A DNA stretch of 64,000 nucleotides from Corallococcus coralloides DSM 2259. Lineage in GTDB: Bacteria > Myxococcota > Myxococcia > Myxococcales > Myxococcaceae. The translations under genes and the position numbers were made by a program. Below, one piece after another: positions 1-64,000 of this stretch. The notes under the pieces were generated by a model. It saw nothing but the letters and a program-made list of their open reading frames with translations, made no database searches and was not told where the DNA came from. The stretch spans positions 6,102,328 through 6,166,327 of the forward strand of contig NC_017030.1 of the NCBI RefSeq assembly GCF_000255295.1, given 5' to 3'. Numbering within the stretch: position 1 is the first letter of the stretch; every line of letters begins with the position of its first letter.

Positions 1-3
1 CGC

Positions 4-1314
4 TCACGATCCGACGTCTCGCACTGGCGCCACGCGAGCCGCGGCGCCCTCCACGATCCACCGGTGCGGAGGCCGCGTCACGCCTCCGTCCTGCACGCTG
101 GAGCGCACCTCGAAGGTGCATGCCTCCTCACGCTTCTCCCGCACCTGCCCCGCCCGGTCGCGCACCACCACCGTGAACGTATAGCGCCCCGCGGTGAGGC
201 CCAGCCGGTCCACCACGAAGCGCACCGTCCCGCTGCCGGCCACCGCCGCGCAGAAGGGCACCTCCTCCGCGAACGTGTCCGTGGCGTGCATCAGCACCCC
301 GTCCGCCCGGATGAGCTCCAGCCCCAGGCCCAGCTCCGGCGCGGGCGTGCGCGCGGTGTACGCCACGCTCAGCTCCAGGCCGTCCTCGGTGTCCACGGAC
401 TCCACCGCCCCGCCGTCCCGGCCCCGCAGCCGCACCGCGTCCACGGTGAGCGGAGACGATTCGCCCTGGGGCGACGCCAGCGACGGCAGCGCGCCGCCGT
501 CCGACGCCAGCGCGGGCGACTCCATGGCCATGCCGCGCTCCTCCGCCAGCGCCACCGCGCGGCGGTAGCTGCGGATGACGTCCGCGGGCGGACCGAACTC
601 ACGGATGCGCCCGGCGTCAATCCACGCGCCCAGGTCGCACCAGCGCTCCAGCGTCCCCAGGTCGTGGGTGACGATGACGATGGTCTTCCCGGCCCGCTTG
701 AACTCCGTCATCTTCGCCAGGCTCTTCTTGCCGAAGTGCTCGTCACCGACCGCGAGGATCTCATCGATGATGAGGATGTCCGGATCCACGTGCGTGGCCA
801 CGGAGAACGCCAGGCGCATGTACATGCCGCTGGAGTAGGTGCGCACCGGCTCGTCGATGAAGTCGCCCAGCTCGCTGAAGGCGATGATCTCCTCCATGCG
901 CGCCTTCACCTCCGCGCGCGTCATCCCCAGGATGATGCCGTTGATGAGGATGTTCTCCCGGCCGGAGAAGTCCGGGTGGAAGCCCGCGCCCAGGTCCAAC
1001 AACGCGCTGATGCGCCCGTTGATGTCGATGGTGCCCGTGGTGGGCGTGTAGATGCCGGTGATGAGCTTGAGCAGCGTGCTCTTGCCGGAACCATTGCGCC
1101 CGATGATGCCCACCGTCTTGCCGCGGGGCACCACCAGGTCAATGCCCCGGAGCGCTTCGATCATGGACTTGCCGTCCGTGTCGCGCTGGCCACGCAGGAG
1201 GCGGATGAGCTCCGACTTGATGGTGGTGTACTCGCGCCGGATGGTGCTCTTCCGGAAGCGCTTCACCACATTGCGGAGCACGATGGCGTCCGGAGACGCG
1301 ATGGCGCTGGTCAT
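4..1314 (-). CDS. ABC transporter ATP-binding protein, polysaccharide/O-antigen exporter type (Wzt/TagH/KpsT-like) with a C-terminal extension
   Basis: Walker A GRNGSGKST, ABC signature YSSGMYMRLAF, Walker B ILIIDE. The real start MTSAIAS lies inside the longer ORF 4..1749. Its ATG overlaps the stop of the upstream permease gene (ATGA). Confidence 0.8.
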   Translation of the reverse strand: MTSAIASPDAIVLRNVVKRFRKSTIRREYTTIKSELIRLLRGQRDTDGKSMIEALRGIDLVVPRGKTVGIIGRNGSGKSTLLKLITGIYTPTTGTIDINGRISALLDLGAGFHPDFSGRENILINGIILGMTRAEVKARMEEIIAFSELGDFIDEPVRTYSSGMYMRLAFSVATHVDPDILIIDEILAVGDEHFGKKSLAKMTEFKRAGKTIVIVTHDLGTLERWCDLGAWIDAGRIREFGPPADVIRSYRRAVALAEERGMAMESPALASDGGALPSLASPQGESSPLTVDAVRLRGRDGGAVESVDTEDGLELSVAYTARTPAPELGLGLELIRADGVLMHATDTFAEEVPFCAAVAGSGTVRFVVDRLGLTAGRYTFTVVVRDRAGQVREKREEACTFEVRSSVQDGGVTRPPHRWIVEGAAARVAPVRDVGS

Positions 1315-2111
1315 ATGAACTCCGCGAAGTCCTCGCGGCGGCGCTCGAAGATGCCCGCAGCGATCCACAACAGCGCCAGGGAGATGCCCAACCACATCAA
1401 GAGCGGGCCGGGCTGTGGCAGCTGATGTTCGTAGAAGATGGCCTGGTAGGACGTCACCATGACCGCCATGGGGTTGAGCAGCACGATCGGCGCCCGGACC
1501 GCCTCCGGCAGCGAGTCCACCCGGTAGAAGACCGGCGTGACGAAGAACCACATCGTCAGCAGGTTGGCGATGATCTGCTGCAGGTCCCGGAACGTCACGT
1601 TGAGCGCGGACACGATGTAGACCAGCGCCACCGTCATGCACAGCTGGGTGAGCAGCACCACCGGGAAGGCCACCACGTGCCAGGTGGGCACGTAGCCCAG
1701 GAGCAGCCCCAGCGCGACCATCAGCGGCAGGGACAGCACGTAGTTGCACAGGTTGGTCACCACCACCGTGGCCGGCAGCACCTGGGCGGGGAAGCGCACC
1801 TTGGTGAGCAGGTCGCGCCGGTCACTGATGGCGCTGGCGCCGGTCCCCAGTGACGTGGCGAACCAGATCCACGGGAGCAACCCCACGAAGACGAAGAACG
1901 TGTACCCGGGGATGTTCTGCCGCATGTAGACGGTGAACAGCAGCGAGTAGACGCCCATCTGGAGCATCGGGTTGAGGAACGTCCAGAAGAAGCCGAGCAC
2001 CGAGTTCCGGTACCGCGCCTTCAGCTCGCGCTGGGTCAGGCTGAGCAGGAGGCCCCGGTACTGGTAGAGCTCACGGAGGTTGCGAAGCATGCGGCGCCAT
2101 CCATACCTCAT
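1311..2111 (-). CDS. ABC-2 type transporter permease (Wzm/KpsM/TagG-like)
   Basis: The translation has several hydrophobic helices and ABC-2 permease character. It is translationally coupled to the ATPase gene. An alternative start lies at 2147. Confidence 0.7.
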   Translation of the reverse strand: MRYGWRRMLRNLRELYQYRGLLLSLTQRELKARYRNSVLGFFWTFLNPMLQMGVYSLLFTVYMRQNIPGYTFFVFVGLLPWIWFATSLGTGASAISDRRDLLTKVRFPAQVLPATVVVTNLCNYVLSLPLMVALGLLLGYVPTWHVVAFPVVLLTQLCMTVALVYIVSALNVTFRDLQQIIANLLTMWFFVTPVFYRVDSLPEAVRAPIVLLNPMAVMVTSYQAIFYEHQLPQPGPLLMWLGISLALLWIAAGIFERRREDFAEFI

Positions 2112-2198
2112 GCCCCCGGAAGGTGTCAGGCATGGGACTCCAGCCATCCACGCGAAAGCCCGTCTGCTCGCCAGGGCTCACGCCCCTCCGAGAGGCCA

Positions 2199-2241
2199 TT
2201 TTGGAAAAGAAAAAGGCCCCCTGGTTTCCCAGAGGGCCTTT
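2199..2241 (-). terminator. Rho-independent terminator downstream of the tRNA-Gly pair
   Basis: Hairpin AAAGGCCCCCTGG-tttc-CCAGAGGGCCTTT (12 of 13 bp), followed on the minus strand by UUUUUCUUUUCC. Confidence 0.5.
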
Positions 2242-2244
2242 GAT

Positions 2245-2319
2245 TGGAGCGGGAAAAGGGATTTGAACCCTCGACCCTCGCCTTGGCAAGGCGATGCTCT
2301 ACCGCTGAGCTATTCCCGC
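2245..2319 (-). tRNA. tRNA-Gly (anticodon GCC)
   Basis: The reverse complement reads GCGGGAATAGCTCAGCGGTAGAGCATCGCCTTGCCAAGGCGAGGGTCGAGGGTTCAAATCCCTTTTCCCGCTCCA. It has a 7-bp acceptor stem, D and T arms, a GCC anticodon loop and an encoded CCA. Confidence 0.9.
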
Positions 2320-2349
2320 ATCAGGTACTGCAGTGCTGCGTGCTTCGTT

Positions 2350-2424
2350 TGGAGCGGGAAAAGGGATTTGAACCCTCGACCCTCGCCTTGGCAAGGCGAT
2401 GCTCTACCGCTGAGCTATTCCCGC
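2350..2424 (-). tRNA. tRNA-Gly (anticodon GCC), second identical copy
   Basis: An exact tandem duplicate of the 75-nt tRNA, 30 nt upstream of the first copy. Confidence 0.9.
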
Positions 2425-2484
2425 ATCAGGTACCGCAGTGTTGCTTGCCACCCGCCGGTCGGTGCCGCGCCGGAGGTGGGGTGC

Positions 2485-2513
2485 GATATACAGAGGCCTC
2501 CCGGACACGTCAA
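2485..2513 (-). promoter_or_regulatory. Putative sigma-A promoter for the tRNA-Gly pair
   Basis: Minus strand reads TTGACG, 17 nt, TATATC. The -35 element overlaps the pgsA stop codon. The predicted transcription start is about 50 nt upstream of the tRNA 5' end. Confidence 0.3.
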
Positions 2514-3199
2514 ACACTTTTCGCATCCGGATCCGTGCTGCCCCGGCGGGCGAGCATGTTGAGGAACGCGCGGAAGTAGACGACCGCGCTCCACACGGAG
2601 AACGCACCGGACAGGTACACCAGCACCTTGCCCACCTGGTTGTAGTCCACGGTGACGACGCGGAAGCCCACGTCCAGCGGGTGCACGTAGTGGACGCACA
2701 GGGAGATGATCCCCACCAGCTGGAGGGACGTCTTCCACTTTCCCTCCTGCCCCGCGGCGATGACCATGCCTTCACTGGCGGCGATGGTGCGCAGACCGGT
2801 GACGATGAACTCGCGGGCCAGCAGCACGATGACGACCCAGGCGGCGATGCGGCCCAGGCGCACCATCATCACCAGGGCGGCCATGGCGATGAGCTTGTCC
2901 GCCAGCGGATCCATGAACTTGCCCACCACGGTGATGAGGTTCCAGCGGCGGGCCAGGTAGCCGTCAATCACATCGGTGATGGCGGCCACGGCGAACACCA
3001 GGCCGGCCAGCAGCGAGTGCAGGGGATCCGCGTCGTAGGTGAGCCAGACGAACACGGGGATGAGAAGGATGCGCCCCAGCGTCAGCATGTTGGGCAGGTT
3101 CCAGAACTCCTGCACCAGGATGCTGGGACGGCGGGACGCGCGGCGGCGGGCCCGCTCCTCGCGCTTGCGCTGCTTCCTGAGGGCTCGCTCGGTGGCCAT
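2510..3199 (-). CDS. pgsA: CDP-diacylglycerol--glycerol-3-phosphate 3-phosphatidyltransferase
   Basis: CDP-alcohol phosphatidyltransferase motifs (DGYLAR...GKFMDPLADK). It is a multi-pass membrane protein. Confidence 0.85.
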   Translation of the reverse strand: MATERALRKQRKREERARRRASRRPSILVQEFWNLPNMLTLGRILLIPVFVWLTYDADPLHSLLAGLVFAVAAITDVIDGYLARRWNLITVVGKFMDPLADKLIAMAALVMMVRLGRIAAWVVIVLLAREFIVTGLRTIAASEGMVIAAGQEGKWKTSLQLVGIISLCVHYVHPLDVGFRVVTVDYNQVGKVLVYLSGAFSVWSAVVYFRAFLNMLARRGSTDPDAKSV

Positions 3200-3210
3200 G
3201 GGCGCGCGTT

Positions 3211-4968
3211 CTACCGGACCCCGAGTGCGATGAGGGCAAATCCTTCACCGCCCAGCTCCACCGCCGCCTTCAGTGTCTCCCCGCCAGCGGACGCCACGAG
3301 CGGCACCACGCGGGGCGTGAGGTTGCCCACCCAGCCCACCAGGTGCGTGAGGGGCACCGTCACCGGCTGGTCCATGGCCACCGGCACCGAGCGCAGCGGC
3401 CCCGTCAGGCTGAGCAGCACCCGCCCCTGCCCGCGCAGGTGCACCAGGTCCAGGTCCTGCGCCAGGTCCGACGGCACGCGGCCGTTCTCGAAGACGACGG
3501 GCTCCTCGAAGGCGAAGACGCACGCGTCGCGCAGGTAGACGGACTCGTCGTCCAGGGACACCGCCACCCACTGCCGCCCGGACACGGGCTCCAGGTGCAG
3601 CGTCCCCTGCCCCCGGGCGCGCACCATGGCCTGGTCGCCCTCGCCAAAGGGCTTGTCCGTAGCCCGGCCCCGGAAGCGCTTCATCTCCGGCTCGAAGGTG
3701 ACCGGGCCGCGCACGGCGATCAGCCCCTCCAGGCGCGTGAGCAGCTCGCCCTCCACCGCGAGCGTCAGGACGGACGCGCTCTGGGTGAAGGGCTGGCCCG
3801 GCGCCACGCCCGGCAGCGCCACCGAGGGCACCCAGGCGGTGAGCACGGGAGGATTCGAGCCCGTTGCAGTGTCAGGCGCGCGAGACGGCTCGGCGGCGCG
3901 GGTCGGCGGAATCGGCTCGGCGGGCCGGGTCGCTTCCGGTGGCTCGCTCGTGGCCAGCGCGGCGAAGGTCTCCGCGAAGGCGTCGCCAGGCTCCGACTCC
4001 AGGTCGGACGCGAGGACGGGCGGCTCCTCGGAGACCTCGATCTCCTCCGACACCGGCGTGGGGGGCAGCTCGTCGGCGACCTCGACATCGGCCCCGGAGG
4101 TGTCCGCGTCCGTGGTGGCGGCGAGCTCCGCGTCCTCCTCGAAGGTGCTCGCGCCGGCGGCGAGGCTGGGGTCCTCGTCCTCCTGGACCTGGGTCGCGGC
4201 GCGCGAGCTCAAGGCGTGGTCGTCCGTGGGCGCGGGCGGGCCTTCGTCCTCCGCGAAGCGCAGGTCGTCGTCCGACGCCTTCGCGGCGGCCTGAGGCGGC
4301 GGCGCGGCGGCGGTGCGGGGACTGCGCGGCGCCTCATCCAGACCGAACTGGGCACCCCAGTCGCTCTCGCCGGAAGCAGACGACGCGAGCACGGGCAGCG
4401 CGGCGGACTCCTCCTCCTCGCGCGGACGGGCCGGCGCGGGAGGCGCGGGCGGACGGCTGTAGCCCTCGCCAGCGATGGCGCGCGACATCTTCTCCGCCAT
4501 GGCGTCGCTGCCGGACAGCAGGAAGTGCTCGCGCGCGCGGCCGTACTCGCCCATCTGGGCGAAGGTCAGGCCCAGGTAGTTGTGGGCCTTCTTGTGGTCC
4601 GGGGCCAGGTCGGTGGCGGTCTCGAACTCGCGCGCCGCGCGCTGGAGCGCGTTCGTCTTCAGGTAGACGAGCCCCAGGTTCACGCGCAGCGTCGGGTCCA
4701 CCGGGTTGTCCCGCACGAGCATCTCGTACAGGTCGGCGGCGCGGTCGAAGAGGCCCAGCTTGAAATACGTCAGGCCCAGGAGGTTCTGGGCCTTCTCGTG
4801 GCGCGGCTGGAGCTGGTGCGCACGCTCCAGGAAGTCCTTCGCTTCGGTGACCTTGCCGGCGCCCAGCAGCTCGCTCCCGCGTTGGAGCTGCTGCAGGAAC
4901 TCCTCGTCAGCGGGGCCCGGCGGCTTCGTCCCCTTCGTGCGCGTCGTCATTCTCGGATGTGGGCTCAC
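3211..4968 (-). CDS. TPR-repeat protein with a Pro/Ala/acidic linker and a C-terminal beta-rich domain (possibly AIM24/DUF124-like)
   Basis: N-terminal TPR repeats are present. The C-terminal fold assignment is tentative. The start overlaps the upstream SLT gene by about 60 bp; an alternative start is at 4950. Confidence 0.55.
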   Translation of the reverse strand: MSPHPRMTTRTKGTKPPGPADEEFLQQLQRGSELLGAGKVTEAKDFLERAHQLQPRHEKAQNLLGLTYFKLGLFDRAADLYEMLVRDNPVDPTLRVNLGLVYLKTNALQRAAREFETATDLAPDHKKAHNYLGLTFAQMGEYGRAREHFLLSGSDAMAEKMSRAIAGEGYSRPPAPPAPARPREEEESAALPVLASSASGESDWGAQFGLDEAPRSPRTAAAPPPQAAAKASDDDLRFAEDEGPPAPTDDHALSSRAATQVQEDEDPSLAAGASTFEEDAELAATTDADTSGADVEVADELPPTPVSEEIEVSEEPPVLASDLESEPGDAFAETFAALATSEPPEATRPAEPIPPTRAAEPSRAPDTATGSNPPVLTAWVPSVALPGVAPGQPFTQSASVLTLAVEGELLTRLEGLIAVRGPVTFEPEMKRFRGRATDKPFGEGDQAMVRARGQGTLHLEPVSGRQWVAVSLDDESVYLRDACVFAFEEPVVFENGRVPSDLAQDLDLVHLRGQGRVLLSLTGPLRSVPVAMDQPVTVPLTHLVGWVGNLTPRVVPLVASAGGETLKAAVELGGEGFALIALGVR

Positions 4969-5596
4969 GGCTGCTGGCCTCGGCCTGGGCGAGCCGCTCG
5001 CGCTCCTTGTAGTGTTGGTAGAGCTGGAGGACCTTGCGCACGTATTCCTGCGTCTCGGCGTACGGCGGCACCTGGCCTCCGTACTTCTTCACCGCGTCCG
5101 GTCCAGCGTTGTACGCGGCGACCATCTTCACCATGTCGCCGTCGAACATGTTGGCCAGCACGCGCAGGTAGCGCACGCCGCCCTCGATGTTGTCCTTCGA
5201 GTCGAAGATGTCCTTCACGTACATGTCCGACGCGGTGCCCGGCATGAGCTGCATCAGCCCGCTGGCGCCCTTGTGGCTGAGCGCGTTCGGGTTGAAGTTG
5301 CTCTCCGTGTGCATGATGGCGCGCACCAGCGCCGGCGGGATGCGGTAGCGCAGCGCCGCGGTGGTGATGTGCGGATCCAGCTCCGCGGGCGTCCGCGAGC
5401 GGCCCCGCACGGGCGCGGACTTGGCCGGCGCGGGCGTGAAGGTCCCGGACAGCTTGCGGGCCTTGCGCGCGCCTCCGGGAGGCACGTTCGTGTAGACGAT
5501 GGTGCCGTCCTTCTCCACGTAGCTGTAGATGCCGTCCGCGGCGGCGGCCGGGAGGGCGGCGGTCAGCAGGACGACGAGGGCGGTCAGGACACGCAT
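4907..5596 (-). CDS. Lytic transglycosylase (SLT domain), secreted
   Basis: SLT motif ESNFNPNALSHKGASGLMQLMPGTA. The signal peptide MRVLTALVVLLTAALPAAAA sits at an internal start of the ORF 4907..5809. Confidence 0.8.
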   Translation of the reverse strand: MRVLTALVVLLTAALPAAAADGIYSYVEKDGTIVYTNVPPGGARKARKLSGTFTPAPAKSAPVRGRSRTPAELDPHITTAALRYRIPPALVRAIMHTESNFNPNALSHKGASGLMQLMPGTASDMYVKDIFDSKDNIEGGVRYLRVLANMFDGDMVKMVAAYNAGPDAVKKYGGQVPPYAETQEYVRKVLQLYQHYKERERLAQAEASSREPTSENDDAHEGDEAAGPR

Positions 5597-5684
5597 GGCG
5601 GCGGGCGAAACCTTAGACAACGCCCGGAAAGTCCTCAAGAAAACGCCTTGTTTCCAGCACTTACCGCCATTAAGGCTGTTGGCC

Positions 5685-7271
5685 ATGCCCCATCGGTTTG
5701 ATTTTCTGGTCATGGGCGGCGGCGTGGCCGGACTGTCGTTCGCCCTGCAGGCGGCCCGGCACGGCACGGTCGCCGTGCTCACCAAACGCGAGCGCGGCGA
5801 AGGCAACACCGCCTACGCCCAGGGGGGCATCGCCGGCGTGCTGTCCCCCACGGACACGTTCGACGCGCACATCGATGACACGCTCGTCGCGGGCGCGGGC
5901 CTGTGCCACCGCGACGCGGTGGAGGTGACGGTGCGAGAGGGCCCCGCGCGCCTCAAGGAGCTGGTGGCGCTGGGCGCGGCGTTCGACCAGCGCGGCGGCG
6001 AGTTCGACCTCACGCGCGAGGGCGGCCACTCCGCCCGCCGGATCATCCACGCGGGCGACATCACCGGCCGCGAGGTGCAGCGCGCGCTGCTGGCCGCGTG
6101 CGACGAGCAGCCCAACATCACCTTCTTCCAGAACACGGCCGCCATCGACCTCATCCTGGACCGGCGTCCGCATACTCCGGCCGGCAGCCGGTGCCTGGGC
6201 GTGTACGCGCTGATGGAGGACGGCTCCATCGATCGATTCCTCTCCAAGGTGACGGTGGTGGCCACGGGCGGCGCGGGCAAGGTGTACCTCTACACGTCCA
6301 ACCCGGACGTCGCGACGGGTGACGGCGTGGCCATGGCGTACCGCGCGGGCGCGCGCGTGGCGAACATGGAGTTCTACCAGTTCCACCCCACCTGCCTCTT
6401 CCACCCGGAGGCCAAGAGCTTCCTGATCAGCGAAGCGCTGCGCGGCGAGGGCGGCAAGCTGCGGCTCAAGGGCGGCCAGACGTTCATGGACCGCTACCAC
6501 CCGATGAAGGATCTGGCCCCGCGCGACGTGGTGGCGCGCGCCATCGACGCGGAGCTCAAGCGCACGGGCAACGACTGCGTCTACCTGGACATGACGCACC
6601 TGGGCCGCGCGTACCTCACCGAGCGCTTCCCCAACATCTACGCCACCTGCAAGGCCTTCAACATCGACATGGCCGTGCAGCCCATCCCCGTGGTGCCCGC
6701 GGCCCACTACCAGTGCGGCGGCGTGGTGACGGACCTGCACGGGCGCACCAACATCCCGGGCCTCTACGCCATTGGCGAGGCGTCCTGCACCGGCCTACAC
6801 GGCGCGAACCGGCTCGCGTCCAACTCGCTGCTGGAGGGCCTGGTGTTCGGCCACCGCGCGGTGCAGGTGGCGTCGGAGGAGCTGGCGTCACTGACGCTGC
6901 CGAAGGAGGACCCGCCGGCCTGGGACTCCGGCAGCGCGGTGGACTCCGACGAGAGCGTGGTCGTCACCCACAACTGGGATGAGATCCGCCGGCTGATGTG
7001 GAACTACGTGGGCATCGTCCGCACGGACAAGCGGCTGATGCGCGCGCGGCGGCGGCTGGAGCTGCTGCGCGAGGAGATCCGCGACTACTACTGGCGCTTC
7101 AAGGTCACCCGCGACGTCATCGAGCTGCGCAACATCGCGGAGGTGGCGCACCTCATCGTGGACTGTGCCAGCCGCCGCAAGGAGAGCCGGGGCCTGCACT
7201 ACACCCTGGACTACCCGCATACGGACGAGCACCAGGGCACACGCGACACCATCCTTTCGCGGGAGCTGTGA
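5685..7271 (+). CDS. nadB: L-aspartate oxidase
   Basis: FAD-binding GGGVAGL motif, plus RGEGG and HYQCGGV motifs typical of NadB. The start MPHRFDF is internal to the ORF 5529..7271. Confidence 0.85.
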   Translation: MPHRFDFLVMGGGVAGLSFALQAARHGTVAVLTKRERGEGNTAYAQGGIAGVLSPTDTFDAHIDDTLVAGAGLCHRDAVEVTVREGPARLKELVALGAAFDQRGGEFDLTREGGHSARRIIHAGDITGREVQRALLAACDEQPNITFFQNTAAIDLILDRRPHTPAGSRCLGVYALMEDGSIDRFLSKVTVVATGGAGKVYLYTSNPDVATGDGVAMAYRAGARVANMEFYQFHPTCLFHPEAKSFLISEALRGEGGKLRLKGGQTFMDRYHPMKDLAPRDVVARAIDAELKRTGNDCVYLDMTHLGRAYLTERFPNIYATCKAFNIDMAVQPIPVVPAAHYQCGGVVTDLHGRTNIPGLYAIGEASCTGLHGANRLASNSLLEGLVFGHRAVQVASEELASLTLPKEDPPAWDSGSAVDSDESVVVTHNWDEIRRLMWNYVGIVRTDKRLMRARRRLELLREEIRDYYWRFKVTRDVIELRNIAEVAHLIVDCASRRKESRGLHYTLDYPHTDEHQGTRDTILSREL

Positions 7272-7277
7272 GCGCCC

Positions 7278-8036
7278 ATGTCCCGTCCGCGCCGCATGCT
7301 GGATGACCTCCCCGGCCCCTCCGGGCTGGGCGATGAACAGGACAACGCGCAGCGCCCGCAAGACGGCGGTGGTCCCCCGCCGGGCCCGCCCCAGCGTGCA
7401 CTGCCCACGCCCTACGTCAGCTTCGCCATCATCGCGGGCGCGGTGGGGATGTTCTTCCTCAGCCCGTCGCTGGGCCGGCCGCTCGTCATCGACGGGAGGA
7501 CGCTGGGCCTGGTGGGGCCGCTGGCGCTCTACGGGCCGTGGGTCCAGGCGGGCGAGTACTGGCGTCTGCTGGGCATGGTGTTCGAGCACGGCGGCGCGAT
7601 GCACCTGCTCTTCAACATGCTCGCCGTCTATTCGCTGGGCGCGTCGCTGGAGCGCGGCATTGGAAGCCTGAGGTTCCTGGGGCTGTCGCTCGTCACCGCG
7701 CTGGGCGGGTCCGCGTTCGCGCTCTTCTTCAACTTCGACACCGTGACGGTGGGCGCGTCCGGAATGATTCTCGGCTGGGGCGGCGCGATGCTGCCCATCC
7801 TCACGCAGCAGGGCCGCCGGGAGCACATGTTCTGGCTCGTGCAGGTGGCGGTCATCAGTCTGCTGCCCGGGGTGAGCTGGGCGGGGCACCTGGGTGGCTT
7901 CGTCTTCGGCCTGCCCTGCGGCATGGCGCTGCGCATGGGCCCGAAGGTCTACTCGCGCGCCATCCCCGTCCTGCTGTTCATCGCCGCGGCGTTGGCCGTG
8001 GTCGCCGCCCATCCCGGGCGCCTTGGAGGCTTTTGA
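7278..8036 (+). CDS. Rhomboid family intramembrane serine protease
   Basis: GASG catalytic motif (GASGMILG) and AGHLGGF histidine motif, with multiple transmembrane helices. Confidence 0.8.
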   Translation: MSRPRRMLDDLPGPSGLGDEQDNAQRPQDGGGPPPGPPQRALPTPYVSFAIIAGAVGMFFLSPSLGRPLVIDGRTLGLVGPLALYGPWVQAGEYWRLLGMVFEHGGAMHLLFNMLAVYSLGASLERGIGSLRFLGLSLVTALGGSAFALFFNFDTVTVGASGMILGWGGAMLPILTQQGRREHMFWLVQVAVISLLPGVSWAGHLGGFVFGLPCGMALRMGPKVYSRAIPVLLFIAAALAVVAAHPGRLGGF

Positions 8037-8038
8037 CG

Positions 8039-8641
8039 ATGGCTGAAACCCCCGTGCGCAGCGTCTGCGTCTTCTGTGGCTCGCGCTCCGGCGTGCGCGC
8101 CGAGTACCGCGAGGCCGCGTCCAGGATGGGCGCCGCGCTGGCGAAGCGGGGCCTGACGCTCGTCTATGGGGGTGCCAGCGTGGGGCTGATGGGCGCGGTG
8201 GCGGACGCGGTCATCGCCAATGGCGGCAAGGCCGTGGGGGTGCTCCCCCACTTCATGGACGCGAAGGAGCTGGCCCACCCGCGGCTGACGGAGTTGCACC
8301 GGGTGGACTCCATGCACTCGCGCAAGGCGATGATGGCCGAGCGCGCGGACGCCTTCGTCGCCCTGCCCGGCGGCTTCGGCACGCTGGACGAGCTCTTCGA
8401 AATCGTCACCTGGGCGCAGCTGGGCCTGCACAGAAAGCCCATGGGCCTGTTGGACGTGGACGGCTTCTTCCAGCCGCTGCTCGCGATGGCGAAGCAGATG
8501 GTGGAGGCGGGCTTCGTCCCGGAGACGCAGGGAGTGCCCTTCGCGGTGAATGCCTCGCCGGACGCGCTCCTGGACCGCCTGCTCGCGGGGCCCACGATGC
8601 CGCTCACGTCGAAGTGGCTGAAGGACGGCCAGCAGACCTGA
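8039..8641 (+). CDS. LOG family protein (cytokinin riboside 5'-monophosphate phosphoribohydrolase-like)
   Basis: TIGR00730-type motifs VYGGASVGLMG and PGGFGTLDE. The start MAETPVR overlaps the rhomboid stop. Confidence 0.8.
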   Translation: MAETPVRSVCVFCGSRSGVRAEYREAASRMGAALAKRGLTLVYGGASVGLMGAVADAVIANGGKAVGVLPHFMDAKELAHPRLTELHRVDSMHSRKAMMAERADAFVALPGGFGTLDELFEIVTWAQLGLHRKPMGLLDVDGFFQPLLAMAKQMVEAGFVPETQGVPFAVNASPDALLDRLLAGPTMPLTSKWLKDGQQT

Positions 8642-8659
8642 GGGCCGTCCCCGCGGCGT

Positions 8660-9289
8660 TCAGCGCGCGTGGACCTTCAGCTCCGCGTTCCCCAGTGACG
8701 AGGCGACGCGGAGCATCACCTGCTCGGTGCCCTCGGGGATGATGGGCTGGCCGTTGCCGAAGGTCTTGGGGAAGCGCACGCGGTAGCCCACCCAGAAGAG
8801 GCTGGCGTACGGGTAGTAGGCGCGCACATTGAGGTCCGCCCGGCCCAGGCGGCGGATCTCCGAGGGCGTGATTTCGCCCGCGGGCGTCACCAGCGCGATC
8901 CGCCAGATGCTGTTGCGGTGGGCGAAGTCGTCGTAGCGGTAGTCGTTGACGTGCACCGCCAGGTAGAACTCGTGGAACTTCGCCGCGTCCGCCAGCTCCT
9001 CCGCCAGCAGCTGCTCCACCTTCGCGGCGGGCAGCGTCTGGAAGATGGCGCGGCGGTGGATGCGGGCCTCGCGGAAGGCGGGCGTCTGGAACGTGGCCCC
9101 CGCGAAGACGCGCGTGTCGAAGCCGTCGTAGATCTCCTTGCGGTCCGAGTACCGATCCAGCACCGCGAGGTAGGCGGCCTCCTGCTTGGGGTCATCCAGC
9201 GTGGGCGCGGGCTCTCCGACGACGGGGGGCGCGGTGGAGCAGCCGCCCAGCACGCCCAGCAGCACCGCGGCCACCAGCAGCCTTCTCAC
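8660..9289 (-). CDS. Lipoprotein of unknown function
   Basis: Signal peptide with lipobox LGGC. No recognisable catalytic motif. Confidence 0.6.
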   Translation of the reverse strand: MRRLLVAAVLLGVLGGCSTAPPVVGEPAPTLDDPKQEAAYLAVLDRYSDRKEIYDGFDTRVFAGATFQTPAFREARIHRRAIFQTLPAAKVEQLLAEELADAAKFHEFYLAVHVNDYRYDDFAHRNSIWRIALVTPAGEITPSEIRRLGRADLNVRAYYPYASLFWVGYRVRFPKTFGNGQPIIPEGTEQVMLRVASSLGNAELKVHAR

Positions 9290-9861
9290 GGGATGAAGTC
9301 CTTGCGCGTGAACAGCGTAGTGAGGCGGTGGCCGGCGGCTTCCACGGCCTCGCGTCCGCCCTCCAGCCGGTCCACCAGCGCGAAGGCGCCCAGCACCGTC
9401 AGGCCCTCCAGCTTCGCGCGTTCAATCGCCTTGAGCGTGGACGCGCCCGTCGTGACGACGTCCTCCACGATGGCCACCGGGGCGCCCGGGCCCAGCGCGG
9501 ACAGGCCCTCGATCCACTGGCCGGTGCCGTGGCCCTTGGGCTCCTTGCGCACGATGAACGCGTGCAGGGACTTCTGGCCGCCGCCCTCCAGGAAGCTGGT
9601 CAGGCTCACCGCGGACGCGAGCGGATCCGCGCCCAGCGTCAGACCGCCCGCGGCCACCGCGGACGGAGCGTCGCGCCGGATGGCCTCCAGCAGCAGCCGG
9701 CCGATGAGGTAGTGGCCCTCGGCGAGCAGCGCCGTGCGCTTGCAGTCGATGTAGAAGTCCGACTCCTTGCCGGAGGAGAGCACCACGCGCCTGCGCTCGA
9801 AGGAGCGCTGCGTGAGCACCTCCAGGAGCCGGGCGCGGTCGCGTTCGAGCGTTTCCGCCAT
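9286..9861 (-). CDS. pyrE: Orotate phosphoribosyltransferase
   Basis: PRPP-binding motif VAIVEDVVTTGAS. The length of about 190 aa fits PyrE. Confidence 0.85.
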   Translation of the reverse strand: MAETLERDRARLLEVLTQRSFERRRVVLSSGKESDFYIDCKRTALLAEGHYLIGRLLLEAIRRDAPSAVAAGGLTLGADPLASAVSLTSFLEGGGQKSLHAFIVRKEPKGHGTGQWIEGLSALGPGAPVAIVEDVVTTGASTLKAIERAKLEGLTVLGAFALVDRLEGGREAVEAAGHRLTTLFTRKDFIP

Positions 9862-9864
9862 GGC

Positions 9865-11181
9865 CTACAGACCCTCCAGGTACGCCACCAGCTGCGCCGA
9901 GTAGCGCAGCTGCATCAGCAGCTCCGCCTTGCGGGATTCGTCCAGCGCGGCGAACACGTCCGCGAGCAGCGAGAGGTCCTGGTTGAGGGCGCCCATGCGC
10001 TGCGCGACGTCCACCGCCAGCTCGTCCGCGTCGATTTCTTCCTCGACGCCCTCCGGAGCCAGCGTCTCCTCGGTGGCGAGCGCCTTCTCCAGCATGTCGC
10101 GCACCGGCGCCGTCAGCCGGCCTTCGGCCTCCAGCGACTCGCGCTTGGCCTGCAGCACGTCGTGCTCTACCGGCGAGGCGTGGATGGCCTCCGCCAGGGA
10201 CAGCAGGAGCGCGTCCTCGTCGGACAGCGCCTCGTGCACGCGCACCTGCACCTGGTCGCGCTTGAGGAAGCGCAGCGCTGCCACGCGCCGGAAGCCGCAG
10301 ATGAGCTGGTAGCGCTCTTCGCCGCGCGGGCGCACGTCCACCGGGAACAGCTGCCCCAGTCGCGCCAGGTCCGTGGCCAGCTCGGACACGTCGCCCTCGT
10401 CCCGCAGGCGGAAGGTGGTGTCCTCCTCCAGTCGCTCCAGCGGCAGCACCATCGCCGTCACCTGTCCCATCACGCGCGGCTCGATGGCCTGCGCGAGGGG
10501 CTCCCCTTCCGAAGTCGCCGCGCCGTCGTTGGCGCCCTGTTCCGAACTCTCGCCGGAGCCCGCGTCCTCCTGGCTCGCACGGCTCGCCACGTCCCAGATG
10601 CCGGCGCTCAGGAGCGCGTCGTCCGCGCCCGACACCGGACCGGAGCGCGGCTCCGCCAGCACGTCCTTCGCCTCACCGCCACCGTCGCTGCCCGTGCCGG
10701 AGGCGTCCTGGACGCTCTCGCCCGAGGACAGCTCCACGTAGCGGCCAGGGCCGGCAGAGGCCTCCGCGTCCGCCGGGGTGCGGGTGCCCTCGCCCTGCCC
10801 GGTCTCGCCTGCGCCTTCCGGCCCACCACCGCGCGCGGCTGCTTCGCCTTCACCACCGCGCGCGGCTGCTTCGCCCGACGTCGCGGTGTCCCCGGCGGGA
10901 GCCTCTTCTCCGGCGCGCGCCTCCGGCTCACCGGTGGCTCCGGCGGCCGTGCTGGCCTCGGTCGCGCTCGCGGTGGCCTGCCCACCCTCACCGGGCAGGT
11001 CGGTCTGGGCCCCACCCGCTTCAGCCTGGGGGGCTCCTTCCGGCGTCACGTCTCCACTCGCGCCCTCGCCATGCTTCGGCGCGGACGCGTCGGCCGCTCC
11101 CTCCTGCTGGGACGGCGTCGCGTTCTCCCCAGGTGTGCCCGGCATCCCTTCCTGTCCCTCGGCCCTGTGCTCGGCGTCCAT
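9865..11181 (-). CDS. padC: ParB-like nuclease domain protein, PadC-like bactofilin adaptor
   Basis: Acidic, low-complexity N-terminus followed by a ParB/Srx domain ([26 protein letters not shown]). It sits immediately downstream of three bactofilin genes, as in the M. xanthus bacNOP-padC operon. Confidence 0.7.
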
Positions 11182-11242
11182 GGTGGCACCCCCGGTTGTT
11201 CCACCCCCGCGCCGCCGGAAACGACGGCGCGGCGGGCGGGCT

Positions 11243-11941
11243 CTAACGGGACTTCTTCACCACGACCTTCTTCTTCGCGCCAGCACCCATCACGCGGGGA
11301 ACGGGCGCGCCAGCACTGCTCGCCTGCTCAGTGGCTGCCGGACGCGGCGGCTCCGGAGCCCGGGTCGTGGTGGCGGCGGGCGGCGGAGGCGGCAGCGGCT
11401 TGGCCGACGGACGGGCCACGACGGTGGCCGGCGCCGTCGTCGCGGGCTGTGTGCGCGCGGGAGGCGGGGGCGGCCGCGACGGCGGCGGAGGAGGCATGGG
11501 CCGTGCGGCCGGAATCGCCGGACGCACCGTGGGGCGCGTCACCGCCTGGGGGCGGGCCACGGCGGGGCGCTCGGACGGCAGCCGGCCCGGTTCCACGTCG
11601 CCCATGTCCACGCGGCCGCGGAAGCTGGCCCCGTCCACGATGATGACGCGGGGGGCGCGGATGTCGCCCACCATGCGGCCTTCGCGGGTGAGCTCCACGC
11701 TCTCCGTGGCGTTGATGTTGCCCACCACCACGCCGCTGACGATGGCGTTCTTCACCGCCACGTTGGCCTTCACCACGCCGGACGGCTCCACGATGAGGGT
11801 GCGGCTGAGGGTGAGCTCACCCTCGACGCGCCCGCGGACCGTGAGGTCCTCGTCACCCGTGAGCCGACCGCTGATGAGGATGGAGGGCCCCACCACGGTG
11901 TTGTCGACGGCGTTGCCTGCAAGATCCTTCGCGGTCGCCAC
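11243..11941 (-). CDS. bacP: Bactofilin with a long Pro-rich C-terminal tail (BacP-like)
   Basis: Bactofilin (DUF583) beta-helix repeats are followed by a tail of about 110 aa rich in P/A/T. Confidence 0.8.
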
Positions 11942-11944
11942 GGA

Positions 11945-12268
11945 TCAGCGCTCCTTCATGTCCATGTCGACGTTGCCCTTGAAGGAGGCACCGTCGGCGA
12001 TGAGGATGCGCGGGGCCTTGATGTCGCCCACCACGCGGCAGTCCGTCTTCAGCTCGACCTTGTCGGTGGCGGCGATGTTGCCCGTCACTCGGCCGGCGAT
12101 CTCCACGTTCTGCGTCTCGATGTCCGCCTCGACGACGCCCGAGCCCTCCACGTAGAGGCTCTCCTTGAGGGAGATCTTCCCCTTCACGGTGCCCTGGATG
12201 ACCAGGTCCTCGTCCCCGGAGATCTCCCCGTCGATGACGATGCTCGAGCCAATGATCGTATTCGCCAT
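11945..12268 (-). CDS. bacO: Bactofilin (BacO-like)
   Basis: A 107-aa bactofilin domain, e.g. ...GDIKAPRILIADGASFKGNVDMD. Confidence 0.8.
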   Translation of the reverse strand: MANTIIGSSIVIDGEISGDEDLVIQGTVKGKISLKESLYVEGSGVVEADIETQNVEIAGRVTGNIAATDKVELKTDCRVVGDIKAPRILIADGASFKGNVDMDMKER

Positions 12269-12330
12269 GAGTGTGTCCGCCTTCTCGAAGCTGTGCGCCT
12301 GGGGGGCCGTGGGTCGGTCCCCGGTGGATG

Positions 12331-12672
12331 CTAGATGTCGTCCGGCAACTTCACGTCCATCTCGATGGAGCCGTTGAACACGGCGCCGTCCTCGATGATG
12401 ACCCGCGGGGCCTTGATGTCGCCCGCGACCTTCGCCGAGGCGTTGATGGCCACTCGCGTGGAGGCGTCGATGTTGCCGCTCGCCTCGCCGTTGATGGTCA
12501 GTTCCTCGGCGCGGATGTCCGCCTGCACCTTGCCGGTGCCTTCGATGGTGAGGTGGTTCTTCAGGGCGATCTGCCCCTCCACACGCCCTTCGATGACCAG
12601 GTCCCCTCCGCCCGTGAGGTTGCCCCTGATGACGATGCCCTTGCCAATGATGCCCGTTTCACCCTGTGCCAT
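12331..12672 (-). CDS. bacN: Bactofilin (BacN-like)
   Basis: A 113-aa bactofilin domain, e.g. ...GDIKAPRVIIEDGAVFNGSIEMD. Confidence 0.8.
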   Translation of the reverse strand: MAQGETGIIGKGIVIRGNLTGGGDLVIEGRVEGQIALKNHLTIEGTGKVQADIRAEELTINGEASGNIDASTRVAINASAKVAGDIKAPRVIIEDGAVFNGSIEMDVKLPDDI

Positions 12673-12725
12673 GAGGTGATCCTCGCCAGCGCCTGCTCCA
12701 GTGGGAGCGGGGCGACCTGATTATG

Positions 12726-13562
12726 TCAGAGATGCGCGGAGATCCAGCCGGAGATGTCCTGGAACACCGTCGCGCGGTCCCGCTCGTTGAGCGGCTCGTG
12801 CCGCATGCCGGGGTACTCCTTGAACTTCTTGTCCGCCGTCCCCGCCGCCTCGAAGAAGGACCGCGCCGCCGCCGGCAGCGCCACCCCGTCCTCCTGGCCG
12901 CACAGCACGAACAGCGGCACTTGAATCTTCGGCGCCAGCGCGAGCGTCTGGGCCTGGGCCGCCGTGGACTCCACGAACCAGCGGGGCGTGGCGAAGGGGA
13001 CGTACAGCGGGTCCGCCCCGACCGCCTTCTGGATGTCCGGGTCGGTGCTGAGCATGTCCGGCGCCAGGCCCGAGGGGACCTTCATCCACGGCACCAGGGT
13101 GCCCACCATGCGCGCGGCGAGCACCTTCGCGGCCGGCGGGGTGATGGCCAGCTTGAGGTAGGGCGCGGAGAGGATGGCGCCAGAGAGGCCCTCCAGCCTC
13201 CCGGCCAGGGCGTGCGCGGCCATCAGGCCGCCGTGGCTGTGGGCGAGCAGGAAGATCTTCTCGTTGCCCGCGGCCTTGCGCACGCGCTGCCAGAAGCCGT
13301 CCAGGTCGTCGAGGAACTCCGTCCACTTCGCGGCGTAGGCGCGCCGGCCGTCCGCGCGGCCGTGGCCCCGGTAGTCGAAGCCGTGCACGGCGAAGCCGTC
13401 CTGCACCAGCGCGTCGATGACGGGGCGGTAGCGGCCGATGTGGTCGCCGTAGCCGTGGACGATGGCGACGTGCGCGCGGGGAGCCGCGTCCGGCAGGTCG
13501 AGCGTCCAGAACAGCCGGGTGTTGTCCTTCCCGGTGAAGAAGCCTTCGTCGTGGCGGGCCAT
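12726..13562 (-). CDS. Alpha/beta hydrolase (lysophospholipase/monoacylglycerol lipase-like)
   Basis: HGYGDH lid-side motif and nucleophile elbow AHSHGG. Confidence 0.75.
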   Translation of the reverse strand: MARHDEGFFTGKDNTRLFWTLDLPDAAPRAHVAIVHGYGDHIGRYRPVIDALVQDGFAVHGFDYRGHGRADGRRAYAAKWTEFLDDLDGFWQRVRKAAGNEKIFLLAHSHGGLMAAHALAGRLEGLSGAILSAPYLKLAITPPAAKVLAARMVGTLVPWMKVPSGLAPDMLSTDPDIQKAVGADPLYVPFATPRWFVESTAAQAQTLALAPKIQVPLFVLCGQEDGVALPAAARSFFEAAGTADKKFKEYPGMRHEPLNERDRATVFQDISGWISAHL

Positions 13563-13574
13563 GAGCCCGGGACC

Positions 13575-15425
13575 TTAGCGGCCCGGCGCGGTCGAGGGTA
13601 GCGCCTTCAACTTGCGCTCCAGGGTGGTGCGCTGGTCGGCGGGCTCGGCGGCCTCCGGCTCCAGCGTCAGCACCTCCAGCGTGTGCTTCCAGGTCCGGAC
13701 GGCCTCCGGGGCTCGGCCCGCCTTGAGGTACGCGTCCCCCAGGTGCTCCAGGATGGCGGGGTCGTCCGGGGACAGCTCCACCGCGCGCTCCAGGACCTCC
13801 ACGGCTTTCTTCGCGTCGCCGCGCTGGAAGAGCACCCACCCCAGCGAATCCACGTAGGCCCCGTTGTCCGGCCGGAGCGCCAGCGCGCGGCGCACCAGCC
13901 GCTCCGCCTCGTCCAGGTCCCGGCCCCGCTGCGCCATCACGTAGCCCATGAAGTTCAGCGCGGCGGAGTGGTCCGGCTTCAGCGCGAGCACCGCCCGCAT
14001 GCGCGACAGCGCCCCCGGCACGTCGCCCTGGCGCTCCAGCAGCGTGGCCAGGGCGAACTGCAGGTCCTGGTTCCTCGGCGCCTTCGCGACGGCGTCCCTC
14101 AAGAGCGCGAGCGCCTCCGGAGCCCGGCCCTGGCGCTCCAGCAGCGTGGCCAGCGCGTCGTACGCCAGCACCCCGCCCTCCCCCGCCAGCGCCTCGCGCA
14201 GCATGCCCTCCGCCCTCGCCGCGTCCCCGCCGCGCTCCAGCGCCCGGGCGTAGCCGATGCGCACCTCCACGTCGTCGGGCGCTTCCGCCATGGCCGCGCG
14301 GTAGAGCGCCAGCGCGCGCGGGTGGTCTCCCGCCAGGGACAGGCAGCGGGCCTGGCGCACGCGGGCATCGGGGAACACCTCCGAGTCCGGGGGCACGCCC
14401 GCGAAGTCCGCGGCGGCGACGGAGAAGCGGCGGGTGCGCTCCGCGACGAGGCCGGCGTAGTACGCGAGGCGGGGCTCGTCCGGCGCGTCCTTGCGCGCGG
14501 CGTCCAGCACCTCCTTCGCGGCAGTCGGCACTCCGGAGGCCAGGTAGCTGAAGGCCACGCGCACGGCCAGTTCAGGCGACGCGGAGAGCGACAGCAGTCG
14601 GTCGAAGTACGCCCGCGCCCGGGTCACCGACCCGCCCTTCAGCGCGGCACGGCCCGCGGACAGCAGCACCTCTCGGCTGTCTGGATCCGCCTCCAGCGCG
14701 CGGGCCAGCGCGTCCTCCGCCTCCTTCGGCCGGCCGGAGTTCTCGTAGAGCCGGGCCAGCGTGGACCACACCTCCACATCGCCCGGGTCGCGCTCGGAGG
14801 CCTTCGCGAGCAGGCGCTCGGCGCGGGTCGCGTCGCCGCGCTCGGCCAGGACGAGCCCCAGCCGCCGGTAGCCGGAGGCCTCTCCCGGCAGCGCGTGGGC
14901 CAGCGACTCCACCACCTTCACCGCCTCGTCGGGGTCCTTCGCGTCCAGGTACAGCTGCGACAGGACGAGGTACGCCTCCGGCTCGCGAGGACGCAGGGCC
15001 ACCGCGCGGCGCAGGTGCTGCTTCGCGCGTGCCGTGCGGCCGGACTCCAGCAACACCCGGCCCAGGAGCACGTGGGCGGCGTAGTGCGTGGGGGCCTTCT
15101 CCACGGCCCGGCGCAGCTCACGCTCGGCGCGCGCCAGGTCGCCCAGCCGCGCGTACTCCTCGCCCAACTGGGTGAGCAGGGTCGGGTTGCCGTCGTCGGT
15201 GGCGAGCGCCAGCCGCAGCTCGTCCACCGAGGCCCGGTGATTGCCCTCCAGGTGCATCAGCCGCGCCTGGAGGTAGTGCGCGTAGCTGGCGGACGACGCG
15301 GACGGCTCGTCGTCGCGGCTGCTCGCGTCCATGGCCTCGCGCATCGCCTCGCGGTCGACGTGCGGGGCCGGGGCCTTCCTCGCGGGCGCGGCCCCCGAAC
15401 CTCCGGCGGCCAGCGCGAGGCACAT
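13575..15425 (-). CDS. TPR-repeat protein, secreted
   Basis: More than 10 TPR repeats. The internal start MCLALAAGG gives a signal peptide. Confidence 0.7.
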   Translation of the reverse strand: MCLALAAGGSGAAPARKAPAPHVDREAMREAMDASSRDDEPSASSASYAHYLQARLMHLEGNHRASVDELRLALATDDGNPTLLTQLGEEYARLGDLARAERELRRAVEKAPTHYAAHVLLGRVLLESGRTARAKQHLRRAVALRPREPEAYLVLSQLYLDAKDPDEAVKVVESLAHALPGEASGYRRLGLVLAERGDATRAERLLAKASERDPGDVEVWSTLARLYENSGRPKEAEDALARALEADPDSREVLLSAGRAALKGGSVTRARAYFDRLLSLSASPELAVRVAFSYLASGVPTAAKEVLDAARKDAPDEPRLAYYAGLVAERTRRFSVAAADFAGVPPDSEVFPDARVRQARCLSLAGDHPRALALYRAAMAEAPDDVEVRIGYARALERGGDAARAEGMLREALAGEGGVLAYDALATLLERQGRAPEALALLRDAVAKAPRNQDLQFALATLLERQGDVPGALSRMRAVLALKPDHSAALNFMGYVMAQRGRDLDEAERLVRRALALRPDNGAYVDSLGWVLFQRGDAKKAVEVLERAVELSPDDPAILEHLGDAYLKAGRAPEAVRTWKHTLEVLTLEPEAAEPADQRTTLERKLKALPSTAPGR

Positions 15426-15466
15426 CACGGCGGCACGGCTGAGGAGCGGGAGCGGGCGCACGCGGG

Positions 15467-17980
15467 CTAGTGGACCTCGGGCGGGGGTGCCCCCAGCTTC
15501 TCCAGCAGCTTCTCCACCGGATCGCTGTCCTGGCTGACGTCCGCCATGGCGGCCCGGTACTCGATGGAGGTCACCTGCTCCACGTCCGGCATCAGGCGGT
15601 TGATGACCGTGCGCGCCGCGTCCGCGTTGCACTCGGGCAGCACCACCGCGAAGACGCCCAGCCCCAGGTGGGCGATGGAGTCCGGGTGGCGCACGCGCTT
15701 GCGCATCACCTCCGCCATGTTGGACGGCATCACCTCCAGCTCGCGGTCCGGACGCAGCACCGCCAGCGTGAGGGCGCGGTGGTAGCGCCGGCTGCGGGCC
15801 ACCTCCTGCTCCAGGCGCAGGAGCAGGCCGCGGCGGTCGAGCAGGCCCGTCACGGGGTCGCTGCCAGTGCGGCGCTGGAGCGAGTTCGTCTTGTCCTGCT
15901 GATCCTTGTCACCCTGGCGCAGCTTGAGCGCGCGCTCGGTGCGGTTGAGCAGCTCCACCGCGTTGAAGGGCTTGGCCATGTAGTCCACCGCGCCCAGGTT
16001 GAGCGCGCGGACCTTGTCGGCCACGCCCTGGTGGGCGGACAGGAGGATGACGGGGATGTGCGCCGTGTCCGACGAGGACTTGAGCGCCATGGCCGCGTCC
16101 AGGCCGTCCAGCTTGGGCAGGAACACGTCCATCACCACCAGGTCCGGCCGTGACGCTCGCGCCTTCGCCAGGCCCTCCGCGCCGTCGCGCGCCACCTCCA
16201 CGCGGTACTTCGAGCGCAGCACCTCCGACAGCACCGCCGCGATCTCCGGCTCGTCCTCCACCACCAGCACGCGCGGCTGCTCGGGCGCGGCGCCGGGCGC
16301 GGGCTGCGGCCGGGGGTTGCGCGCGGCCTCCTGCGCCAGGGGCAGCGTGAAGACGAAGGTGCAGCCGCCGTCGGCCGGGCTCTCCGCCCAGATTTCACCG
16401 CCGTGCAGCTCCACGAACTCCTTGCAGATGGCCAGCCCCAGCCCCGTGCCCTTGGGCCCGTGGCGGTAGCGGTCGAAGACGAGGTGCAGTTCGTCCGGCG
16501 GGATGCCCACGCCGTTGTCGCTGACCATCACGCGAACCGCGTCGCCGTCCGGCCGAGACAGCCGCTGCGTGCGCACCACCACCACGCCCGGATCGCTGGC
16601 GTGCTGGATGGCGTTGCTGATGAGGTTCTGCAGCACCTCGTGCAGCTTCACCTCGTCGCCAATCAGCATCAGGCTGTCGGGGCACTCGGAGCGCAGCGAC
16701 ACGGCCTTCTCCGCCGCGAGGATCTCCAGCTCCGCCACGGCGTCGCGGCACAGCTGCGCCACGTCCAGCACGCGGGGCTCGATGGAGAGGCGCGCCGCCT
16801 CGCCCTTGCCCTTCTCCAGCAGGGACTCGACCAGGGTGAGGATCTTCCGGCCCTGGCGGATCATCGCCTCCGCGGACTGCTTCTGCTGCGCCTCCAGCGG
16901 CCCTTCCAGCAGCAGCCGGCCGTGTCCCAGGAGCACCTGGAGCGGCGCGCGCAGGTCGTGGCTGCACACCGCGATGATCTCATCCTTGAGGCGGTTGAGC
17001 TCCTTCAGGCGGCGGTTCGCGTCGTTGAGCTCGCGGTAGCGCTCCACGTACGCCAGCTCCAGGTCCTCGCGCTTCTTCTTCACCGCCGTGTGCAGGCGCG
17101 CGTTGCGGATGGAGTTGGCGAGCACGCCCGCCACGGCCTCCGCGAACTCCTGCTCGTCGCGCCCGATGGACGCCTCGCCCTTGGACACGCGCAGGAAGAG
17201 CGCGCCCAGGAGGTCGTCCTGGCAGATGAGCGGCTGCACCAGGATGGACTTCACCCCCTGCGGCAACAGCGACGTGCGCACCTCCGCCATCAGCGGGTCG
17301 CGCTGCGCTTCTTCAATCAGGACGGGCTGCCGCGTCTCCAGCGCGCGGCGCAGCTCCGGGTAGCGAGCCACCTCGATGTCCAGCTGGACGAGGCTGGGGT
17401 CCTCCTGCGTCGCGACGACCGTGGCCGTGCGCGCGTGGCTGCCCTCCACCAGCACCACGGAGCAGCGGTCCGTGCCCGTCACCTGGCCGACCTTCTCCAC
17501 CGCGATGCGGAGGATCTCCTCCAGCTCCAGCGAGCTGGTGGCCGCCTGGGTGATTTCGAGCAGCATCCCCATGCGCATCCGGATGCGCTCCTCGCGCTCC
17601 TTGAGCCTCCAGGCGCGCAGGGCGGACTCCAGCCGGGGCACCAGCTCATCCGCGCCGCGCACGAAGTCGTCCACCGCCAGCCGCTTGAAGGCCTCCGCCG
17701 AGCGCGCGCGGCCCTGATCCACCAGCACCGGCAGGCGCTGGAGCTTGTCCGTCTTGCGCACCGTCTCCAGCAGCTCCGCCGCCCGCTTGGCCGTCACGGC
17801 CAGGAGCACCACCTCCGGCTGGAGCTGATCCACCATCTCCGCCAGCCCGGTCTCCCGTTCCGTGGAGGCGCACTGGTAGCCACTCGCCGTGAGCCGCTCC
17901 ACCAGCGCGTCACCCGCGGCCTTCGCCGCGAGCACCAGCACCCGCCCCCGCTGCTCAGACGACAACATCTCGATCCTCAC
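15467..17980 (-). CDS. sgmT: Hybrid sensor histidine kinase with GAF, HisKA, HATPase, a receiver and a C-terminal degenerate GGDEF domain (SgmT-like c-di-GMP receptor kinase)
   Basis: H-box AVCSHDLRAPL, N/G boxes of the HATPase domain, a receiver with D in VVMDVFLP, and a GGDEF-like domain. In that domain the RYGGEEF motif is replaced by HLGLGVF, while an RxxD I-site (RHPD) is retained. Synteny position matches the recalled MXAN_4640. Confidence 0.75.
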   Translation of the reverse strand: MRIEMLSSEQRGRVLVLAAKAAGDALVERLTASGYQCASTERETGLAEMVDQLQPEVVLLAVTAKRAAELLETVRKTDKLQRLPVLVDQGRARSAEAFKRLAVDDFVRGADELVPRLESALRAWRLKEREERIRMRMGMLLEITQAATSSLELEEILRIAVEKVGQVTGTDRCSVVLVEGSHARTATVVATQEDPSLVQLDIEVARYPELRRALETRQPVLIEEAQRDPLMAEVRTSLLPQGVKSILVQPLICQDDLLGALFLRVSKGEASIGRDEQEFAEAVAGVLANSIRNARLHTAVKKKREDLELAYVERYRELNDANRRLKELNRLKDEIIAVCSHDLRAPLQVLLGHGRLLLEGPLEAQQKQSAEAMIRQGRKILTLVESLLEKGKGEAARLSIEPRVLDVAQLCRDAVAELEILAAEKAVSLRSECPDSLMLIGDEVKLHEVLQNLISNAIQHASDPGVVVVRTQRLSRPDGDAVRVMVSDNGVGIPPDELHLVFDRYRHGPKGTGLGLAICKEFVELHGGEIWAESPADGGCTFVFTLPLAQEAARNPRPQPAPGAAPEQPRVLVVEDEPEIAAVLSEVLRSKYRVEVARDGAEGLAKARASRPDLVVMDVFLPKLDGLDAAMALKSSSDTAHIPVILLSAHQGVADKVRALNLGAVDYMAKPFNAVELLNRTERALKLRQGDKDQQDKTNSLQRRTGSDPVTGLLDRRGLLLRLEQEVARSRRYHRALTLAVLRPDRELEVMPSNMAEVMRKRVRHPDSIAHLGLGVFAVVLPECNADAARTVINRLMPDVEQVTSIEYRAAMADVSQDSDPVEKLLEKLGAPPPEVH

Positions 17981-18421
17981 GGCGCGCCTCCGCCCCGCCC
18001 AGACAGGGAACGACGTCGCGGAAACCCGTTGGGTGCGAAAGGGGTCATGGTCGATTCCGGATCATGCCGTCTAACCCGTCCGCGGGCCAGCGGATGAACG
18101 GGGCTCTCCTCAAGAGAGAGGGGTGGGAAAAGGCGCGCGACGTATACCCCGGACCGGTGTTCTTCCTCCGGAATCCCGCACGCGCGTGACGGTCCGATGA
18201 CCGGAAACCGCTCGCCCACCCTTTGTAGCGGTGGAATCCCACGAAAACAGTCTGGCTGTCACTTTCTTCCAATACCACCCTTGCCGGTTGACCGGAGGCA
18301 GGGCGGGCGGGCAGGCGCCGGCAGGGGATTTTCAGGGGTTTTCGCGATCAGGCTTCCGGCGGAAGGGCCCTGGGACGTGGCCCCGCCCGCTTCCCAAGGG
18401 AGCGCGGTAGAGTGCGAAACC

Positions 18422-19993
18422 ATGCACTCCGTCCCTTCGCGCCCGTTCGCGCCGCGGGCCCTCCTGGCCTCGCTGACCCTCTGTGCTTCCGTGTTCGCCG
18501 CCTGTGGTGGCGAGAAGCCGGCTCCCACTCCGGACCCGCCGACGGTGACGCTCACCGTGCCGCAGCCCAACACGGCGGCGCCGTCGCTGACGGTGCGGGT
18601 CATCGTGTCCGGGTGTGACGCAGTGTCTCGGGTGGACATCTACGACCGGGACACGTTCCTGAAGTCCGTGCCCTACACCAGCGGGTCCATGGACTTCGAA
18701 CTGGCCCCGAACGAGATCAAGTACGACCGCGGGCTCGCCGTGAACCTGTCGCTCAACGCGCGGGCGACGTGCGCGGACGGCCGGACGAACTCGTCCCAGC
18801 CTCAGCCGGCCACGTTCCTGCCGGTGAAGAAGGTCATCAAGGATCCGGACCCCAATGGCCAGGTGGTGACGGACTTCTTCACCGCCGAGGGCAGCGGCGA
18901 CACCGCCGCCTTCATCGGGTGCGGCAACACCACGACCGGCACCGGCACGCTCTACCGCGTGGACTCGACGGGCGTGGTGAGAAACACCCTGGAGATGCAG
19001 ATCCCCTGCAGCGCGTCCACGGTCGTCACCGAACTGCATCCGACCACCAACAAGCGCTGGGTGTGGACCCCGGGCGTCGGCGCGATCGCCGTGGACTCGA
19101 ACTTCGTCGTCACGGGCAAGACGGCGCCGTCCTACAAACTGCTGAACCTGTCCGTCATGAGCAACGGCGACGCGCTCGTGAGTGACGGTCCTTCCGTGTC
19201 GCGGCTCCAGCACACGGCGTCGGGCGGCACCTTCCAGTGGACCTACAAGGGATTGTGGGCGCCCGTGGGGCCGGCGAAGCAGCGGGCCGAGCAGGTCCTC
19301 ATTCCCATCGTGCGCGTGCCCCAGGAGTCGACCGGGCTCCTGGTGGAGCTGGTGGTGGTCACGGTCGACGCGACCAAGACGGGGGACAATCCCGCGGTCA
19401 GTGAGCGCACCATCCTGCAGTTCACGGGCGCGGTGGAGCATCCCCCGCTTACTGCGTTCAACCTCGACGGCTCGGTCATCTACATCTCCTTCCCCTTCAA
19501 CAACAACCAGGCGCGCGTGCAGGCGTGCCTGACCTCACAGAACGGCTGCGAGGGCGCGGCGCACAAGTGGGATTCGCCCTTCTTCCCCGTGGAGATCCAG
19601 GGCGTGTTCCCCTATGCGGCGGGCTCGCGGTTGGCCATCGTGGGCCTGCAGCGCGTCTGGTTCCTGGACAGCAACACCGGCCTCGTCGTCAACAAGGGCG
19701 GCACCTCCGTGGATGCGTCCGGCCAGCTGCAGATCCTCCAGGTCCAGATGGGCCGCGCCACGACCTCCGAGTTCTACATCCTGGCCGGCCCGGCCCCGGG
19801 TTCCTCCGGCCTGCCCACCATGCCCCAGGAGATCGTCGCGGTGGACTCCGCCGAACAGGGCGAGCTGTTCCGCTACGAGGTCTCCAGCAGCCTGTCCTGC
19901 TCCGTGGATGACGGCGGGCGGCTGTGGATGCGCCTGGGCAACAACCTGGTCCAGGCGCTGACGCTGCCCGAATACCGCGCCGTCAGGAAGTGA
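18422..19993 (+). CDS. Secreted lipoprotein of unknown function
   Basis: Signal peptide with lipobox (LCASVFAACGG) at an internal ATG of the ORF 18197..19993. The protein is beta-rich with no known motif. Confidence 0.6.
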   Translation: MHSVPSRPFAPRALLASLTLCASVFAACGGEKPAPTPDPPTVTLTVPQPNTAAPSLTVRVIVSGCDAVSRVDIYDRDTFLKSVPYTSGSMDFELAPNEIKYDRGLAVNLSLNARATCADGRTNSSQPQPATFLPVKKVIKDPDPNGQVVTDFFTAEGSGDTAAFIGCGNTTTGTGTLYRVDSTGVVRNTLEMQIPCSASTVVTELHPTTNKRWVWTPGVGAIAVDSNFVVTGKTAPSYKLLNLSVMSNGDALVSDGPSVSRLQHTASGGTFQWTYKGLWAPVGPAKQRAEQVLIPIVRVPQESTGLLVELVVVTVDATKTGDNPAVSERTILQFTGAVEHPPLTAFNLDGSVIYISFPFNNNQARVQACLTSQNGCEGAAHKWDSPFFPVEIQGVFPYAAGSRLAIVGLQRVWFLDSNTGLVVNKGGTSVDASGQLQILQVQMGRATTSEFYILAGPAPGSSGLPTMPQEIVAVDSAEQGELFRYEVSSSLSCSVDDGGRLWMRLGNNLVQALTLPEYRAVRK

Positions 19994-20002
19994 CGGCGGC
20001 CC

Positions 20003-20743
20003 TCAGGGCCTGTCGGCGACGAGGAGCGCTTCCACGTTGCCGGCGGGCCCGGGCACGGGCGAGTCCATCACCCCGCGCACGGTAAGCCCGTGCTCGCGCA
20101 CGAACGCCGTCACGGTGTCGATGGCGTCCTGCCGCGCTTCCGGGTCGCGCACCACGCCGCCCTTGCCCACGCGCTCCGGGCCCACCTCGAACTGGGGCTT
20201 CACCAGGGCGATGAGCAGGCCACCCGGTGAGAGGAACGGCAGCACCGACGGCAGCACCTGGGTGAGCGAGATGAAGCTCACGTCGATGACGACCACGCCC
20301 ACCTTCTCCGGCAGGTCCTCGTCCGTGAGGTAGCGCGCGTTGACCCGCTCGCGGGAGCGCACGCGGGGGTCCACGCGCAGCTTTTCGTGCAGCTGGCCGT
20401 AGCCCACGTCGATGGCGTGCACCCGCACCGCGCCGTGCTGGAGCAGGCAGTCGGTGAAGCCGCCGGTGCTGGCGCCGATGTCCGCGCCCACGCGGCCCGT
20501 CACGTCCAGGCCGAAGCGGTCCATGGCCGCCTTCAGCTTGAGGCCGCCGCGCGACACGTACGGCAGCACCTCGCCCTTGAGGCGCAGCTCGGCCTCCACG
20601 GGGACCAGGGAGCCGGGCTTGTCCACGCGCTGATCCGCCACCACCACCTGGCCGGCGAGGATGAGCGCCTGGGCCTTGGTGCGCGACTCGGCGAGCCCGC
20701 GCTCCACCACCAGCACGTCCAGGCGTTCCTTCTTCGGCTTCAC
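20003..20743 (-). CDS. tlyA: TlyA family rRNA (cytidine-2'-O)-methyltransferase
   Basis: S4-like N-terminus followed by a FtsJ-like methyltransferase GASTGGFTD motif. Confidence 0.85.
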   Translation of the reverse strand: MKPKKERLDVLVVERGLAESRTKAQALILAGQVVVADQRVDKPGSLVPVEAELRLKGEVLPYVSRGGLKLKAAMDRFGLDVTGRVGADIGASTGGFTDCLLQHGAVRVHAIDVGYGQLHEKLRVDPRVRSRERVNARYLTDEDLPEKVGVVVIDVSFISLTQVLPSVLPFLSPGGLLIALVKPQFEVGPERVGKGGVVRDPEARQDAIDTVTAFVREHGLTVRGVMDSPVPGPAGNVEALLVADRP

Positions 20744-22596
20744 CGGCTCTCCTCTCCCAGCAGCGCACGGCCCGCGCGCCGCAGGCCCGCCGCATCCAGT
20801 CCCAGCTGCGTGCGCTGCACCCGCGCGTCCCCGTGCGGCAGGAAGACGTCCGGCATGCCCAGCAGCGTCACCCGAGGCGACACGCCGGAGGCCGCGTACA
20901 GCTCCAGCACCGCGCTGCCCAGGCCGCCCCGGACGGTGCCCTCCTCCGCCACCACCACGTGCCCGCCCGCCGCGGCCTCCAGGAGCGCGGCCTCATCCAG
21001 GGGCCACGCCCGGCGCGCGTCCAGCACGCTCCAGTCCGGCTCGGACCGGGCAGCCTCCAGCGCGGACAGGCCCAGCGGCCCGAGTGTCACCAAGGTCAGC
21101 CGCGAGCCCGCCACGCGCTTCAACCAGCGGGCGCCCGGAATGGGGAGCGCGGCCGGCGTCAGTCGCGAGGCCGCGGAGTCCATCGTCCCCTTCGCGTCAG
21201 CGCGCGCGTCGTGCGTCGGCTGCCCGAGCGAGGACGGTCCCGGCGCATCCGCCCAGCCCTGTGCCATTTCCGGCGGGAGATCCGGCAAGGTGCCGCGCGG
21301 GAAGCGCAGCACGGAGGGCCCGGGGGCCTGGAGCGCGGTGGCGAGCATGGGCCCCAGGTCCTCCCCCACCACCGGGGCCCACTGCGTGAGGCCCGGCAGC
21401 GGCCGGAGGAAGGACACGTCGTAGGCGCCCTGGTGCGTGGCGCCGTCCGCGCCCACGAGCCCCGCCCGGTCCACCGCGAAGACGACGGGCAGCCCCGGCA
21501 GGCACACGTCGTGGACGATCTGGTCGTACGCGCGCTGGAGGAAGGTGGAGTAGATGACGCAGATTGGCTTCGCGCCCGCCGCGGCCAGCCCCGCGCAGAA
21601 CGTCACCGCGTGCTGCTCCGCGATGCCCACGTCGTGCACGCGGTCCGGGAAGCGCGCCTTCAGGCCGGTGAGCGCGCTGCCCTCCAGCATCGCGGGCGTC
21701 ACCGCCACCACGCGTGGGTCGCGCTCCAGCGCATCACCCAATACCTGGGCGAAGGCCTCGCTGTACGTGGGCCGTCCCCCGCGCGAGCGCACCAGCTTGC
21801 CGTCGCGCCACTCGTACGGCCCCATCGCGTGGCCGCGCGTCTGCTCGTCCGCCTCCGCAGGCGGGAAGCCGCGCCCCTTCTTCGTCAGCGCGTGCACCAC
21901 CACCGGGCGCGATGACGCCTTCGCCTCGCGCAGCGCCCGCGTGAGCGCGCCCAGGTCGTGCCCGTCCACCGGGCCCAGGTAGGTGAAGCCCAGCGACTCG
22001 AAGAAGGCGCGGGCATTGCGCGTGCGCAGGAGCGCGGGGATGGCGCCCACGTTCGCGCTGATGGACATCTGGTTGTCGTTGAGGACCACCACGAGCGGCA
22101 GCGGACTGCCCCCCGCATTGTTGAGCCCCTCGAAGCTCAGGCCGCCGGTGAGCGCGCCGTCGCCCACCACCGCCACCACGTGGCCCGTATGGCCCAGCTG
22201 CCGCCGGCCGGAGAGCAGCCCCAGCGCCGCGGAGATGGCCGTGCACGCATGCCCGGCCGCCAGCGCGTCGTGGTGGCTCTCCCGCGGATCCAGGAACGGC
22301 GCGATGCCGTCCGCCTGCCGCAGCGTGTGCATCCGGTCGCGCCGGCCGGTGAGCAGCTTGTGCGCGTACGCCTGGTGCCCCACGTCGAAGAGGAGCGCAT
22401 CCTGCGGCGTGTGGAAGACGCGGTGCAGGGCCACGATCAATTCGACCGCGCCCAGCGACGCGCCCAGGTGGCCGCCCACGCGTCCGCACGTGGTGATGAT
22501 GGCCTCGCGCAGCGCCTCGCACAGGCCGGGCAGCGCGTCCTCGGGGAGCGCGCGCACATCCGTGGGAGACGCGACACCGGACAGCACGTCCGCCAT
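20740..22596 (-). CDS. dxs: 1-deoxy-D-xylulose-5-phosphate synthase
   Basis: ThDP-binding GDGALTGG motif, transketolase-like domains, 618 aa. Confidence 0.9.
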   Translation of the reverse strand: MADVLSGVASPTDVRALPEDALPGLCEALREAIITTCGRVGGHLGASLGAVELIVALHRVFHTPQDALLFDVGHQAYAHKLLTGRRDRMHTLRQADGIAPFLDPRESHHDALAAGHACTAISAALGLLSGRRQLGHTGHVVAVVGDGALTGGLSFEGLNNAGGSPLPLVVVLNDNQMSISANVGAIPALLRTRNARAFFESLGFTYLGPVDGHDLGALTRALREAKASSRPVVVHALTKKGRGFPPAEADEQTRGHAMGPYEWRDGKLVRSRGGRPTYSEAFAQVLGDALERDPRVVAVTPAMLEGSALTGLKARFPDRVHDVGIAEQHAVTFCAGLAAAGAKPICVIYSTFLQRAYDQIVHDVCLPGLPVVFAVDRAGLVGADGATHQGAYDVSFLRPLPGLTQWAPVVGEDLGPMLATALQAPGPSVLRFPRGTLPDLPPEMAQGWADAPGPSSLGQPTHDARADAKGTMDSAASRLTPAALPIPGARWLKRVAGSRLTLVTLGPLGLSALEAARSEPDWSVLDARRAWPLDEAALLEAAAGGHVVVAEEGTVRGGLGSAVLELYAASGVSPRVTLLGMPDVFLPHGDARVQRTQLGLDAAGLRRAGRALLGEESR

Positions 22597-23489
22597 CAGG
22601 ACTTCCGCTCCACCGAGTAGCGCGCCAGCGCCGCCAGCGGACCGTCCACGCCCTCCAGCGGGCGCACCGCCGCCTCCGCGCGGGCCACCAGCTCGTCGGC
22701 CATGCGGCGGGACTCGTCCAGCCCCACCACCGCCGGGAAGGTGAAGCGTCCGGCCTCCGCGTCCGCGCCCACCGGCTTGCCCATGGCCTCCGCGCTGGAG
22801 GTCACGTCCAGCACGTCGTCGGCGATCTGGAAGGCCAGGCCCACCGCCTCACCGTACGTCACCGCGCTCATGAGCGCCGCCGCGTCGCCGCCAGCCGCCA
22901 GGACGCCCATCCGGCATGCCGCGAGGATGAGCGCGCCCGTCTTCATCCGGTGCAGCCGCAGGAGGTAGTCCAGCGCCGCGGCCCGATCCGCCGCGATGTC
23001 CAGCACCTGTCCGCCCACCATCCCGCTCGCGCCCGCCGCGCGCGCCAGCTCCGCGCACAGGAGGCCGCGCACCGGCTCCGGCCCTCCGGCGAGCACGTGG
23101 AAGGCCTCCGTCAGCAGCCCGTCCCCGGCCAGCAGCGCCAGCGGCTCGCCGTAGACCTTGTGGTTCGTGGGCCGGCCCCGGCGCAGGTCGTCGTTGTCCA
23201 GGCAGGGCAGGTCGTCGTGCACCAGCGAATAGGTGTGCACGTACTCCAGCGAGCACGCCGCATCCAACACCACGGCGCTGTCGGTGCTCGCCTTCGCCAC
23301 CGCGTCCGCGAAGGCCAGGCACAGCACGGGGCGCAGGCGCTTGCCGCCCGCGAGCAGCGAGTAGCGCATGGCCTCCGCCAGCCGGGGCGGCGTGCCCGCG
23401 GGACCCAGGCGGTCCGCGCGTTCGAGCAGGAGCGCCTCCACCCGCGCCTGCTGGGTGCGCATGAAGGGTTCCAGGTTGAAAGCGGCCAT
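22596..23489 (-). CDS. ispA: Farnesyl diphosphate synthase / geranyltranstransferase
   Basis: FARM motif LVHDDLPCLDNDDLRRG and a second Asp-rich motif. The start MAAFNLE is internal to the ORF 22596..23690. Confidence 0.85.
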   Translation of the reverse strand: MAAFNLEPFMRTQQARVEALLLERADRLGPAGTPPRLAEAMRYSLLAGGKRLRPVLCLAFADAVAKASTDSAVVLDAACSLEYVHTYSLVHDDLPCLDNDDLRRGRPTNHKVYGEPLALLAGDGLLTEAFHVLAGGPEPVRGLLCAELARAAGASGMVGGQVLDIAADRAAALDYLLRLHRMKTGALILAACRMGVLAAGGDAAALMSAVTYGEAVGLAFQIADDVLDVTSSAEAMGKPVGADAEAGRFTFPAVVGLDESRRMADELVARAEAAVRPLEGVDGPLAALARYSVERKS

Positions 23490-23494
23490 CGGCG

Positions 23495-23884
23495 TCAGGG
23501 CTCCTTCGCCACGTCGGCGGGGATGAGTTCGCGGATGCGCTTGACGAGCGCGTCCAGCTCCAGCGGCTTCACGAAGTAGTCGGCCGCGCCGACCTCCATG
23601 CCGCGCCGCTTGTCCTCCGGGTCTCCCCGCCCACTGATGAAGATGATGGGGATGTCCCGGAACTGCTTGTTCTGCTTCACGGCCTGGCACAGCTCGAAGC
23701 CGTTGATCCAGGACATGTTCACGTCCAGGAGGATGGCGTGTGGCCGGTGCAGCTCCAGCGACGCGACGAGCCGCAGGCCGTTGGCTGCGGACATGACCTC
23801 GAACCCCTCGGCCCCCAGGGCCTCGGCGAGCAGTTCGCGCGTGTCGCGGTCGTCATCGACAATCGTAATCTTCGGCTTCGACAT
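23495..23884 (-). CDS. Single-domain response regulator (CheY-like receiver)
   Basis: Receiver fold with phospho-acceptor D in ILLDVNMSWINGFEL and a conserved K. It has no output domain. Confidence 0.8.
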   Translation of the reverse strand: MSKPKITIVDDDRDTRELLAEALGAEGFEVMSAANGLRLVASLELHRPHAILLDVNMSWINGFELCQAVKQNKQFRDIPIIFISGRGDPEDKRRGMEVGAADYFVKPLELDALVKRIRELIPADVAKEP

Positions 23885-23914
23885 GCCCGGCCTCCGCCCT
23901 TCCCCAGCTGATGC

Positions 23915-24253
23915 CTAGAACGGGACATCGTCCTCCGGTGGCGGACGCGCCTGCGCGGTCGTCCGGGGGGCAGCCTGGGGAGCGGGCCGGGCCGCCACCG
24001 CCAGCGGCGCCACGACGTCCTGGCCGTCCTCGTCCACCAGCAGCTGCTCGATGCGCTGCTCGGCCTCCGTGAGCAGCTTCTCGCCCCTGCGAACCAGGCG
24101 GATGCCCTCCTCGAACGCCTTGAGCGACTCTTCCAACGACAGGTCGCCGCTTTCCAGCCGCGCCACCGTCTCTTCCAGGCGCGACACCACGTCTCCGTAC
24201 TGCTCCGGAGCGGGCTCCACCTTGGGGTTCTTGTCCGACTTCGCCACGGCCAT
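23915..24253 (-). CDS. xseB: Exodeoxyribonuclease VII small subunit
   Basis: XseB-like helical protein (FEEGIRLVRRGEKLL) next to xseA. Confidence 0.8.
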   Translation of the reverse strand: MAVAKSDKNPKVEPAPEQYGDVVSRLEETVARLESGDLSLEESLKAFEEGIRLVRRGEKLLTEAEQRIEQLLVDEDGQDVVAPLAVAARPAPQAAPRTTAQARPPPEDDVPF

Positions 24254-24294
24254 CCACCTCCCCGAGCGGGGCGCGGAATGTAGAGGGTGGCCCG

Positions 24295-26010
24295 CTAGCA
24301 GTCCACCGGGCCTTTCAGGCTGGTAACGGTCGCTTCGATTTCTTCACACCCACCCAGGGTTTTCGCCCCGTGGGCCGCCAGCTTGATGCCCAGCACGTCC
24401 CCCACCGCCACGTCCGCCGTGGAGCGCACCACGACGCCGTCCCGCTGGCGGAACGTCACCGCGTAGCCGCGGGACATCACCTTCAGGGGGCTCAGGGCGT
24501 CCAGGCGGCCCCCCAACCGTCCGAAGTGCGTCTGCGCGGACGCCAGCATGCCCCGCTGCAGCTCCAGGAGCCGCGCTCTCGCCTGGGCCACCTTCGCCCG
24601 CTCGGCCGCCACCCGCGCCGTGGGGGATTGCCGCTCCAGCCCCAGCCGCGCGTCCGCGAGCGCGCCCCGCCGCCGCGTCACGCCCGCGCGCGCCGCCTCC
24701 GACAGGCGCATGGCCAGTTTCAGCAGGTGCGCCCGCTGCTCCGACAGCCGCGTCTGGGGCCGCGCCCGCTGCAGCCGCTCCTGCAAGGCGCGCAGCGTCT
24801 CGCGGTGCTCGCGCGTGCGGGGGCGCAGCACGCGCATCATCGCCTCCACCTGTTCGGACAGGTGCAGGCGCTGGTGGTTCACCTCGCGGCGTGGATCCGG
24901 CAGGCGCGCGCGAAGCTGGCCCTGGCTCTGGCGCAGCTCCAGCACGCGGCGCTCCATGGCCCGGCGCAGCCGGCCGGACTGCGTGGCCAGCGTCAGCTCC
25001 AGATCGGCGAGCACCGGCGCCAGCCGCTCCGCCGCCGCGCTGGGCGTGGGCGCGCGCAGGTCCGCGACGAAGTCGGAGATGGTGAAGTCGATTTCGTGGC
25101 CGATGGCGGACACCACCGGCACCGGCGAGGCGAAGATGGCGCGCGCCACCCGCTCCTCGTTGAACGTCCAGAGGTCCTCCACGGAGCCTCCGCCGCGCGT
25201 CACGACGATGACGTCCACGTCGGTGCGCGAAAGCCGCTCGATGGCCCGCGCCACGTCCTCCGCGGAGCCTTCCCCTTGCACGCGCGCGTCCGCCAGCAGC
25301 ACGCCCAGCCGGGGGTTGCGCGAGTGCAGCACGCGCAGGAAGTCCTGGAGCGCCGCGCCGGTGCGGCTGGTGACGACGCCGATGCGCCGGGGCAGGAACG
25401 GCACGGGCCGGGGCGGCCGCACGCGCCGGTCGCCGATGAGCCCCTCCGCCGCCAGCCGCTGCTTGAGCTGCTCGAACGCGAGCGCCAGCGCGCCCTCGCC
25501 CACCGGCTCCAGCCGGGACACGATGAGGCTGTAGCGGCCCTGCGGCTCGTACAGGTCCACGCTGCCCTCGGCCACCACCTCCATGCCGTCGCGCAGCGCG
25601 AAGCGGATCCGCGACGCCATGGACGCCCACACCTTCGCGTCGATGGAGGCGTCCGCGTCCTTGAGCGTGAAGTACCAGTGGCCGCGCGCGTTGGCGCCCC
25701 GGAAGCTGGACACCTCGCCGCGCACCATCACGCGCGGGAAGCGCGACTCCACCGTCTGCTTGATCTGCCGGGTGAGCTCGCCCACCGACAACACCGTGCG
25801 CTCCGGGCGCGGCGGCGGGGGGACGGCGGCCGGGGGGGGCGGCGGAGCGATTTCAGCCACCGGCGCGGTAGGCGGGGCCGCAGGCGGCTTGCCTCCGCTG
25901 GCGGCCTTCGCCGGCGCGGGACGCAAGGGGGGTAGCAGCGACGTGCCGAACAGGTCGCCCTGCCCCGGCTCGTCGGCCGGAGGCGGCTCCATCCCCTTGC
26001 GCTTCTTCAT
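24295..26010 (-). CDS. xseA: Exodeoxyribonuclease VII large subunit
   Basis: OB-fold N-terminus (GHWYFTLKDADASI) and catalytic core (TRGGGSVEDLWTFNEE). The start MKKRKGM is internal to the ORF 24295..26541. The protein has a Pro-rich N-terminal extension. Confidence 0.85.
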   Translation of the reverse strand: MKKRKGMEPPPADEPGQGDLFGTSLLPPLRPAPAKAASGGKPPAAPPTAPVAEIAPPPPPAAVPPPPRPERTVLSVGELTRQIKQTVESRFPRVMVRGEVSSFRGANARGHWYFTLKDADASIDAKVWASMASRIRFALRDGMEVVAEGSVDLYEPQGRYSLIVSRLEPVGEGALALAFEQLKQRLAAEGLIGDRRVRPPRPVPFLPRRIGVVTSRTGAALQDFLRVLHSRNPRLGVLLADARVQGEGSAEDVARAIERLSRTDVDVIVVTRGGGSVEDLWTFNEERVARAIFASPVPVVSAIGHEIDFTISDFVADLRAPTPSAAAERLAPVLADLELTLATQSGRLRRAMERRVLELRQSQGQLRARLPDPRREVNHQRLHLSEQVEAMMRVLRPRTREHRETLRALQERLQRARPQTRLSEQRAHLLKLAMRLSEAARAGVTRRRGALADARLGLERQSPTARVAAERAKVAQARARLLELQRGMLASAQTHFGRLGGRLDALSPLKVMSRGYAVTFRQRDGVVVRSTADVAVGDVLGIKLAAHGAKTLGGCEEIEATVTSLKGPVDC

Positions 26011-27755
26011 CGCGACAGCTTCTCGACCCAGCCCTGGGCCTTGCCGTGCAGCTCGTCGTCCGGCGGCGTCATCGCGACGACGTCGCGGAACTTGGGCAGC
26101 GCGTCCTCCGGGCTGGAGTCCTTGATGGAGTAGGCCTGCATGTACAGGTCCTTCGCCTTGCCCTTGAGGTCGTTGACGATGTTGGCGGCGCCCGTGTGGC
26201 TGGGGTCGGCCTGGAGCGCGCGGCGGGCGAACTCCATGGCGCGCGACCACTGGCCGGCGGCCTTCGCGCCCGCGGCGCTCTTGTAATAGATGTTGCCCGC
26301 GCGGGTGCCCGCGTTGCGCGCCATCTTGCTCGTGCGCCCGTCGGTGATGTCCTTGTCCAGCGCGAGCAGGCGGGTGAGGCCCTTGGCGTCCAGGTCCTCC
26401 AGCTTCTTGTAGAGGTTGCCGAACTCCGTCATCTGCCCCATCAGCTGCTTGCACTGGGGCGTCTTCGCCGAGCACGCATTGAGGATGGCCACCGCGCCGG
26501 TGATGTCCGCGTCGCGGAAGCGGTCCACCGCGGGCTCCCACGGCTTGGGCGCCGCGGCCACGCGCACGGGGTCCGGACGCGTCAGGTCCGCGATGACGCG
26601 CGCGGCGTCGTCATTGACGAGCTTGCCGTCGCGGTGCTCCGGGAAGGTCGCGAGCACGTCGTCGGTGATGGCCTTGGCCTTCTGCACGTTCTCCAGCTGG
26701 CGGGTGTCCAGCAGCCCCTTGGCCTCCTTCGTGCGCTTGTCGGCGGCGTCCGTCAGGTTCTTGCGCGCCGTCTTCAGCTGCTCGTAGAGCTGGGTGTCGC
26801 TGCTCACCTTTTCGATGGACGCCTTCGCTGCGGCCAGCTCCCCCTTGTCCAGCGCCGCCTGGGCCATGCCCAGGTGCTTCTGGTTGGGAATCTCCCGCTC
26901 CGCGGCCTTCAGGTAGTCCTCCACGCCGGGGTAGGTTGGCGCCTGCGTGTGGAGCTCCTCCAGCTTCGCCTTGGCCTGCTCCCACTGGCCCTCGCGCACC
27001 AGGTTCTTGGCCTCCTGGAAGAGGCCGCCCAGCTGCTCGCGGTACTTGCGCTGCTCCGCCTCGATGCGGCCCTGCTCCTCCTGCTGCTGCCGCATGCGCG
27101 AGCGCGCGACGCCCAGGCCCGCGAAGAGCACCACCAGCACGGCGACGCCCGCGAGCTTCATCCGCATGCGCTTGCGCTGCATCTCCGGCGTGAGCTCCGC
27201 GGCGGCCGCGGCCCGCGACGTCTGCGGGCGCGCGCGGCCCTCCCGGGGGGGACGCGATGGCACGGCCGTGGGACCGCGACCCGCCGCCGTGGACGGACGG
27301 GGCCGGGGGCTGGAGGGGGCCTGCACCTTGGCGGTGCTGTTGGCGGTGTCCTCGTAGCGCAGCTCCGAGTCGCCCAGCGTGATGACGTCGCCGTTGGCGA
27401 GGAGCGTCTCCTCGGCGATGGGCTCGCCGTTGACGATGGTTCCGTTGCCGGAGCCCATGTCACTGACCATCCAGCCGGCGGACTCCTTGCGCAGCGTCAC
27501 GTGCTTGCGGGAGACGGACGTGTCCTGGATGCAGATGGGGTTGTCGGTGGCGCGGCCGACCGTGTACTCGAGCTCGGAGAGCGCGAACTCCTCGCCCTCC
27601 ATGGGGCCGGCGACGACGACGAGCTTCGCGGGGCGGGCCGCGGCGGCACCGGCGGTCGACCGGCGGACCGGCGCGCGCGAACCCGTCCCGGAGGAGGGCG
27701 TACCGGATGTAGGCCGGCGGCGGGCGGGGGGAGGTGCGTTCGACATGGAGGTCAC
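26007..27755 (-). CDS. FHA domain protein with a transmembrane segment and a C-terminal helical (TPR-like) domain
   Basis: FHA motif ...YTVGRATDNPICIQDTSVSRKHVTL...NGTIVNG, then a TM helix (GVAVLVVLFAGLGVA). Its stop overlaps the xseA start (ATGA). Confidence 0.75.
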   Translation of the reverse strand: MTSMSNAPPPARRRPTSGTPSSGTGSRAPVRRSTAGAAAARPAKLVVVAGPMEGEEFALSELEYTVGRATDNPICIQDTSVSRKHVTLRKESAGWMVSDMGSGNGTIVNGEPIAEETLLANGDVITLGDSELRYEDTANSTAKVQAPSSPRPRPSTAAGRGPTAVPSRPPREGRARPQTSRAAAAAELTPEMQRKRMRMKLAGVAVLVVLFAGLGVARSRMRQQQEEQGRIEAEQRKYREQLGGLFQEAKNLVREGQWEQAKAKLEELHTQAPTYPGVEDYLKAAEREIPNQKHLGMAQAALDKGELAAAKASIEKVSSDTQLYEQLKTARKNLTDAADKRTKEAKGLLDTRQLENVQKAKAITDDVLATFPEHRDGKLVNDDAARVIADLTRPDPVRVAAAPKPWEPAVDRFRDADITGAVAILNACSAKTPQCKQLMGQMTEFGNLYKKLEDLDAKGLTRLLALDKDITDGRTSKMARNAGTRAGNIYYKSAAGAKAAGQWSRAMEFARRALQADPSHTGAANIVNDLKGKAKDLYMQAYSIKDSSPEDALPKFRDVVAMTPPDDELHGKAQGWVEKLSR

Positions 27756-27782
27756 CGCGTCCTGCTGAGGGGGGCACGGGCC

Positions 27783-30700
27783 CTAAAGCTCGTGCTCATA
27801 GGCTTTTTCCTGCGCGAGATTGTGGCAGCGATGCTCGGCCGTAGGGAAGCGTCTCCGTACGTCTTCCAGGGTCGCGACCGCATCCCGTCGGCTGCGGAAC
27901 TGAACCGCCCGCTGGAACTGCATCATCAGCTGGCTGCAGCGGTGGTCCAGCTCCGTTGAAATCTGGGCGATCCGCTCCCGGACGTCCTCGTAGAGCTCCG
28001 GCTTTTCGTCCAGCGCTTCCAGGGTGATCCACGCGGAGCGGTAGTCCTTCCACGCCTTGAACAGGTTCTCCGCGCCCACGTCCTTGAGCTCGTAGAAGCG
28101 GGCCCCCGACTTCGCGTACTCCCGGGCGTCGAGGACCAGCTGCTCCGGCGACGCCTCCGGCACCGGGATGATCTCCAGCCGCAGGTTCCAGATGCGCCAC
28201 GGGTCACGGCCGGGCGGGTTGAGGGCGTTGTCGAAGAGGAGCTGGTTGTTGGCGTTGCGCCGCAGGAGGCTGGGCGGGAGGATCTGCTCCAGCTCACGCT
28301 CGGCTGTCTGGGCAGTGTCCGGGGGCACCCAGCCCAGGGACACGCCGTTGAGGGACAGGTTGACCTCGTCCCGGGCGATGTTGCTGGCCTGGTAGTGCAG
28401 CACCGCCACCGCGCGCGTGGGGGACACGAAGCGGAAGTCGAAGAGCTTGTCGTCGGCGTGGACCCAGCGCACGCCCTCGCCCAGACCGAAGGAGTCCGTC
28501 ACCGGCTCCATGCCCAGCTTGAAGGGTTCGCGGCCCGGGAGCCGGATGGCCGTGGGGGACACGAGCGCCACGAGCAGCGTCACCACGGCCAGCACGGCCA
28601 CGGCCGCCAGCGACGCGAAGCCGATGCGCTTGGGCAGCGACTGGCGCTGCCAGAAGAGGACGAGCTGCCCCTGGAGCGACCGGGCCAGTTGACGCCGCCT
28701 GCGGGCCTTGTCGGCGGCGGACGAGGGTTCGACCTTCGCGACGACCGTCACCGGGCCGTTGGGCACGGGCTGGACGAAGGAGTCCTCCCGGTCGGCCGGT
28801 ACGGACTGGGTGGCTTCGCCCTCCCCGTTCGGAGCGGGCGCGCGGGCCAGCAGAGGGGTCTCGCCCGGAAGCGGGCCGGGGTTCAGGGTCGGGGCAGGCG
28901 CGGCCCGCTCCCTGCCGACGAACGTCACCGGCTCCGGCGGAGGCGCCACGGCCGGTGCGGCGGTGCCGGGCGCGACCTGGCCCGTGAAGGTCCCGGAGGC
29001 CCGGGTCTCCTCGGGGGCCAAGGAGAGGTCATCGTCCTGGCCGACGAAGGTCGAGGGCTCGCTGGAGTCGATCGCGGCGGCGGGAGCGCTCACGACGCGC
29101 ACCGGAGGGGCCACGAGCGGGCTGACCGGGGTGATGGGCCGGAGGTCGAGGACGGTCCGCTCCTCGGGCTCCTCCATCGCCGGCGGAAGCAGCGCGGGCG
29201 AGGCGTCCTGAGGAGGCGGCGCCTTTTCCAAGGGCGGCGCTACCGGGGTCGCCGGAATCGCCATCAGCGTGCGCTCCTCGGGCTCGTCCAGCTCCGGCAG
29301 GGGCAGCACGGGCGGCGGCGCGGCGGACACGGGCGAGTCCACCGAGGCAATCGCCATCAGCGTGCGCTCTTCGGGCTCGTCCAGCTCCGGCGGGGGCAGC
29401 ACGGGCGGCGGCCCGGCGGGCACTGGCGAATCCACCGAGGCAATCGCCATCAGCGTGTGCTCTTCAGGCTCGTCCAGCTCCGGGAGGGGCAGCACGGGAG
29501 GCGGCGCGGCGGCGGGCACGGGCGAGTCCACCGAGGCAATCGCCATCAGCGTGCGCTCCTCGGGTTCGTCCGGCACCACCGAGGCCAGGTCCACGGGAGG
29601 CGGTGCGACGGAAGGCCGTGCTGGAGGCGGCGGAGCCATGAGCCCCGGCGGCGTCATCAACGGCAGGCCCGGCGAGGAAGCCGCGGCACCCCGAGCCGCC
29701 GGAGCAGCGGACGCGCGCGCGGCGCCAAGCCCCAGCGAGGGACGGTTCAGCGCGGGCGCACCGACCCCAGGCAGGTTCGCGACAGCGTTCTGCTTCGCGG
29801 GAACTGGAGCCGCGACCTTCTCCGGAGCAGGAGTCGCCGCGTGGGCAGCCCCCATCGAAGCCGGGGTTCCGGCCGCGGGAAGCTCGAGCGCGGTGATGTG
29901 CGCGGGCTCCGGCGCGGACGGCCGGCCCGGTCCCGAGGCACCGACGGCCGCCAGCCCCGGCCCGGAGGCCCGGACGGAGGCGGAAGCTCCCGAAGCCGTG
30001 TTCGCCGTCGAGGCACTCAGCGCCGGGGGGCCACCAGGAGCCTTGGCCGGAGCACCCACGCCCGGAACGGCAGGTCCCAACACAGGAGGCGCGGCGGGAA
30101 CCTTGCCCGAAGCAGCCGATGCGGAGGCCCCCAGCACAGGCGGCCCCACGGGAGGCTTGGGCGGAGCCGCAGCCCCCGGCGCGGAGGCACCCAGCACAGG
30201 AGGCGCGGCGGGAACCTTGCCCGAAGCAGCCGATGCGGAGGCCCCCAGCACAGGCGGCCCCGCGGGAGGCCTGGGCGGAGTCGCAGCCCCCGGCGCGGAC
30301 GCTCCCAGCACAGGAGGCTTTGGCGAAGTCACCGCCCCCGGCGCTGAGGCGCCCAGCACAGGAGGCCCGGCGGGAGGCTTGGGCGGGGCCGCCGTACCTG
30401 GCGCGGAAGCGCCGAGCACAGGCACCGGCGGAGTCCGGGCCGGAGCGGCCGCGACCGGCGCTGGAGCACTGACCGCCGGCAGATCCGGAGCGGAGGGGCG
30501 CTTCGGTGTGGCGGCCGGCATCGGCATCGCCGGGGTCGCCCCACCCTTCGCGGCGGGCATGGCCATTCCCGGGCGCGGTGGAGACGCCGGCCGGGCCATG
30601 GCCGGCATCGACTGCTGGTAGCTCGTGGGCGCCGCTTCGATCTCCGCGAGCGACGCCTGCTCCAGGCCCTGCGGCGACACCTTCGCGTTGGGCGGCGCGA

Positions 30701-30968
30701 GCGCCCGCCGGATGGGCCGGGTGACGTCGTCGTCATCCTCCGGCGGCATCCACACGAAGGTGAACTCCACCGGCCCCACGGTGATGCGGTCGCCGTCGCG
30801 CAGCTGCTTCTCGCCGCTCAGCGGCTGGCCGTTCAGCTGCGTGCCGTTCGCGCTGCCGACGTCCTCCGCGAAGTAGCGCCCATCCCTCGCCGTGATGCGG
30901 GCATGACGCCGGGAGACACCGTGGTCATGCAGCACCAGGTCGTTCTCCGAGGTCCGGCCGATCTTCAC
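27783..30968 (-). CDS. Large FHA domain protein with Pro/Ala-rich tandem-repeat region, a transmembrane helix and a C-terminal domain
   Basis: FHA core ...KIGRTSENDLVLHDHGVSRRHARI...NGTQLNGQPL. The called GTG start truncates the FHA domain; in-frame upstream codons encode its first beta-strands (see findings). Confidence 0.75.
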   Translation of the reverse strand: MKIGRTSENDLVLHDHGVSRRHARITARDGRYFAEDVGSANGTQLNGQPLSGEKQLRDGDRITVGPVEFTFVWMPPEDDDDVTRPIRRALAPPNAKVSPQGLEQASLAEIEAAPTSYQQSMPAMARPASPPRPGMAMPAAKGGATPAMPMPAATPKRPSAPDLPAVSAPAPVAAAPARTPPVPVLGASAPGTAAPPKPPAGPPVLGASAPGAVTSPKPPVLGASAPGAATPPRPPAGPPVLGASASAASGKVPAAPPVLGASAPGAAAPPKPPVGPPVLGASASAASGKVPAAPPVLGPAVPGVGAPAKAPGGPPALSASTANTASGASASVRASGPGLAAVGASGPGRPSAPEPAHITALELPAAGTPASMGAAHAATPAPEKVAAPVPAKQNAVANLPGVGAPALNRPSLGLGAARASAAPAARGAAASSPGLPLMTPPGLMAPPPPARPSVAPPPVDLASVVPDEPEERTLMAIASVDSPVPAAAPPPVLPLPELDEPEEHTLMAIASVDSPVPAGPPPVLPPPELDEPEERTLMAIASVDSPVSAAPPPVLPLPELDEPEERTLMAIPATPVAPPLEKAPPPQDASPALLPPAMEEPEERTVLDLRPITPVSPLVAPPVRVVSAPAAAIDSSEPSTFVGQDDDLSLAPEETRASGTFTGQVAPGTAAPAVAPPPEPVTFVGRERAAPAPTLNPGPLPGETPLLARAPAPNGEGEATQSVPADREDSFVQPVPNGPVTVVAKVEPSSAADKARRRRQLARSLQGQLVLFWQRQSLPKRIGFASLAAVAVLAVVTLLVALVSPTAIRLPGREPFKLGMEPVTDSFGLGEGVRWVHADDKLFDFRFVSPTRAVAVLHYQASNIARDEVNLSLNGVSLGWVPPDTAQTAERELEQILPPSLLRRNANNQLLFDNALNPPGRDPWRIWNLRLEIIPVPEASPEQLVLDAREYAKSGARFYELKDVGAENLFKAWKDYRSAWITLEALDEKPELYEDVRERIAQISTELDHRCSQLMMQFQRAVQFRSRRDAVATLEDVRRRFPTAEHRCHNLAQEKAYEHEL
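29256..29600 (-). repeat. In-frame tandem repeat, 93-96 nt unit, about 3.7 copies
   Basis: Unit aatcgccatcagcgtgcgctc...ccaccgaggc recurs at 29256, 29349, 29442 and 29538. It encodes the 31-32-aa peptide DEPEERTLMAIASVDSPVPAAPPPVLPLPEL. Confidence 0.85.
30020..30445 (-). repeat. In-frame tandem repeat, 57/114-nt period
   Basis: Repeats of aggcgcggcgggaaccttgcccgaagcagccgatgcggaggcccccagcacaggcggcccc, with copy starts at 30087 and 30201. They encode repeats of the form PPVLGASAPGAATPPKPPAG. Confidence 0.8.
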
Positions 30969-31041
30969 TTCGGCCTGCTCGAAGGCGAGCTCCCGTCCGA
31001 CCTGGAGCCCCTGGGTGATGGTGAGCAGGATGGGCAGAGGA

Positions 31042-31932
31042 CTAGCCCCCGACGTTGCCGAACATGAACTGGAACACGATGGGCCCGAAGAGCACCATGA
31101 ACACCGTCGGGAAGATGCAGGCGATGAGCGGGAAGAGCATCTTCACCGGCGCCTCGCCCGCCAGCTTCTCCGCGCGCTGCGTGCGGTCGATGCGCATCTG
31201 CGTGGACTGGATGCGCAGCACCTTGCCCAGGCTCGTACCCATCTTGTCCGCCTGGATCAGCGCCGTGACGAACGTCGTCAGCGGCGGCAGGTCCACGCGC
31301 ACGATCATGCTCTTGAGTCCCTCTTCACGCGTCTTGCCCATCTTGAGCTGCTTGAGCACCAGCTGCAGCTCTTCACGCAGCGGACCCTGGCGGCCCTTCT
31401 CCACCACCTTCGCCAGCGCGCCCGTGAAGTCCATGCCCGCTTCCACCGACAGCGTCAGCAGGTCCAGGTTGTACGGAAGCGCGCGGCTGATGGCCAGGTG
31501 ACGGCGCTTCACCTGGTCGTTCAACCAGATGAGCGGATAGAACAGGCCAATCAGCATCACCACCAGCGACCAGGCCAGGTTCGCCCCGATGCCGTTGGCG
31601 ACGAACAGGCCCACCAGCAGGCCCAGGAAGGCGCTCACTTCCTGCAGCGCCATGATGTCCTCGGGCTTGTACTGGGACGGCTCGCCCGCCTTGATCAACT
31701 TGCGGCGCGTCTTGGACTCGTAGCCCGGCCACATGAAGCGCCGGTTCATCGCGCCCAGCTTGCGGATGGCGACGGAGCCCGCGCCCTTCATGCCGCCCGC
31801 GGACTCGTCGCGGACTTCCGTGAGGAAGCGCTCCAGGATGTTGGTGTACAGGCCGATGCCCAGGAACGCCACCGCGCCCGCGGTCAGCAGTGCCGAGCCG
31901 CCCATCAGCAGAAATGTCAGGACTTCCTGCAC
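31042..31932 (-). CDS. Type II secretion system F family protein (TadC-like Flp pilus assembly membrane protein)
   Basis: T2SSF/GspF fold with three TM regions. It lies in a Tad/Flp-like gene neighbourhood. Confidence 0.8.
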   Translation of the reverse strand: MQEVLTFLLMGGSALLTAGAVAFLGIGLYTNILERFLTEVRDESAGGMKGAGSVAIRKLGAMNRRFMWPGYESKTRRKLIKAGEPSQYKPEDIMALQEVSAFLGLLVGLFVANGIGANLAWSLVVMLIGLFYPLIWLNDQVKRRHLAISRALPYNLDLLTLSVEAGMDFTGALAKVVEKGRQGPLREELQLVLKQLKMGKTREEGLKSMIVRVDLPPLTTFVTALIQADKMGTSLGKVLRIQSTQMRIDRTQRAEKLAGEAPVKMLFPLIACIFPTVFMVLFGPIVFQFMFGNVGG

Positions 31933-31945
31933 GGTGCGCCTCGTT

Positions 31946-32791
31946 TCAGATGTCGATGTTGACGATGCGCCGGATGATGAGGATGCCCATGATCTCCATG
32001 ATGGCGATCAGGGTCACCAGGATGTAGCCGAAGATGTGGTTCATCATCGGCTCCATCAGGTCCGGACGCATGTAGTTGAGCACCATGCCCAGCACCGCCG
32101 GCATGGCCGCGACGATCCACCCCTGAAGCTTGCCCTGGGAGGTCAGCGCGTCGATCTTGCCTTCCAGACGGAAGCGCTCGCGGATCACCGTGGAGATGGT
32201 CTCGAACATCTCCGCCATGTTGCCGCCCAGCTGGCGCGCGATGTTGGTGGACACCACCACCAACTCCAGGTCGTCGCTGCCCACGCGCTTGCCCATGTTG
32301 ACGAGCGCCTCTTCCAGCGGCACGCCCAGCTTCACTTCCTTCACGAAGAGGCCGAACTCCTGCGACAGGGGCGGCAGCGCTTCGCGCGCCACGTGCTCGA
32401 TGGCCTGCGGGAACGTGAGGCCCGCCTTGAACGCGTTGGCCATGGCCTGCAGCGCGTCCACCAGCTGCACGTTGAACTTCTTGATGCGGCGCTTGCGGTA
32501 GTGCTTCACGAGCAGCATCGGCAGGAAGAAGCCGAAGATGGTCGCGAGCACCGCCAGGATGGGGTTGAAGATGATGTAGCTGAGGATGCCCAGAAGGCAC
32601 ATGCAGGCGATGTTGAGGATCAACATCTGCCGCGCGTCGATGAAGAGGAACATGTCGCTCAAGTCGTTCATCGACTTGGCGACGTACCGCTCCTGGTACT
32701 GCTCATACGCCTTCGACAGGACGCTGAAGATCACCAGGCTGAAGAAGAACACCGAGCCGGTGACGAGAAGGAGGACGATACCTGCGAGCAT
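31946..32791 (-). CDS. Type II secretion system F family protein (TadB-like)
   Basis: A second T2SSF paralog adjacent to the TadC-like gene. Confidence 0.8.
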   Translation of the reverse strand: MLAGIVLLLVTGSVFFFSLVIFSVLSKAYEQYQERYVAKSMNDLSDMFLFIDARQMLILNIACMCLLGILSYIIFNPILAVLATIFGFFLPMLLVKHYRKRRIKKFNVQLVDALQAMANAFKAGLTFPQAIEHVAREALPPLSQEFGLFVKEVKLGVPLEEALVNMGKRVGSDDLELVVVSTNIARQLGGNMAEMFETISTVIRERFRLEGKIDALTSQGKLQGWIVAAMPAVLGMVLNYMRPDLMEPMMNHIFGYILVTLIAIMEIMGILIIRRIVNIDI

Positions 32792-32871
32792 GGGCGCGAA
32801 TCCCCGGGGGATGAGGGAGGGGTCGGCAGGGCCGCTTCAGCCTTGAAGCAAAGCGGCCCCGCGCGCGACGA

Positions 32872-33690
32872 CTACGGAGCTCCGGCCGAGGCCTTCTCGC
32901 CGCTGCCACTGCCCTTGATGATCTGGATGATCTCCCGGCGCTTCTGCTCGAGCACACGGGTGCGCTCACCGGAGAGCAGCGTGCTGATGGTCGCGCGGCC
33001 ACGCTCCTCGATGAGGTCCACGTCGTCCTCGTTGCGCAGCGACAGGGTCAGCTGCCCCAGTTCTGCCGCCAGCACCAGGATCTCCGCCTCTTCCGGCAGC
33101 ACCATCAGCGAGACGTTCGAATACTCGCGCTGGTTCTCCGGGATGAGGTTGATGTTCGTGGTACCGGTGATCTTGCCCGTGGCGACCACGATGATGTTCT
33201 GCAGCAGCGTCACCGCGACGCTCTCGTCCGTCTGCGGATCGCGGAACGTGCCGATGATGTCCACGTGATCGTTGGGGCGGATCCACCCGCCCACCGCCGT
33301 GGTCTGCTTCGCCTCGATGGTGACGGCGCGCGCCTTCTTCTGCACCTTCGTGGACAGGCGCTCGGCGGCTTTCGTCGTCTCGAACTGGCTCCAGAGGATG
33401 GGGTCGCCGGCCTGCAGCGCCACCAGCACCTTCTGGTTCACGATGTAGTTGGCGGAGTCCGGCTTCACCACCGACGAGGTGACGAACTGCTCCGGCACGG
33501 AGCGCTGGGAGATCATCTCGTACGTGATGACCGACCCCTCGGGCATGTCCTGGCCCGCCACCACCACGGGCACCAGGTTCCACCCGCGGCGCACATCGGA
33601 TTCCTTCTTCTTGATGGCCGAGTAGGCCACGATGCCCGCGAGCAAACCGAGCACCAGTGCGACGACGAGCGGGGTCTTACCCTTCAACAT
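32872..33690 (-). CDS. Flp pilus assembly protein CpaB/RcpC family
   Basis: N-terminal TM anchor, SAF-like domain and RcpC-like C-terminal region. Confidence 0.75.
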   Translation of the reverse strand: MLKGKTPLVVALVLGLLAGIVAYSAIKKKESDVRRGWNLVPVVVAGQDMPEGSVITYEMISQRSVPEQFVTSSVVKPDSANYIVNQKVLVALQAGDPILWSQFETTKAAERLSTKVQKKARAVTIEAKQTTAVGGWIRPNDHVDIIGTFRDPQTDESVAVTLLQNIIVVATGKITGTTNINLIPENQREYSNVSLMVLPEEAEILVLAAELGQLTLSLRNEDDVDLIEERGRATISTLLSGERTRVLEQKRREIIQIIKGSGSGEKASAGAP

Positions 33691-33780
33691 GGTTCAAAGT
33701 CCTCCAGAACGGTGGGGCGCCGTCGTGGCGGCAGGACTGCTTTGGACGAGGGGGCAATGCCAGGGCGCGAACGGGTCAAG

Positions 33781-33810
33781 ATGTTAGCCATGCCCCAGAG
33801 CAGGTGTCAA
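33781..33810 (-). promoter_or_regulatory. Putative sigma-70 promoter upstream of cpaB
   Basis: Minus strand reads TTGACA, 18 nt, TAACAT, about 85 nt upstream of the cpaB start. Confidence 0.3.
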
Positions 33811-33923
33811 AACCACCTCTCGTGACAAAGCGGAATCCCGGGACCTCCGGAGCTCACGGAGCCCGCCCGCCCAGGGGGGAGGACGGCTCGACGCAGCGTG
33901 CTGATCCGCGGCCTTCCGTCCCT

Positions 33924-34226
33924 TCAGGGGAACGGCAGGTTCAGCACGAAGTAAAACGAGTCGTAATAGATCTGGTACGCCTCGAGGAACAGGTCGATGA
34001 CGTTGGTCTGCCGGTCGTCCGTCCAGCGGATCCGCACCGTGGCGCCAATGACGAGCCCGACGATCAACACCCAGTTGATCATCGAGTACTCCACCATGGC
34101 CTGGCCACGGCGGGCCCGGCGCGGGGAGCGCGGCGGCGACTTCCGGGAGCTGTTCACGGGGGGAGCGTGCACGTCCGACGTCATGGCCCCATTATCCAGG
34201 ACCCGGGCCCCGGACGCATCGGTCAT
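33924..34226 (-). CDS. Flp/Fap-type pilin (class III signal peptide)
   Basis: Contains the Flp prepilin processing motif G/XXXXEY (RRG-QAMVEY), followed by a hydrophobic helix WVLIVGLVIGATV and a short C-terminus. An alternative start is M15 at 34184. Confidence 0.5.
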   Translation of the reverse strand: MTDASGARVLDNGAMTSDVHAPPVNSSRKSPPRSPRRARRGQAMVEYSMINWVLIVGLVIGATVRIRWTDDRQTNVIDLFLEAYQIYYDSFYFVLNLPFP

Positions 34227-34244
34227 GTGGACTGCCGCCCTCCC

Positions 34245-35693
34245 CTACTGCGCGGGCTGGGAGGGGGCGGCCCTGGCCGGAGCGGACGCCGGAGCCGTGG
34301 GGGGCGAGGCCTGACGCAGGCGGCGCTGGGCCAGCTGCGCCGCGCTGGAGCCGGGGGCCTCGGAGATGATCTGCCCGCAGACGGCGGCGGCCTCCTGGGT
34401 CCGGCCCTGGACGGACTCCGACTCGCAGAGCCGTGAGAGCAGGGCCAGCCGCTCGCTGCCGCTGGCTCCGGCCGCGAGCGCGGCGCGCAGCAGCTGCGCC
34501 TCCCGGGCGCGGTCACCCTGGTTCGCTGCGGCCTGGGCCTGGGCGGACAGGTCGCGCGCCGTCATCGCCTCCTTGGACGCGGACTTCTCCAGGGGAGAAG
34601 GCTTCGCGGCCTCGGCGCGGGCGGACTCCTGCTTGGGCTTTGCGGTCGAAGGCTCCGGAGGCCGCGCACCACCGATGGAGCCGATGGAGCCCATGGCGGA
34701 GGGGGCCATGGGCGCGGCCTGGACCACCGGCGCGGAGGCCACGGCGGGAGGTGGCGGAGGCGCGCCCGCGGCCACGCTCTGCTCGTCATCCAAGCCGAGC
34801 CCACGGCCATAGGCCGCCTCGCCCAGCCGGAGGGAGTCGCCCTTCGCCTTGTCACTGAGCTTGCCCGGGGAACGCCGCGGCGCGGGCTCATCCTTCGCCA
34901 CGTAGCCGTCGTCGGCCCGCACCTCCTTCGGAGGCGCCTCCATCGCGGGCGCGCCGGCCGTCGCCTGCTCGAGCGCGGCGAAGTCTTCCTCCTCGTCCCG
35001 GACGGCCTTGGACATCTTCTTCTTGGGAGCCTCTGCTTCCGCGCGGCGCTCCAGCAGCGCGCCACCGCTGCCCGCGTTCATCCAGTCCGACGGACGGGCC
35101 GCGGCGGCGCCCTTGCGCTGTGGCTTGGCCTCCACCCGATTCTTGCTGAACTCCCTCTCGCGCGGCGCGGAGGCCAGTGCGTCCGAGGCGCCTTCGGGCA
35201 CGTCCACTTCGAGGGTCGCGCTCGAAGGCGCGGGGGCCAGGGCGCTCGGGGCGCGCTTGTCCTGCGTTGGCGCTTCCTGCTTCGCCGCCGCCATCGTCGG
35301 GCTGGGGGCGGCCCGCTGCGACAGGTTCGGCGACAGGTCGAGGTTCTCGCTCACCGTCAACGTCAGGAGGCCGAAGGTGCTCACCGTGGCCAGGCCCACC
35401 GCGGGCAGCAGCCAGCGGCGCCAGCGTGAGGGCTTCGGCTCGGGGCCCGCGGAGGCTCGGCGCGCGGACTGCTGCGCGTACGCGAGCAGCGACTCCAGGC
35501 CCGCGTCCGGCGCGGGCTCCGACGACAGCTGCGCCATGGTGGTGCGCACGCCGCGGATGTCCGCCAGCGCCTTCGTGCAGCGCGCGCAACCCTGGACATG
35601 CTGCTCCAGCGCCTGGGCCTCCGACGCGGGCAGCTCGCCGTAGGCGAAGTCGAGGAGCCGGTCCTCGTGCGCGTGGGCATTCTGGGCATTCAT
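34245..35693 (-). CDS. Anti-sigma factor (zinc-binding ZAS type) with TM helix and extended periplasmic/C-terminal region
   Basis: ZAS motif HVQGCARC (H-x3-C-x2-C) and a TM helix WLLPAVGLATVSTFGLLTL. It overlaps the ECF sigma gene by 4 nt. Confidence 0.7.
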   Translation of the reverse strand: MNAQNAHAHEDRLLDFAYGELPASEAQALEQHVQGCARCTKALADIRGVRTTMAQLSSEPAPDAGLESLLAYAQQSARRASAGPEPKPSRWRRWLLPAVGLATVSTFGLLTLTVSENLDLSPNLSQRAAPSPTMAAAKQEAPTQDKRAPSALAPAPSSATLEVDVPEGASDALASAPREREFSKNRVEAKPQRKGAAAARPSDWMNAGSGGALLERRAEAEAPKKKMSKAVRDEEEDFAALEQATAGAPAMEAPPKEVRADDGYVAKDEPAPRRSPGKLSDKAKGDSLRLGEAAYGRGLGLDDEQSVAAGAPPPPPAVASAPVVQAAPMAPSAMGSIGSIGGARPPEPSTAKPKQESARAEAAKPSPLEKSASKEAMTARDLSAQAQAAANQGDRAREAQLLRAALAAGASGSERLALLSRLCESESVQGRTQEAAAVCGQIISEAPGSSAAQLAQRRLRQASPPTAPASAPARAAPSQPAQ

Positions 35694-36370
35694 CCCGCCA
35701 CCGTCCTTCCATCCTCCGACAGGTCGCCGTCCACGCCCAGCTCACCCAGGCGGCGGCGCAGGCCCTCCAACGCGTAGCGCATGCGGCTCTTCACCGTGTT
35801 CTCGGACACGCCCGTCACCTCGGCGATCTCCTTGAACGGGATGCCGCTGTACTCGCGCAGCACGAACACCTCGCGCTGCTCCTCCGGCAGGGCCGACAGG
35901 GCCCGCTCCAGGAGGGGCCGGAGACGGGCGTTGTGCGCGCCGCGCTCCGGGCTGGCCCCGGCATCCGGCAGCCCCTCGCCCAGCGGACGTCCCTCGTCGC
36001 CGTCGGCCCCCGCCGCGGGGGCTTCCAGGGACGTCGCCTGGCGGTAGCTCTCTTTGCGCGTGCTGTCCACGCAGAGGTTCCTCGCGATGGTGTACAGCCA
36101 GGTCGTGAACCGGGCCTTGGGCTCGTATTCCCGGGCGCTGCGGACCACCTTGAGCCAGGTCTCCTGCAGCACGTCCTCCGCCCGCGCCCGGTGGCCCACG
36201 AAGCGCAGGATGAAGTTGAACACCGGCGCGCGGTGCTTGCGCACCAACGCTTCGAACGCACGCGCGTTTCCCGCCTGGAAGGCGAGCATCAGCTGCTCGT
36301 CTGAGGTTTCGGGTGCCAAACTTCCCCCAGTGCCCATGAAGCCACGGGTGCCATCCCCTTCACCGCCCAC
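35690..36370 (-). CDS. RNA polymerase ECF-type sigma-70 factor
   Basis: Sigma-70 region 2 (VLQETWLKVVRSAREYEP...FTTWLYTIARN) and region 4 HTH (REVFVLREYSGIPFKEIAEVTGVSENTVKSRM). An alternative start is at 36337. Confidence 0.8.
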   Translation of the reverse strand: MGGEGDGTRGFMGTGGSLAPETSDEQLMLAFQAGNARAFEALVRKHRAPVFNFILRFVGHRARAEDVLQETWLKVVRSAREYEPKARFTTWLYTIARNLCVDSTRKESYRQATSLEAPAAGADGDEGRPLGEGLPDAGASPERGAHNARLRPLLERALSALPEEQREVFVLREYSGIPFKEIAEVTGVSENTVKSRMRYALEGLRRRLGELGVDGDLSEDGRTVAG

Positions 36371-36401
36371 GGCCTGTAACGGACAGCCGTGTGCGAAAGG
36401 T

Positions 36402-36815
36402 CTATTCCGGCCGTGGCCGCCAGTAAGTGGCGAGAATGACAGGGACCGCCACCCCTGTCACCAGAAGTGCCTGCGCCAGCAGCACCGCCGGTAGCGGGCG
36501 CTGCACATGCACGTACAGCGAGCGGCCGAGCCCCACTCCCAACAGGATGCCCGTCAGCGTGCGCACCGCGTTGGAACCCGAAGCGGGCCGGAAGCGTCCC
36601 ACCGCCCAGTCCACGAGCGCGGGCAGCGTGAGCGCCAGCACCACCGGCACGTCCCACTCCCACCGCAGCGGCGCCTTCAGCGCGAACAGTCCGAGGAACA
36701 CGGCGGCGAGCACCGGATACGTGCCCAGGCACCGCGCGCACACGCGCACGCCCGCGAGCACGTACGTGCGGTTGTACTCATCCGGGTGATGATGGCTGAG
36801 CCAGAACACCGGCAC
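36402..36815 (-). CDS. DUF2085 family membrane protein
   Basis: Motif [28 protein letters not shown] matches the DUF2085 pattern (CHR.P.RS...CARC.G.Y). A GTG start inside the ORF 36402..37103 overlaps the oppF tail by about 38 bp. Confidence 0.5.
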
Positions 36816-37833
36816 CTCCTCCGGACGTGGAAACAGCGGGCCCGTCCTGCACGTTGCGCGAATCCCCTTCGGCCAGGAAGCACGCCGCGGCGTGGCCTCC
36901 ACCCAGGGGATACAGCGGGGGTGACTCGCGGCGGCAGCGCTCCATCGCATGCGGGCAGCGCGGATGGAACGCGCAGCCGGTCGGCGGCGACAGGGGCGAA
37001 GGCGGCTCTCCCGGCAGCAGGAGCCGCGCGCGGGGACGCTCCGGATCCGGCACCGGCACCGCGGACAGCAGCGCCTGCGTGTACGGATGGCGAGGCCCTG
37101 CATACAGCGACCGGGACGGCGCCACCTCCACGATGCGGCCCAGGTACATCACCGCCACGCGCGTGGACACGTACTCCACGATCTTCAGGTCGTGCGCGAT
37201 GAAGACGTACGTGAGCCCGCGCTCGCGCTGCAGGTCCACCAGCAGGTTGACGATCTGCGCCTGGATGGAGACGTCCAGCGCGCTGATGGGCTCGTCCGCC
37301 ACCACCAGATCCGGGCGCAACGCGATGGCACGTGCAATGCCGATGCGTTGACGCTGGCCGCCGGAGAACTCGTGCGGGTAGCGCTGGCGCGCCTCGCGGG
37401 GCAGCCCCATGGCGTCGAGCAGCGCCAGCACCTCGTCCTCGCGCGCCTTCCCCTTCGCGAGCCCGTGGATGGCGAAGGGCTCCGCGAGGATGTCCCCCAC
37501 CGTCATGCGCGGGTTGAGCGACGCGTAGGGGTCCTGGAAGACGAGCTGCATCTGGCGGCGCAGCGGCCGCAACTCGCGCTGCGACAGGCCGGTCAGCTCG
37601 CGCCCGGCCACGCGGATGGAGCCGGAGGTCGGGTCGATGAGGCGCAGCACCGCGCGCCCCAACGTGCTCTTGCCGCAGCCGCTCTCCCCCACCAGGCCCA
37701 GCGTCTCTCCGCGGGCGACTTCGAAGGACACGCCGTCCACCGCGCGCACCGTGCCGCGCGTGCGGCCCAAGAGGCCGCCCTTCACCGGGAAGTGCACCTT
37801 CAGGTCGCGCACCTGGACCAGCGGTTCGCTCAT
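36778..37833 (-). CDS. oppF: Oligopeptide/dipeptide ABC transporter ATP-binding protein (OppF/DppF-like)
   Basis: Walker [10 protein letters not shown], signature FSGGQRQR, and the C-terminal oligopeptide-ABC Cys motif [17 protein letters not shown]. The start MSEPLVQ is internal to the ORF 36778..38313. Confidence 0.8.
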
Positions 37834-38840
37834 GGCGCGGGCACCGGATAATGGCAGGCGGCGGACTGGCCTCCGCGCTTCGGCTCCAGCGCGGGCGTGA
37901 CGCGGGCGCACAGCTCCGAGGCGCGGTCGCAGCGGTCGCGGAACGCGCACCCGGACGGCAGCGCGGTGAGCGACGGCACCATGCCGGGAATGGCCTTCAG
38001 GCGCTGACGCCCACCCTCCACCGCCGCGCCCGCGTCGTGCAGCGACGGGATGGAGCGCAAGAGGCCCGCCGTGTACGGGTGCGCGGGCCGCGCGAACAGC
38101 TCGCGCACCGGCGCCTGCTCCACGATGCGGCCCGCGTACATCACCACCACCGCGTCGCAGCTGCCCGCCACCACGCCCAGATCGTGGGTGATGAGCATCA
38201 CCGCCATGTTCCGCTCGGCCTGCAGGCGCTTGAGCAGTTCCAGGATCTGCGCCTGGATGGTGACGTCCAGCGCCGTGGTGGGCTCGTCCGCGATGAGCAG
38301 CGCCGGGTCGCACGCGAGCGCCATGGCGATCATCACGCGTTGGCGCATGCCGCCGGAGAGCTGATGCGGGTACGCGTCCACGCGCTCGCCGGGCGCCGGG
38401 ATGCCCACCTGCCGGAGCATCTCCACCGCGCGCTCACGCGCCTGCGCCCGGGTGGCGCCCAGGTGCAGCCGGACGCCTTCGCCAATCTGCTCGCCCACGG
38501 TGAACACCGGGTTGAGCGACGTCATGGGCTCCTGGAAGACCATGGCCACGTGCCGGCCGCGCACGCGCCGCATCTCCTTCTCCGGCAGCGCCAGCAGGTC
38601 CTCGCCCCGGAAGCGCACCTCGCCGCCCACCACGCGGCCGGGCGGCTGCGGAACGAGCCGCATCACCGACAGCGCCGTCAGGCTCTTGCCACAGCCGCTC
38701 TCCCCCACCACCCCCAGCGTGCCGCCGGGAGGAACGGTGAAGGACACGCCGTCCACCGCGCGCACCGTGCCGCGCGGGAGCGACAGCTGGGTGACGAGCC
38801 CCCGCACGTCCAGGAGCGGGGCCGGCGCGACGCCGGTCAC
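37830..38840 (-). CDS. oppD: Oligopeptide/dipeptide ABC transporter ATP-binding protein (OppD/DppD-like)
   Basis: Walker A GESGCGKS, signature LSGGMRQR, and C-terminal [21 protein letters not shown] overlap with oppF. Confidence 0.8.
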
Positions 38841-39847
38841 TTCTGGGCCAGCTCCTCCAGGAACTCCGCCTCCTGGATGAGCCCCTTGCGGATGAGCAGG
38901 CGGATGAGGCTCGCGACCATGCGCGCGGGCTTCACCTTCTCCGTGTCCAGGCTGGCCTCCTCGCCGCGCGAGATGCGGTCGATGTCGTCCAGCACCGCCA
39001 GGTCCTCCTCGGAGAAGTCCGGCTTGGGCGTGAGCGCCACGGACGGCTTCACGCCCTGCGCGGCGCCGCCAAAGAGCACCACCGGCACGCGCGGCTTGCT
39101 CGGGTCCTCAGGCTCCGAAGGAGGCGGAGGCGGCGGCGGACGGGCCGCGGCGGGCGGCGGCGGCGGACGCGGGGCCTTGGGGACCTTGGGACGGGGCGTG
39201 GAGCCCAGGATGTCCTCCAGCACCTCCGCGCCGTCGGCACCCGACTCGTTGGGCGGCGGCGGCGGCAGGTCCCAGTCCAGCGTCGGCGGCGCGGGCGGAC
39301 GCGGCGGCGTGGGCGCGCGCGCGGCGGCCGGAGGGGGCGGCGGCGACGGCAGGATGTCCGGCGAATCGTCCTCGTCCATGTCCATCGGTTCAGCCTCCAC
39401 GATGTCCAGGGGCTCGCCCCGGCCGCGCGACAGTGCCTGCTCCAGGTCATCTGGCGCGGCGACGAACACCTTGAGCGGCTTGCGCAGCTGGAAGCGCAGC
39501 TCGTCCACCAGCATCAGGTTGCCCGGGTCTTCCACCGCGACGTGGATCTTCTCGCTGCGGCCGTCCTGCTCCGACGCGAAGAGGAGCACCCGGTGCTCGG
39601 TCTGGAAGTCCATGGACACCAGCGAGGCCACCGCATGCGGGATGTACTCGGGGAGCTCCACGAACGGCAGCTCGTGCTGCGCCGCCAGCGCCCTCGCGAT
39701 GTCCCGGCCGGTGCACAGGCCCATGGACACCAGCACCTCACCCAGCTTGCGGCCCTGGCCGCGCCGTCCGGACGCGAGGGCCTGCTTCACCTGCTCGTCC
39801 GTCACCACTCCGGCCTGGACGAGGAGTTCACCAATCTTCTTGCGCAT
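38837..39847 (-). CDS. MshEN (T2SSE N-terminal) domain protein with Pro-rich linker
   Basis: N-terminal T2SE_Nter domain containing the c-di-GMP-binding-type motif [25 protein letters not shown]. It has no ATPase domain. Confidence 0.7.
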
Positions 39848-39856
39848 GGCCGGGGG

Positions 39857-40606
39857 CTACCGCTTGACCTTGGCGAGGTATTCCTCGCGGGAGAAAACGC
39901 CCTTCTCGATGAGCAGCTCCACCATGGCCTTCAGCGCCGCGACCTCCTTGCGCTGGACCTCTTCCACGCTCTTGAGCAGCTCCGCGGGGCTGCCGGAGGC
40001 CGCTCGAGGCGCCTCCGCAGGGGGGGCCTGACGGGGAGGCGGCGCGGCGGCGGGCTTGGGGGACATGGCGACGGCGGCGGCCGGGTCCAGGTCCTTGAGG
40101 TTCTTCACGACGGTGCGGCCCTGCGCGTCCACCACCTTGAAGTTGGTGTCCGCGTCCTCCAGCTCCGCCGTCTCCTCGTAGAGGCGCGCGAACGCCCGCG
40201 CCACGGAGGTGCGCCCCGCCACGTTGGCCACGATGCGGCACTTGGACAGGGCCCGCAGCTCGTCCAGCACGCGCACGTTGAGCGGGTCCGACATGGCGAC
40301 GACCAGCGTCTTGCCGTCGTCGCGCAGCTGCAGCGGCACCACGGAGAAGTCGCGCGCCGTCTGGGCCGGAATCTTGGCCTTCACGTGCGGCGGGACCATC
40401 TGCACGGAGTCCAGGTTCACCGCCGGCATGCCCAGCTGCTTCGACAGGGCGCGCACGAGGATGTCCTCGGAGACGAGGTTCATCCGGACGAGGATCTCGC
40501 CCAGCTTCCCGCCCCACTTGGCCTGCTCGGCGAGCGCCGCCTTGAGCTGGCTCTCCTGCAGGACGTTCGCCTTGATCAGCAGTTCTCCAAGCTTGATCTG
40601 TGCCAT
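39857..40606 (-). CDS. MshEN (T2SSE N-terminal) domain protein
   Basis: T2SE_Nter domain with motif GKLGEILVRMNLVSEDILVRALSKQ. It is a paralog of the adjacent gene. Confidence 0.7.
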   Translation of the reverse strand: MAQIKLGELLIKANVLQESQLKAALAEQAKWGGKLGEILVRMNLVSEDILVRALSKQLGMPAVNLDSVQMVPPHVKAKIPAQTARDFSVVPLQLRDDGKTLVVAMSDPLNVRVLDELRALSKCRIVANVAGRTSVARAFARLYEETAELEDADTNFKVVDAQGRTVVKNLKDLDPAAAVAMSPKPAAAPPPRQAPPAEAPRAASGSPAELLKSVEEVQRKEVAALKAMVELLIEKGVFSREEYLAKVKR

Positions 40607-40665
40607 GTCGTGCGCGCCATAGTACCCGGTTTGCGCCGGGACGCTGCCTTTCGACGCCTGGAAGC

Positions 40666-41496
40666 TCAGGAACCCGGCGCGGGGGGCGGCTGAGACACCG
40701 GCCCCTCCGGGCGGACCTCCTGGCCCCGGGCATCGACGTCCACCACCTTCGCCCCCTCGGGCGCGCCCAGCTCGTAGAGCGTCAGGTCCGGGCGGCCGTT
40801 GAGGCGGATGTCCGTGTACTTCAGGTCCAGCTTGGTGCCCGCCGAGGCGGCGACCAGGTGCACCTTGTTGGGAAAGAGCTGGTCGTCCCGCAGCTCGAAG
40901 TCCTCGAACGCCAGGTCGTAGCCCGGCACGCCCCGGACCTCGCTCTTCACCACGCGCAGGTGCTTGGGATCCACGCGCAGTGTCTGCGTGGCCGGGCCCC
41001 GCTGGAGCTTGAGCACGTACACGCGCTCCTTCTCGTCCAGCTCCAGGGTCATGGACTCCGGCGGCAGGAGGGGGACCTGCCCCAGCATCACCGCCACCAG
41101 CTCCTCGCTCGGCAGGACGACAGGCAGGAAGCGGGACACGTTCTCCGCGCTGGCCGGGCCCTGGAGGTACGTGTTCTGCCCCGCCTGGTAGATGCCGAAG
41201 CGCTCACCATTGGAGACGAGCGAGGCCACCGGGCGGTTGAAGAAGTCGTACGTCTCCAGGTGGATGAGGGCCGGGCGGGTGATGGAGAGGTACGTGGAGA
41301 GCGTGCCGCTGCCCTGGGGCGAGTCCACGTGCAGCTTGGCGTCACCCTCCAGGTTCACGACCTTCGCCTGCCGCTCGCGCACGTGCTGGTAGAGCGTCTG
41401 GGCGTCCTCGATGCGGCCCTCCGGACCGAACTCGAGACGTTTGGGGCAGGCCGAACAGAGGAGGACCAGGAAGATTGCGGCGGCTGCGCGGTTCAT
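40666..41496 (-). CDS. DUF4292 (LolB-like) outer-membrane lipoprotein
   Basis: Signal peptide with lipobox (LLCSAC). The size and beta-rich pattern fit the DUF4292/LolB-like fold; the assignment is tentative. Confidence 0.55.
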   Translation of the reverse strand: MNRAAAAIFLVLLCSACPKRLEFGPEGRIEDAQTLYQHVRERQAKVVNLEGDAKLHVDSPQGSGTLSTYLSITRPALIHLETYDFFNRPVASLVSNGERFGIYQAGQNTYLQGPASAENVSRFLPVVLPSEELVAVMLGQVPLLPPESMTLELDEKERVYVLKLQRGPATQTLRVDPKHLRVVKSEVRGVPGYDLAFEDFELRDDQLFPNKVHLVAASAGTKLDLKYTDIRLNGRPDLTLYELGAPEGAKVVDVDARGQEVRPEGPVSQPPPAPGS

Positions 41497-41538
41497 ATGT
41501 CCTAGTGTGAGCCAGGGCCGCCTGCCCGGTCATCCATC

Positions 41539-42258
41539 ATGAGCCTGAACGATCTACTTCATTACCTTCGCCTGGGCGGCGTCACCCTCGCCCTCCTCCT
41601 GGGCGCCTCCGTGGTGGCCCTGGGCGTGGCCATCGAGCGGCTCATCGCCCTCTGGGGCGTGAGCGAGCGCTCCCGCAACCTGGGGGAGATCGTCCAGAAG
41701 CACCTCCTCCGGGGGGACATGGCCGCCGCCCGCACCGCCGCCGAGCGCTCCGACGCCGTGGCGGCCGACATCTTCCTCGCCGGGTTCGACCGCTGGGAGC
41801 GCTCCCGCTCCACGGGCGGCAACGGCATCGAGACCGCCGTGGAGCGCGAGCGCGCCCAGGTGGGGCTCAAGCTGCGGCGCAACCTGTGGCTGCTCGCCAC
41901 CATCGGTTCGACGACGCCCTTCGTGGGCCTCTTCGGCACCGTGGCCGGCATCATGCGCTCCTTCAAGGACCTGGGCGTGGACGTGGAGGCCGGCGGCACC
42001 GGCGGCTCCGCGGCCGTGATGACGGGCATCTCCGAGGCGCTCGTCGCCACCGCCGTGGGCATCCTCGTCGCCGTGCAGGCGATGGTCTTCTACAACTACT
42101 TCCAGGCCCGGCTGTCCCGCGTGCTGGTGGAGCTGCGCCTGTTGGGCGACGAGTTCGCGGAGGTCCTCAAGGAGCGCTCCGCCGGCGGCCCTCTGCCGGA
42201 AACCACACAGCCCCCGCGCGAGAGCGCCACGCCCCCGGCTCCGCAGCCCGCCCCGTAA
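41539..42258 (+). CDS. MotA/TolQ/ExbB proton channel family protein
   Basis: Three TM helices and the conserved TolQ/ExbB C-terminal helix pattern (GLFGTVAGIMRSF...AVGILVAV). Confidence 0.8.
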   Translation: MSLNDLLHYLRLGGVTLALLLGASVVALGVAIERLIALWGVSERSRNLGEIVQKHLLRGDMAAARTAAERSDAVAADIFLAGFDRWERSRSTGGNGIETAVERERAQVGLKLRRNLWLLATIGSTTPFVGLFGTVAGIMRSFKDLGVDVEAGGTGGSAAVMTGISEALVATAVGILVAVQAMVFYNYFQARLSRVLVELRLLGDEFAEVLKERSAGGPLPETTQPPRESATPPAPQPAP

Positions 42259-42273
42259 GGAGACACGCCCACC

Positions 42274-42729
42274 ATGGCCATGGGAAAGACGCCCGGCTCG
42301 GGCGACGACGAGGTGGAGGGCGCGGGCTTCGCGGAGATCAACATCACGCCGCTGACGGACGTGATGCTCGTGCTGCTCATCATCTTCATGGTGACCAGCT
42401 CGGTCATCACCCAGCAGGGCCCGGGCGGCGGCGCCAAGGCGGGCCTCAAGGTGAACCTGCCCAAGGGCGGCGCCGCGGACGTCACCGCGCGCACCACGGA
42501 CCTGTCCGTGGCGGTGCTGGCGGATGGCCGCTTCGTGCTCGCGGGCAACGTCGTCGCGGAGGCCGAGCTCAAGCAGGCCTTCGACGCCGCGAAGAACCAG
42601 AACCCCGACACCGTGGTGATTGTCCAGGCGGACGAAGGCGTCCCCCACGGCACCGTGGTGCAGGTGATGGAGCTGGCGAAGAAGGCCGGCCTCGCGCAGC
42701 TGGCCATCGGCGTGCGCGAAGGAAACTAA
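42274..42729 (+). CDS. ExbD/TolR biopolymer transport protein
   Basis: Single N-terminal TM helix (LTDVMLVLLIIFMV) followed by the ExbD periplasmic domain. Confidence 0.8.
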   Translation: MAMGKTPGSGDDEVEGAGFAEINITPLTDVMLVLLIIFMVTSSVITQQGPGGGAKAGLKVNLPKGGAADVTARTTDLSVAVLADGRFVLAGNVVAEAELKQAFDAAKNQNPDTVVIVQADEGVPHGTVVQVMELAKKAGLAQLAIGVREGN

Positions 42730-42732
42730 GCA

Positions 42733-42767
42733 AAAGGCCCCCCGGCGCATGTGCCGGAGGGCCCTTC
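42733..42767. terminator. Bidirectional rho-independent terminator between exbD (+) and the acyl-CoA dehydrogenase gene (-)
   Basis: GC-rich hairpin AAGGCCCCCCGGC-gcatgt-GCCGGAGGGCCCTT. A U-tract on the minus strand (UUUUGCUUAGUUU) follows; the T-run on the plus strand is weaker. Confidence 0.5.
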
Positions 42768-42792
42768 TCACATCAGTTGCTCGAGCCGGGGC

Positions 42793-44637
<1,845 letters not shown>

Positions 44638-44733
44638 GGCCACTCCTGCGTAGGGGCTCGCTGCCTGCCTGCTTCCCGCAGGGCGGGAAAAAGTAAGGGT
44701 CAGCGGCCCATGTGACGCAGGAAGTGTGGCGTC

Positions 44734-44749
44734 GACTGATTTTTGAGTC
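44734..44749. promoter_or_regulatory. Imperfect inverted repeat GACTGA-TTTT-TGAGTC in an AT-rich island upstream of the acyl-CoA dehydrogenase gene; putative operator
   Basis: It sits in the 198-nt intergenic region 44638..44835 and overlaps a TTGACT -35-like hexamer on the minus strand. Confidence 0.25.
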
Positions 44750-44835
44750 AACCCAAGATGACACCCCGCGTTGACGAGCGGTCGAAGCCGCCCTTCTCGA
44801 ACGCGGGATTTCGCCTTGGAACGCCCCTGGAAAGC

Positions 44836-45540
44836 CTACTTCTTGGCCTTCTTCGCGGCCGGGAGGGACGCCGTCTTGGCTGCCGGCTTCTCCCGGGGGG
44901 CGGTCTTCTTGGACGAGGCGCCGGAGCGGGGCTCGTCCGTCTCCTCGTCATCGTCCTCGTCGTCCTCGTCCCGGTCGCGTTCCGGGGCGGCGGGCGGCGG
45001 AGCGCTGGTGGCGGCTTCCGGGGCGGCGGGCGCCGGGACGACCAGGCTCTCGCGCGGCACCTCCACCACGATGGGGGACTGGCCGGAGCGCTGTCGGTTC
45101 TCGTCCTCCAGCGAGTAGAAGAGCTGGATCTGCGAGCCGCCCTTCATGACGAGCTCGCCCTTCTGGTTCTCCGCCCAGAGGTCGATTTCGACGAAGTACC
45201 GGCCGCCGGAGCCGTGGCGGTCGCTCACGCGGCCCTTGCAGACCACGGTGTCGCCCGGCCACACCATCTTGATGAAGCGGACGTTGTAGCGCCGCAGCTG
45301 GCCGCCGCGGGCCCAGTCGCTGATGAGCTGGCCCAACATGCCCATGACGAGCATGCCGGGGGCGTAGACGGACGGCATGCCCACGCTCTTGGCGTAGAGC
45401 TCGTCCACGTGCACGGGGTTGTAGTCGCCGGAGGCGCCCGCGTAGCGCGACAGCTGGACGCGGTCCACCGGGGCCTTGGCCAGCGCCGGCAGCTCGTCAC
45501 CGACGCGGATGGATTCGAAGTAGAGCTTGCGCGCGGGCAT
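44836..45540 (-). CDS. MaoC-like (R)-specific enoyl-CoA hydratase, hot-dog fold, with an acidic then Lys/Ala-rich C-terminal tail
   Basis: MaoC dehydratase motif YAGASGDYNPVHVD. The tail reads EDDEDDDEETDE...AAKTASLPAAKKAKK. Confidence 0.8.
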   Translation of the reverse strand: MPARKLYFESIRVGDELPALAKAPVDRVQLSRYAGASGDYNPVHVDELYAKSVGMPSVYAPGMLVMGMLGQLISDWARGGQLRRYNVRFIKMVWPGDTVVCKGRVSDRHGSGGRYFVEIDLWAENQKGELVMKGGSQIQLFYSLEDENRQRSGQSPIVVEVPRESLVVPAPAAPEAATSAPPPAAPERDRDEDDEDDDEETDEPRSGASSKKTAPREKPAAKTASLPAAKKAKK

Positions 45541-45989
45541 CAGGCGTTCTCCTTGGCGGCACGCACCACGAGGGTCCGGCGGGCGCGGAAGACGAGGTTG
45601 CCCTCTTCGTCCCGGCCTTCGTCCTCGATGACCGCGATGTCCATCTTGCCGGACATGCCCGGCCGCTCGAAGACGTCCGACACGCGGGTGGACACGTAGA
45701 TGCGGTCCCCCGCGAAGATGGGCCGCTCGTAGTCGAAGCCCTGCTCGGCGTGCAGCAGGCTCTTGATGCCCACCCCCAACAGCTCCCGGAGGTCCGCGGC
45801 GGAATGGAACGACGCGGGGAACGTGGGCGGCGCGACGATGGTGGGGTAGCCCGAGGCGCGGGCGTACTCCTCATCGTAGTAGATGGGATTGTAGTCGCCG
45901 ATTGCCTCGGCGAAGCGCCGGATGGCGCCCTTCTCCACCTCGTTGAGCGTCGGCGGCGAGGCGCGGCCAATCGCGTTCTTGTCCAGCAT
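45540..45989 (-). CDS. MaoC-like N-terminal hot-dog domain protein, partner subunit of the hydratase
   Basis: Hot-dog fold (FAEAIGDYNPIYYDEEYARASGY). ATGA overlap with the downstream MaoC gene. Confidence 0.75.
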   Translation of the reverse strand: MLDKNAIGRASPPTLNEVEKGAIRRFAEAIGDYNPIYYDEEYARASGYPTIVAPPTFPASFHSAADLRELLGVGIKSLLHAEQGFDYERPIFAGDRIYVSTRVSDVFERPGMSGKMDIAVIEDEGRDEEGNLVFRARRTLVVRAAKENA

Positions 45990-46009
45990 TTCCCTCTCCT
46001 GATGAGTCT

Positions 46010-47011
46010 TCAGCGTCCTGACGGAAGCTCGAGCACCGTCAGGAGCCCGGCCTCCGCGGCCGTCAAACGTGGCGCGGCATTCACCAGCGCGTTCGCGGTG
46101 GCCCGGTCGCCCGCCACTCCCCCCGGTATCTCCAGCACCAGCTTGGGATCCGCGTCGATCTCAATGCGATCCCGTGGGTTGTCCGCCCCTACCGCGATGG
46201 TCAGCTCCAGGCGGACCCGCTCCTGCCCCTCCTCCAAACCCACCACGGACTGGAACATGCCCGCGACGCGGCCTTTCTTCACGACAAATGCGCCGCCGGT
46301 GATGTCCTCCTCGGCGAACACGGGAGTCACTTCCTCCTCGAAGTCGTCACAATCCAGGCCCAGCCCCACCGCCGCCAGCGCCGCGGACTCCACCAGCCCC
46401 ACGTGGCCCAGCTCCTCGCGGTCCACCAGGTCGAAGAACTCCTCCTCCGTCAGGCCCGCGCCCACCTTGCGCTGCAGGGCCTCACGGCGCGTGCGGGCGT
46501 CCACCACGCGGCTGGCCAGCACCTTGCGCACGGGGCCGCACACCTGACCGGCGGTGGCCACCAGGCGGTCCAGCACGAAGCCCGGGTTCACGCCCGTGCC
46601 CACGATGGCGACGCCCGCCTTCTCCGCGGCGCGCTCCAGCTTCTCCGCCAGCTCCGGGTACTTGAGGTGGGGGAACGCCAGCTCCTCGCAGGTGCTGGCC
46701 ACCGGAAGGCCCAGCTTCAGCGCGTCCAGCAGCTGATCCATCACCTGGGCGAGCCGCGAGCTGGTGGCGTGCAGCACCACCACGCCCTTGCGGCGCCCCA
46801 CGGCCTTCTCCAGCGAGTCCGCGACCTTGAAGCGCGGGCCGGCCTGCCCCAGCACGTCGCCCAGGGGACGACCCACCAGGGAGGGCTGCGAGTCCACCGC
46901 GCCCATCAGCTCTACTTCGGGGGACGACAGGGCTGCCCTGGCAATCTCCTGCCCGATGAACCCCAGCCCCATCACCACCACCGGCACCGGCCCATCAGGG
47001 GCTCTAGCCAT
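46010..47011 (-). CDS. NAD(P)-binding oxidoreductase, dihydrodipicolinate-reductase-like / amine-dehydrogenase family
   Basis: Rossmann motif VVVMGLGFIGQ and DapB-like topology. The exact family was not resolved. Confidence 0.6.
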   Translation of the reverse strand: MARAPDGPVPVVVMGLGFIGQEIARAALSSPEVELMGAVDSQPSLVGRPLGDVLGQAGPRFKVADSLEKAVGRRKGVVVLHATSSRLAQVMDQLLDALKLGLPVASTCEELAFPHLKYPELAEKLERAAEKAGVAIVGTGVNPGFVLDRLVATAGQVCGPVRKVLASRVVDARTRREALQRKVGAGLTEEEFFDLVDREELGHVGLVESAALAAVGLGLDCDDFEEEVTPVFAEEDITGGAFVVKKGRVAGMFQSVVGLEEGQERVRLELTIAVGADNPRDRIEIDADPKLVLEIPGGVAGDRATANALVNAAPRLTAAEAGLLTVLELPSGR

Positions 47012-47257
47012 CGGAGATTGCTCCCGAATTCCAAGGGGTTACAGCCATTTACGTTGGGTAGGAGGCCACCATAGAACACGGCTCGACGGGCAGGCAAGCA
47101 GGACGTGGAGTCCCGCGACCGCCCGTTAGGGGGAAAGTTCAAGAATTCCGGTAGTTTGGCGGCACTGGAAAGCTTGGGGGGGCCTGTTTGCCCGTATGTG
47201 GACCAGCTATAAGAGACTGAGAAAAACGCAGCCCACTCGCTCGGAGCGTATCAGCCC

Positions 47258-48379
47258 ATGGCCCGAATCCTCGTGGTGGACGACGACGTGCTCATCCTCG
47301 CGGCGCTGTCCCGGATCCTCCACGCGGAGGGTTACGAGGTCGTGACACACAGCGACCCGGTGGTGGCGGCGCGGGAGCAGGGGTTCGACGTCGTCCTGAC
47401 GGACTTCATGATGCCGTACCTCAACGGCATCGAGCTGTTGTCGGCACTGCGGGAGAAGAACCCTCGCGCGGTGCGGCTGATGCTGACGGCGGCGGCGGAC
47501 TTCAAGACGGCGTCGGAGGCGGTGAACCGGGGCGAGGTCTTCCGGCTTCTGGGCAAGCCGTGGGCGCTGAGCGAGCTGACCAGCAGTGTGCGGCAGGCCA
47601 TCGAGCACCACCGGCTGGTGGCGGCCAACGAGCGGCTGACTCGCGAGGTCGCGGAGAAGAACGCGGAGCTCCTGGCCATCAACGAGGGCCTGGAGCGCCG
47701 GGTCATCGAGCGCACCACGGGACTCCTGGACGGGCTGATCAGCGCGCTGGACTACCGCGACACGGAGACGCAGTGGCACTCGCGGCGCGTGTCGCTGTAC
47801 GCGCGGCGGCTGGCGCAGGAGATCGGCCTCACCGGCCCGGCGCTGGACGTGGTGGAACAGGGCGCGCTCCTGCACGACATCGGGAAGATTGGCGTGCGGG
47901 ACTCCATCCTGCTCAAGCCCGGGCCGCTCACGCCGGACGAGTGGGTGGAGATGAAGCTGCACCCGGAGTTCGGCTACCGGATGCTGGCGAAGATGCCGTA
48001 CCTGCACGAGGCGGCGCTCATCGTCCTGCAGCACCAGGAGCGCTGGGACGGCAAGGGCTATCCGCTGGGGCTCAAGGGCGAGGAGATCGTCATCGGGGCA
48101 CGCATCTTCTGCCTCGTGGACACGCTGGACGCCATCACCTCCGACCGGCCCTATCGCAAGGGGCGCCCCATGAGCGTGGCGCGCGACGAGGTCCGCCGCT
48201 GCGCGGGCACGCAGTTCGACCCGATGCTCGCGGAGGCGTTCCTCGGTCTGCCGGAGACGGAGTGGGCCCGCATCCGCCGTGAGGTGGAGGTGATGGAGGA
48301 GGCGGAGAGCCACCGCTGGACGGGCGCGAAGCTCAACGCCCAGGGCGAGCCCGTGCCCGCGCGCGCCGCCGGGGCCTGA
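47258..48379 (+). CDS. Response regulator with HD-GYP domain (c-di-GMP phosphodiesterase type)
   Basis: Receiver domain (phospho-acceptor D in VVLTDFMMPYLNG) plus an HD-GYP domain (HDIGK, GYP in WDGKGYPLG). Confidence 0.85.
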   Translation: MARILVVDDDVLILAALSRILHAEGYEVVTHSDPVVAAREQGFDVVLTDFMMPYLNGIELLSALREKNPRAVRLMLTAAADFKTASEAVNRGEVFRLLGKPWALSELTSSVRQAIEHHRLVAANERLTREVAEKNAELLAINEGLERRVIERTTGLLDGLISALDYRDTETQWHSRRVSLYARRLAQEIGLTGPALDVVEQGALLHDIGKIGVRDSILLKPGPLTPDEWVEMKLHPEFGYRMLAKMPYLHEAALIVLQHQERWDGKGYPLGLKGEEIVIGARIFCLVDTLDAITSDRPYRKGRPMSVARDEVRRCAGTQFDPMLAEAFLGLPETEWARIRREVEVMEEAESHRWTGAKLNAQGEPVPARAAGA

Positions 48380-48396
48380 CGCGCGAGGGGCCCGCC

Positions 48397-50493
48397 TCAG
48401 GGGGCGCGGGTGCCGACGATGACGTCGTCGATGATCGTGCCCTCCAGGAGCGCGTCCACGACGTCCATGCCTTGAATCACTTCACCGAAGGCCGTGTAGC
48501 GACCGTCCAGATGGGGCTGCGGTGAATGCGTGAAGAAGAACTGGCTGCCGCCGGTGTCCTTGCCCGACAGCGCCATCCCCACCGTGCCCCGCGCATACGG
48601 CCGGCGCGTCATCTCGCAGCGGATGGAGTAACCGGGGCCGCCCTCCCCGTCTCCGCGCGGATCCCCGCCCTGCGCGACGAAGTCCGGCACCACGCGGTGG
48701 AAGGTGATGCCGCGGAAGTAGCCCTGCTTCGCGAGCGCCATCAGGTTGCCGCCCGTGAGCGGCGCGTCCGGATCCAACAGGACGGTGATGTCGCCCTTGC
48801 GCGTGCGCAGCGTGAGCGTCGTGCCCGGGGGCGCGGCCGGCGGACGGTACGTCTCCGGAGGCAGCTCCACGCGGGCGGAGCGGACTGGCGCGCCCGTGAG
48901 AGACGTGAGGGACTCGGCCGCGACCCGGCGCACGTTCGCGTGTGGATGCGTCAGCCATTCGCGCAGGCGGGGTTCCGCTGCCTGCCCCTGCAACGCGACG
49001 AGCGCGCCGGCCACCGCCTCCGCCAGGTCCGGCTCCTTGGGGACGCGGTCGGCCAGGGCCTGCACCGCGGTCAGGGCTTCTGCGTCCTTCAGCTTGCCGG
49101 CGGCGGCCGCGGCCAGCCCCGCCACCACCGCGTCCCCTCCTCCGATGAGCGCGCGAATGGGCGCCATCGCTTCGGGCACGGGGCGTTCGGAGAGGGCGTC
49201 CAGCGCGGCGCCGCGCACGATGGGGCTCACGTGGTTCAGGTAGGGCACCGCGAACGCAGCGCCGGTGGGCTGCCCCTTGAACTGCGCCACCTCGTGCAAT
49301 CCCAGCGCGAGTGAACGGGCTTCGGGGACGCGGCCGTAGCCGCACTGGAGGACCTGCTCCAGCGTGCCCAGCTGTCGGTCCATCGCCGCCGCGAAACGGC
49401 AGTCCAGCCAGGCGAGGTCCGCGTGGGCTTCGTCGGACACGGCGGTGCGGTCTGCCTCCGCCAGCGCACTCCTCATGCGCGACAACACCGGCCGGCCCTG
49501 GAGCGGAAGTCCCTGCTGTGCCACCGCCAGCAACGCGTGGCCCTGCGCCGCCTTTCCCTCCGCGACCTGCTTCGCCCGGTACACCTGGCCTTCCAGCGCG
49601 AGCAGCGGATGACAGGGCGAGCCGGCCTCGCACTTCGCGGCGACCTTCGCCAGCGCACGCGCCGCCTCCGCCGACACGCGGGGCGTGGCGTCGCCCAGCG
49701 ACAGGTTCAGCGCCACCCAGTCCCGCGGGCTGCCCACATCGCCCAGGCCCTTCACGCAGAGGGCCATCACATCCGGATGCCCGTTCGCCAGACAGGATTG
49801 GAGCGCATCCACGGCGTCCGGCCGCTTCGACGCCGCCAGGAGGTACGCCCCGGCGAGGTTCACCTCGCTCCGCTCGCGGGGCTTCAGCAGCGCGCGGATC
49901 GTCTCCAGGGGGATGTTCGCCACGGCCGCTGCTCCGGCCTTGCGCGCGGCCACGCCCAGCGCCGTCGCCGCGGCCTCGGACCAGGGGCCACTGGCCGGAG
50001 AAAGCCGGGCCGTCAGCACCTCCACCGCGCCGGGCGTGGCCAGCTTGCCCAGGGATTCCAGCAGCGTGATGCGCACCCAGCCGTCGGCTTCCGTGGCCTC
50101 GGCGCGCACCAGCGCTTCCGTGAGCGCCGCCCGTGCATCCTCCGGCAGCGGCTCCCACGACTGCGCCAGCTCACCCGCCGCGAAGGCGGCCTCGTCGCGC
50201 ACGGCCTTGTCCGGCGCCGTCAGCCCGGAGAGGACGGTGTCCAACGTCGCCACGTCCTGGATGCGCGCCAGGGCCCGGAAGGCTCGCACGCGCACGGCCA
50301 CTTCCGGCGCGGCGGTGGCGAGCCGCACGAGCTCACCGCCTCCCATCGAGCGGCGGTCCTCCCAGTCCTGGATCCGCGCGATGACCTCGGAGGGCTCGAC
50401 CTGGGGCGGAGGCACGTCGGGCGTCGGCACCGAGCGCACACAGGCGCTCACGAGGAGGAAACCGGCGGACACGGCGGCGGGCAGGCGGGCCAT
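48397..50493 (-). CDS. Lipoprotein with HEAT/ARM-like repeats and a C-terminal cyclophilin-type peptidyl-prolyl isomerase domain
   Basis: Signal peptide with lipobox (FLLVSAC), HEAT-like repeats, and a cyclophilin C-terminus (FHRVVPDFVAQGGDP...GSQFFFTHSPQPHLDGRYTAFG). The start is internal to the ORF 48397..52077. Confidence 0.75.
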   Translation of the reverse strand: MARLPAAVSAGFLLVSACVRSVPTPDVPPPQVEPSEVIARIQDWEDRRSMGGGELVRLATAAPEVAVRVRAFRALARIQDVATLDTVLSGLTAPDKAVRDEAAFAAGELAQSWEPLPEDARAALTEALVRAEATEADGWVRITLLESLGKLATPGAVEVLTARLSPASGPWSEAAATALGVAARKAGAAAVANIPLETIRALLKPRERSEVNLAGAYLLAASKRPDAVDALQSCLANGHPDVMALCVKGLGDVGSPRDWVALNLSLGDATPRVSAEAARALAKVAAKCEAGSPCHPLLALEGQVYRAKQVAEGKAAQGHALLAVAQQGLPLQGRPVLSRMRSALAEADRTAVSDEAHADLAWLDCRFAAAMDRQLGTLEQVLQCGYGRVPEARSLALGLHEVAQFKGQPTGAAFAVPYLNHVSPIVRGAALDALSERPVPEAMAPIRALIGGGDAVVAGLAAAAAGKLKDAEALTAVQALADRVPKEPDLAEAVAGALVALQGQAAEPRLREWLTHPHANVRRVAAESLTSLTGAPVRSARVELPPETYRPPAAPPGTTLTLRTRKGDITVLLDPDAPLTGGNLMALAKQGYFRGITFHRVVPDFVAQGGDPRGDGEGGPGYSIRCEMTRRPYARGTVGMALSGKDTGGSQFFFTHSPQPHLDGRYTAFGEVIQGMDVVDALLEGTIIDDVIVGTRAP

Positions 50494-50886
50494 GCTCGAA
50501 TTGGCTAGGTCAATTCCCCGCGAAAATCCAGGGGTTATGCCGCTGAACAGGTTTGACAGCCGCGCGCCGGGGCCGGGAAGATATCGGGCCGTTTCCCCCC
50601 TCCCGGAGCACCGGCCCTGAACTGCCCAGGCTGCAATCGCAAGGTCGCGGAAGACACCGCCATCTGCCCCCACTGCGACCACATCATCGACGAGTCCTTC
50701 CTTGGGGGAACCGGGGATGAGGGGAACTCCGGCGGTGAGGACGAGAGCACCGGCATCCGTCCTCCGCCGCGCTCGCGGCCCCCTCCGGCCCGCGCGGCTC
50801 CGGAGCCTCGTGCACGCCCTGCTCCGGCCCGCGCCAGGACGGGCGCCCGCCCCGCCGCGCCGCCGCCGAGCGACGACGCCACCAAC

Positions 50887-51558
50887 GTGCGCAGCATGGA
50901 CGACATCGCCCGGGAGAAGGCCCAGCGTGCCGCTCCTCCCGCCCGGGGCGGTGGCGCCGCCAAGGCCGCTCGCGCGCCGGCCCGTCGCGCCCCGGCGCCC
51001 GCTCCCGTCGAGGAGGAAGAGGACGACTCGGGCGACGCGGTGGCGGACCCCTGGTCCCGCGAGGCCCGGGAGCTGGAGTCGCCCCGCTCGCCCATCGATG
51101 ATCCGGAGGTCCTGCTGGACGACGCGCGCTCGTTCCTGCGCGAGCTGGAGGGCGGCGACCGCATCGCGTTCTGGGGCGCGACGCTGGTGGTGCTCTCCTG
51201 CTTCATGCCGTGGAAGGAGACGGCGGCGGACGGCGACTTCCTGGGCCTCATCAGCCTGGGGTTCATCTCCTTCCTCTTCGCCGTGGCGACCATGGTCTTC
51301 GTGGGCCTGCGGGCGCGTCAGGTGATGACCTGGGTGAACCCCATGCTGCCGTGGGGCGCGCAGATGGTCTGCAGCGTGGTGACCCTCATCTGGTCGCTGG
51401 TGTTCCTGAAGCTGTCCTCGGACACCACGCTCGTGCCGTCGCCGCTCGGCAACTCGGAGATGATGAACTCGTCGCCGAGCATCGGCTGTTTCCTGGGCAT
51501 CCTCGGCGGCGTCATCGCGGTGCTGGGCACCTTGATGGGCCTGAAGCGCCAGGAGTAG
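50887..51558 (+). CDS. Membrane protein with acidic/Pro-rich N-terminal region and 3-4 C-terminal TM helices, probably preceded by a zinc-ribbon
   Basis: Coordinates use the first canonical start, GTG at 50887 (an ATG lies at 50896). In-frame upstream codons from 50617 encode the zinc-ribbon CPGC-x11-CPHC (see findings). Confidence 0.55.
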   Translation: MRSMDDIAREKAQRAAPPARGGGAAKAARAPARRAPAPAPVEEEEDDSGDAVADPWSREARELESPRSPIDDPEVLLDDARSFLRELEGGDRIAFWGATLVVLSCFMPWKETAADGDFLGLISLGFISFLFAVATMVFVGLRARQVMTWVNPMLPWGAQMVCSVVTLIWSLVFLKLSSDTTLVPSPLGNSEMMNSSPSIGCFLGILGGVIAVLGTLMGLKRQE

Positions 51559-51616
51559 GCCCGCGAGGATTTCGCTGCCGCGCCGGGCGTGAGGCGGGCT
51601 ACCGTCGCCCGCCACC

Positions 51617-52552
51617 ATGTCCGACGCCACGCCCCTCTCCCGCCTCCTCGACGCGCTGGGCTCGGCTGTCGTGGGCCAGCCCCGCGTGCTGGCCGACCTG
51701 GTGACGGCCTTCCTCGCGCGCGGCCACGTGCTGCTGGAGGGCGTGCCCGGGGTCGCCAAGACGCTCACCGCGCGCAGCATGGCGGGGGCGCTGGGCCTGT
51801 CCTTCTCCCGCGTGCAGTTCACCCCGGACCTGATGCCCGCGGACATCCTGGGCACCAACGTCTTCCAGCCGCAGGAGCAGACCTTCCGCCTGATGAAGGG
51901 CCCCGTCTTCACGGAGGTCCTGGTCGCGGATGAGATCAACCGCACGCCGCCCAAGACGCAGGCGGCGCTCCTGGAGGCCATGGAGGAGCGGCAGGTCACC
52001 ATCGACGGCGTCACCCACGCGCTGCCGCCGCACTTCTTCGTCGTCGCCACGCAGAACCCGCTGGAGCTGGAGGGCACCTATCCCCTCCCGGAGGCGCAGC
52101 TGGACCGCTTCCTCATGCGCGTGCGCGTGGGCTACCCGGATGGCGACGCGGAGACGTCCCTCCTGCGCGCCTTCCACCAGCGCGAGGGCCGGCCGCCCGG
52201 CGTGTCCCGCGTGCTGGACGCTGGCACGCTGACGGAGCTGCAGGACCGCGCCGCGCGCGTCGCGTGTGACGACTCCATCCTCCAGTACGTGGTGCAGCTC
52301 GTGCGCGACACCCGTGCACATCCTCGCGTGCGGCTGGGCGCGAGCCCCCGCGCCGCGCAGGCCCTGCTCGCGGCGGCCAAGGCGCACGCGGCGCTCCGGG
52401 GCACCGACTTCGTCACCCCGGACGACGTGAAGGCCGTCACGCCCAGCGTCCTCAACCACCGCCTCCTCCTCAAGGCCGAGGCGGAGGTGGAGGGCGTCAC
52501 CGCGGATGACGTGCTGAAGCAGATGCTCGAACGGGTGCGAGTGCCCCGGTGA
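51617..52552 (+). CDS. MoxR-like AAA+ ATPase
   Basis: Walker A GVPGVAKT, Walker B VLVADEINR, and MoxR-type C-terminus. Confidence 0.85.
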   Translation: MSDATPLSRLLDALGSAVVGQPRVLADLVTAFLARGHVLLEGVPGVAKTLTARSMAGALGLSFSRVQFTPDLMPADILGTNVFQPQEQTFRLMKGPVFTEVLVADEINRTPPKTQAALLEAMEERQVTIDGVTHALPPHFFVVATQNPLELEGTYPLPEAQLDRFLMRVRVGYPDGDAETSLLRAFHQREGRPPGVSRVLDAGTLTELQDRAARVACDDSILQYVVQLVRDTRAHPRVRLGASPRAAQALLAAAKAHAALRGTDFVTPDDVKAVTPSVLNHRLLLKAEAEVEGVTADDVLKQMLERVRVPR

Positions 52553-53874
52553 GCCTCGGGCGTCCGGTCCCCAGCGGCCTCGCCGTGGCGCTGTTCGCCG
52601 GGGCGCTCGTGCCCGCCGCGCTCGCGGTGGCGAGCCCTGCCTTCGGGTGGCTGGCGCTCGCGGTGGACGTGGCCGTCCTGCTCCTGTGCGCGGTGGACTT
52701 CCTGCGCGCGCCGCATGCGCATGACATCGACGCGCGCCGCGAGGTGGAGCCCATCCTCTCCTCCGGCGTGGACAACACCGTGCGCTGGGAGCTGCGTTCA
52801 CGCACGGACCGGCCCGTGAGAGGCGAGCTGCGCGACGAGCCGCCCCTGGACGTGGAGAGCCACGGCCACCGTCAGCCCTTCACGCTGGAGCCGAAGGACG
52901 CCACGCGGCTGACGTACCGCGTGCACCCTCCCTCCCGGGGCGACGCGCGCTTTGGCGACGTGAACCTGCGCCTGATGGGGCCGCTGGGCCTGTGCTCGCG
53001 GCAGGTGCGGCTGCCCGCGGGCCAGGACGTGAAGGTGTATCCGGACCTGCGCGCTCTGTCGCGCGAGGCGCTGACGCTGGCGCGCGCGTCGGAGGCCGTG
53101 TCCGCGCGCACGCTGCTGCGCAAGTCCGTGGAGGGCCGTGAGTTCGAGTCGCTGCGCGAGTACCGCCCCGGCGACGACTACCGCCACATCGACTGGAAGT
53201 CCTCCGCGCGCCACGGCCATACGCTGGTGCGCACGTGGCAGCCGGAGCGCAACCAGCCGGTGCTGCTGCTGTTGGACTGCGGCCGTCACATGGCGGGCCG
53301 GGTGCAGGGGCGCAGGAAGCTGGACCACGCGGTGGACGCGGCGCTGCGGCTGGCGCGCGTGAGCCTGGACGCGGGGGACGTGGTGGGCGTGCTCGCGTTC
53401 GCCAGCGACGTGCGCACCTTCCTGCCCCCACGAAAGGGCGCGGAGCACCTGCGCCTCATCACCGAGTCCCTCTACCGCGCGGAGGCCGGCCTGGAGGAGA
53501 GCGACTACGGCCGCGCGTTCGACTTCGCCTTCGCCCGCCAGACGCGCCGCGCGCTGGTGGTGCTCTTCACCGACCTGGTGGACCCGGATGCGTCCTCCGC
53601 GCTCCTCACGCGCACGCTGGCCCTGCGCCCCCGGCACCTGCCCGTCGTCGCGTCGCTCCTGGACGAGGACCTGGAGGCCGCCGCCACGGACGTGCCCGGC
53701 GACGCGACGTCCGCCTACGCGCGGCAGGCCGCCTCCCGCATGGAGTCCGAGTACCGCCGCACCGCCACCACGCTGCGCGACGCGGGGGCACTGGTGGTGC
53801 GCGCGCCGGCCCGCGGCTTCGGCGCCGCTGCACTCAACGTGTACCTGGACGTGAAGGCGCGCGGGCGGCTCTGA
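52549..53874 (+). CDS. DUF58 domain protein (vWA-like partner of MoxR)
   Basis: N-terminal TM helices and a DUF58 core (EFESLREYRPGDDYRHIDWKSSAR). The GTG start overlaps the MoxR stop. Confidence 0.8.
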   Translation: MSLGRPVPSGLAVALFAGALVPAALAVASPAFGWLALAVDVAVLLLCAVDFLRAPHAHDIDARREVEPILSSGVDNTVRWELRSRTDRPVRGELRDEPPLDVESHGHRQPFTLEPKDATRLTYRVHPPSRGDARFGDVNLRLMGPLGLCSRQVRLPAGQDVKVYPDLRALSREALTLARASEAVSARTLLRKSVEGREFESLREYRPGDDYRHIDWKSSARHGHTLVRTWQPERNQPVLLLLDCGRHMAGRVQGRRKLDHAVDAALRLARVSLDAGDVVGVLAFASDVRTFLPPRKGAEHLRLITESLYRAEAGLEESDYGRAFDFAFARQTRRALVVLFTDLVDPDASSALLTRTLALRPRHLPVVASLLDEDLEAAATDVPGDATSAYARQAASRMESEYRRTATTLRDAGALVVRAPARGFGAAALNVYLDVKARGRL

Positions 53875-54008
53875 GCGCTCACGACGCATTCGTCAAGCCC
53901 TTTGAGACATTCCAGCGCTCGCGCGCGCATGCGTCGCTCCGCCGAACAGCACGCTTGCCAATCGCGCGGAGGCCGAGTTTTCGGCCTCGGGGAGGACCCC
54001 CTTTACAG

Positions 54009-56837
54009 ATGCGGATCGCTCCCCAGAATGGCGCGCCTCAACTGTTCGCGCGCACGCGCGCACGCTCCAAACCGGACGGGAGGCGGGACTTGGCGGAGGT
54101 CGCGAGGGGTTTGAAGCTGGAAGTGGAAGCGGACGCCGCGGCCATCGCGGCCCGTGCCGCGGAGGAGCTGGTGGAGGCGGGGCTGACGCCCTTCCACGAG
54201 CGGCTCCTCGCCGAGGAACTGCTCGCGCGCAGCGGTGACACGCAGCAGCGGCTGGCGAACGCGCTGGCCGAGGCGAAGGTGGACCTCAACCCCCACCAGG
54301 TCGAAGCCGCGATGTTCGCGCTGGACGCGCTGTCGCGCGGCGGCTGCATGCTCGCGGACGAGGTGGGCCTGGGGAAGACCATCGAGGCGGGCCTCGTCGT
54401 CGCCCAGCTCATGGCGGAGGGCAAGAACCGCATCCTCATCCTGGCCCCGGCGGTGCTGCGCGCGCAGTGGAATGCGGAGTTGCGCGAGAAGTTCGACCTG
54501 GACAGCGTCCTCGTCGACGGCCGCGACGTGAAGAAGCACAACAACTGCTTCGATCAGCCCTTCCCCGTCATCTGCTCGCACCCGTTCGCGGCGAACCGCT
54601 CCGCGCTCGTGGCGGAGATTCCGTGGGACCTGATCATCATCGACGAGGCCCACCGGCTCCGGAACGCGCACCGCCCCAACAACAAGACGGGCCAGGCGCT
54701 GCGTGCGTCGCTGGCGGGCCGCCCCAAGCTGCTGCTCACCGCCACCCCGCTCCAGAATGACCTGATGGAGCTGTTCGGCCTGATGTCGCTGCTGGACGAG
54801 CAGATCCTGGGCCCCGAGCACGCCTTCCGCAGCCGCTACCGCGCGGACGAGGGCGGCGGCATGACGGAGGCCGCCGCGTGCGAGCTCAAGGAGCGGCTGG
54901 CCCCGGTGGTGCAGCGCACGCTGCGCCGCCAGGTGCGCGAATACGTCCGCTACACCAACCGCCGCAGCATCGTGGAGGACTTCCACCCGTCCCCCCAGGA
55001 GCACGACCTCTACGAGAAGGTCAGTGAGTACCTGCAGCGCTCGGAGGCCGCGGCCATCGAGCCGGGCAAGAAGACGCTCCTGACGCTGTGCTACCGCAAG
55101 CTGTTGGCCTCCTCCACGTTCGCCATCGCGCCCACGCTGCGGCGGCTGTCGGAGAACCTGGAGAAGCGCCTGACGGCCGCGCGGCTGGGACAGCAGGCCC
55201 TGTCGCTCTTCGAGCCGGAAGAGGCCAAGCAGTTCGTGGAGGAAGGCGAGGAGTGGTCCGACGACCCCGCCAAGGCGCCCCAGGTCCGCACGCTGGAGCA
55301 GGAAGTCTGGGAGCTGCGCCAGTACGCGGACCTCGCGGACTCCATCCGCATCAACGCCAAGGGTGAGGCGCTCAAGCGCGCGCTGGACCGCACCTTCGCG
55401 GTGATGCGCACGCACTCCTGGCCGGAGAAGGCGCTCATCTTCACGGAGTCCAAGCGCACGCAGCAGTACCTCTTCAACCTGCTGTCGGAGCACGGCTACA
55501 AGGACAAGATCTCCCTGCTCTCCGGCGACGCGGGTGGCACGCCCGAGGAGCGCCGGGCGCTGGTGGAGGAGTTCCGCCACAAGACGCAGATCCTCATCTG
55601 CACGGAAGCGGGCGCGGAGGGGCTCAACCTCCAGTTCTGCAACCTGGTGGTGAACTACGACCTGCCGTGGAACCCGCAGCGCGTGGAGCAGCGCATCGGG
55701 CGGTGCCACCGCTACGGCCAGCAGCGCGACGTGCTGGTGGTGAACTTCCTCAACCGGCAGAACGCGGCGGACGCGCGCCTGTTCGAGCTGCTGGAGAAGA
55801 AGCTCAACCTCTTCGACGGCGTGTTCGGCGCGTCCGACGAAATCCTGGGCGCGCTGGAGAGCGGCGTGGACTTCGAGCGCCGCGTGCTGGACATCTACCA
55901 GTCCTGCCGCGACCCGAAGGACATCAACGTCGCCTTCGACAAGCTGCGCGAGGAGCTGGAGGGGAGCATCAACCAGCGCATGACGTCGATGCGCTCGGTG
56001 GTGCTGGAGCGCTTCGACGGCGACGTGCGCCGCCGGCTGCGCGTGGCGGGAGACGCGGCCAAGGAGGTCGTGGCCAAGCGCCAGCAGGAGGCGAAGGCGC
56101 TCACCGGCTCCGTGCTGGGCAGCCGCACCTCCGGACGGCTCCAGGTGGCCAAGGCCGCCTACGCGGTGCGAGACCGCACCCAGGACACCGTCAGCTACCT
56201 GCAGCTGGACGCGGCGGGGCTCCCCTCGCGGCTGGCGCGGCTGGCGGGCAGCGAGGGCTGGTGGTTCGTCTACAAGTTCGAGACGACGGGCCTCAAGCCG
56301 GAGGAGAAGCTGGTCCACCTGGTGCTGGTGAAGGACCGGGACGGCGGCTTCCGCGCCCTGCCGCTGACGGACGGTGTCCACTTCACGAAGCTCGACGCCA
56401 AGGAAGAGAAGCGCCGGCAGCCCGCGCCGGTGTCGGTCCAGCTCATGCAAGAGCAGTCGCTCATGACCGCCAAGGATGAGCTGATTCGGGCCGCGGAACG
56501 GCGCAACGCGTTGGAGCTGGACAAGGCCAAGGAGCGCGCGGACCGCTACGTCGAGGACTGCCTGATGGAGTCTCGCGAGGTGGTGGAGGCCGCCCGCCAG
56601 GCGTGGTTCGACGCGCGCAAGGAAGTCACCGGCATCGAGGACGTCGCGGAGCGCGCGAAGGCGCGGGCGCACTCGGACCGCCTGGAGCGCGACTACCGCC
56701 GCAAGCTGGCGTCGCTGCGCAATGAGGAGGAGAAGCGCTACGCCTCCAAGGACCGGCAGATGGCGGAGCTGGCGAACAAGGCGCGCGTGACGGAGAAGCG
56801 CACCCTCATCGCCTCCGCGTACTTCTGGCTGTCGTGA
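54009..56837 (+). CDS. SNF2 family helicase (Swi2/Snf2 ATPase) with a long C-terminal extension
   Basis: Motif I ADEVGLGKT, motif II DEAHRLRN, motif III TATPLQN, and helicase-C motifs (QRIGRCHRYGQ). The start MRIAPQNG is internal to the ORF 53235..56837, with GGGAGG 13 nt upstream. Confidence 0.8.
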   Translation: MRIAPQNGAPQLFARTRARSKPDGRRDLAEVARGLKLEVEADAAAIAARAAEELVEAGLTPFHERLLAEELLARSGDTQQRLANALAEAKVDLNPHQVEAAMFALDALSRGGCMLADEVGLGKTIEAGLVVAQLMAEGKNRILILAPAVLRAQWNAELREKFDLDSVLVDGRDVKKHNNCFDQPFPVICSHPFAANRSALVAEIPWDLIIIDEAHRLRNAHRPNNKTGQALRASLAGRPKLLLTATPLQNDLMELFGLMSLLDEQILGPEHAFRSRYRADEGGGMTEAAACELKERLAPVVQRTLRRQVREYVRYTNRRSIVEDFHPSPQEHDLYEKVSEYLQRSEAAAIEPGKKTLLTLCYRKLLASSTFAIAPTLRRLSENLEKRLTAARLGQQALSLFEPEEAKQFVEEGEEWSDDPAKAPQVRTLEQEVWELRQYADLADSIRINAKGEALKRALDRTFAVMRTHSWPEKALIFTESKRTQQYLFNLLSEHGYKDKISLLSGDAGGTPEERRALVEEFRHKTQILICTEAGAEGLNLQFCNLVVNYDLPWNPQRVEQRIGRCHRYGQQRDVLVVNFLNRQNAADARLFELLEKKLNLFDGVFGASDEILGALESGVDFERRVLDIYQSCRDPKDINVAFDKLREELEGSINQRMTSMRSVVLERFDGDVRRRLRVAGDAAKEVVAKRQQEAKALTGSVLGSRTSGRLQVAKAAYAVRDRTQDTVSYLQLDAAGLPSRLARLAGSEGWWFVYKFETTGLKPEEKLVHLVLVKDRDGGFRALPLTDGVHFTKLDAKEEKRRQPAPVSVQLMQEQSLMTAKDELIRAAERRNALELDKAKERADRYVEDCLMESREVVEAARQAWFDARKEVTGIEDVAERAKARAHSDRLERDYRRKLASLRNEEEKRYASKDRQMAELANKARVTEKRTLIASAYFWLS

Positions 56838-56852
56838 GGAGCGCGAGCCCCG

Positions 56853-57191
56853 TCACAGGGGCTTGAGCCGCACCCACGTCGCGCCCCAGCCTCCGTCGGC
56901 CTCGGAGGCGGTCTGGAAGTTTTCGACCTCTGGCAGCGTGGGCAGCAGGGACTGCACGGTGCGCCTCAGCGCGCCCGTGCCCTTGCCGTGGATGATGCGC
57001 ACGTCGAGCACGCCCTTCTGGCGGCAGGCCCAGAGGTACTCGGTGACGAGGTCCTTCACCTCGCGAGGCTGGAAGAGATGCAGGTCGAGGTTTCCATCGA
57101 CCGGAATTTCTACCGCTCCCAACTCATCGGGCGTGGGCGGGGGCTCCGGACCCTCCGGCGGCAGGGGCGGGAGTGGCTTTCGGCGTGACAC
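56853..57191 (-). CDS. Smr domain protein
   Basis: Smr motif LDLHLF...VLDVRIIHGKGTG. GTG start. Confidence 0.7.
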   Translation of the reverse strand: MSRRKPLPPLPPEGPEPPPTPDELGAVEIPVDGNLDLHLFQPREVKDLVTEYLWACRQKGVLDVRIIHGKGTGALRRTVQSLLPTLPEVENFQTASEADGGWGATWVRLKPL

Positions 57192-57441
57192 CGTAGCGGG
57201 CCTCCTCCTGGCGCTGCTTCTCCTCGGCCGCCAGACGCTGACGCTCGCGCGCCAGCCGGAACTGTTCCTTGAGGCTGGTGATCTCCCCCTTGAGCTGGTT
57301 GATGTCCTCCTTCACCGCTCGCGGATGGCTTTCGTCAGCCACGTCCACGTGATTGCCCGCACGCTTGCCCTCCGAGCCGGCTCCACCGGAGGAGGTCATC
57401 TGCATCAACAGCGCGGCCAGGGTCATCACCTTCATGCCCAA
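57124..57441 (-). CDS. Small secreted coiled-coil protein (hypothetical)
   Basis: Signal peptide MKVMTLAALLMQ followed by a charged coiled-coil. It overlaps the Smr start by about 68 bp, so the call is uncertain. Confidence 0.3.
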   Translation of the reverse strand: MGMKVMTLAALLMQMTSSGGAGSEGKRAGNHVDVADESHPRAVKEDINQLKGEITSLKEQFRLARERQRLAAEEKQRQEEARYGVTPKATPAPAAGGSGAPAHAR

Positions 57442-57473
57442 TCACGTAAGCAAGCGCCGTGCTCGCGCGCAAG

Positions 57474-58532
57474 TCATGTTGCGTGAACGGCGCCTCTCTG
57501 GCCGCCCTCCTCCTTGTGTGACACGACGCGTTCCGCGAGCCGGACGGCGGACAGGGGGGCGCTGCCCTCCGCCTTGTTGTTGATGGTCACGAAGACGGGG
57601 CGGTCGCGCCGCACCGCGGCCATGCACACGCGGGCCAGCACGTCGCGGGTGCCCACGTCCTCGTCCACCAGCCGGTTGAACGGCGCGTAGCGGGCGTAGG
57701 CCTCCTCGTAGCCCAGGTTCGGCGGCAGCATCCAGCGCACCACCACGGCGCGGGCCTCGAAGGCGCGCGTGAGCTTCGCCTGCCGCGCGACGGGCGGCAT
57801 GTGGGCCCACACCGCGAGCACCGGGCTCACGCCCGTGTCCGCGAGCGCCTGGGCGAAGCCCTCCGTGAGCAGCTCCTCGTTGCGCACCTCCACCGCGTAC
57901 AGCGGCCCCCGGGGCAGCGCGGAGAAGAACGCGTGCAGCCGCTCCACGAAGCGGCCCGCGCCGCCCAATGCCGCGGGGTCCTGGGGCGGAAACTGGAAGA
58001 CGAGCGGCCCGGCCTTGTCGCCCAGCCCTTCCAGGAACGGCGCCACCACGTGGTCCACGGCGTAGGCCGCCTGGAGGAAGCGGTCGTTCACCTGTCCCCG
58101 GTGCGCGCCGTACCGGTCGTGCACGGGGAAGCGCGCCAGCGTGCAGGCCTCGTGGGCCTTCACCAGGAAGCGGAAGCCGTCCGGCACCTGCGCGGCGTAC
58201 TCGGCGAAGGTGGTGGCTGGCACCGGCGCGTAGAACGTCCGGTCGATGCCCACCGTGCGCAGCACCGGGTGGTGCGAGTAGGCAGCCAGGCCCTCGCGCG
58301 CCAGCTGGGTGGTGCTGGCCTCATGGTCGTAGACGAGCCCGTTCCAACCCGGGAAGGTCCACGACGACGTGCCCAGGTAGACGCCTCGCGGAAGCTGCTC
58401 GCCCAGCATGCGCAGGCTGTCGGACGGCTCGGCGGGCCCCACCGGCTGGGTCCTGCGCCGCGACGACGCCGGGGGCTCCTCCACCGCGCCGGTGAAGAGG
58501 TCGAACTGCGCGGGTCTTCGCGGTGCGCTCAT
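57474..58532 (-). CDS. DUF72 (UPF0759) family protein
   Basis: DUF72 pattern (YLGTSSWTFPGW...FLVKAH...YAVEVRN). The start MSAPRRP is internal to the ORF 57474..58733. Confidence 0.7.
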   Translation of the reverse strand: MSAPRRPAQFDLFTGAVEEPPASSRRRTQPVGPAEPSDSLRMLGEQLPRGVYLGTSSWTFPGWNGLVYDHEASTTQLAREGLAAYSHHPVLRTVGIDRTFYAPVPATTFAEYAAQVPDGFRFLVKAHEACTLARFPVHDRYGAHRGQVNDRFLQAAYAVDHVVAPFLEGLGDKAGPLVFQFPPQDPAALGGAGRFVERLHAFFSALPRGPLYAVEVRNEELLTEGFAQALADTGVSPVLAVWAHMPPVARQAKLTRAFEARAVVVRWMLPPNLGYEEAYARYAPFNRLVDEDVGTRDVLARVCMAAVRRDRPVFVTINNKAEGSAPLSAVRLAERVVSHKEEGGQRGAVHAT

Positions 58533-58696
58533 GCGTGCAGCTCCTCTCCCACGGCGGGAAGGCCCTGGGAGTAATCCCCGAGCCCAGACGATGCAGCAGG
58601 TTGCCCCGATTCGACGAGACGTTCCAGGTTTCCGGCACGCCCCCCAGGCGGACGGCCACGCACGGACAGTCCGCGTCCCTTCACCACGGTATGTGA

Positions 58697-58712
58697 TTGG
58701 ACCTATGTCCAA
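58697..58712. promoter_or_regulatory. Palindrome TTGGAC-ctat-GTCCAA upstream of the PAS-LuxR regulator gene; putative operator
   Basis: A perfect 6-bp inverted repeat with a 4-nt spacer in an AT-rich intergenic region. The same half-sites recur upstream of cheA. Confidence 0.35.
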
Positions 58713-58788
58713 ATGCAAATGCAGGCGCCTCACTGTAAGATGCTCAAACCGAGCAATTCAGCACTACTCATGTAAAGCTTGAACGGGA

Positions 58789-59733
58789 TTGCAACGGCCG
58801 GGGGGCCCCATGGACTGGTCGTTGACCGCATCGCTGCTCGCGGAGCGGGACACGCGCCCCATCGTCGTGATGGACCGGCGCGGCCGCATTGAGTTGGCGA
58901 ACGGCGCTTTCACGTCGCTGCTGGGCCGGCCCCGTGAGGAGTTGTTGGGGCGCCGCTGGACGGACGTCTGCACGCCCCGTGAGCATGGACGCAAGGTGGG
59001 ACAGGCGCTGCGGGCCATCTTCACCAGCGCGGAGACCCGGCTGGAGACGGAGGTGCTCACGCGCGACGGCGAGCGGCTGTCGGTGGAGCTGGACGTGGCC
59101 GCCGTGGGCCGCCCTCCCCTGCGGCTGGTGGCCATCATCACGCGCGCCTCTCCGCCCCTCTCCGTCCCCGAGCGCACCGCCGCCCCGGAGCCGGCCCGGG
59201 CCCAGGGTCCCCACCGGGACCTGAGCTACGAAATCTCCACCGAGCTGTCGTCATTCGGGACGCTCAAGGCGGTGTGGACCTCCGGGGAGGCGCGGCAGGA
59301 GGAGATGGTGGGCCAGCCGTGCTTCGGCGCCTTCGCGCACCGGGACGCACCCTGTCTGGACTGCCCGCTGACGATGGCGGCCCCCGCCTCCTGGCCGCAC
59401 ACCATCGTGCGGCAGGCCTCCGAGCACGCCGATGGCTATGAGGTCGTCACCGCCACGCCCACGGGCGCCGGCACCGCGCGCGTCAGCGTGCACACCATCG
59501 GAGATGAGACCCTCAGCGGCCTCTTCGAGGCGAAGGTGCGGCGCATGGCGAACGCCGCGCGGCTGTCCGAACGGGAAGGCGATGTGTTGCGATATCTCGC
59601 GCTCGGCCGCTCGCCGACCGACATTTCGACCGTGCTAGGAATTACCGAGCGCACTGTGAAATTCCACCAGACCAACCTCCTCCGGAAGCTGGGCGCGGAG
59701 ACGCGCTACGACCTGCTCCGCCTGTTCTTCTGA
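58789..59733 (+). CDS. PAS domain-containing LuxR family transcriptional regulator
   Basis: N-terminal PAS-like regions and a C-terminal LuxR/GerE HTH (EREGDVLRYLALGRSPTDISTVLGITERTVKFHQTNLLRKLG). An alternative ATG start is at 58810. Confidence 0.75.
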   Translation: MQRPGGPMDWSLTASLLAERDTRPIVVMDRRGRIELANGAFTSLLGRPREELLGRRWTDVCTPREHGRKVGQALRAIFTSAETRLETEVLTRDGERLSVELDVAAVGRPPLRLVAIITRASPPLSVPERTAAPEPARAQGPHRDLSYEISTELSSFGTLKAVWTSGEARQEEMVGQPCFGAFAHRDAPCLDCPLTMAAPASWPHTIVRQASEHADGYEVVTATPTGAGTARVSVHTIGDETLSGLFEAKVRRMANAARLSEREGDVLRYLALGRSPTDISTVLGITERTVKFHQTNLLRKLGAETRYDLLRLFF

Positions 59734-59795
59734 TCAGGGCGCCTGCCCTCCGGGACAGCTTTCACTCCGTTGACTTTGGAGGATGCTGGGACTTC

Positions 59796-59807
59796 GACTC
59801 CGGAGTC
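59796..59807. promoter_or_regulatory. Perfect 12-bp palindrome GACTCCGGAGTC between the LuxR gene and cheA
   Basis: Self-complementary and loopless, so more likely a protein-binding site than a hairpin. Confidence 0.25.
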
Positions 59808-59879
59808 TTGTGGGTCGGGGGGGCCGTTGCCCATGGGCAGCGCCAGTCAAATCCGTCTCATCAAACACATACAGTCTGT

Positions 59880-59895
59880 CTGGACTTTTGTCCAA
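59880..59895. promoter_or_regulatory. Palindrome TTGGAC-tttt-GTCCAA upstream of cheA; putative operator, second copy of the motif
   Basis: The half-sites are identical to those at 58697..58712. It lies about 45 nt upstream of the cheA start. Confidence 0.35.
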
Positions 59896-59938
59896 GGGCG
59901 TCCTGTCCGTGAGTGACACTCCGGGCTGGGACGACGTG

Positions 59939-62077
59939 ATGCGGGAGTTCCTCCTCGAGTCCCGCGAGCACGTGCAGATCATCGAGGCGACGGTGCTGGA
60001 GCTGGAGGCGCAGCCGGGCTCGCAGCCATTGCTGGCGCAGCTGTTCCGGTCCCTGCACACCGTGAAGGGCACCTGCGGCTTCCTGGGCTTCAGCCGCCTG
60101 GAGGCGCTGATGCACGCCGCCGAGGAGATGCTCGGCCTGGCGCGCGACCGGCGCCTGGTGCTGGACCGCGAGCGCGTGTCCACGCTGCTGGCAGCGGCGG
60201 ACGCGGCGCGTGGCACGCTGGAGCACATCGAGGCGACGGGGCTGGAGCCCGCGGTGGACCACTCCGCGCTGCTCGCTCGCATGGCGGGCGCGGCGGTAGG
60301 CTCCGCGCCGCAGGAGGTGTCCGAGCCCCTGACGCCTCCGGGCGCCGTGCCCTGGCGCGGCGCCGCGACCGGGGTGGATTCCAAGCTGCGCGTGGACGTG
60401 GCGCTGCTGGACCGGTTGATGAACCTGATGGGCGAGCTGGTGCTGGCGCGCAACCGCATCCTCCAGTGCGCGGCCTCGCCCACGCCGGGCGCGGACCTGC
60501 TCACCGCGTCGCAGCGGCTGGATGTCGTCACCACGCAGGTCCAGCAGGTGGTGATGAAGACGCGGCTCCAGCCGGTGGGCCAGGTGTGGAACCGCTTTCC
60601 CCGGCTGGTGCGGGAGCTTGCGCACGGGTGCGGCAAGCAGGTGCGGCTGCAGCTGCAGGGCGCGGACACGGAGCTGGACAAGACGCTGGTGGAGGCGCTG
60701 CATGATCCGCTCACCCACCTCTTGCGCAACGCCGTGGACCACGGCGTGGAGACGCCCGAGCAGCGCGTTGCCGCGGGCAAGCCGCCCGTGGGGTGCCTGA
60801 CGCTGAGCGCGTCGCATGAAGGCGGGCTCGTGCACCTGGGCATGTCCGACGACGGCGCGGGCATCGACGTGCAGCGCGTGCGGCAGGTCGCGGTGCAGCG
60901 GGGCCTGCTCACGGCCGACCAGGCGGCGCGGATGCCGGACGCGGACGCGCTGATGCTCATCTTCATGCCGGGCTTCAGCACCGCGGAGCGCGTCACGTCG
61001 CTGTCCGGCCGGGGCGTGGGCATGGACGTGGTGCGCTCGCAGGTGGAGCGCATTGGCGGCACCGTGGAGGTGCACAGCCGGCCCGGTCAGGGCACGACGT
61101 TCACCCTGAAGATTCCCCTCACGCTGGCCATCATCCCGGCGCTGCTCGTCACCTGCCGGGGAGACCGCTACGCGCTGCCGCAGGCCTCCCTGCGGGAGGT
61201 GGTGTTCCTGGAGCCGGCCCAGGCGCGCAAGGACATCACCCGCATCCAGGGCGCGTGCGTCCTGCGGCTGCGCGGAGAGCTGCTGCCGCTGGTGGTGCTC
61301 GCCGCCGAGCTGGGCGTGGGGCCCGGTATGCCGGACCTGGACGAGGGCGCCACCGTCGTCGTGCTCCAGGCCGGTGAGCGCACCTTCGGGCTGTGGGTGG
61401 ACGCCATCCACGACACGGAGGAGATCGTCGTCAAGCCGCTGTGGAAGCACCTGAAGGGGCTGGCCTGCTACGCGGGGGCGACGGTGCTGGGCGACGGGCG
61501 CGTGGCGCTCATCCTGGACGCCATGGGCCTGGGCCGCCGCGTGGGCACCGCCACCGAGGCGCAGGCCCAGGTCGTCATTCCGGAGGCCGCGGCGGAAGCA
61601 CCAACCCCAGAGGAGCCTCGCGAGCGGGTGCTGCTGTGCCGCAATGGCGCGGAGGGCCGCATTGCCATTCCGCTGTCGCGCGTGGCCCGGCTGGAGGAGC
61701 TGCCCGCGTCGGACGTGGAGCGGATGAGCGGAGGCATGGAGATGGCGCGCTACCACGGGCAGCTGCTGCCGCTGGTGCACGTGGCCTCCGTGCTGGAGGC
61801 GAGGCCCCGCGCGACGGAGCGGATCACGCAACACCTCCAGGTCACCCTGGGTGAGTCGCTGTCCGTCGTCGTCACCCAGCACGCGGACACGCGTGTGGGG
61901 CTGGTGGTGGACGCCATCCTCGACGTCGCGGAGGTGGAGCTCGCGCTCCAGCGGGAGACGCGCCGCCCGGGAGTGCTGGGCTCCATGGTGGTGCAGGCCC
62001 GGGCCACCGAGTTCCTGGACGTGGAGGGCACCGTGCGCGCCGTGCACCCGGAGCTGCTGACAAGAGGTGCGCCATGA
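59939..62077 (+). CDS. cheA: Chemotaxis histidine kinase CheA
   Basis: Hpt/P1 domain with phospho-His (LFRSLHTVKGTCG), HATPase_c domain, and two C-terminal CheW-like domains. The start MREFLLE is internal to the ORF 59783..62077. Confidence 0.85.
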   Translation: MREFLLESREHVQIIEATVLELEAQPGSQPLLAQLFRSLHTVKGTCGFLGFSRLEALMHAAEEMLGLARDRRLVLDRERVSTLLAAADAARGTLEHIEATGLEPAVDHSALLARMAGAAVGSAPQEVSEPLTPPGAVPWRGAATGVDSKLRVDVALLDRLMNLMGELVLARNRILQCAASPTPGADLLTASQRLDVVTTQVQQVVMKTRLQPVGQVWNRFPRLVRELAHGCGKQVRLQLQGADTELDKTLVEALHDPLTHLLRNAVDHGVETPEQRVAAGKPPVGCLTLSASHEGGLVHLGMSDDGAGIDVQRVRQVAVQRGLLTADQAARMPDADALMLIFMPGFSTAERVTSLSGRGVGMDVVRSQVERIGGTVEVHSRPGQGTTFTLKIPLTLAIIPALLVTCRGDRYALPQASLREVVFLEPAQARKDITRIQGACVLRLRGELLPLVVLAAELGVGPGMPDLDEGATVVVLQAGERTFGLWVDAIHDTEEIVVKPLWKHLKGLACYAGATVLGDGRVALILDAMGLGRRVGTATEAQAQVVIPEAAAEAPTPEEPRERVLLCRNGAEGRIAIPLSRVARLEELPASDVERMSGGMEMARYHGQLLPLVHVASVLEARPRATERITQHLQVTLGESLSVVVTQHADTRVGLVVDAILDVAEVELALQRETRRPGVLGSMVVQARATEFLDVEGTVRAVHPELLTRGAP

Positions 62078-62562
62078 GCGGCTTCCGCCAGCTGTGCTCG
62101 TTCCAGGTGGGCGACCACCTGTTCGGCCTGGACATCGAACGCGTGCAGGAGATTCTGCTGCCGCCCCCGCTCACGCGCGTCCCCGGCGCGCCTCCGGAGG
62201 TGGCGGGGCTGCTCAACCTGCGCGGGCAGATCGTCCCCGCCATCGACCTGCGCCGCCGCCTGGACCTCCCTGAAGGCACCGCCCCCGCGGACGCGCCCCA
62301 CGTCGTCCTGCGCGGCGACGAGGGCGCGGTGAGCCTTCGCGTGGATGCCATTGGCGACATCCTCCCCTTCGAGCAGTCGGACCTGGAGCCGCTGCCGGAC
62401 AACCTGCGCGGGCCGCTGCGCTCGCTGCTGTTGGGTGTCCACGCGCTGCCGGACCGGCTGCTGCTCGTGTTGTCCGCGGACGCGGTGGTGGACGGGCTCT
62501 CGCCCGCGTCCAGCGCCTCCGCCTCCCCTTCCCTCCCCGTGCTTCCCCAGGAGTCCCGCTGA
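62074..62562 (+). CDS. cheW: Chemotaxis coupling protein CheW
   Basis: Single CheW domain of 162 aa. ATGA overlap with cheA. Confidence 0.8.
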   Translation: MSGFRQLCSFQVGDHLFGLDIERVQEILLPPPLTRVPGAPPEVAGLLNLRGQIVPAIDLRRRLDLPEGTAPADAPHVVLRGDEGAVSLRVDAIGDILPFEQSDLEPLPDNLRGPLRSLLLGVHALPDRLLLVLSADAVVDGLSPASSASASPSLPVLPQESR

Positions 62563-64000
62563 TGGCCCGCCCGACCGCGCCCGCCGTGAAAACCACCCTC
62601 TTCCAGCGCCTGGGCGGCAAGGCCCCACTGACGGCCGCCGTGCAGAAGCTCTACGCGCGGGTAACGACGGACGCGCTGCTCAAGCCCTACTTCCGCCGCG
62701 CGGACCTGGTCGAGATCCAGCGCCAGATGATCGCGTTCCTCACCCGGTACCTGGGCGGACCGGGTGTCTACAAGGGCCCTTCGATGCGCGACGTGCACGC
62801 GCGCCTGGCGCTCAAGCCCCATCACTTCGAGCGCGTCGCTGAACACCTGGCCACGGTGCTGGATGAAATGGATGTTTCGGGCCCCGTCGCCCGCGAGGTG
62901 CTGGCGGCCGTGGGCACGCCGCGGGGTGACAGCGTGAGCAGGCCCGTGGCGAAGGCCGCCTCGCGGACTGCCGCCGTGAAGCGCGCTCCGGCGCGGGCCT
63001 CCCGGACGGAGGGACGCCGGGTGGCCTCGGCGTCCGCGCCCGCGGCCCGGTCCTCGCGCCGCCGCGCGCCCACGCCTCTCGAAGGTGCCCTGAGCGAGGC
63101 GGTGCTGGACGCGGCGAGCGTCAACCTGTTCGTCCTGGACACGGACCTGGCCATCGTCTTCTCGAACGCGTCCTCCTTGGAGGCCATCGAGCGCATCCAC
63201 CAGGCGTCGGGCCTCCGCGACGGCGCGGGTGACGCGGGCAGCGACTTCCTCGCCCACTTCGAGCACCAGCTCCGGCTGGAGGAGGAGCGGCTGCTGGATC
63301 CCTCCGCGCTGCCGCACGAGGCCCACTTCGCGGTGGGCCCCACCCTTCTCAAGGCACGCATCGACGGCATCTCGGGCCGGGGCGGGGCGCTCACCGGCTA
63401 CGTGGTGACGTGGACGGACGTCACGGATCAGCAGCGCACGGACACGGAGCTGGCGCGCCTGAGGGCCATGATGGAGAACGCGCCCACCTGCGTGATGGTG
63501 GCCGACCTGGACCTGAAGATCGTCTACCTGAACCCCGCCTCGCGCCGGCTGTTGCAGCGCGTGGAGAAGCACCTGCCCGTCGCCGCGGACCGGGTGCTGG
63601 GCTCCCACATCGACGTCTTCCACCGGGACGTGACGTACCAGCGGAAGATCCTGTCCAACGACAAGAACCTGCCGGTGCGCGCGAACATCCCCATTGGCCC
63701 GGAGACCGCGGACCTGCTGGTGACGGCGGTGTACGACGGCCAGGGCCGCTACCTGGGCCCCATGGTGACCTGGGAGCTGATCACGGAGAAGCTCGCCGTG
63801 GAGCAGCGCGAGAAGGAGCTGGACACCACCCTGCGCGGCATCTTCCAGGAGGTGTCGCAGCACTCGCAGACGCTCGCCGCGTCGTCGCAGGAGCTGTCCA
63901 GCGTCAGCCAGCAGATGGTGAGCAACGCGCAGGAGACCGCGGCGCAGGCCACCCAGGTATCCGCCGGCGCCGAGCAGGTCAGCCGCAACGTGCAGAGCGT
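62562..64000 (+). CDS. Methyl-accepting chemotaxis protein with N-terminal truncated haemoglobin (2/2 Hb) domain and PAS domains; 3' end runs off the window
   Basis: My own translation from the ATG at 62562 (ATGA overlap with cheW) gives a trHb signature LFQRLGGKAPLTAAVQKLYARV...YLGGPGVYKGPSMRDVHARL (TyrB10, proximal His). PAS-like regions follow, then the MCP signalling-domain onset (QTLAASSQELSSVSQQMVSNAQETAAQATQVS). It is absent from the ORF track because it is truncated at the window end. Confidence 0.7.
   Translation, partial: MARPTAPAVKTTLFQRLGGKAPLTAAVQKLYARVTTDALLKPYFRRADLVEIQRQMIAFLTRYLGGPGVYKGPSMRDVHARLALKPHHFERVAEHLATVLDEMDVSGPVAREVLAAVGTPRGDSVSRPVAKAASRTAAVKRAPARASRTEGRRVASASAPAARSSRRRAPTPLEGALSEAVLDAASVNLFVLDTDLAIVFSNASSLEAIERIHQASGLRDGAGDAGSDFLAHFEHQLRLEEERLLDPSALPHEAHFAVGPTLLKARIDGISGRGGALTGYVVTWTDVTDQQRTDTELARLRAMMENAPTCVMVADLDLKIVYLNPASRRLLQRVEKHLPVAADRVLGSHIDVFHRDVTYQRKILSNDKNLPVRANIPIGPETADLLVTAVYDGQGRYLGPMVTWELITEKLAVEQREKELDTTLRGIFQEVSQHSQTLAASSQELSSVSQQMVSNAQETAAQATQVSAGAEQVSRNVQS

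Follow-up and report, generated by a model that had tools for sequence, protein, structure and literature searches.

A compact Kil-type, Tad-like pilus module in Corallococcus coralloides, probably orthologous to kil cluster II of Myxococcus xanthus

The window analyzed here, 64,000 nt from Corallococcus coralloides DSM 2259, contains eight consecutive minus-strand genes, which an initial annotation had read as a Kil-like Tad/Flp pilus module with its own ECF sigma/anti-sigma pair. All eight reading frames (8/8) are present at the coordinates given below, with coding-type composition (GC3 0.85-0.96), and Pfam or NCBIfam searches confirmed the domain calls for seven of the eight products: two with FHA, two with T2SSF, and one each with RcpC, zf-HC2, and Sigma70_r2/r4_2. 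The exception is KilK, which matched nothing in Pfam (including Flp_Fap) or NCBIfam. For synteny comparisons, a set of 80 related loci was used.

Three of the genes encode core pilus machinery. The kilB product (32872..33690, minus strand) is a CpaB/RcpC-like periplasmic assembly protein, anchored in the membrane by its N terminus (SAF, E = 3e-7; RcpC, E = 6e-23), scoring 189 bits against NCBIfam TIGR03177 (CpaB), for which the cut-off is 71. Downstream are two inner-membrane platform proteins: TadB/CpaG-like KilG (31946..32791, minus strand; T2SSF, E = 3e-17), in the position of MXAN_4651, and TadC/CpaH-like KilH (31042..31932, minus strand; T2SSF, E = 1e-18), in that of MXAN_4650. In M. xanthus, contact killing requires all three (PMC8460266). 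A candidate sigma-70-type promoter for the kilB operon, TTGACA-N18-TAACAT (33781..33810, minus strand), is the sole consensus promoter match between positions 25800 and 40200, agreeing at 10 of 12 positions, and would leave a 5' UTR of ~93 nt. The motif is present in 73 loci; of 26 aligned loci, at least 80% keep it irrespective of the upstream gene.

The next two genes encode bitopic FHA proteins. The larger (27783..31037, minus strand), ortholog of MXAN_4649, has a cytoplasmic FHA domain (E = 8e-20, with a Yop-YscD_cpl match as well) joined by ~700 aa of Pro/Ala-rich repeat linker to a TM helix (residues 808-826); its periplasmic part is predicted to consist of a beta-sandwich and a helical bundle (AF2 model of the C-terminal domain, pLDDT 91.6). 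Tandem repeats lie in the linker-coding DNA, some of 93 bp and some of 114/60 bp. The start codon of the gene is CTG 31037, 4 nt past the kilH stop, rather than GTG 30968, because the latter would truncate the FHA domain; both the FHA and YscD_cpl matches already begin before the first canonical start codon in the frame. Before PILLTITQG, the codon is CTG here and in many genera; Myxococcus has GTG, and distant loci have ATG or TTG. The protein is thus 1084 aa long, and not 1061 aa as first annotated. Compared with MXAN_4649 (484 aa, GTG start) it is about twice as long, with a linker twice the length, and carries five copies of EPEE[RH]T. The second FHA protein, ortholog of MXAN_4648 (26007..27755, minus strand; FHA, E = 3e-18), does have the TM helix originally proposed, at residues 199-217, followed by a helical, TPR-like periplasmic part of ~365 aa (TPR_14, TPR_2, and TPR_19, E ~1e-5 to 1e-6). 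Its stop codon overlaps the ATG of xseA.

Upstream of kilB, kilK (33924..34226, minus strand) encodes a 100-aa Flp-type prepilin in the ortholog position of MXAN_4655; a start at the second ATG, giving 86 aa, may be the correct one instead. Cleavage at RRG/QAMVEY would yield a mature part of 59 aa. The protein is 75-78% identical over ~62-68 aa to the protein that Myxococcus loci encode in the MXAN_4655 position, and the motifs RGQAM[VL]EYS and VIDLFLEAYQ.YYDS.YFVLNLPFP are kept in nearly all of ~70 loci. The label "Flp-type pilin" holds as far as the prepilin motif goes, but not as to role: KilK has been reclassified as an adapter minor pilin, serving Tip1, Tip2, and Tip4, and the gene for the major pilin, KilP, lies elsewhere (Nat Commun 2025, PMC12075869).

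The remaining pair are an ECF sigma factor and its putative antagonist. The sigma factor (35690..36319, minus strand; 209 aa; Sigma70_r2, E = 7e-19; r4_2, E = 5e-17) scores 268 bits against NCBIfam NF009166, with a cut-off of 206. Its frame is open up to GTG 36370, but TTG 36319 and the GGGGGA-type ribosome-binding site preceding it are kept in all aligned loci, some of which have an in-frame stop just upstream, so that TTG 36319 is most likely the start. The 4-nt-overlapping anti-sigma gene (34245..35693, minus strand; zf-HC2, E = 8e-6; NF052375 anti-sigma, E = 2e-9) agrees in position with MXAN_4661, its ortholog, and encodes a membrane-spanning ZAS-type protein with the motif H32VQGCARC (HxxxCxxC) on the cytoplasmic side, a TM helix at residues 96-114, and an Ala/Pro/Glu-rich periplasmic part of ~370 aa. 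Overlapping genes and the HxxxCxxC motif are shared with the SigR-RsrA and SigH-RshA pairs. RsrA, in contrast, is soluble; the large periplasmic part suggests that the Corallococcus protein responds to an envelope-side signal rather than a cytoplasmic redox signal.

Two conserved elements lie upstream of the sigma gene. One, TAGACC-N17-CGTT (36378..36404, minus strand), takes in the TAG stop codon of a DUF2085 gene; judged from its conservation and placement, it may be an autoregulated ECF-type promoter. It has one match in the window. Among the checked loci that cover this region, none has more than one match, which in each case immediately precedes the sigma gene, and at least 80% of 26 loci keep the consensus TAGA.C...CGTT. 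The candidate -10, CGTT, resembles the GTT-type -10 of SigR/SigH-type sigma factors. The putative -35 element, TAGACC, is atypical in not being GGAAC-like. The other element is a palindrome, TGACAG-N12-CTGTCA (36437..36460), inside the 3' end of the DUF2085 gene and ~75 nt upstream of the predicted ECF transcript start. It is unique in the window, where 0.02 occurrences would be expected by chance, and its DNA is kept in 26 aligned loci by way of T-ending codons despite a genomic GC3 above 0.9; it could be a regulator-binding site.

Taken together, the module is very probably the Corallococcus ortholog of M. xanthus kil cluster II (MXAN_4648-4661; Seef et al., eLife 2021, PMC8460266; Nat Commun 2025, PMC12075869), the match that the initial annotation had proposed. 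Comparison locus L031 served as anchor: with 97% identity between its TadG-like gene and MXAN_4659, and a gene list that agrees with Supplementary file 1 of the eLife paper (PMC8460266), it is the true kil cluster II. The order common to Myxococcus loci, xseA / FHA-TPR / FHA / kilH / kilG / kilB ... kilK ... zf-HC2 anti-sigma / ECF, is found here as well, and the flanks are alike, with xseA on one side and ECF, DUF2085, and ABC ATPase genes on the other. Identities to the Myxococcus proteins range from ~40% for the anti-sigma factor to 95% for KilG, with 92% for KilB, 83% for KilH, ~77% for KilK, and 60-63% for the FHA-TPR protein. Within Corallococcus, there is an exact protein match in GCA_003611625.1, KilB is 96-99% identical to that of named species, and KilB and KilG are 96-100% identical among species. 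The module thus belongs recognisably to the published Kil system and not to a new one.

Gene order corresponds as proposed, but only where genes are shared; of the 14 in M. xanthus, seven are missing. These are kilL4, kilM4, and kilN4 (Tip4) and homologs of MXAN_4653, 4654, 4656, and 4657, which in M. xanthus lie between kilB and the zinc-finger gene and are absent from all 13 Corallococcus loci examined, while the large FHA gene is retained in all 13. This is, then, a compact cluster II, trimmed by comparison with Myxococcus and without one set of pilus-tip genes. Named database hits and the 13 loci, at most ~20 kb each, indicate indirectly that Tip4 is absent from the Corallococcus genome as a whole: the best 120 KilN4 homologs include none with a Corallococcus sensu stricto name, and the orphan KilN4 copies examined trace to Myxococcus hansupus-like genomes. 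Published tables list Tip1 and Tip2 in C. coralloides, and a compact cluster that still has kilK agrees with the published function of KilK as their adapter.

That the window encodes no CpaF/TadA ATPase, secretin, or prepilin peptidase was borne out by a Pfam scan of every identified GC3-supported ORF in the 64 kb, which gave no match to T2SSE, Secretin, Peptidase_A24, TadE, Tad, or CpaE-like families. The expectation that the machinery is completed from elsewhere in the genome is also supported, as published tables put kilA/C/F/D outside cluster II, ~80-90 gene indices from kilB/G/H in complete Corallococcus genomes, with KilP, Tip1, and one Tip2 gene (KilM) elsewhere too. In M. xanthus, likewise, the ATPase, secretin, and peptidase are at a separate locus.

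By analogy with M. xanthus, the cluster II products (platform proteins KilG and KilH, periplasmic KilB, adapter KilK, the two membrane-anchored FHA proteins, and the neighbouring ECF pair) would act with those of cluster I (peptidase KilA, secretin KilC, FHA-ATPase KilF, and KilD), the major pilin KilP, and the Tip minor-pilin clusters to build a short Tad-like pilus at the site of prey contact and kill the prey; killing by Corallococcus itself may be expected from the orthology. Transcription units were drawn from spacing and conserved motifs only. The first would comprise the ECF, anti-sigma, and kilK genes behind the conserved ECF-like promoter, and the second kilB, kilG, kilH, and the two FHA genes, continuing into xseA, behind the near-consensus sigma-70 promoter. 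With a promoter of the latter type, the machinery would be made constitutively and assembled post-translationally. Docking of FHA domains to phospho-threonine is a candidate assembly switch; phospho-threonine control of the module may reasonably be proposed, as it was by the authors of the Kil study (PMC8460266). The role of the ECF pair would be to adjust how much adapter or tip pilin is supplied.

As to the dedicated ECF pair of the initial annotation, linkage of the pair is conserved and its co-transcription with kilK probable; the machinery genes, kilB-kilG-kilH-FHA-FHA, however, sit behind a conserved sigma-70-type promoter of their own, so that ECF control of assembly is hypothetical. 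It is possible, if on the less likely side, that the pair is simply a conserved neighbour, with a regulon elsewhere and no role in Kil. The separate kilB promoter would fit this. Unrelated housekeeping genes, among them xseA, the DUF2085 gene, and two ABC ATPase genes, are equally conserved at the locus, and since the xseA start overlaps the last kil gene, tight packing here is no proof of shared function. The ECF-like motif is confined to the sigma gene upstream region, with no second copy in the loci checked; published tables for the kil-like clusters of Bdellovibrio and Bradymonas list no ECF or FHA homologs; and a literature search for MXAN_4661 and MXAN_4662 turned up no paper on either. 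Against this, the pair is upstream of minor-pilin genes in every locus whose fetched region included it: kilM4-kilN4-kilL4 directly follow it in Myxococcus and in metagenome contigs, and in Corallococcus kilK begins 18 nt after the anti-sigma stop, too little space for a promoter. The linkage has also outlasted the two deletions giving the compact Corallococcus form and, in Archangium, a pilin block that has been inverted.

Considerably less probable is that the FHA-TM proteins form a T3SS-like inner-membrane ring of the SctD (YscD/PrgH) kind, making the apparatus a hybrid of Tad and T3SS basal body. The proteins do share the topology of SctD, with an FHA-like domain in the cytoplasm, a single TM helix, and a further domain in the periplasm; Yop-YscD_cpl is matched by each of the FHA domains (E = 1e-19 and 3e-18), and a PrgH-like match for MXAN_4649 is listed in eLife 2021 (PMC8460266). 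The matches to TIGR02500 (SctD) are weak, however, at 29 and 18 bits far under the family cut-off of 86. The confident periplasmic model of the large protein is a beta-sandwich with a TPR-like bundle rather than ring-building motifs; its fold matches are carbohydrate-binding-module-like or collagen-binding-like sandwiches and generic TPR proteins, with no SctD or PrgH chain among the top matches listed. The disordered ~700-aa cytoplasmic linker is a further difference from SctD.

Loss of seven genes, together with a large FHA gene lacking a canonical start codon, could conceivably mark the compact cluster as a decaying remnant, no longer functional without Tip4 and the accessory genes. This is very improbable: every frame is intact, KilB and KilG are as strongly conserved as noted above, the same compact form recurs in 13 Corallococcus loci, the kilB promoter is conserved, and the CTG start is found in many genera, at a position occupied by GTG, ATG, or TTG elsewhere. 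In M. xanthus, deletion of Tip4 alone left predation on agar plates unimpaired (PMC12075869).

Least credible of all is that the locus serves an adhesive Tad/Flp pilus of the canonical type, since although the Flp-type G/XXXXEY motif, CpaB/RcpC, and TadB/TadC (T2SSF) proteins are of the same families as in the tad/cpa loci of Aggregatibacter and Caulobacter, TadA/CpaF, secretin, TadV, TadZ/CpaE, TadD, and TadE/F/G pseudopilins were not found in the 64 kb, the FHA-TM proteins are a Kil signature foreign to canonical tad loci (PMC8460266), the adjacent ECF/anti-sigma pair is likewise an addition to them, and synteny in genes and flanks with kil cluster II, whose role in the model organism is predation and not adhesion, already contradicts such a reading. 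One difference from the model organism is in the distance to cluster I, which by the published tables is ~80-90 genes in Corallococcus as against ~1500 in M. xanthus.

At ~70% G+C, most ORFs in the window are spurious. After filtering by third-position G+C content (GC3), eight consecutive minus-strand genes remain between 26007 and 36370, as initially annotated, with GC3 between 0.85 and 0.96. Pfam and NCBIfam profile searches of all eight products bear out the domain calls for seven: an FHA protein with a transmembrane helix and a weak TPR match (FHA-TPR, 26007–27755; Pfam FHA E 3e-18); a large FHA protein with a Yop-YscD_cpl match (27783–30968 as first called; Pfam FHA E 8e-20); two Pfam T2SSF proteins, the TadC-like KilH (31042–31932) and the TadB-like KilG (31946–32791); the CpaB-like KilB, with Pfam SAF and RcpC domains (32872–33690; TIGR03177 CpaB, 189 bits vs. 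a cut-off of 71); an anti-sigma factor of the ZAS type with Pfam zf-HC2 (34245–35693); and an ECF sigma factor with Pfam Sigma70_r2 and r4_2 (35690–36370 as first called; NF009166, 268 bits vs. a cut-off of 206). Each functional class proposed for these seven genes is thus matched by a profile. The eighth gene, kilK (33924–34226), encodes 100 amino acids with the motif RRG/QAMVEY followed by a hydrophobic segment, and has no family match.

The initial annotation had also placed the ATPase, secretin and prepilin peptidase outside the window, and a Pfam scan agrees: no T2SSE ATPase, secretin, A24 peptidase, TadE/TadG pilin or CpaE-like protein is found among the GC3-supported ORFs of the 64 kb. 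A canonical Tad/Flp locus, in which the TadA/CpaF ATPase, RcpA/CpaC secretin and TadV/CpaA peptidase genes lie beside those for pilin and platform, was looked for as a competing assignment and can be rejected, as no window ORF matches T2SSE, Secretin or Peptidase_A24. The missing parts were predicted to lie elsewhere in the genome. In the published tables, C. coralloides has kilA/C/F/D at gene indices 4689–4692 and kilB/G/H at 4609–4611, and other complete Corallococcus genomes are listed with similar spacing; the rest of the Kil machine therefore exists in the genus, some 80–90 genes away and beyond the window.

The module proves to be the counterpart of Myxococcus xanthus kil cluster II (MXAN_4648–4661), a match already proposed in the initial annotation. 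KilB has an exact match in assembly GCA_003611625.1, and is 96–99% identical to KilB of named Corallococcus species. Window proteins were mapped by tblastn onto 80 related loci with 10-kb flanks, and the flanks are collinear across the family: on one side an MshEN gene, two ABC ATPase genes, a DUF2085 gene, and the ECF and anti-sigma genes; on the other kilB, kilG, kilH, the FHA genes and xseA. The comparison is anchored to the published cluster by a fetched M. xanthus locus (L031), whose gene content is that listed for MXAN_4648–4661 (eLife 2021, Supplementary file 1) and whose TadG-like gene shares 97% identity with MXAN_4659 of strain DK1622. Identity to Myxococcus is 92% for KilB, 95% for KilG, 83% for KilH, ~77% for KilK, ~61% for FHA-TPR, and ~61–66% for the large FHA protein's C-terminal domain.

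As in kil cluster II, kilB is followed by the T2SSF genes kilG and kilH; two FHA genes, aligning with MXAN_4649 and 4648, lie directly downstream of kilH; a zf-HC2 protein with an HxxxCxxC motif stands at the position of the zinc-finger protein MXAN_4661, which bounds the cluster; and the KilF ATPase, KilC secretin and KilA peptidase belong to a separate locus, with none of the three in the 64-kb window. The one feature that fails is Tip4: KilL4, KilN4 and KilM4 (MXAN_4658–4660) are encoded inside the M. xanthus cluster and not in the window module. By these sequence comparisons the module is a member of kil cluster II, and would be expected to work like it. The gene order first proposed therefore holds for the shared genes only, half of the M. 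xanthus genes being missing. The Kil apparatus is the central contact-killing weapon of myxobacterial predators, with genetic demonstration for cluster II in M. xanthus only (PMC8460266). Both the system and its occurrence in Corallococcus are already published. The locus brings no new system; the 80-locus comparison gives three testable leads. No published description was found of the compact architecture, CTG start, conserved promoters or periplasmic fold presented here.

In Myxococcus, the anti-sigma gene and kilB are separated by ~8 kb containing kilM4, kilN4 and kilL4 (together Tip4), MXAN_4657, MXAN_4656, kilK, MXAN_4654 and MXAN_4653. In the window and all 13 Corallococcus loci, kilK is the sole survivor of this block, starting 18 nt past the anti-sigma stop and ending 233 nt ahead of kilB. 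The three Tip4 genes have no tblastn match in the window or the 13 loci; they are present in Myxococcus, Pyxidicoccus, Hyalangium and Archangium loci. The full block is kept in Myxococcus, Pyxidicoccus, Citreicoccus, Hyalangium and some deeper lineages, and is inverted in Archangium and Cystobacter. From this distribution, the simplest account of the Corallococcus form is a deletion, at the level of the genus, to either side of kilK. A separate group of distant MAGs is also compact, yet lacks the large FHA gene as well. The trimmed cluster points to Tip4 and four accessory genes as dispensable, and to kilK, kilB, kilG, kilH, FHA-TPR and the ECF and anti-sigma genes as always kept.

Tip4 could conceivably have moved elsewhere in the Corallococcus genome, but the best 120 matches to M. 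xanthus KilN4 include no Corallococcus sensu stricto name, and relocation is judged unlikely. Two unnamed matches are metagenome contigs with the usual anti-sigma/kilM4/kilN4 context, and another is a 3.2-kb metagenome contig carrying kilM4-kilN4-kilL4. Orphan KilN4-like TadG genes, 70–74% identical to MXAN_4659, were seen in two further metagenome contigs (L086, 7001–9091, and L087, 7001–9088); these have no kilL or kilM partners, and their neighbors are geosmin-type terpene synthase and cNMP-binding genes. Proteins that cluster with the L086 orphan belong to Myxococcus hansupus-like genomes, of which two are deposited as Comamonas. The comparison locus L033 and cluster members of P0010 are designated “Comamonas sp. 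KCTC 72670” and “Comamonas sp. JC664” while carrying Myxococcus-type kil loci (KilB 92% identical); both assemblies look like mislabeled myxobacterial genomes.

The surviving pilin gene is orthologous (~77% identity) to a 75-aa gene that occupies the MXAN_4655 (kilK) position. Its RGQAM[VL]EYS motif and C-terminal VIDLFLEAYQ.YYDS.YFVLNLPFP are kept in nearly all of ~70 loci. Its resemblance to Flp/Fap pilins is confined to the cleavage motif, size and a hydrophobic N-terminal segment past the cleavage site, with no Pfam match to PF04964 at E ≤ 0.01; the Flp-type G/XXXXEY motif first noted is present. A further amendment makes this pilin an adapter minor pilin, rather than the major one: KilK is a Flp-type adapter required for Tip1, Tip2 and Tip4, and the major pilin, KilP (MXAN_5121), is encoded elsewhere (Nat Commun 2025, PMC12075869). 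In the published tables, C. coralloides is listed with Tip1 and one Tip2 gene (KilM); because these tips are KilK-dependent in M. xanthus, retention of kilK makes sense.

Two of the eight gene models require new start codons. The FHA and YscD matches of the large FHA protein reach further upstream than the first ATG, GTG or TTG. Just before a conserved PILLTITQG sequence, Corallococcus and many other genera have CTG, where Myxococcus has GTG and distant loci have ATG or TTG; in the window this CTG (31035–31037, minus strand) follows the kilH stop by 4 nt and has a G run ahead of it. On these grounds the gene is 27783–31037, encoding a predicted 1084 amino acids from a CTG start. The GTG at 30968 is rejected as a start, the domain matches beginning at least 17 residues upstream and the codon homologous to 31037 serving as the start in other genera. 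Gene callers for public assemblies choose a GTG 23 codons downstream of the CTG, truncating the FHA domain. Across all loci, the sigma gene has a single conserved start candidate, TTG 36319, with a purine-rich ribosome-binding site ahead of it; in some loci, a stop closes the frame shortly before this codon.

Each FHA protein is bitopic, one transmembrane helix joining a cytoplasmic FHA domain to a periplasmic domain. In the large protein there is a ~700-aa Pro/Ala-rich linker with tandem repeats in its DNA; the protein is 940–1124 aa long in Corallococcus vs. 483–650 aa in most other genera. The linker contains 3–5 copies of EPEE[RH]TLMAI, a form found in Corallococcus only. Of 56 orthologs, 37 have an acidic DDDxTRPI motif immediately after the FHA domain. 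FHA domains commonly prefer pT-x-x-I/L, a pattern that DDDxTRPI, as a putative phosphorylation site, fits.

At first glance, two FHA proteins with Yop-YscD_cpl matches suggest a type III secretion ring of the SctD/PrgH family. Against the corresponding profile (TIGR02500) they score only 29 and 18 bits vs. a cut-off of 86. In place of the ring-building motifs of SctD/PrgH, the periplasmic domain of the large FHA protein is predicted to form an eight-stranded beta-sandwich with a five-helix bundle after it, in a confident AlphaFold2 model built on 35 sequences (pLDDT 91.6, pTM 0.85). Foldseek finds the sandwich weakly similar to CBM6/35/36 carbohydrate-binding modules, collagen-binding domains of collagenases, Cry toxin domain III and BcsB, and no SctD/PrgH chain is among the matches listed; the FHA domain alone thus seems to account for the published “PrgH-like” label. 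An SctD-type ring system is rejected on both score and predicted fold. For MXAN_4648, 4649, 4661 and 4662, the literature yielded nothing beyond two Kil papers and a review, and the MXAN_4649-type protein, as yet uncharacterized, gains a corrected gene model and a predicted periplasmic fold.

The only consensus sigma-70 promoter in 25800–40200 is TTGACA-N18-TAACAT (33810–33781), upstream of kilB; the motif is found in 73 loci irrespective of the upstream gene. From kilB to FHA-TPR the genes are tightly spaced. The last kil-cluster gene and xseA, for the large subunit of exonuclease VII, overlap in the sequence ATGA (26007–26012), where the stop of the former meets the ATG of the latter; co-transcription of the housekeeping genes xseA and xseB with the kil operon is probable. 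In the kilB 5′ UTR (33691–33780, minus strand), a short GC-rich hairpin (GCCG...CGGC) lies just ahead of the ribosome-binding site; its counterpart in Archangium is CGCCC...GGGCG, which hints at compensatory change. The kilB-kilG intergenic region (~32800–32860, minus strand) contains a 9-bp perfect stem-loop, GGGCCGCTT-N14-AAGCGGCCC, with no T-run, which may serve in mRNA processing or stability. No Rfam family reached threshold in 23000–41000.

The ECF and anti-sigma genes are co-oriented with a 4-nt overlap, and conform to the ECF (group 4)/ZAS type: the sigma factor has regions 2 and 4 only, and the adjacent anti-sigma has HxxxCxxC at residues 32–39. DNA upstream of the sigma gene is conserved beyond the needs of the DUF2085 protein, including a palindrome, TGACAG-N12-CTGTCA, built with T-ending codons, an invariant TAG stop, and TAGAYC-N17-CGTT. 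The last of these occurs at most once per checked locus covering the region, always before the sigma gene; no second ECF-like motif was found upstream of kilK, kilB or Tip4 in 20 loci. We infer two regulatory units. The machinery operon would be expressed from its housekeeping-type promoter and controlled at the level of assembly, which agrees with published work in which Kil clusters form within minutes of contact; the ECF/anti-sigma unit would drive itself and the downstream priming pilins. Machinery genes would thus stand behind a constitutive-type promoter, and adapter and tip pilins behind the ECF unit, which amends the ECF control of assembly first proposed. The pair may instead be a mere neighbor with no Kil role: kilK follows it closely, but xseA shows that tight packing here also joins unrelated genes.

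A broader reading, which we consider unlikely as a whole, would make the ECF factor and its membrane-spanning anti-sigma an envelope- or prey-contact-sensing branch of the Kil system. The autoregulated operon would carry the pilus-priming pilins, Tip4 and KilK in most genera and KilK alone in Corallococcus. Genus-wide loss of Tip4 would have removed the sole tip that allows killing without the needleless T3SS in M. xanthus, so that killing by Corallococcus would depend wholly on T3SS-linked tips. In its doubled form, with acidic Thr motifs repeated along it, the FHA linker would serve Corallococcus alone as a multivalent phospho-threonine scaffold, docking other FHA proteins of the Kil system. 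Corallococcus is in any case a good natural test of the need for Tip4 in T3SS-independent killing.

Directly upstream of the sigma gene, and kept there family-wide, are genes for a DUF2085 membrane protein (36402–36800) and two Dpp/Opp-type ABC ATPases with oligo_HPY domains (36778–37800 and 37830–38840), with no permease or binding-protein gene near the ATPase pair. Beyond these are two tandem standalone MshEN-domain proteins of 336 and 249 aa (38837–39847 and 39857–40606, minus strand; Pfam MshEN E 4e-13 and 5e-15, NF053729 E 4e-16), with the kind of N-terminal motif through which MshE-like ATPases bind c-di-GMP, and no ATPase domain. The first MshEN gene overlaps the start of an ABC ATPase gene by 4 nt, and an MshEN gene is syntenic upstream of the ECF/kil region wherever a fetched locus reaches that far. 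Elsewhere in the window, and unrelated to the Kil module, two minus-strand bactofilin genes (11243–11944 and 12331–12720) adjoin a ParB_N-domain gene (9865–11256), in an arrangement that we take to resemble the M. xanthus bactofilin/ParB-like chromosome-organizing module.

What the first reader, a model, noticed from the sequence alone, without database searches (positions are those of the whole stretch)
58697..59895. Shared palindromic motif TTGGAC-N4-GTCCAA upstream of both the PAS-LuxR regulator gene and cheA
Two sites with identical 6-bp half-sites and a 4-nt spacer: TTGGAC-ctat-GTCCAA at 58697..58712 in the AT-rich leader of the PAS-LuxR gene, and TTGGAC-tttt-GTCCAA at 59880..59895 about 45 nt before cheA. 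LuxR/NarL-type HTH dimers bind inverted repeats of this size. This suggests autoregulation of the regulator and direct control of the cheA-cheW-mcp operon. A perfect 12-bp palindrome GACTCCGGAGTC (59796..59807) lies between them.
Basis: seen in the sequence. Interest (0 to 1): 0.55.

Follow-up and report, generated by a model that had tools for sequence, protein, structure and literature searches.

The report
Two look-alike palindromes, probably different jobs
Two similar short palindromes flank a PAS-LuxR regulator gene beside a Corallococcus aerotaxis operon, but relatives suggest that the one before cheA is a conserved stem-loop rather than a shared operator, while the one before the regulator, and a better-conserved third palindrome, are plausible but unproven LuxR-type binding sites.

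Summary
Site 1 (58697..58712) is TTGGAC-CTAT-GTCCAA. Site 2 (59880..59895) is CTGGAC-TTTT-GTCCAA, so its first base is C, not T. Site 2 ends 13 nt before the cheA GTG start, not about 45 nt.

The exact core TGGAC-N4-GTCCA occurs only at these two places in 64 kb, against 0.1 expected.

The window is Corallococcus. The operon is the published Cc-5 putative aerotaxis cluster.

In 13 orthologous loci the regulator's recognition helix is essentially invariant, yet site 2 is not conserved as sequence. Other lineages carry unrelated palindromes at the same spot (TGCGCG-CCTT-CGCGCA, CCTGCG-CGTC-CGCAGG, CGCGCGA-GCGT-TCGCGCG). All keep a 4-nt loop directly 5' of the ribosome-binding site. That is compensatory change, so site 2 is most likely a leader stem-loop.

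Site 1 is not a conserved structure. It keeps its outer TTG...CAA in one subclade and lies 23 nt upstream of a conserved -10-like TAAGAT. Its format matches boxes bound by CviR-like LuxR domains, which are the closest solved relatives of this HTH.

A better-conserved candidate operator for cheA is CTGCCC-TCCG-GGACAG (59743..59758). Its half-sites are invariant and its spacer varies.

Nothing here is experimentally tested. Interest is modest.

The parts
58697..58712 (.). Site 1: TTGGAC-CTAT-GTCCAA, a perfect 16-bp dyad and candidate LuxR-type (autoregulatory) box upstream of the regulator gene
   Evidence: Orthologues keep TTG...GTCCAA but vary at inner left-half positions and in the spacer. 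It is diverged, displaced or lost in L008, L015 and L012. It is not a conserved RNA structure: -8.0 kcal/mol here against -1.9 in L001.
58736..58741 (+). TAAGAT, a -10-like hexamer 23 nt downstream of site 1 (inferred promoter element of the regulator gene)
   Evidence: nA..nT is kept in all lineages as TAAGAT, TAAGCT, TAAACT or CAAAAT. The consensus scan does not call it a promoter because the -35 is weak. The role is inferred; no transcription start data exist.
58810..59733 (+). Regulator gene: PAS, a Cys-containing middle domain and a LuxR/GerE HTH, 307 aa
   Evidence: Pfam. Orthologues are 79-95% identical within Corallococcus. The HTH is closest to CviR, SdiA, QscR and RhlR. The recognition helix is invariant except for a window-specific A288T.
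59722..59737 (.). CTGTTC-TTCT-GATCAG, a skeleton match overlapping the regulator's last codons and stop codon, 21 bp from the next box
   Evidence: Most of its conservation can be explained by coding (LFF-stop), so the evidence is weak.
59743..59758 (.). Box 3: CTGCCC-TCCG-GGACAG, an exact match to the CviR consensus CTGNCCNNNNGGNCAG and the best-conserved candidate operator for the cheA operon
   Evidence: It is the only exact match in 64 kb. In all 13 cheA-bearing lineages the half-sites are CT(T/G)CCC and GGACAG, with 11 of 12 columns invariant, while the 4-nt spacer varies: TCCG, TGGG, CGCG, CGCA, CGTG, CGGG.
59782..59787 (+). GATGCT, a -10-like hexamer 23 nt downstream of box 3 (inferred cheA promoter element)
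   Evidence: ATGCTG is invariant in alignment A3. The 23-nt spacing equals that between site 1 and TAAGAT (coordinates). The role is inferred; no transcription start data exist.
59796..59807 (+).
   Evidence: It is not strictly conserved: L003 has an insertion, and L007, L008, L014 and L016 have uncompensated changes. It may form a 5'-proximal hairpin or pair with ACTCCGG in cheA codons 4-6.
59812..59846 (+). Invariant 35-nt block GGGTCGGGGGGGCCGTTGCCCATGGGCAGCGCCAG, containing a 9-bp hairpin
   Evidence: It is identical in 12 lineages apart from one base in L012. Helix 6 is 100% paired but never varies. There is no Rfam match. It is unique in the window. Its function is unexplained.
59880..59895 (+). 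Site 2: CTGGAC-TTTT-GTCCAA. Its 14-nt core, 59881..59894, is a 5-bp stem with a 4-nt loop directly 5' of the cheA ribosome-binding site
   Evidence: Other lineages carry different stems with the same loop size and position. Of 78 pair cells, 64 are paired, against 15-33 when the partner is slid. Nine of 13 lineages have a perfect stem of at least 5 bp with a 4-nt loop, each with p 0.002-0.04. Hairpin energies are -7 to -12.7 kcal/mol.
59894..59898 (+). AAGGG, a Shine-Dalgarno-like purine run abutting the hairpin
   Evidence: A purine-rich run follows the hairpin in every lineage. The role is inferred.
59909..62077 (+). cheA (Hpt, dimerisation, HATPase and two CheW domains), first gene of the Cc-5 cluster
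   Evidence: Pfam. The start codon is supported by the codon-position pattern 3/2/9. The cluster is described in PMC6194562. The downstream MCP carries Bac_globin, PAS and MCPsignal domains.

Best explanation
The two look-alike palindromes are most likely two different kinds of element.

(1) Site 2 (core 59881..59894) is this lineage's version of a small stem-loop. Nearly every cheA-bearing Corallococcus lineage keeps one with its loop centre 21-23 nt upstream of the cheA GTG, abutting the ribosome-binding site. The stem sequences are unrelated between lineages, so structure is selected, not sequence. It most likely acts in the cheA mRNA leader, on translation initiation or mRNA stability. It is not a conserved operator. 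The structure conservation is shown; the RNA-level role is inferred.

(2) Site 1 (58697..58712) is a lineage-restricted 16-bp dyad. It has the YTG-N10-CAR format used by quorum-sensing-type LuxR HTH dimers. It lies 23 nt upstream of a conserved -10-like TAAGAT, so it would be centred near -43.5, next to a weak -35. That is the usual geometry of a class II LuxR-type activator box, so autoregulation by the adjacent PAS-LuxR protein is plausible. This is inferred.

(3) If this regulator controls the cheA-cheW-mcp operon directly, the better candidate operator is a third dyad, CTGCCC-TCCG-GGACAG (59743..59758). It matches the CviR consensus exactly, has invariant half-sites and a variable spacer in all lineages, and has the same 23-nt spacing to an invariant -10-like (G/C)ATGCT. 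That would give a structured leader of about 115 nt containing site 2. This is inferred.
For: Site 2 as structure.
- Different stems occupy the same place: TGGAC/GTCCA, TGCGCG/CGCGCA, CCTGCG/CGCAGG and CGCGCGA/TCGCGCG. All have a 4-nt loop.
- Stem pairs 1, 2, 4 and 5 change on both sides. 64 of 78 cells are paired, against 15-33 of 78 with slid partners.
- Nine of 13 lineages have a perfect stem of at least 5 bp, individually p 0.002-0.04.
- Hairpins are stable in four lineage types.
- The surrounding ~50 nt is the fastest-evolving part of the intergenic region.
- The recognition helix TERTVKFHQ(A/T)NLLRKL is invariant across these lineages, so a sequence-specific operator for it should not change this much.
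- The + strand RNA of the leader folds with z = -1.9, the - strand with z = +0.3.

Site 1 as box.
- It is a perfect dyad unique in the window.
- The outer TTG and GTCCAA are kept in 10 lineages while inner left positions and the spacer vary.
- The 23-nt distance to the conserved nA..nT hexamer is constant, also in L016.
- It is not a conserved fold.

HTH and precedent.
- The closest solved relatives are CviR, SdiA, QscR and RhlR.
- The CviR box is CTGNCCNNNNGGNCAG (PMC12114271).
- The PAS-LuxR box is a 16-bp palindrome at the -35 (PMC9774167).

Box 3.

Clustering.
- Four skeleton matches lie in 465 nt, against 0.053 expected; 0 of 20000 shuffles reach 4.
Against: - No transcription start, binding or expression data exist. 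Both -10 hexamers are my inference, and the consensus promoter scan found nothing.
- The hairpin is weak (3-4 bp) in L003, L019, L014 and L015. In L002, L004 and L007 the perfect 5-bp stem uses a different arm pair, AGTCC-N4-GGACT.
- The lineages are closely related, so the independent stem variants number about four.
- Apart from one G.U pair in L014, dyad symmetry cannot by itself separate an RNA hairpin from DNA-level symmetry.
- Site 1 lies inside a ~45-nt conserved block, so its conservation is not specific to the dyad. It is diverged, displaced or lost in L008, L015 and L012, although the regulator is kept there.
- The skeleton was defined after seeing the sites. The four-fold clustering is strongest in the window itself; orthologues have 1-3 matches, because box 3 reads CTT rather than CTG elsewhere.
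- Distant family members with the same recognition helix share no dyad.
Confidence: 0.4

Rival explanations
1. Both TGGAC-N4-GTCCA sites are operators of the adjacent PAS-LuxR dimer. Site 1 would give autoregulation. Site 2 would give direct control of cheA-cheW-mcp, which at that position would have to be repression or a roadblock next to the ribosome-binding site.
For: - The exact 14-mer occurs only at these two sites in 64 kb, against 0.1 expected.
- A shared dyad in two adjacent intergenic regions arises in 3 of 5000 shuffles.
- Both fit YTGNNC-N4-GNNCAR, and the HTH is CviR-like.
- The TGGAC arm of site 2 is invariant in the eight distinct lineages of the window's subclade.
Against: - The site 2 sequence is not conserved where the recognition helix is.
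- Its right half decays to GTCAA or GTCAT in 5 of 8 subclade lineages without loss of the operon.
- Only the window and L006/L020 fit the skeleton at site 2.
- In L016, site 1 persists while site 2 is an unrelated GC palindrome.
- Site 2 ends 13 nt from the start codon, which leaves no room for a promoter downstream of it.
Confidence: 0.2
2. Coincidence. Site 2 is a structural hairpin that happens to resemble site 1 in this lineage. Site 1 is simply part of a conserved promoter region and is not a binding site of this regulator. Box 3 is conserved for another reason.
For: - The window holds 50 close pairs of identical 5+5 palindromes against 43±7 in shuffles, so such pairs are easy to find.
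- The perfect symmetry of site 1 exists only in the window. Relatives have uncompensated mismatches (TTGAAC, TTGGCC, TTGGCG).
- The flanks of site 1 (TCTGTGA, ATGCAAAC) are at least as conserved as the dyad.
- No dyad is shared by distant family members.
- The regulator persists in L005 without the che cluster.
Against: - Skeleton matches cluster around the regulator gene: 4 observed against 0.053 expected.
- Box 3 shows the classical invariant half-site and variable spacer pattern and matches the consensus of the closest characterised HTH exactly.
- Site 1 and box 3 have the identical 23-nt spacing to -10-like hexamers.
Confidence: 0.25
3. The dyads are operators of a different dimeric transcription factor encoded elsewhere, for example an oxygen- or redox-responsive regulator, and not of the adjacent PAS-LuxR protein.
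For: - The core GGAC-N4-GTCC equals the core of the DosR hypoxia box TTSGGGACTWWAGTCCCSAA (PMC2275270).
- The operon is a putative aerotaxis system.
- Adjacency alone does not identify the binding protein.
Against: - The outer DosR positions (TTS/SAA, two bp further out) are absent.
- DosR was not among the solved relatives of this HTH.
- There is the same lack of conservation at site 2.
- No candidate factor was identified in the window.
Confidence: 0.1
4. Site 2 is an intrinsic terminator or attenuator ending the regulator's transcript.
For: It is a stable short hairpin downstream of the regulator gene. Alternative pairings of the central arm exist in some lineages.
Against: - There is no U-tract, and the terminator scan found nothing.
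- It lies ~150 nt after the stop codon and 13 nt before the cheA start.
- The stem is only 5-7 bp.
Confidence: 0.03

Closest known systems
CviR box and lux-box-type operators of quorum-sensing LuxR-family regulators (CTGNCCNNNNGGNCAG; Stauff & Bassler, as quoted in PMC12114271)
   Same: Both are 16-bp dyads with 6-bp half-sites and a 4-bp spacer, with outer (C/T)TG...CA(G/A). The regulator's HTH is most similar to CviR, and its recognition helix ERTVKFHQ(A/T)NLLRKL is close to CviR's ERTVKFHVANVIRKL. Box 3 (59743..59758) matches the consensus at all 12 specified positions. The inferred box centre near -43 resembles lux-box geometry (established knowledge of LuxR-type class II activation).
   Different: The regulator has no autoinducer-binding domain; it has PAS plus a Cys3 middle domain. 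Sites 1 and 2 deviate at position 5/12 (A/T instead of C/G) and at the outermost bases. Binding is untested. Site 2 is next to the start codon, not at a -35.
PAS-LuxR regulators of Streptomyces (PimM, PteF and others) and their 16-bp box CTVGGGAWWTCCCBAG at the -35 (PMC9774167)
   Same: The domain order is an N-terminal PAS and a C-terminal LuxR HTH. The operator is a 16-bp palindrome overlapping the -35. The outer CTVG...CBAG resembles the CTGG...CCAA of site 2.
   Different: No match to the PimM consensus exists in the window even with 3 mismatches. This protein has 307 aa with an extra Cys-containing domain. It is myxobacterial and sits next to a chemosensory operon, not a polyketide cluster. 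Homology beyond the Pfam domains was not tested.
DosR/DevR hypoxia box TTSGGGACTWWAGTCCCSAA of Mycobacterium tuberculosis (PMC2275270)
   Same: The core GGAC-N4-GTCC is identical, and the T-rich spacer of site 2 (TTTT against TWWA) is similar. It is bound by a NarL/LuxR-family HTH in an oxygen-related regulon.
   Different: The DosR half-sites are two bp longer (TTSGGGAC). DosR is a response regulator with a receiver domain. It was not among the solved relatives of this HTH. The resemblance is at the motif level only.
Short stem-loops in bacterial mRNA leaders next to the Shine-Dalgarno sequence (translation-modulating or stabilising hairpins)
   Same: Stem of 5-7 bp, 4-nt loop, fixed position directly 5' of the purine-rich ribosome-binding site, with structure kept through compensatory change.
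   Different: No described family fits, and there is no Rfam match. The transcript ends are unknown. No effector such as a protein, small RNA or temperature has been identified.
Cc-5 chemosensory cluster of Corallococcus coralloides (Sharma, Parales & Singer 2018, PMC6194562)
   Same: The gene order is the same, CheA-CheW-MCP with the PAS and globin MCP. This is the operon downstream of the finding.
   Different: The paper describes the proteins only. It contains no occurrence of 'LuxR', 'promoter' or 'operon', so the adjacent regulator and the intergenic elements are not treated there.

Membership tests
LuxR-type (lux-box / CviR-box) operator | 16-20-bp dyad, 6-bp half-sites with a 4-bp spacer in the 16-bp core | tested here: met
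   Site 1 is a perfect 6-4-6 dyad. Site 2 has 5 of 6 symmetric pairs. Box 3 has 5 of 6.
LuxR-type (lux-box / CviR-box) operator | Outer CTG...CAG triplets spaced by 10 bp | tested here: inconclusive
   Site 1 has TTG...CAA, site 2 has CTG...CAA, and box 3 has CTG...CAG in the window but CTT...CAG in all orthologues.
LuxR-type (lux-box / CviR-box) operator | A regulator with a matching LuxR-type HTH is present | tested here: met
   The GerE domain scores E 3e-15. The closest solved relatives are CviR, SdiA, QscR and RhlR.
LuxR-type (lux-box / CviR-box) operator | Half-sites conserved among orthologous promoters when the recognition helix is conserved | tested here: inconclusive
   Site 2: not met, because the sequence is replaced by unrelated palindromes. 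Site 1: partly met, because the outer triplets are kept in one subclade and lost or displaced in L008, L015 and L012. Box 3: met in all 13 lineages.
LuxR-type (lux-box / CviR-box) operator | Position centred near -42 of a promoter with a weak -35 (activator), or overlapping the core promoter (repressor) | tested here: inconclusive
   Site 1 and box 3 each lie 23 nt upstream of conserved -10-like hexamers, but these are inferred and no start-site data exist. Site 2 ends 13 nt from the GTG, so it cannot be an activator site.
LuxR-type (lux-box / CviR-box) operator | Demonstrated binding by the regulator | not testable with these tools
   This needs EMSA, footprinting or ChIP.
PAS-LuxR regulators (PimM type) | N-terminal PAS plus C-terminal LuxR HTH | tested here: met
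   Pfam PAS_9/PAS_4 covers residues 17-109 and GerE covers 251-305.
PAS-LuxR regulators (PimM type) | Operator fitting CTVGGGAWWTCCCBAG | tested here: not met
   There are 0 matches in the window with up to 3 mismatches.
PAS-LuxR regulators (PimM type) | Two-domain architecture without further domains; pathway-specific regulator of polyketide clusters | tested here: not met
   A region of ~140 residues with an invariant C-x10-C-x2-C lies between PAS and HTH. The genomic context is a chemosensory operon.
cis-acting mRNA leader stem-loop | Base pairing kept through changes on both sides of pairs | tested here: met
   Stem pairs 1, 2, 4 and 5 have two to four standard pair types each. 64 of 78 cells are paired, against 15-33 of 78 with slid partners. 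There are about four independent stem variants.
cis-acting mRNA leader stem-loop | Fixed position relative to the ribosome-binding site and start codon | tested here: met
   The loop centre lies 21-23 nt from the GTG in all 13 lineages, and a purine run follows directly.
cis-acting mRNA leader stem-loop | Lies within the transcript; strand-specific signals such as G.U pairs | tested here: inconclusive
   There is one G.U pair (L014). The leader folds better on the + strand (z -1.9 against +0.3). The transcript ends are unknown.
Intrinsic terminator | GC-rich stem followed by a U-tract | tested here: not met
   The scan found none in 58400..60100. AGGGCG follows the stem.
DosR box | 20-bp TTSGGGACTWWAGTCCCSAA, bound by a receiver-domain NarL-family regulator | tested here: not met
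   Only the GGAC-N4-GTCC core is shared. The regulator has no receiver domain. DosR is not among the relatives of this HTH.
Described RNA families (Rfam 15) | A covariance-model match | tested here: not met
   The only hit is a chance miRNA match at E 0.22 inside the coding region.

The most novel reading that the evidence does not exclude
A Corallococcus-specific sensor-regulator (PAS, a Cys3 domain and a quorum-sensing-type LuxR HTH without an autoinducer domain) would activate its own promoter and the horizontally acquired Cc-5 aerotaxis operon. It would do so through CviR-like 16-bp boxes centred near -43. The operon's ~115-nt leader would be a genus-specific structured cis-regulatory RNA that gates cheA translation. 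That RNA would comprise the invariant 35-nt hairpin block, a long-range helix over the start codon and the covarying site 2 hairpin. The result would be transcriptional and translational control of a chemosensory system by oxygen or redox state.
Probability: 0.15. Interest if true: 0.5.

Novelty: new member of a known kind. Interest (0 to 1): 0.3.

Why it matters
The Cc-5 cluster has been proposed, from sequence alone, as the aerotaxis system of Corallococcus (PMC6194562). Nothing is known about its regulation.

This analysis gives three concrete, separately testable elements:
- a candidate autoregulatory box (site 1);
- a conserved CviR-consensus box upstream of cheA (box 3);
- a covarying hairpin at the ribosome-binding site (site 2).

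It also gives a candidate sensor-regulator with a conserved Cys3 motif.

It is a cautionary example as well. Two near-identical palindromes in neighbouring intergenic regions can be statistically striking in one genome and still not be the same kind of element once relatives are compared.

The scope is narrow, one genus, and all functional statements are inferred.

Tried and rejected
- **Rfam scan** of 58400..60100 at E up to 1: nothing relevant.
- **Sigma-70 and terminator consensus scans:** none found. I also looked by eye for sigma-54 (GG-N10-GC) and ECF-type (GGAAC...CGT) elements around both sites and in the invariant block. None fits, and this was not a tool test.
- **Reading the region upstream of GTG 59909 as a CheA N-terminal extension from ATG 59783:** rejected. 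L003 has a 1-nt insertion, the lineages differ in length there, and the codon-position pattern starts at the GTG.
- **MAFFT alignment of the hairpin region:** it put the GC-rich lineages one column out of register. I therefore made loop-centred tables in Python. One search had L016 mis-centred; this is corrected.
- **Local hairpin GACUUCG-ACUC-CGGAGUC and the 12-bp palindrome:** not well conserved.
- **Long-range helix between the G-rich block and the start-codon region:** only one-sided GU/GC changes and one compensatory pair, so it is suggestive at most.
- **Metagenome scan with the invariant 21-mer, to find more lineages:** four hits, all in the same conserved stretch of non-orthologous contigs that reads as coding sequence by eye.
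- **Distant homologues (32-40% identity) in Anaeromyxobacter, Nannocystineae and metagenomes:** not next to che genes, and no dyad shared beyond chance.
- **Second exact CTKCCC-N4-GGACAG at 59563..59578 (-):** it lies in the codons for LSEREG and varies at synonymous sites in orthologues, so it is a coincidence.
- **PimM consensus:** absent.
Full report
**What is in the sequence**

Site 1 at 58697..58712 is TTGGACCTATGTCCAA, a perfect 6-4-6 palindrome. Site 2 at 59880..59895 is CTGGACTTTTGTCCAA. Its first base is C, so the two sites share perfect 5-bp half-sites (TGGAC/GTCCA) and the right 6-mer, but not 'identical 6-bp half-sites'. GACTCCGGAGTC is at 59796..59807.

- a divergent DUF72 gene at 57474..58532 on the minus strand;
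- a 307-aa PAS plus GerE/LuxR regulator at 58810..59733;
- CheA (Hpt, dimerisation, HATPase and two CheW domains);
- CheW.

The cheA start is GTG 59909. Gene callers in related assemblies use it. Variable columns in the first 20 codons fall 3/2/9 on codon positions 1/2/3. Site 2 therefore ends 13 nt before the start codon, directly 5' of a purine run (AAGGG), and not ~45 nt before it.

**Chance**

The exact 14-mer TGGACNNNNGTCCA occurs only at these two sites in 64 kb, against 0.10 expected. Dinucleotide shuffles of the two intergenic regions share any 5-bp-half-site palindrome with equal spacer in 3 of 5000 trials.

A window-wide count shows how much room there is to find such things. There are 50 close pairs of identical 5+5 palindromes, against 43±7 in shuffles, almost all of them GC-only words. 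The coincidence is notable but not decisive.

**Origin and context**

Orthologous loci are all Corallococcus, with 79-95% protein identity. Synteny is SNF2 helicase, Smr, a hypothetical gene, DUF72, then the regulator, cheA, cheW and an MCP carrying Bac_globin, PAS and MCPsignal domains.

This is the Cc-5 'putative aerotaxis' cluster described in silico by Sharma, Parales and Singer (PMC6194562). That paper contains no occurrence of 'LuxR', 'promoter' or 'operon'.

The next relatives of the regulator are only 32-40% identical. They include Anaeromyxobacter, a Nannocystineae MAG and metagenome sequences, and they are not next to che genes. One Corallococcus locus (L005, C. interemptor) keeps the regulator and site 1 but lacks the che cluster.

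**Site 2 across lineages**

In the window's own subclade the left arm TGGAC is invariant. The right arm is GTCCA in three lineages, GTCAA in four and GTCAT in one.

In the other lineages the same position holds quite different palindromes:
- TGCGCG-CCTT-CGCGCA in L008;
- GCGCG-CCTT-CGCGT or -CGCGG in L014 and L015;
- CCTGCG-CGTC-CGCAGG in L012;
- CGCGCGA-GCGT-TCGCGCG in L016.

All have a 4-nt loop whose centre lies 21-23 nt from the GTG, followed at once by the purine run.

A loop-centred table gives 64 of 78 cells paired for the six innermost pairs, against 15-33 of 78 when the partner is slid by 1-3 positions. Pairs 1, 2, 4 and 5 each show two to four standard pair types.

Nine of 13 lineages have a perfect stem of at least 5 bp with exactly a 4-nt loop in the 32 nt before the ribosome-binding site. 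Each has a shuffle p of 0.002-0.04. In L002, L004 and L007 that stem is formed by the central arm with an upstream arm, AGTCC-N4-GGACT. L003, L019, L014 and L015 have only 3-4 bp. Hairpin energies are -7 to -12.7 kcal/mol in four lineage types.

The segment around the hairpin is the fastest-evolving part of the intergenic region, yet the dyad symmetry persists.

Meanwhile the recognition helix of the regulator, TERTVKFHQ(A/T)NLLRKLGAETR, is invariant in all 12 orthologues, apart from a window-specific A288T. A sequence-specific operator of that helix should not change from TGGAC to GCGCG.

I conclude that structure, not sequence, is selected at site 2. The most economical reading is a stem-loop in the cheA leader next to the ribosome-binding site. 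Whether it acts on translation, stability or processing is not shown.

**Site 1 across lineages**

Ten lineages of the window's subclade keep TTG...GTCCAA. They vary at left-half positions 4-6 (GAC, AAC, GCC, GCG) and throughout the spacer, without compensation.

As RNA it folds well only in the window: -8.0 kcal/mol (z -3.4) against -1.9 (z +0.1) in L001. It is therefore not a conserved structure.

In other lineages:
- L016 has GGAC-GTTT-GTCC;
- L008 has a diverged copy, TTGGCC-CTGC-GCGCAA, 58 nt further upstream;
- L015 has a degenerate copy;
- L012 has none;
- L014 has a non-homologous intergenic region with a different perfect palindrome, TTGAGC-CATG-GCTCAA.

The dyad is embedded in a ~45-nt conserved block. 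It sits exactly 23 nt upstream of a hexamer conserved as TAAGAT, TAAGCT, TAAACT or CAAAAT (A at position 2, T at position 6). If that hexamer is the -10, the box is centred near -43.5 beside a weak -35. This is an inference. The consensus scan calls no promoter.

**What the HTH would be expected to bind**

The closest solved relatives of the HTH are quorum-sensing-type LuxR proteins:
- CviR, E 7.5e-10, whose helix reads ISERTVKFHVANVIRKL;
- SdiA;
- QscR;
- RhlR;
- LasR.

CviR's ideal site is the 16-bp palindrome CTGNCCNNNNGGNCAG (PMC12114271). Streptomyces PAS-LuxR regulators bind the 16-bp CTVGGGAWWTCCCBAG at the -35 (PMC9774167). The PimM consensus itself is absent from the window.

**A third, better-conserved dyad**

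Searching the skeleton YTGNNC-N4-GNNCAR gives six matches in the window, against 6.7 expected. Four of them lie between 58697 and 59895:
- site 1;
- CTGTTC-TTCT-GATCAG at 59722, which overlaps the stop codon;
- CTGCCC-TCCG-GGACAG at 59743;
- site 2.

In shuffles of the two intergenic segments (465 nt) the expectation is 0.053, and 0 of 20000 shuffles reach four.

The 59743..59758 dyad is the only exact match to the CviR consensus in 64 kb. In all 13 cheA-bearing lineages its half-sites are CT(T/G)CCC and GGACAG, with 11 of 12 columns invariant. The four spacer columns vary: TCCG, TGGG, CGCG, CGCA, CGTG, CGGG. It lies 23 nt upstream of an invariant (G/C)ATGCT, the same spacing as site 1 to TAAGAT.

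This makes it a better candidate operator for the che operon than site 2.

There are three caveats:
- The skeleton was defined after the fact.
- The orthologues read CTT, not CTG, so they score only 1-3 skeleton matches.
- The box could be conserved for other reasons.

**The rest of the regulator-cheA intergenic region**

It contains a 35-nt block (59812..59846) that is invariant apart from one base in L012. The block includes a 9-bp hairpin that never varies, so covariation gives no information.

RNAalifold proposes a long-range helix between GACTCCGGAGTC plus the G-run and the stretch from the ribosome-binding site through cheA codon 6. Ten of its pairs vary on one side only (GU to GC), one pair is compensatory and a few are broken.

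The + strand folds better than shuffles (z -1.9); the - strand does not (z +0.3). There is no Rfam match.

I regard a structured leader as plausible but unproven. The invariant block remains unexplained.

**Family-wide test**

Homologues at 32-40% identity keep the same recognition helix (TVKFHQxN.L.KLG) and an invariant C-x10-C-x2-C motif in the middle domain. Their flanking regions share no dyad beyond chance. One of them, L026, has GTCC-N4-GGAC inside an 18-nt repeat on both sides of the gene. This test neither supports nor refutes the operator idea.

**Verdict**

- A LuxR-type box upstream of the regulator is plausible.
- The cheA-proximal palindrome is most likely a conserved stem-loop.
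- The conserved candidate operator for cheA lies elsewhere, at 59743..59758.

All functional statements are inferences from sequence comparison among closely related genomes. These are new instances of known kinds of elements in a narrow taxon, so interest is modest.

Noticed in passing
window 59812..59846: A 35-nt block, GGGTCGGGGGGGCCGTTGCCCATGGGCAGCGCCAG, is identical in 12 Corallococcus lineages apart from one base in L012, although its flanks and synonymous coding sites vary. It contains a 9-bp hairpin. There is no Rfam match and its function is unknown.
   Followed up: partly
window 58810..59733 (protein residues ~130-245): The middle domain of the regulator has an invariant C171-x10-C182-x2-C185-P motif, kept in homologues down to 32% identity. 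No Pfam domain covers it. It may be a metal, Fe-S or redox-sensing site.
   Followed up: partly
window 59671..59673 (codon 288 of the regulator) and 59745: The window's regulator alone has Thr at position 288 of the recognition helix (HQTNLL), where 11 other Corallococcus orthologues have Ala. The window alone also reads CTG, not CTT, in the first half-site of the 59743 box.
   Followed up: no
L005 4925..8921 (Corallococcus interemptor AB047A): The regulator gene and site 1 are kept, but the Cc-5 che cluster is absent downstream. Homology to the other loci ends inside the 59743-type box.
   Followed up: partly
window 59563..59578 (- strand): CTTCCCGTTCGGACAG has the same half-sites as the 59743 box, but it lies in the codons for LSEREG of the regulator. 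Orthologues vary at its synonymous sites, so it is probably a coincidence.
   Followed up: yes
window 2245..2319 and 2350..2424 (- strand): Two tandem tRNA-Gly(GCC) genes explain a repeated palindrome, CGCCTTGGCAAGGCG, that turned up in the palindrome census.
   Followed up: yes
window 37742..37761 and 38758..38777: The 20-mer CGCGCGCACCGTGCCGCGCG is repeated 1016 bp apart, inside two adjacent 336-aa ORFs on the minus strand (37830..38840 and 38837..39847). These are probably tandem paralogues.
   Followed up: no
L018 2660..2840 (Anaeromyxobacter dehalogenans CP000251.1): Two tandem homologues of the regulator are preceded by four direct repeats of CACCC(A/G)GAG(T/C)CGTT. The repeats lie next to a divergent BTAD/AAA_16 regulator gene.
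   Followed up: no
L026 2195..2215 and 3375..3395: An 18-nt direct repeat, CCCCGTCCATG(A/G)GGACA, containing GTCC-N4-GGAC lies both upstream and downstream of a distant homologue of the regulator.
   Followed up: partly
L014 2836..2851: This Myxococcaceae MAG has an extra 235-aa gene between DUF72 and the regulator. It also has a perfect 16-bp palindrome, TTGAGCCATGGCTCAA, 177 nt upstream of the regulator start.
   Followed up: no
L022-L025 (metagenome contigs): The invariant 21-mer GTTGCCCATGGGCAGCGCCAG also occurs in four metagenome contigs unrelated to this locus. All four hits lie in one stretch that is conserved among those contigs and reads, by eye, as coding sequence on the opposite strand (...LALPMGN...).
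   Followed up: yes
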